From the NCBI GenBank assembly GCA_037379345.1, contig CM074524.1, positions 5,677,635-5,741,634 of the forward strand: a stretch of DNA of 64,000 nt, written 5' to 3'. The notes under the pieces were generated by a model. It worked only from the letters and a program-made list of their open reading frames with translations, searched no databases and was not told where the DNA came from. Positions 1 to 64,000 of this stretch are shown here, one piece after another. How positions within the stretch are numbered: the stretch's first letter is position 1; each line of letters opens with the position of its first letter. This DNA comes from Perna viridis. Lineage: Eukaryota. Both the position numbers and the translations under genes were made by a program.

Positions 1-13089: not shown

Positions 13090-13420
13090 TCCGAAAACAT
13101 TGGATCAGTGTTTATAGGAAATCTCCACTGTGTTTACTTAAAAAAAACCCTATTCAAACCCCACCGCAGATTTCATGCGCCTGTCCACAGTCAGGAGATG
13201 TTTGTCGTGAATATGTCTTTTAGGGGTTATATTACTTTTTAATTTGATTTTGAAGAATTTTCATCATTCGTTGTTGTCGAGGCCTTTCCCAGCTTACTCA
13301 TAAAGATGTGTTTATACTCATTAAAGATCTTCTGGTGATCTCTAAAAGTATTTACTATTCTGTATTTAGGTTATACCCGGGTGCTTTTGTTTCGTTTCAC
13401 CATATCCATTCTTTTTCAGC
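13090..13420 (+). repeat. Dispersed ~330-bp repeat; other copies at 14085-14340 (+), 15940-16265 (-) and 22200-22560 (-)
   Basis: Shared motifs TTCATGCGCCTGTCCACAGTC, GATTTTGAAGAATT and ACTATTCTGTATTTAGGTTATAC. Confidence 0.85.
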
Positions 13421-13719
13421 GACATTTTTTGAAAGATAAAATAAATTCTATTTCAACATTAGTATGCCTTGTGAAGATTTTAACAAATCTTTTTTTATTC
13501 ACTATTTTAACGTTTTTTCTCTCGATTAGCAATTTCCGTACAATATTTGAATTTTGTCGGCAGATGAAAGTACAACAGGAGATATCTTTAGTTGTCTTAC
13601 TTGAATGTACCGAATGTACCATTGCCAAATTTTCAAAAGACTTAGGAAAGAAAACAATGTTTTCGCTTTTACTTGATAAAAACGAACTTACCAACTAATA
13701 TTTTTCAAATTATTATTTC

Positions 13720-13850
13720 AAAGAGTAATAAAAGTGACCAAAATTCTAGCGGAAATCAAAAGAATTTAATCCAGGGGCAAAAACCAGACATGGGAAACAG
13801 ACAAAACAAGAAAGAACATAAAGTTACTAAAACATACATACGAAATATAC
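13720..13850 (-). mobile_element. Naiad-like 3' tip inserted downstream of a peptide-gene last exon (shared with 27345-27475)
   Basis: AAGAGTAATAAA...CCAGACATGGGAAACAGAC; same junction and diagnostic variants in the inverted copy at 27345-27475. Confidence 0.8.
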
Positions 13851-13955
13851 ATTTAAAGGAAGGAAAAGTGTAAAGAATAGTTAAAGGGTTAAAAAGTTCA
13901 TATATCATCACTTAGTTTTACAGCATAAATGTTCAGTCCAAAGACGTCTTTGATA

Positions 13956-13980
13956 TTACTTAATTCTCCTGCAGTATCTA
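13956..13980 (-). pseudogene. Orphan last exon of the small secreted-peptide gene (5'-truncated third copy)
   Basis: tttcttTCAG|TAGATACTGCAGGAGAATTAAGTAA versus GAGATACTGCAGGAGAAGTAAAGTAA at 27215; 1-nt deletion; homology stops near 14085. Confidence 0.75.
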
Positions 13981-16900
13981 CTGAAAGAAATGAAATACAA
14001 ATTTGCTACTTTCAAATATTACCAAATATTTAGCAAATACCCAGATGTACAGATGAGTTTTAGAGAACATGAGTAGTTATTCAGAATTCATGCGCCTGTC
14101 CACAGTCGAGAGAATTTTGTCATGAATGTGTCTTTGAGTGGTTATATTACTTTTTAATTTGATTTTGAAGAATTGTCATCACTCAGTTACTTTGTTGTCG
14201 AGGCCTTCCACAGCTTGCTTAAAGATGTGTTTTCGCGCATTAAAATGCTTTGGTGATGTCAAAAAGTATCTACTATTCTGTATTTAGGTTATACACTGGT
14301 GCATTGGTTACGTTTCACTATATCCGTTCTTTTTTAATGACATAAAATAAAATTCATTGAACTTTAATGTGTTCAATCCCGAGTGCTTGCTTATATTGCA
14401 ATTTTGCTCAATATGGTCTAATTTTATATGTAATTGTTCAGACCGAAATGGCCGTTTAAGACTTCGACAAAAGTAATAGTGTCTCACTCCGGCGCCCCGC
14501 TCATTAACGGTGAAAAAATAATGAGTTAGTTACCTGTTACCTAATAATAACAATGTAATATGAAACAGTGTTATTTAAAGCATTTATGAACCGTCGATGG
14601 TATACCAATCAATGGCTTGACAACTGTATGACGGCGGCATCGTTCATATTGATAAGATTTGTTTTCAATTCATATAGGTTTACGTCGTGTCATACATTGT
14701 GCATTTGCGTGTAGGAATATATACATGTTTGTAAAGAGGCACTAATGGTGAACTGGATCATGACAGCTGTATATTTTCCGTTTTAATCAAATTTCTTTTG
14801 TATAATTGTTTTTGGTTGAACCTACAGTGTAATTGGACCACCATTTATTCTTACATATTATTATTATATATATATATTTTACAGTTTTTCATTGTCAGAA
14901 TTTTTAAATCGGCTGGGTGAAAATTTTTGGGGCCGCACGCTCGTACCCTTTTACCTGTTATGTTACCCTCCCCCCTTTCCGCCGTGCTCCTATGGTGCTC
15001 TTATAGAAACAAAATTACAAGTAGTATTAGTACTACGATTAATAGAGTGGGTATATGTACTTAGTACTACATGTCGAAGAGGCTCGTAATTACTTTGTTA
15101 CTTTCATGGTTTAAGATTCTGTGTACCCTGTCCCTTCCGCTTACAAAATCTGGCTGAATATTTAGAATATTGCAAGAAATTACTTTCGCTGTTCCCTTGT
15201 AGGCTAGTCAACTAGATCTCCTATCGAGGTTTAAATAAAAGTAAAAAAAAATACATCTTCCTTGGTAATCTTGTATTGGTAATTTTGCAGTGGATGACAG
15301 TCCAAGCCAAGCAAGGAACTAAACCAGGAACCTTCCACGAGCGAAACTACTACTGCGCAGATTGGCGACTCGTGTTGATGATACCACAAAAAAATTCTCC
15401 TTTTTTGAATGAGACATTTGAGTGATTTTTTGGATATCCCTATAAAAAATATTTGCTACAATTTTAACAATACCAAATATATGCCCAGTTTTTCTTTGAA
15501 ATATTTATTTCTAATTTAATACAATTATGTATAAAGAATTCCAAAGTTGCTTTTATTCATGATATTGGTAACATATTATTATAATAATTATAAAATACAC
15601 ATTTTAGTACAGTAATAGTGATCATGTTCCTTCTGATCGCCATTCTGTACAATACGTACTTTATGAACATATGCCGGCACTTGTACATACATGGATAACA
15701 TGCCTTGCTATTATAACCTTAAACCCACCGGGACGGGCCAGTGTTTTTCACAAATATGATCGAACACAAACGTGATCGCAGGCTGCAGCTGCAAAAAAAG
15801 TCTGTTTGGCTTTTTCTGCCATACCTTTCATTTATAATACATGTTCTTTCTACATCGGGGTCTTTGAAACTGATGTGGCATTGACACTCATCGACCTACA
15901 TTCGCTGACTTTCATTCGTTTCAAAATTGAAAACATCGCGTAACAAATGCACCAACGTGTAACCAAAATACAGTATAGTAAATACTTGCAGAGATCACCA
16001 AAGAAAAGTCTTCAATAAGTGTAAACACAGCTATAAGTAAGCTTTCGAAGGCCCAAAATCAAAATAATAAAATCCACGGTAACTGAACGACGACAATTCT
16101 TCAAAATCAAAGATTAATATTACCACATAAAGACACATTTATGGTCAACATCTGTTGACTGTGGACAGGCGCACGCGTGAAATCGGCGGTGGGGTTTAAA
16201 TAGTTTTATAAGTATACAAAGTGGAGATTTCCTATCCACTGCTCCAATATTTTCAAAAGAGTGAACAATACAGATGTTTTTAGACGGTAAGGTACGAAGA
16301 CGAAAAAAAAACATATCAATAAAATTCCAACGAGTAACTGATTTCCACATGTTTTCTCCCTCATCTCTAAGTGCTTCAACGTGCCTATGCTTGTCATTGA
16401 AATTTGAGTATCAAATATAACGCCACCACTGGTATCAGATTTTTGTGACAGGAAATCTTTTACTTTGAAAGACTTGATTTTTAAGCCTTAAAGACTTATT
16501 CTTTGAAATGGTAATTAGTTCTTCCACTTAAATATTTTATTTGTGAATCATATATGGTTTCATATATGAAATGTTAAAGCCATGAAAATAATCTTGTTTT
16601 TAGTCAATATGTCTTTTTTTTTTATCTCAGATATAATGATAAATAGGGAATGTAAGCACGCTTCCATGGTTCTCGAAGTCACTGTAGTACTTTTTGTGGT
16701 TGTTGTATGTTTAGCAATTAATTTTCATTATATGGCTTTCAATCTATGCTGCTTTTACAGGCATATATTTAAGAACCAATATATAGATAGTAGCCTAACG
16801 GATAATATGATATTTAACATAATATTATTTTAAAAAATTTAAAAAGTGAGTGTTTACCAAATTAACATTTAGAAACATACGCCAATTTCAGTTTATTGGA

Positions 16901-17129
16901 GACTTGTGCAACAATTATGTACAATTTCGACACGAGAAAAGACTGAGTATCAAGGCACTTCTATATTAAGTTTAATAGAATGGTGTCAAAATATCGACAG
17001 TGAACACGTATGTAATGGATATTGAATGAATAATGTAAGAAAATATATAAAACACTATTTGTTCGTGAAAGTATTCTATTTCGTTTAAGATAGCATGTGA
17101 AATGAGAAACATATTTATATCATTTGTTA

Positions 17130-17590
17130 ATGTTGTGCAAATTCGTCTACTTCAGATATATCTCAACATGCTGCACACTTTTAACAAATGTCAGAATTTT
17201 ACTAAGCATGATGGTTTTGGAGATATATGCTAAAAACTGTCTGACCACAACTTTTAGTAACTTGGTCATGTTTTTCGACAAATAGACAATGCCAACATTA
17301 TGTCTATGAAAAATACCCTCGGAATCATTCATAACAAATTTGGTTCAAGTTTATCCAGTAGTAACAGAGAAGTGTATCAAAGTTATAACGTTTAAAATAA
17401 CAAGTAATGTTGAAAAGGGGGAAATAACTACAACATGCCGTTAACAATTTTACACGAAAATATGGCTTCAGATAGATCTCATCATGCTGAACACTTTAAC
17501 CCAGTGTCCAAATTGTGCTTAACTTATGGTTTTGGATGCAAAAAACTTCTGTCTGAGCTCAATTTTTAATAACAGTAGCGATGATTTGAC
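17130..17590. repeat. Degenerate internal repeats of a Helentron/HINE-like element (similar to 35040-35260)
   Basis: Two related units (CTTCAGATA...CATGCTG...ATGGTTTTGGA...TGTCTGA) at ~17150 and ~17465. Confidence 0.55.
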
Positions 17591-17896
17591 GGATTAAAAT
17601 ATGTAGCAATTTCTTGTAAAATATTTAAATTCTGTCGGCAGTTGAAAGTGTAACAGGACACATCTTAAGCTATCTTTATTTTAATATATCGAATGTACAT
17701 ATTGCCCATGAATTTCCAAAAGAGAAAAAAAATTGATTTTGCTTTGACTTGATAAAAACAAAATTACCAACCAATATTTTTCAAATCATTTTTTTTAAGA
17801 AAGAAAAATGTACAGAGTAGGTAAAGGGTTACAAAAGTTTATATATTATTACTGAGCATTAAAACATAGATAGTCAGTCCAAAAACATCTTTTGCG

Positions 17897-17922
17897 TTAC
17901 TTGTCTTCTCCTGTAGTGTCTC
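17897..17922 (-). CDS. Small secreted peptide gene, copy 1, last coding exon: (G)DTTGEDK*
   Basis: Pyrimidine-rich acceptor atctttCAG; phase 1 matches the donor at 18309; exon length and stop position conserved in copy 2. Confidence 0.7.
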
Positions 17923-18309
17923 CTGAAAGATATAAAATGCTTATTTACTATTTTCAATTAAATACCAAATATTTCGAAAATATTCAAACATGCAGTTTGT
18001 TCTTGATCAATATAGTAGTTAATTCAGAATTTCAACTTTACTGTAGGTCAGGATCGATATAACACTGATACTTATTTATCTCTTAATGGATGTTTGACTA
18101 CCTTTATCGTTGCATGTTGTTTTATTTTATCATTATCATAATTATATTTAGTGTCTTTTGAAGAACAAAAATACCAATGATACACTGTTCATTAATAATA
18201 AAAAAAATATGTTAACATAGTTTGAAAAGAAAAGATGTTTACATTTATGTATACAATGTATACGTATAAAATGTAAGAAATATTCATATAATTATATCTA
18301 AGTATTTAC

Positions 18310-18448
18310 CATGCAGACGGCCACGCCGGCTAGGCGGCGTATAAACTAATCGTCCTTGGATAAGTTTTTTTCTGCCATAAGATATTTCTCCATGACATAG
18401 TGCAATTATTGCAAGTAAGATAATCGTGATTATCTTAAAAATCTGCAT
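18310..18448 (-). CDS. Small secreted peptide gene, copy 1, first coding exon: MQIFKIITIILLAIIALCHG-EISYGRKKLIQGRLVYTPPSRRGRLH
   Basis: AAAATG start context, 20-aa signal peptide ending CHG, cationic mature region, G|GTAAAT donor, upstream acceptor tgttttCAG at 18472; frame preserved in the paralogue despite indels. Confidence 0.75.
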
Positions 18449-18685
18449 TTTCTCATTCAATTCTTCAGTCGCTGAAAACATTGAACTTATTCATTTGGTA
18501 ATGTAAAAATTAATTTTATTAGAATACTCAGAAATAGATGTTCTGGTGGTGTAAGATGAACAGAGGAAATGATAGTCTAATATGTTCAACAAATTTCTGT
18601 ATTTATTTGGAACTGCTTTCTTCTCAATAAAACTTATGACTTTAATGATCAATTCTTAAATTAAAGTGATTGAGATTCGATCAAA

Positions 18686-18692
18686 TTTTATA
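18686..18692 (-). promoter_or_regulatory. Putative TATA box of peptide gene copy 1
   Basis: TATAAAA on - strand followed by GAATCTCAATCA; both conserved at 26053 in copy 2. Confidence 0.45.
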
Positions 18693-18849
18693 TAATATAT
18701 TCATAACCATGATAGTTCTATGAGGTAGCATGTATATATAGGATTGTGTTTAACGATGATATGCACGTTAACCGTGAAAATTGAACAAATATTTTCAAAC
18801 CGTTTTCGAAATGTCATCGGGAACATAATTTGAGATCATAACGAATTTT

Positions 18850-19355
18850 AAAGTTCCTACAAATCAATACATTACAATGCGCTTGTAATCTAATATAATT
18901 AATTACCTTTTTTAAATCAGCTTTTTCATCAAGAAATCGCTCCAAGATACATTCGATCGTTGGAACGTTCTTGCTATTTATGGAAAAATGAGAATCTCGG
19001 TCACCTTTACCTACCACGTGACATCTTCCATCGCCTTGACATTCTATGTGATATCATTCATACAAAGATACAAAGGATTCATTTTTTTATTTAAAAATAG
19101 TATCTCTTAACCTTTGAAATTTGATCTGGAAAAGTCGTTCATCTAATAGCTTTCGTATTAAAAATTCCTTCTCAGACGCGATTTGTAAGTATTGTTAACT
19201 ACTTATATGTTCTATATTTAGTCACAAATATGTCATACTTTATTGATATACTGTAGATTCAGAAATTGTTGTGATGTTTCTTTTTATTGAAGAAAAAATG
19301 CTAAAGACACTATTTCACTTTTATCTCAAAACTCGCACAGTTAAAGTTTTGGCGT
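18850..19355 (-). repeat. Upstream segment present three times (also 21110-21830 + and 25140-25800 +)
   Basis: GAATGTCAAGGCGATGGAAG and CTGTGCGAGTTTTGAGATAAAAGTGAAATAGTGTC in all three copies. Confidence 0.9.
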
Positions 19356-20054
19356 AAAACTTCTGTAGTGATGACTTCAACCTTGTAGCAACATGACCCT
19401 GTTCGAAAAGCCTACTTGTTAGATTCTAGCGCGATACAGAAAGTCAAGATAGTTTTAGCAAGCTCTGGCATAACGTATGGGTTGTGATATGAACAATCCA
19501 TACGCTGGTGCTGAAGGGATGTTGCCACAAATAAAAGGAAAGCTGACAATTCTGAATGAAAAATAAACACGTTTTTTCGTAAAGTTTGGTCAATAGTTTC
19601 CCCTTGCCATCGATTTCTAAGTGTATGTCAAGATATGCAGCTGACTTCACAATGTCTGTAGTATCCTTTATCTCAAGTTCTTTTGGGTAGATATGATGTA
19701 TCAAATCCCCGAAATTAGGATTGTTTAAAGATAATACGTCATCTATATATATATATATAGGAAACTGAGATTAAAGGATCTAGCTAAACGATATTGTCTC
19801 TTTCTGATCAGATTTGCTATAAAGTCAGCCCCTGAAGAGTGAACGAATAGGTCAGCATGTAGGGGAGAACAATTTGTACCCATTGGAATGCCGACCGCTT
19901 GTTGAAAAACGCGTCTACCACACTGGACAAATATCTTCTTCCTTATTTTTGGAAGATGATTTGGAATTATTTTTTCAAAGTATGTGGAATCTTTAGAAAG
20001 GCCTATATATTTGTATCTAGGTGTACCATCTTTCTTTGGAAAAACAACGATGTA
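19355..20054 (-). mobile_element. Naiad-like RT fragment, left arm of fold-back
   Basis: YPKELEIKDTTD, YLDIHLEIDGKGKLLTKLY, GIPMGTNC; reverse complement of ~20398-21110. Confidence 0.9.
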
Positions 20055-21110
20055 CTACCACACTCTCCAAAGAAGAGATAGTGGAAAACCATAATTCTGT
20101 GCTATCCTCTTTTGGTCTTTCTCCTAAGGACGATGATTGCTATTTACCGTCTATATACTGGATTCCTAAAGTCCACAAGAATCCATACAAACAACGTTAT
20201 ATAGCTGGATCTTCGAAATGTACCACCAAACCTTTTTTTAAAACTTTTAAATGTAGATCCTGAACAATTTCAAAGAACTTTTGGAGGCAATCTATTCAAA
20301 ACTATTATCAGAATATAATAGCATTAAAACAAATGATTTTTCAACACTGTATACTTCTATTCCCTATACTCAGTTAAAATCCCGACTTTAAAACATAATA
20401 CATCGTTGTTTGTCAAAAAATGTGGTATATCTAGATACATATATATATATGTCTTGCTAAATTTTCTTCATTCTTTGAAAGAAATAACTCCAAATCATCT
20501 TCCAAATACACAGAAGAAGATGTTTACAAAATGCTGGAATTTTTAATCGACAACATATTTGTCCAGTGTGGTTGACGCGTTTTACAACAAACATTCGGCA
20601 TTCCAATGGAAACAAATTGTGATCCACTACTTGATGACCTATTCATTCATTCTTCAGGGGCTGACTTTATAGCTAATCTGATCAGAAAGAAAGAATATTG
20701 TTTAGCTAGATCCTTTATCTCAGTTTCCGCTATATAGATGATGTATTATCTTTAAACAATTGTAATTTTGGGGATTTGATACATCGCCTCTACCCAAAAG
20801 AACTTGTGATAAAGGATACTACAGACACTATCAACTGCTTATCTTGACCTACACATAAAAATCGAAAACTATTGACAATACTTTACCACAAAGGTGATGA
20901 TTTTTCATTCATAATTGTAAACTTTCCTTTCATCTGTGGCAACATCCCTTCAGCACCAGCGTATGGATTGTTCATATCACAACCCATACGTTATGCCAGA
21001 GCTTGCTGAAACTACGTAGACTTTTTGTATCGCGCTAGAATTCTAACAAAAAGGCTTCTCGAAAAGGATTATGTTGCTACAAGATTTAAGTCATCACTAC
21101 AGAAGTTTTA
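20055..21110 (+). mobile_element. Naiad-like RT fragment, spacer plus right arm of fold-back
   Basis: LPSIYWIPKVHKNPYKQRYIAGSSKCTTKP, DFSTLYTSIP, GIPMETNC, FRYIDD; multiple stops and frameshifts. Confidence 0.9.
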
Positions 21111-22559
21111 CGCCAAAACTTTAACTGTGCGAGTTTTGAGATAAAAGTGAAATAGTGTCTTTAGCATTTATTTTTCAATAATAAGAAACATCACAACAAT
21201 TTCTGAATCTACAGTATATCAATAAAGTATAACATTTTTGGGACTAAATATTGAACATTTAAGTAGTTAAAAATACTTTCATACATTCGTCACACTTACG
21301 AATCACGTCTGAAAAGGAATTTTAAATACAGAAGCTATTAAATGAACAACTTTTCCAGGTCAAATTTCAAAGGTTAAGAGATACGATTTTTAAATAAAAA
21401 CTGAATCCTTTGTATCTTTGTATGTATGATATTAGATAGAATGTCAAGGCGATGGAAGGTGTCACATGGTAGGTAAGGGTGACCGAGATTCTCTTTTTTT
21501 CTATAAATAACAAGAAAGTTTCAGCCATTGAATGTATCTTAGAGAGATTTCTTGGTGAAAAGGTTGATTTTAAAAAGGTTGTTAATTATATAAGATTGCA
21601 CGCGTATTGTAGTGTGTTGACTTTTAGATTTAAAGAATAGTTTTCCATTCACATATCATTTGCGTGCAAACTTTTTTTTTTGTGACTGAATGTGTAGTAT
21701 TAGAACAAGACATTTTCATTTAAGGGAAGGAAAATAATAAAATTAGATTTTTTGATAGCTGAACACGAATCACACATTCAACTTGGTTACTTTCGCATGG
21801 CCTCTTAATGAATGAAAATGTGTTGCTTTGCAATGTAAATACTTCAATATAAATAATATATATGTATATTTCTCTTTCCATTGTAAACAAGAGTTTAAGT
21901 AAATGTCTTTTTGTTAATTTTTATCACAGTATTCAAGAGTAAGTGCGCGATTTTATTTTCTTTCAAAATATGAGTATGCTTGCAGCTTACTTTGGTTGTC
22001 ACGGAGGACGAATTCATTTCTGCTTAAAATGCTCAGTTTTGAAACAAAATCATTTTAATATGCATTTTTCCGATTATGAAAAAATACTACATAATTGCTA
22101 CATAATCACGAGAACATACGTAAAAATGGTGAAAAAAGAGCAGTTGAAACCATCACGCGACCAAGGTATACTATTGTTCAAGTGTAATTTTATTTTATAA
22201 AAAAATGTTATTGAAAAAGAACGGATATGGTAAAAGGTAACAAATGCACCAGAGTATAACCTAAATACAGAATAGTAAATATTTTTAGAGATCATCAAAT
22301 GATCTTTAATAAGTGAAAACACATCTTTAAGTAAGCTGTGGAAGGCCTCGACAACAAAATAACTGAATGATGATAATTCTTCAAAATCAAATTAAAAAGT
22401 AATATAACCACACAAAAGCACATTCATAACAAATATCTCCTGACTTTGGACAGGCGCATAAAATCTGTGATGAGGTTTCAATAGTTTTATTTTCTAACTA
22501 AACACAGAGGAGATTTCCTATATACACTCGTCAATTGTTTTCAAAAGAGTGAAAAAAGA

Positions 22560-23820
22560 TAAGCGTCTTTTGTATTTCTAGAACCACCCACTGTGTTGCT
22601 CATAAAAAGTCACATTCTGGGTAGAAGAAGGAAAAAACAAAACTATGACATGGTATGGAAGTCTATTTCTGTCATCGTGATAAATAAATGATGCAAAAAT
22701 TATCTCGAAAAGTCGTGATAATTTGGGTATTTTGTCGACATAAATGACAATTTTATCTAAAAAAGTCACGATAATTTTTCGCAATAATTAAGATAATTAT
22801 GTCGACCGTTCGATATAATTACATGAATTATCGCGACTTTAAGGGAACCGACGACAACTTGTGCCTTTGACATCAAATATTTTCACGATAAATTATGACA
22901 ATTGTACACTAATACAACGACTTTATGAGCTAATTATCATGACAAATCGTGATATATTATCGCAACTGGTCGGAAAGTTATGATGTTTAAGATATCTGTC
23001 GACATTAACTATCGCAATCTGAGAATTTAAAGTTGTGAAAATGCCAAGTAGTGTCAACAACAAAACATGCGAGTTGCGATATATCATGTTGACGTTTTCG
23101 TGAATGAACTTGGCTTATTGACTATATCTCGACAAAAGCTAGTTTTTCGGGGTAAGTTACGAAAACTTATCGTGACTTTTTGAGATGAAATTGTCGTTTA
23201 TGTCGACAAAATACACTAATTATCATGACTTTTCGAGATAATTTTTCGCGACTTTTATTTATCTTGATGACAGAAATAGACTTCCATAACATGGTGAACA
23301 AATCGGTTCTCATTGTGTAGGTGGATACACAGTAACGTCCTCGAGTTTATGATGACGACCATAAAACTTCTGTATTGATGACTTCAATCTTATATCAATC
23401 TAGCCCTTTTCCAGAATTCTTATTGTAAGAAGTGCAGCATGGTACAAAAACTCTGCGTAGTTAAGACAAGCTTTGGCATGACATTTGAGTTGTGATATGA
23501 AAACTCCATACGCTACATGTATAAAATCAGCCTCATGAGAGTGAAGGGATAGATCAGCGAGTATTTGTCACAATGGATGGAAAGCCAAACAAGCGTCCAC
23601 CACACTGGCCAAAAATGTCATTGGTAAACTAATCTAACATTTTGAAAACATCTTTTTCGATATATTGTGAAGATGATTTGAAATCGCTTTTTTTTACAAA
23701 GTATGGGGATTCTCTACCAAGAACGGCATGTGCAAATCTCGTTCTAGGTGTACTAATTTTTTCTTGAGTTATAATGGTGTAGAATGTTTTAAAGTTGGGA
23801 TTTCAACTGAATATAGGGAA
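22560..23820 (-). mobile_element. Decayed Naiad-like copy, inverted counterpart of 12305-13070, interrupted by a MITE
   Basis: Same internal deletion junction and the same downstream flanking repeat as the 12.3-kb copy. Confidence 0.85.
22654..23288. mobile_element. 635-bp non-autonomous DNA transposon with ~130-bp TIRs and 6-bp TSD (IS3EU-like termini)
   Basis: Ends TATGGAAGTCTATTTCTGTCATC...GATGACAGAAATAGACTTCCATA; ACATGG duplicated at 22648-22653 and 23289-23294; empty site visible in the paralogous copy near 12970. Confidence 0.9.
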
Positions 23821-24544
23821 CAGATATGTTCAGTTTGTTAAATTTAAATATCCTTTTGGATAAACTTAGATGAAGTTAAAATTGTACAACTACAACATAA
23901 AAAGAAAAAAATTCCTATTTTGCCCGTTTTCCAGTATTCTTTAGCTTTTTTTCCCTTATGCTAATACAGGCTGCTATGCTACTTATTATGTTGTCATTTT
24001 CTTTTACCTTCATGGCTAGTGTGTGACCTCAAGAACATCTGAAACACTAGCAGTGTCTTTGGACCACATGTTATATCTAACGGAGCAATCCGTAATAGAA
24101 AGAACTGGTAAAGACACCATAATTGTTATAGTGCATATCCACAATTTATGTGAAACATGTAATTCATATCTTCCAGAAGCAGATTGCCAATTCATATCTA
24201 ATTTTGTAGACGAAATTTAATGACCTATTGATCATCGCTTAAAATTGGTATAAATTTCCCAGGCAACCTTTTTGTTGTTTTTTTACAACATGAACGTTTA
24301 ATCATATAATCTGTATATTGGACAATACGCATGCGGGAAATATTTTTCACAAGATTTTAACAAATAAAAATAATAACAGGTTTCAAATGAAGTTCACATT
24401 AATTGAGACGTTTCGTGATTTTTACATGAACATTTTATAGGAAGTGTCTGTTAAGGAGGTTGACCAACGGTAATGGATATAACTCTTGAAATCAGTACTA
24501 TGTTTCTATTGTATTTAATTTCACAAAAGTCTATCAAGCTTTTA

Positions 24545-25085
24545 TTTGAAACAGAATGAAATCAGTCTATGTTACTATGATGCTCCCATGATATTGATGT
24601 AAAATGCAGAATACAAACGTTCCAATGATTTGTAAGAGTTGAGTCCCTTACCCTTCTTCTACCACCTTAAATGGAATAACAGGAAAGAATTTCCAACATA
24701 TACTAGTTTGATCAAACCTGAAATTTACTTTCTCTACTGTTGCATTAATTTTACACTAAGTAGAATTGAAACCGTGATGTAAATTGCGATTCTTTTTAAT
24801 GTTAGTTAAAAAGTATCATTGGAATGAAATATTGAATTTTTTTTTTTGAAATCAGTCCAAGTAACTTTGATACTTACATGAGATTAATGTAAAATGCTAA
24901 TTACAAACGTTCTAATGATTTGTAAGAGTTGTATCCCCTACCCTTCGTCTAACACCTGACATGAAATAACCTCACAGGATGTTCGACAAATATAAATTTG
25001 ATCAAATCCAAAATTTACTTTCTATACTCTTACATTAATTTTACACTAAGTTTTTTTTTTCAAACTGTGATGTAAATAGAGATTC
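24545..25085. repeat. Diverged tandem duplication, period ~290 bp
   Basis: GAAATCAGTC...TACAAACGTTC.AATGATTTGTAAGAGTTG...CATTAATTTTACACTAAGT at ~24558 and ~24848. Confidence 0.85.
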
Positions 25086-26052
25086 AGGTCAATGTTAGGT
25101 CAGAAAATATCATGTGCAAATAAAAAAACGGCTTTAGTAACGCCAAAAGTTTACCTGTGCGAGTTTTGAGATAAAAGTGAAATAGTGTCTTTAGAATTTG
25201 TTTTTCAATAATAAGAAACATCGTGACAATTTCTTAATCTACATATGTCAATGAAATATAAGATTTAGGTGACTAAATATAGAATACTTTTAGATACGGC
25301 ATGCTCTCAGATTGCGTTTGAGAGAATATTTTGAATACAAAAGCAAGTAGTTGAAAGACTTTTCCAGATCAAATTTCAAAGGTTAAGGGATATGATTTTT
25401 AAATAACAAAATGAATCCTTTGTACGTTTGTATTAATGATATCAAATAGAATGTCAAGGCGATGGAAGATGTCATGTGGTAGGTAAAGTTGGCCGAGATT
25501 CTTATTTTTTACATAATAAACAACAAAATTCTAGCTATCGAATGTATGTTAGAGAAATTTCTTGGTGAAAAGGCTAATTTAAAAAAAGTAATTAGTTATA
25601 TTAGATTACACGTGTATTGTAATGTGTTGACTGTTTAATTGTAAGAATAGTTTTTTCATTCACTATTTTTGTTTGTAACAAAAAACATCTAAGGGAAGGA
25701 AAATAATAAAATTTGATTTTTTTTCTAGCTGAACACGAATCACACATTAAACTTGGTTTCTTTTTCATGGCCTCTAAATGAATGAACATGTGTTGATTTG
25801 ATGTCTAATGTACACATGTTAATTCACCAAAATATCTCTGGTAAGCTATAGTCATGTTTAATGGTTAAAATATACACATTATATTAACGAATATTTTGTG
25901 TTGGTGGTCATACTTGCAGGAACCTTAACATATTTAAATATGACATTTTGCAAACGGTTTTAAAATATTTGAAGTTCAATTTTCGAGGTTAACTTGCACA
26001 ATCCTATATACACTTGCTACCTCATTGAAGTATCAGGGTTATGAATGTATTA

Positions 26053-26059
26053 TATAAAA
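26053..26059 (+). promoter_or_regulatory. Putative TATA box of peptide gene copy 2
   Basis: TATAAAA positionally conserved with copy 1. Confidence 0.45.
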
Positions 26060-26296
26060 TGTGACCGAATCTCAATCATATTAAGACATGAATGTTAAAG
26101 TCATAGGTTTCCTTGAGAAGGAAGCAGTTCCAGAGAAATATTGAAAGGTGTTGAACATGTCAGACTATTTATCATGTCCTCTGTTCATCTAACACCATCA
26201 GTAAATCTGTGTTGTTGAATATTCCAGTTATGTTTATTTTTACATTACCAAATAAATAAATTCAATGTTTTCAGCGACTGAGAATTGATTAAGAAA

Positions 26297-26426
26297 ATGC
26301 CGATTTTCAAGGTATTCACGATTATCGTACTTGTAATAATTGCACTATGTCACGGAGAAATATCTTATGGCAAAACAAAACGTATCCGAGGACGATTAGA
26401 TATACCGCCATCTGGCCGTCTGCGTG
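26297..26426 (+). CDS. Small secreted peptide gene, copy 2, first coding exon: MPIFKVFTIIVLVIIALCHG-EISYGKTKRIRGRLDIPPSGRLR
   Basis: Inverted paralogue of 18310-18448, absent from the ORF track (<60 aa). The corresponding donor reads GGAAAT instead of GTAAAT; unspliced read-through ends GKYLDTNI* at 26452. Confidence 0.7.
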
Positions 26427-27214
26427 GGAAATACTTAGATACAAATATATGAATATTTCTTACTTTTTATAAGTATACATTGTATACATAAATGTAAATA
26501 TCTTTTCTTTTTGATTTCATATTGTCAGTTTTTGTATTGCTTTTGTTAAATGGCTAATTCTTTCACTTCAATTAGGATAAGACAATACCGTATAAATAAA
26601 CACAGTCCAGTAAAAAATACAGGACGATGGTGTATATAAACAATAACACGAGAATGAAAATATAACTAACATTGAACTGATTATAAATCGAAAACACCCG
26701 AAATAATAACAGACGGTACACCAATATTAGGAGACTGCAACTTGTCTACATTTTGTTAAGCTTGTTTAAAGAATACAATTTGTATTATCTTTAAATCAAA
26801 AACAGCACTTCTATAGTTCATTCACGAAAAAAACTAAGTGTTAAACTAGGCAGGCATTCGCGTAATACGGAACATAACCGTTTTTAGTTTGTTATATTTC
26901 AAACTATGCTAACATGTTTTCTATGGTTACAGAACAGTGTCTCTTCGGTATTTTTTTCTTCAAAAGACACCAATTATAATTATGATAACGATGCAGTAAA
27001 ACACAAAAAACAACTTAAAAACAAACAGCCAGCCATAAACAGATAAATTAGATATAATTGAAATGGTTTTAGTTTTGATATCTATCCTGACCTTCATTAA
27101 AGTTGTAATTCTGAATAACTTCTCAGGTTCTCCAAAAATCATCTGAACTTCCGGATATTTGCTAAATATTTGGTATTATTTGAAAATAGCAAATCTGTAT
27201 TTCATTTCTTTCAG

Positions 27215-27240
27215 GAGATACTGCAGGAGAAGTAAAGTAA
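27215..27240 (+). CDS. Small secreted peptide gene, copy 2, last exon: DTAGEVK*
   Basis: tttcatttctttCAG acceptor; 26-nt exon homologous to 17897-17922. Confidence 0.6.
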
Positions 27241-28095
27241 TACCAAAGATGCTTTTGGACTGAATATTTATGTTGTAATACTGAGTGATGTGAAATAAAC
27301 TTTTTTAAGCCCTTACCTAATCTTTACACTTTCCCTTCCTTTAAATTTGTTTTGTATGTATTTACAGTTACTTTATGTTCTTGTTATGATTGTCTGTTTC
27401 CCATGTCTATTTATTGTCCCTGGATTACATTGTTTTGATTTCTACTAGAATCTTGGTTCCCTTTATTACTCTTTTAAATACATGTACACGCCTTTATAAT
27501 TGATGGTAATGTTTCAATATTGTGTTACGACATGCCGCGCAGAATTATAAGTATCAGAATCTATCAATTCACAATTGGCAGGGACATTTAGCTACTGTTG
27601 AAATCGATCGATAATAATTGTAAAAGAAGCCTAATAGTAGTTTTATTTTGTAAAAATGGCCTCCCTTGAATACACAAGTTAAGTTAGATACATCGTAATT
27701 CTTTAAATTGACTTAATGTTTCACGAGAAAAAATTGAGAAAAGTGATTGAAATCACAAAAAGGCATTTAGCTGTTTTTATCTGAAGAAATCATTGATTAT
27801 TTCAATATGGATGCAAATATTTAATAATTATGATACTTCTCCAAAATTGTAATTAACATCTTTTGCATTTATATATTGCTTCATTTCAGAATTAATCTAG
27901 AGAGTCTGATATCTGTTTCAGCAGCGTCGTTTCTATGAAATTCACTACGCTAATTGTCCAAAGGGCTTCCCAACTATACCTACCGGGGTAGATATTTAGA
28001 ATAAATAAAGGGGGATTAAAACAAAAAAATACAAAACCAAAATAATAAAACTATATAATAAATAAAAGTGCAAGGAAGTACTACGTTTATTAGTG

Positions 28096-28233
28096 GGGAA
28101 TGTCGTCCAGACTAACAGCGAATATGGTGTGCTAGAAAATACCAATGAATAGTGGCACGATGTAGGGAATGTCGTTCAGACTACCAGCGAATATGGTGTG
28201 CTAGAAAATACCAATGAATAGTGGCACGATGTA
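28096..28233. repeat. 2 x 69-bp near-perfect tandem duplication
   Basis: GGGAATGTCGT.CAGACTA.CAGCGAATATGGTGTGCTAGAAAATACCAATGAATAGTGGCACGATGTA at 28096 and 28165. Confidence 0.95.
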
Positions 28234-28329
28234 TTGAAACTTTATCAATGCCTGGCTATAATTGTTGATACACATTAGTGATTTCTCCAGAAGTATCCGT
28301 TGGGGATCTAGTGAAACGGTTGTCAGAAC

Positions 28330-28530
28330 TCTTCGTTTTCACCATCCATGTAGAGGTTACTGGGTTGTGATATGAAAACTTCTTAAGTAAGTGCTGAAGG
28401 GATGTTGCCACAGTAGTAAAGGAAATTTGACAATACGGAATGAACATTCATTGCGTTTGACGTAAACATTGGTCAAAATCTTTCCTTTCCCATCAAACTC
28501 TAAGTGAAAAATCAATACATGAAGCTGATT
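28330..28530 (-). mobile_element. Old Naiad-like RT fragment
   Basis: TGAAGGGATGTTGCCACAG and GTTGTGATATGAA shared with the copy at 4640-4800. Confidence 0.7.
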
Positions 28531-29669
28531 TATTTAATCTTGGAATATTTTCTTTTGATTTCCGCTCTACATGTTACCTAAGGTACACCATTCCTATTGA
28601 ACTGAGCATTCTTTCCTGTCATCCTGCGAGATGATACAGACACATTTATATTCAATGAACCAATAATGTTTAACACGATGTAAAAATATTTTAAAAGACG
28701 TTTTGACATTAAAACTCATGATAAAATACATGCATTAATTGTATAAGGCCTCTGCTAAGGGGAAATAATAAGCAGGAAAATGTTTGCAAAAAATCTAATG
28801 GGAATTTCAAGGTTTTATTTTAATATTACAAGAAAAAATTCAGTGACTTGCAGTTTTCGTTTTGAAAAAAGAATGTTAGTTAAATGTTCTTTATATAAAT
28901 ATAGAAAAAATTATATTTATTTAACTTGCTGTTAACCGAATTCAGTCAATCATAAATGGAATACATTGGAACAACATAACAAGTTTAGTTTTTGAATAAC
29001 AAGAAATCTGGTTATTAGTTTCCTTGACTAAACAATCTCCCTTATTGCTTACACTATACTCGGCGTCACATAAATAACATACTGTTAAAATTTGAATTTA
29101 AAAGCTGCTTCATATTAGAGATAATCGGATAACTAACTTAAAGAGCTGACGAAATGTGAAAAGTAATAAAAATACATTCGAGTTATCTGTCGTTTCACAG
29201 TCAAGTCCTGAAATAGACAAGTTCTTCTTGACGCAACAATTCCCAAATTAACATTTGATTTATTCCCCTTTCGTTAGTTTCTTCTTATAAGTTAGTTTGC
29301 AGATTTCGAGTACATTGCAAAACACACGAATGATACATGATTCGCATGCAATGGTAGGGTCCAACTTCGGTGAATGATTAAAAGGGATAAATCTTGAATG
29401 AATTTGATTTTTCTCAGAAATCTGTTAACGGGGAACAGCTTTTTAGAAGGGGGAGGGATAATTAAAAAGAAACACCAACTACTTAGGCTTGTATACTGCC
29501 CCAATTTCTATTTACATTCCAACACAACCTCACGAATGATATGCAGTAGTTAGGTTTGGGATTAAATTTAAAAGAATATTTGGTTTTCATTTTCAGAAAA
29601 GCAATGTACTGTTAGTTGATGCAGTAAATTAGGACAATTACTGCAAACATACTTGCGATGAGAAAAAGA

Positions 29670-30210
29670 AGACTGATGGACTGACTGATGGACACATAAA
29701 AAATGTTCATACCCCAATAACAAATCCTTAACTTTGTTACCTCGGGTATATTTCTGAATAATGTTACAAAGTCCAACTACCACCCAGTTTCGTAATATTC
29801 CACAAAAAGCAAGATCTTATGACCTTGCACACCATCATTATGTGTAGAAACATCCTGCAAAAATATTTTAGATGTAGTTCAGAAACTACCGGAGGACATA
29901 GCCTGAAAAGCCATATAGTCCTATTTCTACTGAACATGACTATAAATCTAACTATCACCAATTTCGGTAATATTTCATAAAATAAAAGTTCTGTGACCTT
30001 GCACGCCTTTGTCATGTGTAGAAATATTCTGCAAAATATTTTAGATGTGGTTCCAAACTGTATGAGGAGATAGCCAGACAAACCATGATCCATATATTTC
30101 TGAGTAAAATGACTAAGTGTATTAACTATCACCAATTTCCGTAATATTTCACGAAAATCAAAATGATTTGGGCCTGGAAAACTTCATCATGTGTAGAAAT
30201 ATTCTGTATT
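29670..30210. repeat. HINE/Helentron-like remnant with ~175-bp tandem units and (GACT/GATG) microsatellite
   Basis: AACTA.CACC.A.TTTC.GTAATATT at ~29776, ~29950 and ~30124; ATGTGTAGAAA repeated. Confidence 0.65.
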
Positions 30211-33200
30211 TTGTATTTAAGCGATTGTAGAAATTCATTAATAATGGTAAAATTTGGGATCACCTTTGTATAGGCTATATACTAGTATGGCTGCGTATTT
30301 GATAGTATTTTGGAGCAGGTATCGTCCCTGTGCTTCAACCATAAGAATTATGTACATGAAGATAGTCTGAAAGACAACTATTTGTATTGCAAATTATATT
30401 CTGTAGGTCCAGACCGATATTCATATTCAGCATATTGATGAATATGCTGTTTACAAAGGGAAATATTTTTAACCGGAAAAAAATGAATATGTCACCAGTA
30501 CAATAGTTTTTTTCCGCATCTTCACAAAACATGTAAATACGATTAAAATAATAAATCACTAAGGATTATCTATAGATATTCAGCTGAAAACTACATTAAA
30601 ACCCCTAATATATCGCAAAAAAGGACAACCTTGTGAAAAAAGTAAACGAACAGCATAATCGGAATCGAAATGCAAGTTTTCTAGTACTGTGTATATAGTG
30701 TATTGTGATACATCTTGTCAGTCTAACTTGTATTTACATTTACTTAAATGTTTTGTCAGCTGTACACTTTGTTAAAATAAGTTAAGACTTGCAAATAAAC
30801 TGGAATTCCATTAAAAACTATTAAACCAATATTTTCATGATCATTCTAATAATTAAGAATACGTTAAACAAATGACGGGTCCAGATTTTTACACAAAAGA
30901 AGATACTTTCTCTGGGCCGAAAATACGCATAGAATTCAGGTTTGCTATTCAACGCTGAGCAACATGTTGTTTATTTTTTTAAAACTTAAAGTATTCCTTA
31001 TTTGAGATAATGGAGATAACCGTAATTTAAAATACTAACTCTTTTGAATGGTTTTCGTTGGGTAAGAACGTTAGGTACGTTTGTTAATTATCCAATTATA
31101 TCTATTATGATTTTTACCTGACCTAATTATTTACAAATGTTAATCAAAAATGTTTAAAACGGAAAAAGTAACAAAAACGAGAAACAAGAAAGTATTGTTA
31201 GAAAATCAATAGCGTGCACAACATTTGGGATTTGGGAAATGTTTTCGTAAGGTGTGATCCGAAAAAAATCACCTCGTTGACTACTAGTTTGGATAATGAT
31301 TTTTTTATCCGACCTTTTCATGAAATTTGCACACCATGATTCAATAAATCATAATAAACGCAGTAGATAAATAGGATTTGGAAATAAGTTATCAGATGCA
31401 GTTAACAGAAGGAAATATATAAATTGTCTAAAAACAGTCAGTGTACAAGCTCAGAGAAAATGTAAACAGTTAAAAAGTCTTTAGTATTAAAACTTTTCCT
31501 GATTCAGATTAAACAATAAATGTTAAAAGTACTGTATATGTTTTATAGATTCAAACGGTTGATTAGGTCTAAACGCTGGGTGTTTAATTTTGAATTCGCC
31601 GTAAGTTATGTAAACGTCTGTAATAAATCGCCTTTAGTGCTGATAAATTTTGTTTCAAAAAATGCACAGTATAAGAAGACAAAAATAGTCCACCTTACTG
31701 AAAGAATATCAATAAGAGTTTTCAACCGTTCATACTACCAAATACTAGTTTATTACTATACATTTGCAAATGTTCTTTGACTTCTGTACTATTTTCGTGA
31801 TTAGAGGAAAAAGACGGGGAATATATACGGCTAAGATCTATAGCCCGGGCCTACCTTGATTAGTCCAAACTAGATATCTGTGCCATAATTCCACAAGGGC
31901 TGGTGTATCAAAATAAGATGGTATAATGTATGTGGAAAAACAAGATCTGATCATCAATACTTTTTCTGATGTGACTTTTTACCCCGTGAGTATTCCATCT
32001 GGTTGGTTTATGGATGTTCGTGCAAATGGACCAATTTTAATTATTGGAGAGCTATTTCACAAAGGCACTGTTAAATGCAGTTTATTCGGAAATACATAAT
32101 AACATTTTACACAAAGACCTGGAAATATTATAATTGCCAGGTACTTTGCCAACCAGAAATTTTGAGAATTGTAATTTTCGAATGAATTGGAATGATGTTT
32201 GATTAAAAGATATATAGGTATCATACCAGTGTATCATGAGATTTATTTGGACAAAAAAAATAAAAATAAAAAATAAATAATAATAATAATAATGTGACAG
32301 TGAAGCGGTCAAAGATACGAATGTTGGTCATAAGAAATCAATTGCTTTTTCATTTGATGAAATTAAATAGATCGGTCACTACTTTTTTTTTAATTAATGA
32401 CTTCATCTTTCTCATATCTCCACATATATAATTGATTTGAGTTTCATAACACATTTTTGAGTAAATAGAATAGATACAACCGCTTTCAAAGTCATAATAT
32501 TAAATATTTGAATTAGTTCGATGCTAGTTTCACTGTGACACATACATATATATATTTAGCTCTTGTGTATTATTAACTTCTTGTTTACACCATGAACCAT
32601 CCACATTACTCATTGCCCCCATGCCCGTTTCCCTATTGATTTCTCCGTAGCGTTTATCTGTATATTAGCACATTAATCACTATAGAATGCGAAGTTTTCC
32701 CCAACACAAGATCTTTATGTCATATTAAGTAAACTGAAGAAAATTATTAAACATAGTCAATAGGTTTAATACATAGTTTGTCGATATGGAAAATATATTT
32801 TAATGCTCTACATGCTTACATGATGGCAGAAATTGAAACGTTAACACGGTTAAAACATTTGACAATATTTTACTTTCGATTAAATAGAATATACACGATT
32901 ACTTCCACTGAATTATTTATCAAGTCTATAATTATACGTAAAATGCAGATGTGACATTCAGCAAAGTAAATTGAGCAGAATTTCCAAATCTAAAATAAAG
33001 AACACCATCTTGCAATCCTGGTATGGAATATTTCGATCATACTTGCAAGATATGGAAGATGTTCACACTCCACGCTGATTGTGACTCCTGAATCTAGCAC
33101 ATATATATCGTTAAAGCATATACTTAGAGCGGACAGTTTTATGTCCGAGTCTGTAGCGAAAACAAGCAAGAAACAAACAAAAGAAAAAAAAGCAAAACAG

Positions 33201-34952
33201 CTTTAGCAGCAATGTCACACCCTCCTGGATGTATAACCAGGTAAAATCATTTGCAGACAGAAGTTTTGCACGCTTATCCTACCGTGCACTTGGTCCATGC
33301 TTCCAGTTTCTAGCGAATTCCGATTTTTTTTATTCATTTAATACTGTACTGATACACAGGTTTTATCGCATTTTCTTATTTACTTATAAAGTTAAAGTTT
33401 AAACAAAATGATTGAGAGTAGTTCACTTAACACATAAATACTTTCATTATTTCCTGATAGTAAAATGTTGATTTTATAATGGCTATTTTGTTAAACAAAA
33501 AGATTATTAAGATTTACTCTTATAATTAAATCACCTTGTCGGAACAAGTTTTGTTTTATTCTAAATTCAATCTTCATTCAATTTCGAATTTTATACATAA
33601 TATATCATAATGGGTTATGAGATTGCACTCCTGGTGTTATTTACCTGTTATAAAAATGAGCTTATTCTTAATGTATTGGTAAAATTTCATTTAACATAAA
33701 GCAATTGAGAAAACTATTGTACAGTTAAAAGAAAATATTAAATCTTTAAATTACAGAAATTAAAAATACAAATTTTATAAGTGCATTAAATCTCTAATAT
33801 GATCACTCTTTCTCGTCTGCATTACACCTTATGAACGTTCCTTATCTACCTATGTACATGTAGCACAGCTAGTATTGGAAGGGTGAGAAACAAGTTCTGC
33901 AGAAGCATGTATTATCCGGACAACTTTATTTTAACGGATTAGATAAAACGTGGCTAATAAAGACTGATACGTATTATGCAACATGAGTATCTGGCAGTGA
34001 TCTATGATTCGCTGAAGTGAAGCCATATCTATCAAAGATAACAACGCTTTCTGATAAATGGTTCCTTTTACCCTTCGTTTTGTATCATAATTTTTTTTTA
34101 ATTTCGCTGAAGTCATTCAGAGGGGTCTGGGCCTTCTGATAAAAGGTTGTTTATACATTTCGTTCCGTGTAAAATAAACCATTCAATGAATCTCTTAAGT
34201 GAAGCCATGTTACACTTTAACCAGTCAAAAAACAATTCACCATATATAGCAGATCCGAGGAAATAAACATATGAAGAATTGTTTTAGGACGAAACACATT
34301 CATTGATTATCTTGAGATATGATGAATCACACCTGCTTGGTTTTTAGAAAGACAGTACTTAACTTTAGTGTTAAATGTACAATTTTTATCTGGTAAATCT
34401 ATACCTAATGTGTCTCTTTCAATTCGGAACGAAGCAACATTTATCCTCCTTTTAAAAACCAACATACAATATTATTGTGAAAGAGATAAATTTAGCATAT
34501 CAAAATTAAGTTTGCAGACAATAGAGCTACATGCAAAAATGTTCATCAGTTTTTGATATTTCTTATTCTGTGGTGATTTAAAAATAAATGTAAAAGCACT
34601 TGAATGAATTACAAAATTATGATTAAGAGTATAAAAATATGATGAAATTCACAAATCAATCAGATCTCGAATAATCGACATTTCGAAAATGTGCTTATAC
34701 ATATTGAATCATTCATAATAAACGAACAATTTCAATCATTTTCCACCTGAACAAAACACAAAACACTCCATAAAATTACTGATACAGTTTTATTAAAAAT
34801 AAGATGACTACCCGTGGGTAAAAAATGCTGTTCTCGCAGCTTTAAAACAACTTAGTTCTTGATGAACAAGACAGAGCCGGACAATTTTAAAACAGTAACA
34901 TTGTAGGAAACAATAGAATCGCCTGTCTTGATAATTATTTTATGCAAAATAC

Positions 34953-35302
34953 ACTAGAGACTCTAAAGAGCCACAATCGCTCACCGCGCTCGTTAAACAA
35001 CAAAGAGGGCAATAACTCCAACAATTAAACATGAAAATGTAACTGCAGAAATATCTCACCAAGCTGATCAATTTTACTCAGATTTAGGCTAAACTTAATG
35101 GTTTTGGAGATATATGCAAACATCTTCTGTCTGACCCGATGTATACTTTTGGTAACAACTGCCATGTTTTTCAACGGATCAAAAATCCCCAATCCGTTCT
35201 AAGCAGAACACTGTAAGGAATATCAATACCAAGTTTGGACCAAATGGTTTTCAAATACATATGCAGAACCTCTTTATTAAATTTTTGGGCCAGGTGAGCT
35301 AA
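34953..35302 (+). mobile_element. Helentron-associated non-autonomous element (HINE-like)
   Basis: Subterminal inverted motifs GCTCACC (34978) and GGTGAGC (35293) enclosing a decayed satellite-like core, a layout typical of bivalve HINEs. Confidence 0.65.
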
Positions 35303-36049
35303 TGCCTTTTAACAAAACAAAACAAAATAAGAACAATCGAAAGTAAAGAGAAAAAGGCAACATCCAACAACGAAAAAAAATAAAATTGGCCCCTGTGAAA
35401 TATGTCTGGCTTCTGCAGCTTCTCAAGCCTTGCTGAGGAGTAGGGGCAATGGATGTTAAAGAATGAAATTGTAGTTTGATTATTACCGAACTCGGGCTAT
35501 TTCTTTTTATACGAGCATTTCAGATCGTATCTGTATCATAACGTAACGAAAACAGTACTTCCCAAGGCAATATTTTTAAATGATATGTAACGTTTGTATG
35601 TTTTAAGACTTTGTGGATTTAAAAGCCGAGATAAACCTGCGATGGGAATTAATTCATGTATATTCAAATATATAATTCCCCACAGATTGTTTTAAATGTT
35701 TGATATAAAATTACAAATCAATCAACTTACGTAGTCTTCCCTGTTAGACTGGGATACAATTTAACATAGGACCATATGGATACCTCGAAAGGGGGGTTTC
35801 TTTTATATGAAATCGTACTATATTATATAATTAGGGCGGAATTCTATTCCAGAAATTGCGGGATACCTTTTCCTTGTAATTGTGTAAATATTTACCTTTG
35901 ACTAGCTTTAATAAGACCAATTACATTGCATTCAAATTATTAACTTAGATGCATGGAAAACATTTTGGTAAATATTGCTTTATCATTGTGCTGAATATTA
36001 TATACCAGTCTGTAGTCAGTGATATATGTTGATTTGAGGATGAATTGGT

Positions 36050-36880
36050 TATGTATTCTTAGTACTCACTCAATTAATCACCTAGAGAAGGTTTTCAGTC
36101 TTCTTCAGTTGTAACGAATGTAATTGAATCTCTATCAACATACATAACTCTCTGATACAATATCTCTAGATAGCTATGATGTGTTAACCTAGCTTGCTCG
36201 GTAGTATAGGCAGCCAATACGACGCTGGTTCATCCTGATATTTCAACTAATTTAGTTTGTTTTCCATCTAATTTCCACAACTTCGTCAAATACGAAATTG
36301 GCTTCTTGCTAAACACTTGTTAGGATATCAAAATATAGTGCTAGGTTTGATACATATTAAATTTTCGGTAATTTGAGCACTATCCAAATTTAGCATTAAA
36401 TTTGCCAATGATCGAAGCCTATGATTTTTCTCTCAATTTTGTCACATTCTAATTGGATTCCTTCTTTCTCAAAGTAGTCATCGATATATTTTTGTCTATC
36501 ATCCTCAGTTCCGACCCAAGAAGAAACGTGTTGATGTATTCACTGAAAATACCACCAGATTGGAACCTGGTGTCGTACTTTGCAATTTTGTTAAAGTGCC
36601 ATACTTCATAAGTCTTGTTTACAATATACTTTTGGCAATGGGATTTTAACTTCATCGGTAACTCAAGTATCCGTGATCTCTCTGTCGTCTTCTGAATGTA
36701 AGCATGTACTATGTTGGGGAGTCTAAGCGCATGCCCTACATATTAAGAGGCATTTTCAAAGTTTTCAACAATCACTCTTTGATGTCCTAATACTGCTTTA
36801 CCCGTTTTGATTATATAGGTGTATAAAGATATAACATCGTAATAATTGATGCTTTCATTCCCTTTAGCTTCATGAAAGAG
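36050..36880 (-). pseudogene. Polinton/Maverick protein-primed DNA polymerase B, C-terminal part (decayed)
   Basis: HEAKGNESINYYDVISLY (DxxSLYP motif), YEVWHF, GGIFSEYINTFL, VVLAAYTTEQARL, VMYVDRDSI (YxDTDS motif). Confidence 0.85.
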
Positions 36881-36960
36881 AAATCAAGGGAACCAAGGTT
36901 AAAGCGGTACGTTGTAATCAAAAGAATGTAATCCTGGTGCAATAACCTGACATGGAAAAG
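36876..36960 (-). mobile_element. Naiad-like 3' tip forming the left edge of the insertion in pPolB
   Basis: AAGAGAAATCAAGGGAACCAAGGTTAAAGCGG. Confidence 0.8.
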
Positions 36961-37956
36961 TATGTTAATGTGTTAAGGAGAAATGTCATAAATTGTGGTA
37001 TTTTTATCTACGAAAACGATCTGCTTTTAAACTCATCTTAGGACGTGAAATTTCGTCGATGTTCATATTTTAAGTATACTATTTTATAAACTAAAACACA
37101 AAAAAAAAAGTTCACAAAATTTCAAAATATGCAATAAAAATGAATCACGTGATTGGTTAATCAATCCTCGGTCGGACCACATAAATGTCAAGAGTGCGCT
37201 GGGAAGATGACAAAATTGTACATCCAAGTAGGTCAATGAATATGTTTATTTTTCAAAAAGTGCTGCGGAAAGAGTGAAAAATGTACATGAAGTTAAAAGC
37301 TGGCTGGCAACTTGCTTGTAATGAGATATTTCGGCGTTTTCTTGTATTTCAACGAATATTAAAACAAAGTGATACCGATCGATAACTTCTCGTAGCAGTT
37401 TTCTGGTAAAACAAAATATGCCCTTTGAAATGAAGTATAAATTTAGTAAATCGACATAGCACATGACACTGCACTTTTTAATTTACTAAACCATATAATT
37501 TTTCACACAAGTGCACTGGCGACCTCCCACACGTTGACATGTGACGAATATGTGTGCATAACCGATTCAGTTGCGATAACAGACTACGCTTTGAGTTTCT
37601 TATATCTTTATTTTTTTTACAAATAAAAACATTTTCTTTGAATATTGTAGTTATTTATAATATTATTTGCAGAAGAATCGATAACCCATTTTAAAGATGT
37701 CTTCTTTATCTGCAGAACAAAACATGATAACCCCCACTCTTTGTATGTTATCTTAGAAAATTATCAGATTAACATTGCAAAAGGAAAAGTATGATCTGAT
37801 TTTATGACTGCACACATTTTGAACATGTCATGTACTGTAAACGAAATTCCAAGCAAAATATTTATGATATGAATTAGGTTCTTTTTAGCATTCTATTTAG
37901 GAAATAATTATGTATGTATACATAACAATATTGAGTGTTAGCACAATTATAGAACG

Positions 37957-40900
37957 TTATGTTAATCACATTGATCACTGTACCTGTCCTATAGGATATG
38001 ATTACATTAACACCCCCATCTAGTCATTGGAATGCAGTTATGTTAATCACATCGATAACTGTACCTGTCGTATAGAATATGATTACATTAACACCTCCAT
38101 CTAGTCATTGGAATGCAGTTATGTTAATCACATTTATCACTGTGCCTCTCCTATACGATATAATTACATTAACACCTCCTTCATTGGAATGCAGTTATGT
38201 TAATCACATTGATAACTGTACTTGTCCTATAGGATATGACTACATTAACACCTCCGTCATTGGAATGCAGTTATGTTAATCACATTGATCACTGTACCTG
38301 TCCTATAGTTTATAATTACATTAACACCTCCATCCAGTCATTGGAATGCAGTTATGTTAATCACATTGATCACTGTACCTGTCCTATAGGATGTGATTAC
38401 ATTAACACCTCCGTCATTGGAATGCAGTTATGTTAATCACATTGATAACTGTACCTGTCCTATAGAATATGATTACACTAACACCTCTGTCATTGAAAAG
38501 CAGTTATGTTAATCACATTGATAACTGTACCTGTCCTATAGGATATGATTACATTAACATCTGAACCATTGGAATGCAGTTATGTTAATCAAATTGATAA
38601 CTGTACCTGTCCTATATGATATGATTCCATTAACACCTCCATCCAGTCAATGGAATGCAGTTATGTTAATCACATTGATAACTGTACCTGTCCTATAGGA
38701 TGTGATTACATTAACACCTCCGTCATTGGAATGCAGTTATGTTAATCACATTGATAACTGTACCTGTCCTACAGAATATGATTACATTAACACCTCTGTC
38801 ATTGAAAAGCAGTTATGTTTATCACATTGATAACTGTACCTGTCCTATAGGATATGATTACATTAACACCTCAACCATTGGAATGCATTTGTGTTAATCA
38901 AATTGATAACTGTACCTGTCCTATATGATATGATTCCAAAAACACCTCCATCCAGTCAATGGAATGCAGTTATATTAATCACATTGATCACTGTACCTGT
39001 CCTATAGGATATGATTACATTAACACCTCCATCATTGGAATGCAGTTATGTTAATCACATTGATAACTGTACCTGTCCTTTAGGATATGATTACATTAAC
39101 ACCTCCATCTAGTCATTGGAATGCAGTTATGTTAATCAGATTGATAACTGTACCTGTCCTATATGGTGTGATTACATTAACACCTCCGTCATTGGAATGC
39201 AGTTATGTTAATCACATTGATAACTGTACCTGTCCTACAGAATATGATTACATTAACACCTCCATCATTGGAGTGCAGTTATGTTAATCACATTGATCAC
39301 TGTACCTGTCCTATAGGATATGATTACATTAACACCCCCATCCAGTCATTGGAATGCAGTTATGTTAATCACATTGATCACTGTACTTGTCCTATAGGAT
39401 GTGATTACATTAACACCTCCGTCATTGGAATGCAGTTATGTTAATCACATTGATAACTGTACCTGTCCTACAGAATATGATTACATTAACACCTCTGTCA
39501 TTGAAAAGCAGTTATGTTTATCACATTGATAACTGTACCTGTCCTATAGGATATGATTCCAATAACATCTCCATCCAGTCATTGGTATGCAGTTATGTTA
39601 ATCACATTGATAACTGTACCTGTCCTACAGAATATGATTACATTAACACCTCTGTCATTGAAAAGCAGTTATGTTTATCACATTGATAACTGTACCTGTC
39701 CTATAGGATATGATTACATTAACACCTCAACCATTGGAATGCATTTGTGTTAATCAAATTGATAACTGTACCTGTCCTATATGATATGATTCCAAAAACA
39801 CCTCCATCCAGTCAATGGAATGCAGTTATATTAATCACATTGATCACTGTACCTGTCCTATAGGATATGATTACATTAACACCTCCATCATTGGAATGCA
39901 GTTATGTTAATCACATTGATAACTGTACCTGTCCTTTAGGATATGATTACATTAACACCTCCATCTAGTCATTGGAATGCAGTTATGTTAATCAGATTGA
40001 TAACTGTACCTGTCCTATATGGTGTGATTACATTAACACCTCCGTCATTGGAATGCAGTTATGTTAATCACATTGATAACTGTACCTGTCCTACAGAATA
40101 TGATTACATTAACACCTCCATCATTGGAGTGCAGTTATGTTAATCACATTGATCACTGTACCTGTCCTATAGGATATGATTACATTAACACCCCCATCCA
40201 GTCATTGGAATGCAGTTATGTTAATCACATTGATCACTGTACTTGTCCTATAGGATGTGATTACATTAACACCTCCGTCATTGGAATGCAGTTATGTTAA
40301 TCACATTGATAACTGTACCTGTCCTACAGAATATGATTACATTAACACCTCTGTCATTGAAAAGCAGTTATGTTTATCACATTGATAACTGTACCTGTCC
40401 TATAGGATATGATTCCAATAACATCTCCATCCAGTCATTGGTATGCAGTTATGTTAATCACATTGATAACTGTACCTGTCCTACAGAATATGATTACATT
40501 AACACCTCTGTCATTGAAAAGCAGTTATATTTATCACATTGATAACTGTACCTGTCCTATAGGATATGATTCCAATAACATCTCCATCCAGTCATTGGTA
40601 TGCAGTTATGTTAATCACATTGATAACTGTACCTGTCCTACAGAATATGATTACATTAACACCTCCATCATTGGAGTGCAGTTATGTTAATCACATTGAT
40701 CACTGTACCTGTCCTATAGGATATGATTACATTAACACCCCCATCCAGTCATTGGAATGCAGTTATGTTAATCACATTGATCACTGTACTTGTCCTATAG
40801 GATGTGATTACATTAACACCTCCGTCATTGGAATGCAGTTATGTTAATCACATTGATAACTGTACCTGTCCTACAGAATATGATTACATTAACACCTCTG

Positions 40901-41930
40901 TCATTGAAAAGCAGTTATGTTTATCACATTGATAACTGTACCTGTCCTATAGGATATGATTCCAATAACATCTCCATCCAGTCATTGGTATGCAGTTATG
41001 TTAATCACATTGATAACTGTACCTGTCCTACAGAATATGATTACATTAACACCTCTGTCATTGAAAAGCAGTTATATTTATCACATTGATAACTGTACCT
41101 GTCCTATAGGATATGATTCCAATAACATCTCCATCCAGTCATTGGTATGCAGTTATGTTAATCACATTGATAACTGTACCTGTCCTATAGGATATGATTA
41201 CATTAACACCTCAACCATTGGAATGCATTTGTGTTAATCAAATTGATAACTGTACCTGTCCTATATGATATGATTCCAATAACACCTCCATCCAGTCAAT
41301 GGAATGCAGTTATATTAATCACATTGATCACTGTACCTGTCCTATAGGATATGATTACATTAACACCTCCATCATTGGAATGCAGTTATGTTAATCACAT
41401 TAATAACTGTACCTGTCCTTTAGGATATGATTACATTAACACCTCCATCTAGTCATTGGAATGCAGTTATGTTAATCACATTGATAACTGTACCTGTCCT
41501 ATATGGTGTGATTACAGTAACACCTCCGTCATTGGAATGCAGTTATGTTAATCACATTGATAACTGTACCTGTCCTACAGAATATGATTACATTAACACC
41601 TCCATCATTGGAGTGCAGTTATGTTAATCACATTGATCACTGTACCTGTCCTATAGGATATGATTACATTAACACCCCCATCCAGTCATTGGAATGCAGT
41701 TATATTAATCACATTGATCACTGTGCTTGTCCTATAGGATATGATTACATTAACACCTCCGGCATTGGAATGCAGTTATGTTAATCACATTGATAACTGT
41801 ACCTGTCCTATAGGATATGATTACATTAACACCTCCATCATTGGAATGCAGTTATGTTAATCACATTGATCACTGTACCTGTCCTATAGGATATGATTAC
41901 ATTAACACCTCCGTCATTGGAATGCAGTTA
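37957..41930. repeat. Satellite array of 76/81-bp monomers (~51 copies) with higher-order repeats
   Basis: Monomer GTTATGTTAATCACATTGATAACTGTACCTGTCCTATAGGATATGATTACATTAACACCTCC(ATCCA)GTCATTGGAATGCA; identical ORF-track translations recur at 856 and 547 bp spacing. Confidence 0.98.
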
Positions 41931-42992
41931 AAACCCAATATGACACAAAACTGTATCTGAGTTCCAGGGAATATTTATTTACAAAGAAAACAGTCAAATT
42001 TCCTGTTACTCTCAGTTGAAAACTGTTGAAGTTCGGTAATATTCTGCCTCGAGATTCCATAAAGTCACCAAAGTGATAGAAATACCATCCATTAGTAAGA
42101 CTGTCCTGCTGTCTATGAGTTTGAAGCTTGAAGTTGGTAAATATCTTTGTGAAGAGTTAAATTAAAATTAGCATATCTGTCATGCAATTAAATTACTGGT
42201 CAGTCATTTAAAAGCCACGCGTACGGCCACACGGGTTAAAATGAATTAAATGATCAATTTCACTGAATATTATTGAAAGGAAAACAATATTTGCATCCCT
42301 GCCCTGCTAGATAGTCTGTTTAAAAGAAGTACTTTACAAGTTGATTAAAACTATTTCAAGAAGATGATATAAAAATACATTTACTAGTATTAATTTACAA
42401 ATTTGCGATCGGGTTGTATAATGTATTTATCATTTCAATACACATTTTGGCAGATAAAGATTTTAGAACACTGATCATGACAGTTGCTCGATGTATGTTA
42501 GTAGGTCAGTGATGAAATAACCACGGCTCAGCCGGTCCCGCACATAAATACAACCGTCTTTTAGCAAAATAAAGAGAATTGAAGATGCAACTTACCCAAA
42601 CTTCGAGAATTGTTTTACTGGTAACATGTATGACTTCAGAATTCGTCATTGATTGAAGTGTAATATCTCGGTAAATGCAAACATGAAGTCTCATTTTTTT
42701 ACTCTGTTTACAGGTGCTCTGACGTTTCAAGCTTCTCTGTGACGTCAAAATCGATACAAATAATGCTGTCAGTTTTGTTATGTTGTGTTTCTTTATTTAG
42801 ATGAGGATATATTCAATCGTTAATTTTTATAGATTAAAACTGAGGACTACATTTAATACTATAAATAGTCTTATGTGTTTTCAAAGATTTTGATTACTTC
42901 CGGAAAAAAGTTCTCCGAACTTCAAACGTCATGTATTGTGTGCGTGATCAGGCGTCAACCAGATTTTCAAGAAAACTCCTTAACCTACCCAC

Positions 42993-43345
42993 GTAATCAA
43001 GGAAATCAAGGTTATAGCGGTAATCAAAAGAATGTAATCCAGGGACAAAGACCAGACACGGAAAACAGATACACACAATAAAGAACATAAAGTAAGCTCT
43101 GGCATAACGTATGAGTTGTGATATGAACACTCTATATGCAGGTACTGAAAGGATGTTGCCACAGATGAAAGGAAAGTTGACAGTTTTGAATGAAAAGTCA
43201 TAACTTTTGTCGTAAAGTTTGGCCAAATATTTCCTTTACCATCGTTTAAGTCAAGAAATGGGACTTCCCAGCATTCCCCTACCACAGTGCCTGTAGTATC
43301 TTTATCTCTCAATTTCTATTGGGTAGATGCGATGTATCAAATCAC
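42993..43345 (-). mobile_element. Internally deleted Naiad-like copy forming the right edge of the insertion in pPolB
   Basis: KLYDKSYDFSFKTVNFPFICGNILSVPAYRVFISQLIRYARA fused directly to the distal 3' UTR. Confidence 0.85.
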
Positions 43346-45100
43346 AAGAGTTAAAACGCCACTGTTCTTTCTCCAGCAAATGCATCTCGTTGTTCCAATG
43401 GAGTAACCTTGTCCTTAAAGCCTTTCATATCGACATTATTCGAAATATCAAGATGAAATTCACATTCCAAGGTTGATATGTAACCTTTATGTATGTTTTA
43501 TTTTCTTGAAAATGCTTTATTTCTAAGGCCCGCTGATAAAGATCAGATATCGTCATTTGATTTACTGAATTAAAAGTGTTACGATCAAAACAGTTCTTGC
43601 AACAGTGCCAAAAACAGCCGTGCTATTGGAACACGTTTATATCACAATGTTTAGATTCACGGTAACCATCTATGCGGTATTCTGCTATTTTCGTCTCTCT
43701 TCAGTTTTTAGAATGTTGGATATGTATACATTTTGTTCTATCTATATATTGAAACCATCTTAATGCCTTGATTGAATGTTTTTTGTAAGGTCGATAACCT
43801 TGGATCGGAATGATTCCTATGGCCTCAGGGTATAGAAATTTCTTCCGGAACACAAAATTGCATGCTGATGCTATTGTAATACAAGCATGCCTTGTGTGTG
43901 ACGCATAGATTTGATCTATGTTTGTAAGTACCACAGCTTGATTTATCACAGTTTGTACACTTAAATCCGTATTTTTCAAGATCATTCTGATACCATGCAT
44001 AACATTGGATCAAATCTTATTGTGTCCATTCAAAATCCAAACAGATGTAAAAAGATGAATCGTTGTCATTTCTGTTTCTTTCGAGTCAGATGTATTTTTG
44101 TTTTCATCTACCACAAGACGCATGTAGCAAAGATAATCATCGAAATAATATTTGCATATTTTACAGTACACCTCACCACATTTATTTTTTTGTGCATTTT
44201 TTTAATCACTTTTTGATTACATAGCCAACATCTGTAGTATGATCTGCACGTCGAGTTTCCGTTCTTCGTTTGTTTTGCATGTCACTCGTAACAGCCTGTC
44301 CCTTTGAAATAGCAACAGTACATCGGTGTTGCTCTTAATGTTGATATCCTTTGTGACATTAATAGTAATAGTAGCTCCGATTTAGAAATGCCGGCATGCT
44401 GTTGATAACACCATAATGCTCATCGGGACAATAAAAATATATCTTATTGTGTGATTCTGGTCCATCGCAAATGATACTATATAAACGATCCTTCGATAAC
44501 ACGTTTACTTGTATACCTTCCAAAACTGTTTGAGATAGCATGACTTCGTCAATGCCACATATTTTGACCGAAACATTTGCTTAATGATGTAATACTCGGG
44601 CCATCTGTTCTTGGATCTTATATTCTATACGTATTTCATCCTAGGTTTTGTTCTTATGACTTCTAGCTTTGGCTGTAACTAGGGCTCTGATACAACATAA
44701 ACCATCTCTATTTTGAATTCGTATGATACATTTTTCTCTGATAAGAAGCAATCCAAATATACATAAGTATGTGTTTACCTCTTCCACTAGGCATATCTAC
44801 GTATGTTATCTCTATTTCTAATGAGCTATCCAGTACAAACTCTTCGTATGACTGTAAAACATGTTCTATTTCTTTCGAGAGCGTTTATGTAGAGAGTTGT
44901 GCCACCTCTATAAATAATATAGTTTATAAAAATCCAACTCGGGACATTGGACGGACATTCGAACTAGATCCTTTGGTTTCCATAAATGCTATGATCAATG
45001 AATTCAACACTAGCTGTAAAGTTGTTAAGAGTTTTGACAAATTTCGAACCTATTGTTCTTGACGTGTGACTCAATTTCGGTCCGAATTTTGGAATATTAC
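43346..45100 (-). pseudogene. Polinton/Maverick pPolB, N-terminal and middle part (decayed)
   Basis: ALVTAKARS, HYGVINSMPAFLNRSYY, ITIASACNFVFRKKFL, IGIIPIQGY, HSIKALRWF, HGCFWH, PLEQRDAFAGERT (RDAFxGGRT motif); many stops and frameshifts. Confidence 0.85.
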
Positions 45101-45120
45101 GCACAGTAACAACAGAAAGA

Positions 45121-45465
45121 TCATAAAATCTTTCGGGTGTGTCTTTTTGTCGTCAAACGTTGTTTAATTTGAGTATCATTTACCTCTGAACTTTTTCGTT
45201 TTGACCCTCGTTCAACTTGATTATGAAAGCGTCGCATGTGTAAATGTGAATTATCTTTCCTTAACAAAACCTTACCCCATTCATTACACTGATGTAGAGA
45301 CTCATTTTTTAGTGTATCCAAGTGCCATTCATAATTATCCTTTGTTTTCAAGCTGTTTATGCATTGTATACATTCATATGTTTCATGGTGACTTAAATCT
45401 CTGTGGTGTCTCAGAAGTAAACTCTTCTTGGAAAATTTCATTCCAAAGGTTTGGCAGGTATGTTC
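45121..45465 (-). pseudogene. Decayed C2H2 zinc-finger region upstream of, and probably once fused to, pPolB
   Basis: Three degenerate fingers: HTCQTFGMKFSKKSLLLRHH, YECIQC...YEWHLD and HQCNEWGKVLLRKDNSHLHMRRFH. Confidence 0.7.
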
Positions 45466-45623
45466 CATCTCTGAGTGTTTTCGTTTAAATTGATACCTGT
45501 GCAGAAAGTGATATATATATATATATCTAATTGTTTTATTTCTTAATATATATTGCAAGATCAATATTAATGCCCAATTCACACTTTCAAGCTAAATATG
45601 ATTTCAGCCTATCACGTGTAAAG

Positions 45624-46438
45624 ATGGATATATATTCTCAAGAATGCGATATGGAATTTTCGAGAAAGGACGTTATGTTAAGACATAAACGAAATAAATA
45701 TGGGTTCATTCATCAACAGACAACACAAGATAATGCAAGGCTCCTTTCAAATGTAATTGGTCAAACAGGGATTGTGACGTCATCGATGAAAATAATTCTT
45801 TATAACCTGATGACCAAGCAGAAGAATACCATAACGATCGTGACTATTTTAGTGATATGACGGGCACAAACATGCCATGTAATGATTGCGGTGTTTTGTT
45901 GGATAGCATGCATGATTTGCTGAGACATGTAAACAATTGGTGTCCAGACAATGAAGTCTTAAAGAAAAAAACGAGATTATACTGACGATTTCCAGGATGC
46001 AATTAAGAAAACGGAATAGATAGAATACGATGGTGAAAATTACGATTTCAATTACACTGAAGATATCGTTGAAGAAAACGATGGGTACAAAGGGTTATTA
46101 AATGAGGATGCTGATTCTGTAGAAAAACGTTTGATAAAAAGTGTGATGAATACGTACAGGATGGTATGGATGAACAAGAGGCATGTCTACGAAGTAATGA
46201 AGACATGACTGAATTTGTGAAAGAGCAATTTTTCACACTTTGTTCAAGCTATTTAGAAATAGCTGTTGAACGGCAGCAAAGAAAAAGTCATGAGGAGATC
46301 GTTCATGACATTCAGACATTAATGGAAGACGATGTCAACAAAGACGTGGCGATCAAACGTGTTCTGAGAAAAAGTCGCAAAAACTCTGAAGATCTATTTG
46401 ATAATGATTATTTCAAAATGAATGGAAAAGGAGACTAG
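45624..46438 (+). pseudogene. Decayed Polinton accessory ORF, divergent from pPolB
   Basis: ECDMEFSRKDVMLRHKRNK and CNDCGVLLDSMHDLLRHVNNWCP zinc-finger-like pieces followed by an acidic helical ORF (46166-46438); lies between pPolB and integrase. Confidence 0.55.
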
Positions 46439-46499
46439 ATATCCAAAGAGGAGAATGCAGAGATTGGCGAATAAAAGTTTTCAAATAGCTGCAGAATAT

Positions 46500-47286
46500 A
46501 CGTTATTTCAAAAGACTTCTGTCTACAGATATGGTTACAATGTCAAGAAACCTACAGTATGCAATGTTCATATAGACGTCCTCAAAATGAGTATCATTGT
46601 CGCTGGAATAGACGATCAATGGAGTATAGACTTAGCTAATATGACAAAGTATTCCAAATACTATGATGGTATTAAATATCTCTTAGTGGCTCTTGATTTA
46701 TTCTCAAAATATTTATTGATTCGCAGGCTAAAGGATGAAACTGGTGAATCAGTTTTCTTACATTTATTGGATATATTAAGGGGACTAAGAAGACCAAGTA
46801 AGCTTAGGGGTGACATGGGACAAGAATTTCGATCTTAAAAAAATCAATCCGTCTTACAAATGTACAATATCCGCCATTTCTAATCAAGGAACGAAATAAA
46901 ATCAAGCATATCGGAAAAAAACATTGAAAACCTTAAAATCTCATTTCAAGAGATTCACGACGTACAAGAATAGCTACAGGTACATCGACAAATTGCAAGC
47001 CTTTGCAGACAGCTATATTCACACTCAGTATCGAATTATAGATACGGAACCCAATAATGTTACAAAACAAAATGAAGAGGCTGTGCGATTACCCACATAT
47101 TTCTCAAAACCGCATAAGGAACATTCTAGAACATCGAGGTTTAAATTCAAAATTGGAGATAATGTAAGAATAACATATCTGAGAAACGTTTTTACAAGAG
47201 AGTTCGATCAAAGATGGACTGGGGAGATGTTTCCCATATCAAAGAGGTTTTGGAGAAGCAGTATTCCTTTATACTGTAATAAGTAA
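46500..47286 (+). pseudogene. Polinton/Maverick retroviral-like (DDE) integrase, decayed
   Basis: IDDQWSIDLANM...KYLLVALDLFSKY, RPSKLRGDMGQEF, RYIDKLQAFADSY, KFKIGDNVRI...FTREFDQRWTGE. Confidence 0.9.
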
Positions 47287-49084
47287 TGTTAATACTTTAG
47301 AAAGTGTTGCATACACAACAAATGTGCACCTACCTAGAGTTTCATGGAAATATATTAAAATTCTGAATAAATTATTATTAAAGATGAATTCGGTATTTAG
47401 TTATCGTTTTCCATGCCACATCAATTATTCTGTCACCAGAATACTCAGTTGGTGCTTCTGATTTAGAAACCAGTATGCCAGAGAGAATTAGCCAGTAATT
47501 AGGGGGACCTGTCCATGTATATGCTTTATCTCTGTTAAAACAGCCATGGACATCACCCAATACTGGTTACGTCGAACTAATACGTATTTACTTACTTCAG
47601 ATTCATAAAATTATCATTACCTGTACAAGTATTTAATTATCTCCAAATATTTTGACGTGCCTTCCTTGTCAGAACATGGCACAGGCCAGCAAAAGAGCGT
47701 TGATAGGTTGAATTTTAGAGCAAAGTAATTAAAATAATACTCCAAATAGTGTTAATTATAATCTTTTTTTAAATGATAAAAAGAAAAACAATAATAAATA
47801 TTCTTTAATTACACCAATTACCTTCCGTCATTGAAACTCTATCATTTAACCAAACATTTGACCCTTGAAAGTGGAAGGACATAAGTTAACTAGAATATTA
47901 TTCTATATTAGCTTCTACGGTATATATTAGCTATCATGGGCGAAGTGTGCATCCCCATAGAGGTTCAGAGTACAATGGTAAGGAAGAGGTAAAACGGCAA
48001 ATTACTCTGTTATCACTCGGGGGGTGTGGGGGGGGGGTTGTCATGACTTTCCGTTTTTATGACGGACAAAGTTACAGAGCTATGTCCATTTTTCTCGGCA
48101 ATTAACTTAATCCAAAAATACCAATCATATATATATATTGCAATTGTTGGTATATTGTACACGTGTCTCAAGGAGTGACTCTCATCAGCAGGATACGAAT
48201 CAAATACATAGAAGATCTAAATAAAAAAATAGTGTTTACAAGAAGTACTTTTAAAACCAAACCTATGGAAAAATCTCATTGTGTCAATTTAAATGTGTTT
48301 TGAATCTGGATAAACTACAAACCTGTCCAAACCGACCGAAAGGGGTAAAAGATTTCTTTTTTTATTTTATCCTTTTTGTGCTCTATATTATCGCTCACTT
48401 GTATTTGTATGTTAATAACTCTGTTTTCCTTCCTGCCCTCCTGTTTTCTTCATGAAAAATGATATGATGCTATCGAAACATTTCAGTGCTAGAGATACCA
48501 AACATTTTGTCGACAACATTACAGATAAATTAAAATTAAAATTAATTTATATTCAAAAATATAACATGTGTTCATCTTCAAAGTCAATGTCTATACTGCA
48601 GAAAAACATATATATTCGGACACCTTTATGTAGCGCGTGTCACGGGAACACAATAACTTCAGTACAAAAACACATGCGTGGCTATATCATATCAATAAAA
48701 TTTGACTGCATATTTTGTTAAATTAAAGTCATGACGTTCCCTTTCTACAAATTGGCAATATGAATTCGAAGCTTGCGATTTATTTATAGCTCAGTCCAGT
48801 CCCTGACTATGTAACTATTAGCATATATCTTAAGGTAATTCTATTCCAGTTTTTAAATAAGGGTAACGGTAAAACGAACACATCCGATCCATAATCAAGT
48901 TAAGTCCAACCTAATCTGACAAAATAGATATTACACCATCGGAGTAGCTGGTATCACAATTTTCCTAACTTGGTACAGGCATTTCAAACGAAAATGAATC
49001 TAGGTTTTACAGCGCGCTATACCTCCCTCTTCCATTGCAGCGGGGTGAATATACCATTTTATATATGATATATTGACTCTCGCA

Positions 49085-49752
49085 AGAAAATATCCTAGGG
49101 TGGGTTAATTTATCGCAGCATTGGAATAAAAAATCCTAACAAGGGATCTTTTGCGGAAAGGGGTTAAAATATCGCAGGATGGGGTTTACCAATCCTAACA
49201 GAAGGTAAATTTATAGCAGCAGGGGGGTTAAAATATCACAACGGGGGTAAATTTATCGCAGCAGGGGGGTTAAAACATCTCAGCGAAGGAGGTTTAAAAT
49301 ACCGCATCAGAGAGTTAAAATATCATAATAGGTGTGGAGATAAATTTATCACAGCAAGGGGTAAATTTATCGCAGCAGGGGGTTTAAAATATTAAAGTAG
49401 GGGGTTAAAATATCACAACAGTTGGGTTGTCAATATTTCAAAGCAGGGGTACAAATATCCTAGCAGGGGGTGATTTCTCGCAGCAGGTGGTTAACATATC
49501 GCGGCAATAAGTTACGAAATCCATACAGGGCGTTGAAAATATCGCAGCAGTGGGTTAACCTATAACAAGGGGTAATTTATCGCAGCAGGGGTTAATTTAT
49601 CTAAGGAGGGGGTTGCAATATCGCAGCAAGGGGTGGAAATATCGCAGCAGGAGGTTAAGTAATATAACAGGGGGACTAATGTATCGCCTCAGGGGGCATA
49701 AAATATCATAGCAGGGGGGGGGGGGGTTAATATATCACAGTAGGGGGTAAAT
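49085..49752 (+). repeat. G-rich ~20-22-bp minisatellite
   Basis: Repeated ATCGCAGCAGGGGG(T)TAAAAT / GGGGTAAATTTATC units. Confidence 0.9.
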
Positions 49753-50017
49753 GTGTTTTTTTTTCAAGTTTCTCAAACTTTTTATTTTCTTTTTTACTCA
49801 ACAACCAATCAAGACGTGGGATAAGGGCCCATTAAAGGGATAGTTCAAGGTGTTCAAATATAATATAAATCATTCGGTATTGATTAATCATTTGTTAACC
49901 ACTTCTTGCACTCGTTATTTCAGTACTTTACATTCGCATATGATTTACATAATTATAATATTACTACTCCACATTAATACAAGTCATATTCATACAAATG
50001 TTTTCTACGTCTTTTAC

Positions 50018-50268
50018 GTGTAGGATCGAGGATCAAATTAATGATGCATGTCACAAAAAATCAATATTATACAAACGCTTCAGAATGTGACGACTCTATT
50101 CGCTACACTGCTTCATCGGATCAAATTGATACAGGGAAAACATGTAAACATATAAGAAGGTCTGAAAAATTCCCAACGATGTTTGTCGAATTTGCGATGC
50201 AAATTTTTGGTTGTTCCCTCCAAGGGACTCGAACTTGTACCGCTGTGACATCTATGGCAACACCGCTG
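50018..50268 (-). mobile_element. Partial copy of the Pol III SINE-like element
   Basis: Reverse complement of ~7990-8235. Confidence 0.9.
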
Positions 50269-50857
50269 TTCAAAAAGAATCTTTTTAGTAGATTTTCTAT
50301 TTATACAGGGTTCAGTTAAACAGGTTTCACTGTGCAAATGACAGCTACAGAGAACTGACGATAAGACAAATCATAAAGTGTTTTTCTATGTTGAGTTTTT
50401 TTACTTCGATCATATTACCATGCAACAAATATTTCTAAGATTTGACATCTTTCGTCTTGATAGAGGCATCAAATCTACACTTTTTCAGTTTTCCTGGCAT
50501 ATTTTTAATTGTGCAATCACAAACACGTAACTCAGTAGTTGAGCTTTTTGTCATTCTACCACCACCCAACCCCTATAAAAATATTGTTTTTGTTGTACTT
50601 AATCATTTGCATGTATAAACATTTGTGCTTTATTATAGATTATGTGCTTTTCCGTGATTTTTTCTGCTAACTTGAGAAACCCCAAAGAGGACGGGTGTTA
50701 TTGACTTGCCATTTCTTGCACAACTTGTCAAATCGACATCTTAAATCTTAAACAAATTGGATAAGTGATATGCAAAAGGAAAAGATTGGAACCATTATAA
50801 GCTTGTACTGCTAGTAATTCTACATGAACGATGACTGACACAAAAGTCCATTTAATT

Positions 50858-51108
50858 TACCGTTATTACGTGTACTTTCTAAATTTCCCTTAAGGTTCCT
50901 CAATATACTCACGAAAAAAAGTCATGTCCCGGAAGTAACAAAAAGTGACTGTCCTTACGGAGAAAATTCATCATTTCCTTCAATCAAACAAATAGAAAAA
51001 ATATAGGTTAAGATTACGTTTCAGTAAAAATAAATTTATCTTTTCTGATAGTTTTCAAGTCTTTTTCTAATTTGTTATACTTATTTAAAGAAGTGAATGT
51101 TATGTTAT
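50858..51108 (+). repeat. ~250-bp direct repeat (second copy 51724-51975)
   Basis: TACCGTT.TTACGTGTAC...GTCATGTCCCGGAAGTAACAAAAAGTGACTG...AAAGAAGTGAATGTTATGTT. Confidence 0.95.
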
Positions 51109-51355
51109 TAAAAGAATTATGGTGAATCATTACAACCAAAAACTAGAATACGAAGAGAGTTAAACACTTATGTGCAATACTTTGCCACTAAACAACCAAA
51201 ATGAATTACACGATGAATTAATAAGACAAAGTGGTAAGGAAAAAAAGTGATAAGATAGATAGCACTGTTAGTACTAATTGTTTATTAAGAGAATAACTAA
51301 TACATCTTAACAAATTATATTCCTTTTTTATTTACTAATTTTCGATTTGTTAAAG

Positions 51356-51463
51356 ATACTCCTTGCAGTGGTTCGCCTTGTTTGCACGGTGGGCAATGTG
51401 AAATAGAAAACAGTACCTACAACTGTCAATGTCTGAATGCTTACAGAGGAAGTGATTGCAAAG
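51356..51463 (+). pseudogene. EGF-like domain exon 1 of an EGF-EGF-C-type lectin pseudogene
   Basis: AG|...|GT phase 1-1 exon of 108 nt: TPCSGSPCLHGGQCEIENSTYNCQCLNAYRGSDCK (six-Cys EGF pattern). Confidence 0.9.
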
Positions 51464-52377
51464 GTAAAAACAAAGATATAAGATAATACTTAAAAATAGC
51501 CTCTATATTAGGTCAATACAGATATGTATTGACCAGACCAGAAAAAGAAGTATACATTGTATTTAGGACGGATAAAATAGTTAATGATTTCCCAAATTGA
51601 TGCCAGCTTATATTTAAAATACTGTAAAAATCAATATGTTTTTTGGTGATCTAGTTTTGTACATGTAATGTGGACAATTAATAAATGTTATTTATAGCAA
51701 GCGCCGCGAATTGGTGTGAGGTCTACCGTTGTTACGTGTACCTTCTAAATGTCCCGTAAGGTTTCTCAATATACTCATGAAAAAAGTCATGTCCCGGAAG
51801 TAACAAAAAGTGACTGTCCTTACGGAGAAAATTCATCATTTCCTTCAATCAAACAAATAAAAAAAATATAGGTTAAGATTACGTTTCAGTAAAAACAAAT
51901 TTGTCTTTTCCGATAGTTTTTAAGTCTTTTTCTAATTTGTTATACTTATTCAAAGAAGTGAATGTTATGTTTATAAAAAAACTTCGGGAAGCATGTGGAT
52001 GTACGTACGTGTATATCCGCTGCTCCACTGTTGCTATTGTCAAGAGCCTAACCCGCCTCCGAAAACCATATAACTCCGATTATATTATCAAAATCGAAGC
52101 ATGGCTTTTCTAAGATAGGAAAGGCAATCATTTTCTTGTTTGAAATTTGCAGCTGGCGTCTGAATTTTACGTCACATGATATGTGTAAAATATTCCCACC
52201 ATCTGTGGAGAACTGTAATATTTCCGGTATCTGTACAGATTGATCTGACGGGCCAAAACTGAAATGGATGTTGATAGAGATGTCCTTAAGGGATAAAAAA
52301 ATGTAAAGTATTGCGAAGTTTTAAAGAAAGAAAGAATATCGTTTGGGTAGATCCTACAATCTCAGTTTCCGCTCTGT

Positions 52378-53111
52378 AGATGACGCATTATCCTAATTTC
52401 GGGGATTTGATACATCGCATCTACCCAAAAGAACTTGAGATAAAGGATACTACAGACACTGTGAATCAGACTCATATCTTGACCTACACTTTGAAATCGA
52501 TGGTAAAGGAAAACTATTGACCAAACTTTACGACAAACGCGATGAATTTTCATTCAGAATTGTCAACTTTCCTTTCCTCTGTGGCAACATCCCTGCATCA
52601 CCTGCGTATGGAGTGGTCATATCACAACTCATACGTTATGCCAAAGCTTGACGAAACTACGCAGACTTTTTGTATCGCACTAGAACTCTAATAAATAGGC
52701 TTTTAGAACAGGGTTATGTTGCTTCAAGATTGAGGTCATCACTACAGAAGTTTTATAGTCGTCATCACGAACTCGTGGATCGTTATGGTGTATCCATCAG
52801 CACCATGAGAACTGATTTATTCAACGGGTCATAGTTTTCTTTTCCTCGTTTGTCCATCCCGGACTTGACTTTTTATGAGCAACTCGGCGGGTGTTTCTAG
52901 AAAAGCAGAGGACGCTTACCTACCTTGCACCTGGTCCATGCTCCCAGTTTTTAGTGGAGTCCGAGTTGCTCATTTGCTTTTGTTACTTTGTATGTATGAT
53001 TTAATTACTTTATGTTCTTTGTTGTGTATGTCTGTTTTCTATGTTGGGTATTTTTCCCTGGATTACATTCTTTTGATTACCTCTATAACTTTGGTTCCCT
53101 TGATTACTCTT
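52378..53111 (+). mobile_element. 5'-truncated Naiad-like element with complete 3' UTR
   Basis: From the DD motif to ...TTCAACGGGTCATAG stop and terminus TTGATTACTCTT. Confidence 0.92.
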
Positions 53112-53511
53112 CCATACAGTAATTGACCATTTTGAGAGCATGGGAAAGAGGGGGATAGTGTTGAAATTTTGAGGGAAAAAATGTTCAAGTTATTCATTAA
53201 TTGAAAAAAACTCCCCTATTAAATAGAAATATTGATTTTGCTAAATTTTATTAAATCTAGAACAAAATGTGACCCGGATTAAACTAAATATAAAACTTTT
53301 GAGATTTTTGAAAATAAGAGCATAACTTATTTAAGTTATAGAACTATTATGCTAGGCATTGTATCGGCGCATTGTAACGTACAGCTGTGCAGGGGGTTAA
53401 CTCAAATATAGCATAACTACATGCATTTGAATAAAATTTGCATTTTTCGGTTATGGCTAAACCTTTTAAGAAATAAGCGCAAACCTGACACATGAAGATA
53501 AACTTTCAAAA

Positions 53512-54060
53512 TGAGTAATCGAGGGAACCAAGAGTCAGCGGCAATAAATATACCACGATTCAGGGATAAAGACTGGACAGGAAAACCAACATACCCAACA
53601 AGAAACATGATACAAAAACTAAAATAGCACGCGCAAACACAAAACAAAAAAAAAAGCAAATGAGCAACTCGGATTCTACTACAAACTGGTAGTTTGGACT
53701 ATGTGGTAGTATAACACCCGCCGAGTTGCTCATGACCAAGTCAAGTCCGGGGTAGACAAAAGAGGAAAGAAAATTATGACATAATGAACTAATCGGTTCT
53801 CATGGTGCAGTTGGATACACTATCCATCAGTTCGTGATGACGACCATAAAACTGCCGTATTGATGATCCGTAGTGATGACTTCAATCGTGTAACATAACC
53901 TTCTTCCGGAAGTCTAATTGTAACAAGTCTAACGGGATACAACAATTCTGCACAGCCGCAGCAAGCTATGGTATACGGTATGAGCTGTGATATGAAAACA
54001 CAGGCGCTCAATGGACCGTGCCACAGATGAAAGGACAATTAACAAAACGGAATGAAAAAG
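53512..54060 (-). mobile_element. Older Naiad-like copy, tail-to-tail with 52378-53111
   Basis: CVFISQLIPY...RLKSSLR; ATGAGCAACTCGG / CCGAGTTGCTCAT arms retained. Confidence 0.8.
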
Positions 54061-54171
54061 CAAATCGTCATATTGATAAAAACAAATTATGTCAATATTA
54101 TGAGAAAATACAGTTTTGATTTTTTAAAACTTAAATTCCGCACTTTTGGTTAAAATTCAATGCAATTACAG

Positions 54172-54648
54172 TTACGAAATGCAGTGATCATCCATGTTTA
54201 AATAATGGGAAATGTGACACCATAAGTACAGTCCTTGACCCAATCCGCGAAACGATTTGACGGATCGTTGACCGTTGACTGATTGGTCGCTGACGGATCG
54301 ATGACCGATGACCATTGACCGATCTGATCGCAGTTTTGTTATGTAAAACGAAGTAAGATCTGTTTGAAATAAAACAAAAATGTAAAATAAAAGTATAAAT
54401 TGATGTTTAAATTATTACATGGTGTAAATATGTGTAAAATTGACAAAGAAAACAACAAAAAAACCGTGAAATACAGTGACCGCTCTGTGGTCGCGTGATA
54501 CGATCATCGGTATAATGGATCGATTTGACGGATCGATGACTGACAGGAAACTGATCGGTGATGGATGACCGATAACAATTTTTGTTGCACGGATTGGTTC
54601 AGGTACTGTGTTTCTGAATGCCTGGTTACGACGGAAAACGATGTAAAG
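54172..54648 (+). pseudogene. EGF-like domain exon 2, split by a MITE
   Basis: caattaCAG|TKCSDHPCLNNGKCDTIS (54172-54228) ... CF*MPGYDGKRCK|GT (54609-54648); TGA replaces Cys5. Confidence 0.85.
54229..54608. mobile_element. Tc1/mariner-type MITE (~380 bp)
   Basis: TA|CAGTCCTTGACCCAATCCG ... CGGATTGGTTCAGGTACTG imperfect TIR; second copy at 58425-58761. Confidence 0.8.
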
Positions 54649-55444
54649 GTTTATGTGAATATTTCATTGCTATTAAGCTGATAACTGAAACGTCCTTTAA
54701 TACCCACATCAGATTGCGGATGAAAGCAATGTTTTCGTTCGTTAAAATGATCATTTTAAACATTGAACAAAATATATATGATAAATAAATTCGTCAATGG
54801 TAGGTATAGAGCGGTTTCTGTCAACCTCAACCACTCATTTCGTTTGTGATGTTTCCAACGAACATATCAAGACAGACACTATTTCCTCGGACTTTTTTTC
54901 CCATTTCTTTCAGGAAGACGTTGAATTTCCACCTGGTCAAGACTTAGGATACATAAGTCTCTCTTTATTCTCATAAAAGCAATAAACTTCCTCATTCGCT
55001 CTCATATTACAAGTTCTACCACGAGAACATATCCCCTGTCAAGCAAATCAATGGAATTGAAGCATTATCTGGCATATTTCACTCCTGTAAAGATAATTCT
55101 TTCATTTGCTCTCATTCGAATTAAAAAAATATATATTTCACACGCAAACACTTTTTTTAAATGAAAACAAGCACACAAATGATAACTTTATATTCAGTAT
55201 ATTTTCTCAAGATACATGCGATTTATATTCATGGACGCGAATATTTTCCCGGCACTCTTTGAAATTCACCCTATTTTTTTTTTGGCTTCAGAAACACCTT
55301 GCTCTGATACACCTTGCAAGAACGGCGGGAGTTGTGATGTACTAGGAGGATAATTCAAATGCCGATGTAGACATGGATTTTATGGTGTCCGATGTGAAAG
55401 TATGGGATTAAAATCAGACAGAAAGTACCGTTGTCCGCTTTTTG

Positions 55445-55702
55445 CCATGATATATCTTTCCTCCCTCCTTCGACTACACTAGACTTGACCTTTTACACTA
55501 CCGGTGTACCTGATCCATGCTCCAGTTTTTTTTAAGTGAAGTCAAGAGTTGCTCATTTAGTTTTGTTACTTCGTATTTGTTAATACATTGTTTTTTAATT
55601 TATGTTCTTTGTTGTGTGTGTCTGCTCTCAAAATCTGGTCATTGTGTCTGAATTACATTCTTCTGATTTCCGCTAAAATCTGTGTTCCCCTGATTACTCT
55701 TT
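55445..55702 (+). mobile_element. Old Naiad-like 3' UTR fragment
   Basis: GACTTGAC...CCGGTGTACCTGATCCATGCTCCAG...GAGTTGCTCATTT...TGATTACTCTT. Confidence 0.75.
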
Positions 55703-56239
55703 AACTTAGAGACTCTCTTTGTTTTACCAAATTACATGTTATACTTTCACCATTTAACTATTGTGTCATATACCTAAATTGTTAATGATTTATTTTCTTG
55801 TGTTGACTGTTTTTTTTTTCAAAAAAATGTTAAGAATCTTTCTTCTTTGGAAGTTAGAATTCAAATGTTAAACTCTATTACACAAAGTTAGCGGCTATTA
55901 TAAAAAAAAAAACAATAAATCAAAAACAGGGTATTTAATTATTTGGGAAAAAAATCTTTCACTCGGGAACGTTTGTAGATCACAAATTATTTTGAAAACA
56001 CATAGTTTGTATTTAAAAGAGAAACTTTCTGGTTTAAGGCAAGGTCTAAATACTTTAAATCACCCATTTTGTTTTCACTGTTCTCGTGTTTTTGACTTAT
56101 ATGTCTCCGTCGATTGTGTTGGGTACATTTCATATGTTTAATTGATTCCAACCCATTAATTTATTTCTGCACCTCCTTCAAACCCCACTTAAATATACAA
56201 ATTGTAGAGTAAATAAAGCAATAACTTTTCTTTTTACAA

Positions 56240-56328
56240 CCGATCAACGTTGTTCAAGCGATTGATTACAGCATGGAAGCAAGTGTTTTTACTTCAGTGC
56301 GTTTAAAAAAAGATAGTAAATTGCAAAG
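56240..56328 (+). pseudogene. C-type lectin domain exon A (disabled)
   Basis: DQRCSSD*LQHGSKCFYFSAFKKR**IAK|GTAGGT; both conserved Trp codons are stops and the acceptor reads ttacAA. Confidence 0.85.
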
Positions 56329-56768
56329 GTAGGTGTAAGATCATGAAAACGGGTTAAGTTAAAGAGTGAAATGTGTTAGTTCATACCATAAATTAGTTAT
56401 CAAAACAAAACATTACACTTTTGACCATGCAAGAAGTGTAAAAATCTTAACGAAGGTATCTAATTACAGATATGTCATAATATTCGATGAATTACAGCTT
56501 AAAAACTAACGTACCCTGAAGCCCCTTTTATATTTTTCGATTTGTTTGTAAAATCAAAACCAGAGGTAAGCATATTTCTAATAAGTAGAGAAACTATCCT
56601 GAGGCTTTTACATCAACGATACGATATAAGATAGTTAAACCTGAGTGGTACATGTACATAGATAATCAATAAACTATTACCTCGTTATATGAAAATGTCA
56701 ATAGGAGGCTTAACACAACTTGTTAGGCTAATTTAAAAAAAAACATTTTTAAATGCCTTATTCTACAG

Positions 56769-56862
56769 GAGTACTGTGAGAATCGAAATAGTATTTTAAC
56801 AGAACCTAAGACAAGAGACATAATTAACTTTGTCAAATCGGTGGCAAAGAGCAAAGATTACA
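56769..56862 (+). pseudogene. C-type lectin domain exon B
   Basis: ttctaCAG|EYCENRNSILTEPKTRDIINFVKSVAKSKDY|GTGAGT; phases 0 and 1 fit both neighbouring exons. Confidence 0.85.
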
Positions 56863-57095
56863 GTGAGTGTATATTTTAAGCAAATCTATGTAATGTTTAG
56901 TTTTTTGGTTCAGTTGAACATTTTGACACATAATACAATGCAACACATTAAAGTTATATTTTACTTACTTTTTTTCATTTATTTTTTTTTTTTTTTGTGT
57001 TTTCAGTTCTTTTTTTAAACTTTTAGTAATTGTTTTTCTGTGTACGAATTGATGTTCGTTAGATAATCTGCTTCTTATTTTCACTTTGTCATAAG

Positions 57096-57303
57096 CATTC
57101 TGGATAGGTGGAACTGACCGTCATAAGGAGGGTGAATGGATCTGGGCATCCAGTAAAACTCGTATTACGGAAACAAATTGGCATACGAAAACGAGTGTAG
57201 AGCCAAACAGTCATTTCTATAATGAAAATTGCTTGCAAATGCGCAAAGATCTAATGACGATTTTAGTTTGAAAATATTCAGCTTTGTTTGTGAAAAATAT
57301 TGA
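57096..57303 (+). pseudogene. C-type lectin domain exon C (EPN type), frameshifted
   Basis: FWIGGTDRHKEGEWIW...NW...EPN...ENCLQMRKD, then a deletion removing the W of WND; NDDFSLKIFSFVCEKY* in a shifted frame. Confidence 0.9.
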
Positions 57304-58024
57304 AACGCTCAACTCATATGAAACCATTAACTCATCAATTTGTACATGTTGCATCGGTTTACATGATGATTTTTAGAGGAAACTTACACAATGTTAGGGT
57401 TTTTGGTGTTATACTCTTTCTTGATCTAACAGTATATGTACAAATCAACCAGAAACAGCTATATGTTTTGTATTCTTATTTAAGTAATATTATGTGTGTA
57501 AATAATTGTCGAATTACATTGTATCCGTGTAAAATTATTTCACTTGATTTTATTCATTGGCTGTAATCTTTACACGTACAACTACGATAGTTTACTTTTA
57601 AGTAGAAATGTTATGTACACCTATGTACACAAATGGTGTTTAATAAAAAGGAATATTGCAGCATTGAATATCTGATATAGCCCAAAAATGTAGACTTTGT
57701 TTACTATCAAACATTTTGCTCCCATACCTTTCAGCACATTCTGGTTTACAAAGTGACACAGGTACGTTTTCTAATATTTTAAACAGATATATGAAAAACA
57801 AGAAAGACAGACCACTTATATTACTACGATTACAAAACACACTCAAAAACATATAGAAAACCAACAAAAACAGTTAACAAAATCATCAAAACAAAGCAAA
57901 AACGGAATGAAAGCAAAAAAGAGATCATTAATCGACGGGGTGAAATGGGTACTAGTAGTCCAATCATTTAATAAATTTTAGAAAAAGAATCTCATTGTAA
58001 GTTAGATACATTTAATTTATGAGA

Positions 58025-58378
58025 TCATGGACGACTCTATTCGCTACACTGCTCCATCGGATCAAATTGATACAGGGAAGATAACGTAAACTTATAGAAG
58101 GGTGTGAAAAATTCCGAACGATGTAAGAACTGTCAAATTTGCGATGCGAATTTTTGGTCGTTCTCTCCGCGGGACTCGAACTCGTACCGCTGTGACATCT
58201 ATTGCAACACCGCCTGCACAAAGTCCAGCGCCCTAGACCACTAGGACTTTGTGCAGGCGGTGTTGCCATGGATGTCGCAGTGGTACGAGTTCGAGTCCCG
58301 CGGAGGGAACAACCAAAAATTTGCATCGCAAATTTGACAGTTCTAACATCGTTGGGAATTTTTCAGACCCTTATATAT
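58025..58378. mobile_element. Fold-back (head-to-head inverted) copy of the Pol III SINE-like element
   Basis: - arm 58025-58242 and + arm 58244-58372; ~130-bp stem with a ~17-nt loop; ends in (TA)n. Confidence 0.9.
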
Positions 58379-58424
58379 ATAAATATATCAATGTGTTTAC
58401 TTAATTCTTACATCGTAAAATATA

Positions 58425-58761
58425 CAGTCCTTGAACCGATCCGCGCCACGATTTTTTGACGTATTGATGACCACTGACTGATTGATCGTTGACGGATCGA
58501 TAACCGATGACCGATCTGATCGCAATTTTGTTATGTAAAATGATGGATAATCTCTTAAAATAAAACAAATGTTAAAAAAAAGTATAAATTGATGTTCGAA
58601 TCTATTGAATTATGTAAATATGTGAACAATTGAGAAAGAAAACAAAACATGAAAACCTTAGAATACAGTGACCGCTCTGTGGACCCGTGATGCGATCACC
58701 GGTTGAATGGATTGTCGATGTCTGATCGGAATTTTTGTTACACGGAGCTGTTAAGGTACTA
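58425..58761. mobile_element. Tc1/mariner-type MITE, second copy
   Basis: TA|CAGTCCTTGAACCGATCCG...AAGGTACTA|TA; internal similarity to 54229-54608. Confidence 0.8.
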
Positions 58762-60934
58762 TACTGTGACTCATAACAAAGATGACAAATATCCAGATTG
58801 CTAAACGTGCATGTTTATTGCAATGTTGATAGTTTTTCGTAATAACGATTCCCTTTTTTCTTATTTCCGTTTACATCACGGATTGTTATTAGGAAGTCTT
58901 AAATATTTTCTATGATTTGGTCATTTTGTACACTTCTTAATGGCAGTTTTAAATACATATTAACACCAAAAACATAAGCTTGTTGGATAAAAGTCATAAA
59001 CTATGGTTAAAAACTATAGACACAAAAGGAAAGCATAAAGCGATAATGATTATGACATATACTAACAACTTGTAGTAAAATTTTTGACTTTTTTTCTGTA
59101 AAGTTGACTCTATTTTCCACTGTTTCCATAAGTATCTACATGAATACAGAAACTGCTTGCGTTGGCGTAATTATGAATAAGCTTCGCACGTTTTACTACA
59201 ACCCCTATAGACAATAACAATAAAAATAGACAGATTGACGAAATAATTCAATATTGAACTACTACATTTTATAGAATGCATGTGATGGTGATTATTGTGT
59301 CTTGTTGATGGCGATTATTGATTCTATGCATGTTACACGGGGACTTGTGCCTGGTTGTACGAGTGTTCTTCCATTGTGTTTGGAATAATTGGGTGCGACC
59401 GAATAGACAAATCTGCATTTGGTTCATTGATATAGTTCTCATTCGACACGTATTCACTTGTCGTGAAAATGGCTCTGAATGATGCTTCATCTGTAAAAAA
59501 TGTTGATGTAGACAACTGTTTTATAAACAATGTTCTGTACATGTTGTTGTCTACTTTTATTTATAACATAGATGGAAGTGATTTATCGAATGTTCACTGC
59601 GTAAAAAAGTCGACAATTCACACTGTGTAAAATTGGTAAATTCAAATTCGCAGTTTTTCCAGGCAAAACTTTACAACACGAATATCAATCCGCCGTTCAC
59701 ACAATATAAATTCATAATGAAAATTGTAATGAATAATGGAGGAAATTCATATAATTAATAGTATAATCAATTGGTTATCATAAATTACCTAATTATGATG
59801 GACGGAACAAGTTTCGCACACTCGTTATATCTAGGCATTCTTCGGCACTCGCGATCATATTTTGGTTATTCCTTTTTCCAAATTAATCATAATAGTATTA
59901 TCATTAAATTTGACATCATTAAGCAAAAAATATAATTGGAAATGACTTTTTGTCATGTCTTAAATGAAAGCAGTTTTAAACATAAACTTGAGAGTCAACA
60001 TTTTTTTAAGATAATACGTAATCATAACTATACAATTTACCTGCCGTTGAAATTTCAGGGTTGTCTTTATTACAACAAGCGCAGCATATATATTTGCAGC
60101 ATTTCCAACATCCTTTCAAGCACAAAGAAGGTAATTTGGAAATGCCTCTAAAACAATCTCCGTTGCAGCACCAATTATCGAGTATCGCTAAACCAATTAT
60201 TACCAGTAAAATAATTCCTATGATTTCAATTTCATTTCTGAAATATATTTGTTAAAAGTGTAGCACGAAAATTGTTATAATTTCATTTTATCGTCATAAA
60301 AAATAAGTTTATGAATCTGATAAACAAAATAATAAGTTATTGTTACGTTGTGATTGTTTTCTAGGTCATTAATGAGAACCCCCTTAATAGCCTCATATCC
60401 ATACGTATTTTCATATTAACCGTTATTTCATGATTTTAGTTCTTTTTTATTTAATCAAAACAAACAAACGTTGTTTGGATAATGTTTGACGGATTCCTGG
60501 TTCCTTAGACATTGTAACTTAAAGTCGACGTATGGATTATTTTAAATGTTTGCCTAAACAACTACCTAAAACACATTTCCTATTTTGAAGTCAATATTAA
60601 TGACATTTTCTACAATAAGTGGTTATACCCTCTTATAACATACAAACACTATAAAACAAATTGAACGGCATTACACGTGCAATTTTAATATACTGTATTT
60701 ACAAGCCACTATCTTCTGACGTATTATTAGAGGAGGAGTCACAAAATTCGAGGCACAACTCGTATCCAAAACTACCACAACATGTTAAGGAACAATTTGA
60801 CCAACCATCACCATATTTGAAGCACTCGTCTGCCCAAACTCTGCCTACAACCAAGAAATTGGATTATACAACTCTTGTTTTTTTTAAATAGTTGATGTGA
60901 TGGATAAAATAAAGTAACTGTGATACGTGATTCT

Positions 60935-61217
60935 TAGTTTTCCTTTCCTCGTTTGTCTACCCCGGACTTGACTTTTTATGAGCAACTCGGCGGGTGTTTC
61001 TAGAAAAGCAGAGGACGCTTACAATACCGGTGCACCTGGTCCATGCTCCCAGTTTTTAGTGGAGTCCGAGTTGCTCTTTTGATTTTGTTACTTTGTATGT
61101 ATGATTTTAGTTACTTTATGTTCTTTGTTGTGTATGTCTGTTTTCCATGTCGGGTCTTTGTCCCTGGATTATATTCTTTTGATTACCGCTATAACCTTGG
61201 TTCCCTTGATTACTCTT
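60935..61217 (+). mobile_element. Young Naiad-like 3' UTR-only insertion
   Basis: Near-identical to 52831-53111 and to the reverse complement of 4176-4443; ends TTGATTACTCTT. Confidence 0.92.
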
Positions 61218-62906
61218 ACAATTTTGACATATCCATCTCGTTTTTTGTTTAATATGATATCTAGTGTCATTAAGTACTATTTTTTCCTCAAAAAAAGCAA
61301 CAGCAAATCTAATTATTATGTTTGTTTTGTTTTGTTTAGTTTTAAACTAAAGGGTTGAAACAATAAGGAGCTTATCTATTGAAAATAAAATGACGCTTTC
61401 CAATAAAATGTTCTAACTAATGCACCAACTTACACAATGTACTACGATATTCCTCTTAAGGATTACCTTTCCCATTCGTTTTCAAATATATAGACATGCC
61501 TCTTATCTGTTCATAAGGTCAGACAATTGAATTTATTAAGTGTTTAAAAATGATTTACGGAAAGGAACAGTTTGATTCAAATTTAAAGTCCCACTCTAAA
61601 AAGGTTATTTTGTCTAATCAACAGTAAACTTTAACGGTATAAACTGTAAATCAAGTCAAAACGTGAAAAGTAGTAAATATTAGTATTGAATTCCAATGAC
61701 TTTAAGAAGAAGAAAGAAAGTAAATACAAATGATACACTTAGCAACAGTAGAAACATGTAAAACGATAATAGCCAAGAAAAATCTAAATAGGAAAGTATA
61801 AAGATATCAGTAAGACGGAATAATTAAATCAATGTTTTCCTTTTTTGTTTGGTTCTTTGTTTTTTCATTAATTTTTGGTTGACTTTAACTTGGTCTATTT
61901 TCTTTTTTGATGCAACCTATAAAATATGACAATACCAATATAAGTTCTGTCAAAATCAAAGTGTCGAGATATGCATAAAAAATCAACCGCTTGACATAGC
62001 AGTAAACATTTTATCTGTATATAAAATATATAAATTGAAAGTAGTCTTAATTGTAAAAAAGTATAAACGGTGTGCGTATACAGATGTCGGGTGAAAAAAA
62101 ATGTTTCAAACCTTTTATCATTTTTTTTTAGAATTTATGACATTGCATTATTTGTCTAAATCTTTCATTTAATAATACTTTAATTATTGCAGAACCAAAG
62201 TGGTGTAAAAATACTATTATCTGAAAACTAAATTTTCCTATCATTTCCATCTAACAGCAGATATTATTCAAAGTACCCGTATGAAGTATTGATAGATTGT
62301 AAATAATGTACCTGTTTTGTACTAAATCGTTATCTGCACAAATAAATTACAAATTGTAATAGTAATATTGATAAATGTAGACACAGTAAAGTTAAGGATT
62401 TTTTACTGACATTTTTTTTATAAAGCAAATAAATACAACCATTAAATATGAAACAATTGGTCAGCATAAACAGTAGGGTTCGGTTTCTTAAATAATCCTA
62501 AATCGAGTTTTTCCTCAAAAATATCCTTAAAATATATATTGACCGAATAAATCAATTGAAATTTAAGATATAATTGACAAGTTCGATAATTACAGTAAAA
62601 TCTCAAATTTAGTTTATGTATCTATTTTTTGTTTTCATTTTATTTTGATTTTGTTTTATTTTTGTTTTTGTTGCTTTTTATCTTGTAAAACCCAGGCTTT
62701 TTAGTTCCGTTAATGAAACATTACGTTAGTTACAGTATACATTTTACTTGTATTTTTTTTATAAGATGATTGGTTAGTCAGGTTACAATTTTCGATAAGA
62801 AGCTGCTACATGAGATTCCTATAAAAATAGTTTTCTAAAAAAAGAACATTACAAGTAAAAACAGTCTTGAAACGCACAATTGTTTTAATTACAGTTCCTT
62901 TTTTAA

Positions 62907-62982
62907 AAAGAAAAAAAAACAAAAATAAAACAAAAACAAAAACAAAAAAACAAAAACAAAAAAAAAAAACAAAACAAAACAA
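62907..62982. repeat. A-rich (AAAAC)n-like tract
   Basis: Direct inspection. Confidence 0.95.
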
Positions 62983-64000
62983 TTAATACAAGAAAACATA
63001 AACATTTATTTTTATGAATCAACAAGAATTCATTGACCGAAAATCATTCGAATAGCTTACAAATAGCATGACAATAAAAAGTACAATGCATACCATGTTT
63101 CCTATCATTAACATTAAACAACAGTGTCTCAATATAAGCAAAATCGGTCGTCAACTACCTAGAGCATATGCGCTATACTAAATTCATTCGCCCGGCTGTA
63201 TCGTGAATTCATTACCGACATTCCAAGTACTTATTTTCCGAATTGTTTTAATCGTTACATGATTATTTAAAAAAAAACATTTATTGACTGACTAGTTAAT
63301 GACATCGTTCTTTGATCATATAATACTAACGAGTCACTATTCAACAGATAAAGATGGATTTTATCACGATAAGTAATGCAATGATTTCTAAGAATCGTCC
63401 TCCAGCCAATATCAAATGGAATAACTGTCGAAGAAAAGCAAGAAATTGGTTTTTGATTTTTGATCATTCCAAACATATTTTTGCATTTTTGTAGACAAAA
63501 CTTGTTTTTACGTGCTGAGACCCACTTTTTTAGTATTTATAGCCTTATTTGGGTATAGCCTATGGTATGCTGTTTTACCCTTGTCCATGTGTCCATATTT
63601 CAATCTATAACATTTTGTCCGTCCGTCTAAATTTTTTTCCAGAAATAATTTTCTTTTTTGACATCATTGGTTTGATAGTTGAAAATTTTCTCGATTGTTT
63701 TAATCAGCAGATGCTCATAACAGCAGCTTGAAATTTTAAGCAATTCGTTCTCTAGGTATGCTGTATGGTGAAAAGTATGCTTGGATAAAAATTGAATAAC
63801 TTTCTGTCTATAAAGGTTTTTTCTTTTATTTTACTGATAGCGGGATTAAAAGCGAAGATTTCACTTGTTAGATCGCAGATTGTTTTCATGGCAGTTTGAA
63901 TGTCCATATAGGAGTAAATGCAACATATATATAACTGATTAAACACGTTATATTAATTATTAACTTTTGTTTGCTTTCATTTACATATAACTGCACTGGT

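Follow-up and report, generated by a model that had tools for sequence, protein, structure and literature searches.

Does a 54-codon open reading frame (ORF) in the genome of the mussel Perna viridis belong to a real gene and, if so, is its product a new antimicrobial peptide (AMP)? The question was raised by a preliminary description of a 64,000-nucleotide stretch of DNA (the window, C14:5677635-5741634, whose numbering is used below unless a contig, C3, C4, C6 or C14, is named), in which a micro-gene for a secreted, Cys-free cationic peptide with an acidic tail had been proposed from the letters alone.

Transcription and splicing of the micro-gene

The coding part of the gene was recovered exactly as proposed. 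Joining 18448-18310 (139 nt, donor G/GTAAAT) to 17922-17897 (26 nt, acceptor TTTCAG/GA) gives 54 codons and a stop, and residues 21-46 contain 5 Arg, 2 Lys and 1 Glu (net +6), as had been stated. The unspliced frame extends 8 residues into intron 2. The features of the locus and of its relatives in the window are collected in Table 1.

Table 1. Coordinates of the gene and of related copies in the window
Feature	Position	Strand	Basis and remarks
TATA-like element CATAAATA	18975..18982	-	about 75 nt upstream of exon-1 donor
Exon 1, non-coding	18907..18932	-	joint 18471/18907 in X21 (2 reads, 2 starts) and X8 (1 contig); donor GTAATT; 3' end exact, 5' end at or beyond 18932, likely around 18950
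Intron 1, 435 nt, GT-AG	18472..18906	-	RNA joint; contains TATAAAA 18692-18686
Exon 2	18310..18471	-	23 nt 5' UTR, ATG 18448, signal peptide, cationic core, first base of codon 47
Signal peptide and conserved polar c-region, residues 1-25	18374..18448	-	hydrophobic stretch, family alignment, model helix
Hypervariable Arg/Lys/Pro/Gly core, residues 26-46, net +7, no Cys	18311..18373	-	alignment; low-confidence model region
Intron 2, 387 nt, phase 1, GT-AG	17923..18309	-	joint in 4/4 runs examined
Exon 3, coding part	17897..17922	-	8-residue tail (net -2) and stop; ORF and RNA joint
3' UTR	17500..17896	-	contigs reach 17761 in X8, past 17500 in X1 and X7; 3' limit approximate
Second window copy	25482..27240	+	exon-1 region; exon 2 26275-26426 (ATG 26297); exon 3 from 27215
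Degenerate copy	21473..21876	+	exon-1 region kept, exon 2 gone, intron-2 start remnant
Orphan exon-3 copy	13873..14039	-	acceptor 13980; no upstream exon 2 found

RNA evidence was taken from 4 of 24 indexed runs, which carry no tissue labels, by alignment to positions 17500-19100 at 90% likeness; run X21 is declared as RNA-Seq, and the kind of X1, X7 and X8 was guessed. The joint 18310/17922, on which the proposed peptide depends, was present in each of these runs, carried by 3 reads from 2 starts in X21 and by contigs of depth 8758, 14.8 and 6.3 in X1, X7 and X8, respectively. The acceptor placed 23 nt 5' of the ATG is also used: in two of the four runs, X21 (2 reads) and X8, position 18471 is joined to 18907, which provides the non-coding first exon that had been predicted. 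In X8, a single 350-nt contig spans all three exons with 0 differing letters, the core included, so that the window locus itself is the source of the RNA, and in X7 a 69-nt contig matches the core and continues into exon 3 of the same locus. In X21 every first mate maps to the plus strand, which fits a minus-strand RNA in most stranded libraries. Furthermore, no intronless copy was found in a search of the genome (723 Mb, 46 contigs) and the joints are thus not derived from a retrocopy, as far as this search sees. The 54-codon micro-gene is real and expressed; the junction in 4/4 runs, the three-exon X8 contig without mismatch and six frame-conserved paralogues place its ORF beyond chance.

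Word depth, a rough measure in which paralogue reads are included, was about 23,000-40,000 over exon 2 in X1 as against about 4-4.5 in intron 2, and reached 39,000 over exon 2 in X7 as against 0-2.5 in intron 2. Among the 10.35 million records of X21, 18 reads were assigned to the gene, and 8 of these resembled paralogues. Expression is very uneven: some samples clearly contain much of the transcript, another very little. Loose ends of the RNA in three of the four runs match the short copy at C3:17033916, and X1 contains an in-frame core variant, read by hand, which is present in none of the seven assembled copies described below.

Run X8 is filed under another species label, although its spliced contig (17761-18932) is identical to the window gene. 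A mislabel or carry-over is likelier than conservation and, because of this identity, the contig was excluded from any statement on cross-species conservation.

The 5' region

The TATAAAA at 18692-18686 had been described as conserved and as implying, together with the acceptor, a non-coding first exon. As exon 1 defined by RNA ends at 18907, this motif is located inside intron 1 (18906-18472); only four of the six aligned copies retain it, and X1 depth is flat (67-75) across the site, so it was rejected as a promoter. Judged by sequence, CATAAATA at 18982 is likely to be the core promoter, and the canonical TATAAATA occupies the matching place in three other copies. The spliced 5' UTR carries short upstream ORFs, with one out-of-frame ATG, in weak context, 8 nt before the main ATG. 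A simple pattern search of the minus strand within 17400-19400 gave no canonical kappa-B or CRE motif. An GTGACCGA..TCTC-like element immediately precedes the TATA-like site (19000-19015, minus strand) in most copies, and in most copies it recurs after the intronic TATAAAA (18670-18690, minus strand).

Predicted processing of the precursor

After residue 18, the focal peptide contains no Cys. An AlphaFold model of the exon-2 peptide shows a helix over residues 1-20 (pLDDT about 90) and low confidence beyond residue 30; with a pTM of 0.35 and one helix followed by low-confidence coil, it was too poor for a fold search.

The start of the mature peptide at residue 21, as first suggested, is uncertain, and the family alignment favours a predicted cleavage after Gly25. 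In the other subgroups of the family, the small residues of a -3/-1 pair fall at positions 22 and 24, behind a Gly20 that hardly varies; carried over to the focal peptide, this suggests a cut after Gly25. The five closest copies also keep residues 21-25 unchanged. A cut after Gly20 fits the rule as well, and must serve the short C3 copy, in which the 21-25 stretch is missing.

The acidic tail had been regarded as an anionic propeptide, with a possible His-amide at the end of the mature peptide. Among the seven close copies, the tails comprise 6-8 residues with charges of -2, +1, -1, -1, -1, -2 and -3, and none is preceded by a basic cleavage site; in the focal peptide, the Gly is followed by Asp and not by Lys or Arg. 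There is therefore no signal for removal of a propeptide or for His-amidation, and neither proposal was retained. The likeliest product is predicted to be residues 26-54, with a net charge of +5.

Close paralogues and the variable core

Seven exon-2 copies have a common layout: two in the window (18448 and 26297), three on C14 (7054969, 7142210 and 7160694) and two on C3 (17027913 and 17033916). Their predicted precursors are 42-54 residues long and intron 2 is in phase 1 in all seven, by RNA for the focal gene and by prediction for the others. The copy at 26297 is probably damaged, judging from its intron-2 donor, GG instead of GT; the C3:17027913 copy has AT as its exon-1 donor, and more fragments of the family were found at C14:7163.7-7162.4 kb. 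Insertions and deletions among the close paralogues preserve the frame (3, 9, 12 or 30 nt).

The focal gene and C14:7142210, the pair with the closest flanks, differ by 2 substitutions in the 75 positions of residues 1-25. Their cores differ at 15/48 positions versus 15/335 in the flanks (Fisher p 1.4e-7), and all 10 changed core codons alter the residue. A second pair gave 7/39 in the core versus 12/374 in the flanks (p 8e-4), and two other pairs were without significant core excess (p 0.05 and 0.13). These comparisons cover 4 of 10 aligned pairs, the flank sets differed between them, and since the pairs are related and the boundaries were drawn after alignment, the results describe a variable core and are not a formal test of selection. 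The most divergent core block may have arisen by replacement rather than by point changes.

A superfamily of at least 48 loci

What the preliminary description had missed is the size of the family, which comprises at least 48 related loci on four contigs, the gene among them. Single-protein searches gave weak links (whole-genome E 2-7) from the focal gene to a cluster at C6:14.10-14.38 Mb and, from this cluster, onward to C14:5.02-5.24 Mb, C14:22.88-22.91 Mb and C4:31.88-31.92 Mb. A 23-member profile then gave 49 ORF matches (48 loci) at E<=0.1 among 31,436 ORFs in 683 kb of selected DNA, and no match among 31,735 ORFs of the reversed DNA; 23 of the 48 loci had themselves built the profile, and about 0.1% of the genome was scanned. 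The regions C4:31.87-31.93 Mb and C14:22.87-22.92 Mb were covered as 3-kb loci only, and the counts there are lower bounds.

The links between subgroups were examined by leaving groups out. A profile of the focal subgroup placed 12/12 C6 sequences, 2/2 C14 Pro-Pro sequences and 1/7 Gly/Arg-rich sequences above the best control score; conversely, a Gly/Arg-rich or a C6 profile recovered 6/7 focal sequences above the best control, and the two-sequence Pro-Pro profile recovered 0/7. At the DNA level, a profile of the focal subgroup reached C6 at E 1.4e-5. The links rest mostly on the signal region. They are supported by this DNA match and by the placing of the splice sites in most copies, with the acceptor 2-23 nt ahead of the ATG and the donor 103-158 nt past it. 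On this comparison of sequences, a common origin of all four subgroups is likely. At least 11 of the 48 loci have lost the ATG or carry an early stop or a frameshift, as read from the profile matches. Among the aligned cores of the other subgroups, 15/16 are net positive and 14/16 are Cys-free.

The C6 cluster (L068-L087) contains about 27 loci in tandem, in repeating blocks of roughly 40 kb; most of its members have Arg-Arg followed by a conserved block, and in several the ORF ends within exon 2. The Gly/Arg/Phe-rich loci (L104, L105, L107, L128, L129, L135 and L139) are found at C14:5.06-5.17 Mb, C14:22.88-22.91 Mb and C4:31.88-31.92 Mb. They have 4-8 Gly in 24-28 residues, a net charge of 0 to +6 and a Cys at the likely cleavage site. 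Exon-3 tails at the homologous acceptor were found for 7/7 Gly/Arg-rich, 1/2 Pro-Pro and 7/15 C6 copies, and are predicted to be 0-6 residues long and mostly basic. In the Gly/Arg-rich subgroup, predicted phase-2 splicing gives short basic tails, of which 4/7 end in Gly before the stop, making amidation possible; an adjacent frame of the same exon would encode an acidic stretch and is perhaps the older frame.

Searches for named relatives

No named relative of the focal peptide was returned by protein, profile, Pfam or ESM Atlas searches, in libraries that may hold no mussel AMPs. A protein word search with the exon-2 peptide gave no candidate. Word searches with the 23-member alignment, at longer and near lengths, gave one match each, and these were unnamed, unspliced gene calls corresponding to the genome's own copies. 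Against 1.84 billion representatives, the profile gave six matches, none of them a named relative: three were gene calls of the family itself, and three unrelated repetitive proteins were dismissed as noise. The best ESM Atlas scores, 0.76 and 0.75, fell below the threshold for a lead. Pfam, run on 17 members, assigned no family to the focal exon-2 peptide, and 8 weak membrane or signal matches on other members were dismissed.

Five family motifs were absent from the open-access literature searched, and the family is undescribed there, most subscription journals being outside this scope. Six motifs were absent from the 4/4 shell-proteome tables that print sequences in the accessible material of PMC6641155, and from 11 byssus-proteome supplements accessible with PMC6508894, which may not print sequences. 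Such proteome tables are weak negatives, as tiny Arg-rich peptides are readily lost in tryptic proteomics.

Comparison with known peptide families

The nearest parallel is offered by the myticalins and modiocalins, likewise from mytilids. In the accessible text of PMC5577615, their genes have three exons, a non-coding exon 1 and an ATG near the start of exon 2, as does the focal gene, and a phase-1 intron 2, which RNA establishes for the latter. The myticalins combine a conserved signal with a hypervariable core and frequent pseudogenes (available parts of PMC5577615 and PMC12294457). The conserved signal, the hypervariable Cys-free core with more than 10% Arg (5 Arg in focal residues 26-46), the tandem paralogues and the pseudogenes are all common to both sides. 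However, the Lys-Arg or Arg-Arg site that precedes the tail in these families, encoded in exon 2, occurs in 0/7 Perna copies, and the anionic extension, 35-91 residues in the same sources, is replaced by a tail of 6-8 residues with a charge of -3 to +1. In contrast to myticalins, the Perna family has no amidation signal, its precursors comprise 42-57 residues, and it occupies at least 48 loci on four contigs, as compared with the few myticalin genes in one cluster that the sources available to us describe. No myticalin was among the profile and word-search matches, in libraries possibly without myticalins, and the consensus was compared by eye only. Because the dibasic site and the long anionic extension are missing, the gene was not filed as a myticalin.

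Could the family nevertheless represent the missing Perna relatives of myticalins and modiocalins, which would have lost the dibasic site and most of the extension? This question of origin is separate from that of function, and we regard such a descent as doubtful. The exon layout and the intron phase would agree with it, as would, by eye, the signal end A-L-C plus seven residues to Gly, which equals the published consensus spacing (accessible text of PMC5577615). The modiocalins already have shorter extensions according to the same text, and the mature myticalins C and D end in acidic residues (accessible text of PMC12294457). Against this descent stand the lack of the dibasic site and the short tail, an intron position that cannot be matched and the predicted phase 2 of the Gly/Arg-rich subgroup. 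Signal peptides are alike by composition anyway, and a published HMM search found no myticalin in P. viridis, as far as the available text of PMC5577615 reports.

Other families are more distant. Mytilins, myticins, defensins and CRP-I share a signal peptide, a cationic mature region and multigene variability with the focal peptide, which has neither their array of 6-8 or more Cys nor a long anionic extension. The molluscidins of oyster, abalone and pen shell are similarly short, linear, cationic and Cys-free but, compared by their descriptions in the available parts of PMC5577615 and PMC12294457, they have no signal peptide and consist of dibasic repeats, whereas the focal peptide has an N-terminal signal and no repeat array. 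CgPrp, equally short, linear, cationic and Cys-free, differs by its partial description as a Pro/Arg-rich haemocyte peptide of oyster, and no match of its type was among those returned by the database searches for the family. The view that the peptide is neither a myticalin nor a molluscidin is thus borne out by the published defining features of both, and the evidence supports an unnamed gene for a secreted-type, Cys-free cationic peptide with a myticalin-like exon layout.

In the same genome, six of the nine mytilin-like PF10690 matches were located at C6:3.63-3.69 Mb (L095-L100). The best PF10690 match encodes a peptide identical to 'Pvir mytilin 4' (Table 1 of PMC7168163, available in part), and the DNA is accordingly that of a green mussel, either Perna viridis or a very near relative.

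Other features of the window

A 4-kb tandem array (37956-41930; periods 157/233/390, 88% matches) has frames giving Cys-containing, EGF-like-looking repeats with frequent stops and no Pfam match, and is probably a non-coding satellite. Decayed fragments at 43700-47500, which include an integrase core (PF00665, at an E of 4.5e-6 that does not reach the curated cut-off), presumably represent a Maverick/Polinton-type remnant. Broken retroelement fragments of the reverse-transcriptase/endonuclease type lie at 4441-5127, 19444-20263 and 42948-43315, one of them directly upstream of the gene; Pfam gave no match for the two of the three that were searched, and we take them to be Penelope-like. At 60006-60251 (minus strand), an 81-residue open frame without Pfam match encodes a hydrophobic segment followed by a Cys-rich stretch, and may be an exon of a small protein, either membrane-bound or secreted.

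Function of the peptide

By analogy, we lean towards the view, keeping the central idea of the preliminary description as a hypothesis, that the genes encode a linear host-defence (antimicrobial-type) peptide family of Perna, which would work like the myticalins from a stripped-down precursor. This reading takes into account the observed minus-strand transcription, the three-exon splicing with an intact 54-codon ORF, the uneven depth, a layout shared with paralogues and broken copies among 48 loci, the conserved signal beside a variable core, the cationic Cys-free cores and the parallels with myticalins. Several observations weigh against it. The searches gave no sequence link to a known AMP, and the hydrophobic fraction of the core is low (0.17-0.33). 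Two paralogues, one of them expressed, fall to net +1 if the tail is retained, and one Gly-rich member has a net charge of 0. Two of the four pairs lack a significant core excess, and an out-of-frame ATG lies upstream. Myticalins stay below 2% of EF1-alpha in gill (accessible text of PMC5577615), as opposed to the very abundant focal gene in some runs. Finally, rapid evolution is also seen in secreted peptides with roles in adhesion, mucus and reproduction.

The mechanism would be as follows, every step after splicing being one that we infer. The signal peptide would route the product to the secretory pathway and be cut off after Gly25 (or Gly20). The released peptide of 29-34 residues would keep its short tail, with a net charge of about +4 to +5, and be largely unfolded in water. 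Its Arg/Lys cluster would bind anionic microbial surfaces, and the peptide could permeabilise or enter bacteria at a mucosal surface, as the accessible text of PMC12294457 reports for myticalins. Gene birth, gene death and divergence of the core would provide a changing repertoire of peptides.

A broader version of this host-defence reading is a serious possibility, though we stop short of calling it probable: green mussels would have an as yet undescribed superfamily with around 50 or more genes for linear antimicrobial peptides, which arose apart from the myticalins or has moved far away from them, and which would carry at least four core chemistries (Arg/Pro; Arg/Gly/Phe-rich; R-R-M-S type; weakly cationic Pro-Pro) on one signal-peptide scaffold, with no anionic pro-region. 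If so, the linear AMPs reported as missing from Perna would have been found, and bivalves would have their first glycine-rich AMPs, since the available text of PMC12294457 gives myticalins as the only known linear AMPs of Mytilus and glycine-rich peptides as not known in bivalves.

As a rival reading, the peptide would be a minor cationic constituent of a material that the mussel secretes, such as mucus, the coating of the byssus, the periostracum or the shell matrix, and would bind anionic polymers or surfaces as the short variable foot proteins of mussels do. Mussel foot protein 3, for example, is short, secreted, foot-specific and rich in Arg and Gly as well as in Tyr/DOPA, and exists in many variants with multigene variability. 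The secreted-type, short, basic and low-complexity peptide resembles such proteins, and its very high depth in some runs with near absence in another is in line with this reading. In the P. viridis foot, 22 of 81 highly expressed genes are unannotated (accessible part of PMC7971044, whose foot-gene table is without sequences). The richness in Tyr is nevertheless not shared: beyond residue 20 there are two Tyr in the focal peptide and at most one in each paralogue (0-2 after the signal across the 7 copies), which leaves little room for DOPA chemistry. Together with the absence, a weak negative, of the six motifs from the shell tables and byssus supplements, this makes a structural role of this kind unlikely.

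We give still less credit to a role in signalling or reproduction, in which a proprotein convertase would free a pheromone, gamete-coat or paracrine peptide by cutting at a basic site just after the signal peptide. Such a site, R/K-T-K-R after the c-region, is present in 4/6 close paralogues, Arg-Arg precedes the conserved block in most C6 copies, a G-x-L-H motif is common to two subgroups, and reproductive proteins evolve fast. However, the focal gene, which is the abundantly spliced copy, has R-K-K-L instead. No conserved amidated C-terminal motif was seen, and Pfam gave no hormone match beyond one signal-peptide match at E 0.22. Neuropeptide precursors are usually few and conserved, unlike these approximately 48 copies, many of them broken.

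Roles other than these have a very small chance of being correct. It is even harder to believe in a transcribed non-functional or non-coding repeat family with an incidental ORF: the gene is known from DNA and RNA alone, it has short upstream ORFs and at least 11/48 loci are disrupted, but frame-keeping indels, a signal region conserved across four contigs and efficient splicing speak against it.

Significance

The micro-gene is one visible member of a large family of cationic, Cys-free peptides of secreted type in Perna that is as yet undescribed in the literature searched. Such short two-exon ORFs probably fall below annotation cut-offs, hence the lack of a name. A large expressed family with precursors of 42-57 residues would imply a sizeable repertoire of secreted peptides in a farmed and invasive mussel, unnamed in the libraries searched. 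If its members proved to be mucus, adhesive or reproductive peptides instead of antimicrobial ones, the family would still be undescribed. As the peptides are short enough for synthesis, their function is directly testable, and they could serve as markers of mussel immunity or as starting points for antibiotics.

Follow-up and report, generated by a model that had tools for sequence, protein, structure and literature searches.

The myticalins of Mytilus and the modiocalins of Modiolus are linear antimicrobial peptides whose genes, as described in PMC5577615 and PMC12294457, share a common layout. An intron acceptor lies just 5' of the ATG, exon 2 encodes the signal peptide and a hypervariable, cysteine-free core rich in Arg and Pro, a phase-1 intron follows the signal and the mature region, and exon 3 holds the tail and the 3' UTR. 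According to the same papers, Arg makes up more than 10% of the mature region, and the paralogues are clustered, with relics and damaged alleles among them. The myticalin precursor also has a Lys-Arg site between core and tail as well as an anionic extension, which is 35-75 residues long and less than that in modiocalins.

The genes analysed here belong to a family with two copies (copy 1 and copy 2) in the window, a 64,000-nt stretch of DNA in which all positions are counted on the forward strand; copy 2 lies on the plus strand and copy 1 on the minus strand. The layout agrees with that of the myticalin and modiocalin genes in exon 2, the phase-1 intron and exon 3, and clustered paralogues, relics and a probably damaged allele occur here as well. 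The phase-1 intron is present in 7/7 copies, with its joint observed in contigs of runs X2 and X4, and 5 of the 23 core residues of copy 2 are Arg; for the acceptor upstream of the ATG the candidate is an acceptor-like TTTCAG, at which no joint was seen among those listed. The differences from these systems lie in the rest of the precursor. It measures 42-54 aa, with a core of 14-26 residues and a weakly acidic tail of 6-7 residues (after the junction residue) of net charge -3 to +1, and a dibasic pair before the tail is absent from 7/7 precursors. Compared by eye, the signal matches the published consensus at 4-5 of its 18 specified positions and has in common with it only Ala-Leu-Cys and a Gly seven residues later. 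Since the Lys-Arg site and the long acidic extension, which define myticalin precursors, are absent, this comparison places the family as myticalin-like and not as a member. Oyster Cg-Prp and the molluscidins, as the introduction of PMC5577615 describes them, are likewise linear cationic peptides of molluscs, short and rich in Arg, Pro or Lys; the molluscidins are said there to have no signal peptide, whereas the present family has a predicted one.

Copies, relics and duplications of the family

A search of the genome itself returned at least six DNA matches and at least seven protein matches. Seven copies with intact frames were recognized, and they are listed here together with the relics and the duplication that surrounds copy 2.

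17897..18448, minus strand: copy 1, with an intact GT-AG intron and a predicted precursor of 54 aa (ATG at 18448, intron start at 18309, exon 3 from 17922)
26275..27416, plus strand: copy 2, exons 2 and 3 (detailed below)
Contig C3, near 17.03 Mb: copies L002 (G000:C3:17.03 Mb) and L006
Contig C14, 7.05-7.16 Mb: copies L003 (G000:C14:7.05 Mb), L004 and L013
13857..14088, minus strand: orphan exon 3 with an intact acceptor; an exon 2 of its own was searched for and none was found
20169..23686, plus strand: relic of an L006-type copy; one deletion (21829/21832) has removed promoter and exon 2, another (22067/22093) has removed exon 3, and the intron start is kept
24287..44686, no strand assigned: inverted segmental duplicate, about 85-93% in pieces, whose partner (G000:C14:7038001-7057024) bears L003

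The precursors of all seven are open, and all indels across the seven coding regions preserve the frame. The preliminary description had taken the family for a real, spliced coding gene, and the phase-1 joints found in the X4 contig (L006-type) and the X2 contig (copy 2) bear this out. In a tree of the seven copies, L002 and L003 formed a group with copy 2 (98/96), and L004 paired with copy 1 (100/99). Judged from this tree, copy 1, with which copy 2 had been compared, is the wrong comparator, L002 and L003 being closer sisters. This matters for several traits that had been attributed to copy 2. Its mature part is indeed three codons shorter than that of copy 1 with the frame kept, but the 9-nt gap is not peculiar to it; it is common to copy 2, L002 and L003 and is therefore older than copy 2. 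The cleavage region, which had been called invariant, is so between copies 1 and 2, where residues 14-25 are identical, but not across the family: L002 has one change in these residues, L006 is without ten codons there and L013 differs. Signal-peptide changes are in general conservative, as had been stated, with the exception of Q2P. The positive charge of the mature part, described as about +5, is kept: counted as K+R minus D+E over the exon-2 residues beyond residue 20, the net charge comes to +5 for copy 2 and +6 for copy 1.

The inverted duplication around copy 2 extends over at least 20 kb. A tandem array of about 50 copies of 76- and 81-nt units lies at 37866-41900, and the duplication partner on C14 skips it. 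The L006-type relic sits between copies 1 and 2 and bears two clean deletions relative to the L006 locus on C3. The orphan exon 3 lies 3.9 kb downstream of exon 3 of copy 1, which it may serve as an alternative last exon, or it may be a relic. On C14, locus L024 (G000:C14:7163253-7163400 and 7162350-7162492, minus strand) comprises a much-diverged exon that ends in the family donor; neither an ATG nor a signal was seen in it, and an exon-3 copy is found 0.8 kb downstream. A search with the donor pattern gave 13 matches against 13 in controls, and 9 of them fell at family loci. Read from the sequence, the copies, the relics and the orphan exon form a picture of duplication and loss.

Mobile DNA was also observed in the window. 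A retroelement-like dispersed repeat with reverse-transcriptase-like frames and thousands of homologues, which we take to be of the Penelope-like class, occupies 4175-5127, 19355-21110 and 52326-54058, and broken frames at 43700-47460 recall, by eye, a mobile element of the integrase and polymerase type.

Predicted peptides and searches for homologues

The family of small peptides has apparently not been described so far. Searches of 5.8 billion proteins (restricted to lengths near that of the query) and of the ESM Atlas gave no homologue, the best ESM Atlas score being 0.80. Two matches among 1.84 billion representatives were translations of tandem repeats and were rejected as homologues. Pfam gave one match of 13.7 bits, below its cut-off of 25, and the only PDB match (E 0.96) was to an Arg-rich Tat peptide. 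The Pfam family Mfp-3, sought as a clue to a mussel-like host, had no match. Literature searches with three family motifs gave no match, and those by description returned at most general reviews and not the family; supplements could hold such peptides.

In all seven copies the core is cysteine-free and contains 4-7 Arg/Lys and 2-3 Pro. By analogy with the systems described above, the family consists of predicted secreted, Arg/Pro-rich linear peptides and its role is probably defensive. The peptide would be exported, with the signal cut after Gly20 or Gly25 as judged by eye, and its probably unstructured cationic core would then act on microbes. A different function, as another type of short secreted peptide (signalling, reproductive, adhesive or matrix), is possible and in our view the less probable one; it is independent of the splice question. 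It draws on the lack of a database match to any defence family and on a motif after position 25, a Gly with basic residues behind it, which might represent a signal for amidation and cleavage. The fast evolution of the core described below would also fit it, as reproductive peptides too are marked by fast evolution. On the other hand, the Gly-basic motif is absent in L006 and altered in L013, and both the cysteine-free Arg/Lys and Pro core common to all copies and a gene layout like that of a known linear antimicrobial family argue against such a function.

The GG donor of copy 2 and its splicing

The elements of copy 2 are as follows.

26051..26057, plus strand: TATA-like box, candidate promoter with putative function, the sole TATA[AT]A[AT] match within 25900-26297
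26275..26426, plus strand: exon 2, with a 22-nt leader, the ATG at 26297, a predicted signal peptide of 20 or 25 residues and the Arg/Pro-rich core
26424..26425, plus strand: new in-phase GT created by CAT>CGT, 3 nt upstream of the old donor, in a weak context
26427..27214, plus strand: intron 2, 788 nt, phase 1, GG..AG in the assembly, with an internal AATAAA at 26595 and the acceptor AG at 27213-14
26427..26463, plus strand: opening 37 nt of intron 2, a stretch that four paralogues share letter for letter, containing the read-through codons and the TGA at 26450-52
27215..27416, plus strand: exon 3, with a 7-residue tail, the stop at 27238-40 and AATAAA at 27294

The promoter-candidate region is kept across six copies in the paralogue alignment. 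The conserved, acceptor-like TTTCAG ends at 26274, 22 nt 5' of the ATG; no joint to an upstream exon was present among the joints listed from the runs, and exon 1 of copy 2 was not located. The coding part of exon 2 comprises 130 nt from the ATG and ends at 26426 in phase 1. The transcript contig extends to at least 27416. It was observed to pass the AATAAA at 27294 into a highly transcribed dispersed repeat (27364-27480).

Intron 2 starts with GT in six of the seven intact-frame copies and with GG in copy 2 only, where GGAAAT is found in place of the GTAAAT of copy 1. The window agrees with the preliminary description on this point, on the GT that the CAT>CGT change creates in phase 3 nt upstream, and on the read-through frame, which is open until the TGA at 26450-52. 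The doubt raised there, that GG might be an assembly error, was dispelled: the GG at 26427-28 lies inside a genomic contig of run X5 (26343-26494, depth 112) that contains 0 other letters, which rules out an assembly or consensus error, and four further listed X5 pieces match the assembly exactly. The genomic-type runs examined were X5 and X7 (two of the three listed), whose type was judged from even coverage over introns and flanks; they come from one sample, which may be the assembly source and so provides neither an independent check nor zygosity. Among 40 of the 51 difference rows for X5 and X7 there was no G>T at 26428, rare variants being dropped from contigs.

Splicing was analysed in six of the 21 RNA or presumed RNA runs listed, the RNA status of X1-X4 being a guess. 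In run X2, a 245-nt contig of depth 2.2 consisted of 26384-26425, the 3' end of exon 2, followed by 27214-27416, with 788 nt skipped. As the position has two letters of slack, this joint (26425/27214) is the same as the ancestral one, 26426/27215. The contig differs from copy 2 by one letter in 42 and one in 203 (2 of 245). Any of the six paralogues would differ from it at 5-9 letters over the first piece and at 19-62 over the second; the contig is therefore best read as an allele of copy 2, and the counts against all six rule out its origin from a paralogue. The copy-2 junction is thus carried by a single contig of depth 2.2 in one run of guessed RNA status, and it was not found in the other five of the six RNA-type runs examined. 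In run X4, an L006-type contig of depth 43 had exon 2 joined to exon 3 at the same phase-1 site and held the 44 intervening letters that L006 predicts.

The copy-2 junction comes from sample S2 and the GG from sample S5, so that genome and RNA are from unmatched samples, and the donor letters of X2 have been spliced out of view. The simpler reading is that the X2 contig stems from a GT allele. We favour, with a probability of about 0.55, the view that the GG donor of copy 2 is an ordinary splice-damaging variant of this haplotype and that the allele of the other sample is spliced at the ancestral site. The spliced X2 allele would carry GT, and the GG allele would mostly read through to the TGA at 26450 or splice poorly. 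Precedents exist in the literature: PMC4176328 names splice-site variants among the causes of falsely called non-canonical introns, and pseudogenic alleles have been described for myticalins (PMC12294457). In every outcome the last 7-8 residues alone would change and the exon-2 core would stay intact, and the effect of the donor change may therefore be small, or act through the mRNA level.

The preliminary description had raised the option that the new GT at 26424 may now serve as donor, which would shorten the product by one Gly. This site is canonical and in phase, but the lone junction seen skips 788 nt and not the 791 nt that its use would remove (in RNA that is not known to come from a GG carrier). 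The shifted joint 26423/27215 was absent from every RNA-type run examined, and with a donor matrix TGC|GTGGGA ranks 21 of the 43 GTs in the gene. Use of this donor is very improbable.

A different possibility is that GG is fixed or common and that a non-canonical GG-AG intron is removed at the ancestral position, aided by the conserved flanks. The only junction seen does map to GG..AG on this assembly, and the difference rows shown for X5 and X7 include none that would give copy 2 a GT. With the same matrix, the flanks of the ancestral donor apart from position +2 score best in the gene (2.5 against 2.1 for the top GT), and a GG-AG site has been reported in human CPSF3 (PMC4176328). Such introns are rare, however, and in that study genome and RNA were matched or variants were filtered, whereas here genome and RNA are from different samples. 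X5 and X7 represent one sample, possibly the assembly source, with rare variants dropped from contigs, and the X2 contig comes from another sample whose donor may differ just as 2 of its 245 letters do. We regard a GG-AG intron as unlikely, though worth keeping in mind.

Retention of the intron, through which copy 2 had been suggested to swap its C-terminal tail, found no support: no RNA contig or read from the examined runs crosses the copy 2 donor into the intron, which is a blank and not a disproof. The junction check proposed earlier thus yielded the ancestral joint in one X2 contig, with neither the shifted joint nor retention seen. The raw-read runs X8 and X9, of which 19% and 24% were read, gave no junction; X9 had a depth of about 1.4 over 26266-26387, with reads indistinguishable from L002 or L003. 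Intron pieces from X1 (26820-27021), X4 (27090-27222) and X3 (27118-27304) were considered as copy-2 retention and rejected. The X3 piece is no sign of it because it has the letters of L002/L003 there, and the donors of both are intact. Runs X3 and X4 also contain pieces of the upstream flank.

The start of intron 2 is well conserved among four of the copies. Its first 37 nt are identical in copy 1, L002, L003 and L004; beyond them, three of those four show variation at 97 of 321 intron columns (p 1e-5, with the boundary picked after looking). Copy 2 departs from this stretch at +2, +16 and +19, for which p is 0.07 given its background rate. The identity could stem from a splicing element, from gene conversion or from a read-through isoform common to the whole family. 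A bolder proposal combines these observations: an undescribed family of very short cationic defence peptides with a switchable tail, in which the 37 nt would supply each close copy with an alternative end of 8 residues, and copy 2 would have fixed a GG donor that is still spliced as GG-AG, with the balance of tails shifted. We consider this combination improbable as a whole.

Divergence of the cationic core

Mismatches in the core (the exon-2 region after residue 20) were compared by Fisher test with those in non-coding DNA (flanks, intron and 3' UTR). Against L002, copy 2 had 9/70 in the core and 73/1277 in non-coding DNA (p 0.033; Nd/Sd 8/1), and against L003 the counts were 11/70 and 69/1265 (p 0.002; Nd/Sd 9/2). 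Since the copy-2 branch enters into both comparisons, they are not independent of each other; around the 9-nt gap the alignment of the core is ambiguous, so that mismatches may be inflated. Non-coding divergence from the sisters is about 5.5%, and the replacement rate exceeds the non-coding rate with p 0.007 (L002) and 0.002 (L003). The signal region was not elevated (5/60 and 3/60), and the tail had an Nd of 0. In the independent pair copy 1/L004, Nd/Sd was 14.5/1.5, ungapped. The cationic core thus outpaces the neighbouring non-coding DNA in the sister comparisons, mostly by replacements.

This excess was not seen against more distant copies: copy 2 had 8/70 in the core and 158/863 in non-coding DNA against copy 1 (p 0.19), and 9/70 and 156/874 against L004 (p 0.33). 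On the copy-2 branch, at sites where the outgroups agree, 5/134 coding and 20/767 non-coding changes were counted (p 0.40), and the coding changes (four replacements, one silent) are at the neutral ratio; this test excludes the most variable sites and, with five changes, has little power. The diversification of the mature region claimed earlier, and its contrast with a flat signal, accordingly stand against L002 and L003, but not in the comparison with copy 1 on which the claim had been based, nor on the copy-2 branch. Since that branch looks neutral and the sister comparisons show the core excess, core diversification is read as a trait of the family, and copy 2 itself may be relaxed.

The GG allele of copy 2 may be decaying. 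The further-reaching suggestion that copy 2 as a whole, beyond this allele, is decaying to a pseudogene and that the transcript seen is residual would fit the neutral-like branch, the changes at sites kept elsewhere (Q2P, H43R, donor +2, intron +16 and +19) and the presence of two relics within 13 kb. It has to be set against a frame, acceptors, stop and core charge that are all intact, the existence of a spliced copy-2 contig and the low power of the branch test, and we judge it doubtful. In our ranking a damaged allele is the most likely explanation of the GG donor; a GG-AG intron or decay of the whole copy is less so, and the shifted donor comes last.

If matched DNA and RNA gave GG-AG splicing, copy 2 would be a natural case of a rare class of intron, for which the six GT-AG paralogues could act as controls. 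The family itself is the more useful result: seven precursors absent from the databases, laid out like myticalins, whose core evolves faster than the flanks. Annotation easily overlooks genes of such small size, and the precursors are short enough to be synthesized and tested as linear antimicrobial peptides. As a family, these genes would turn over by duplication, diversification of the core and loss.
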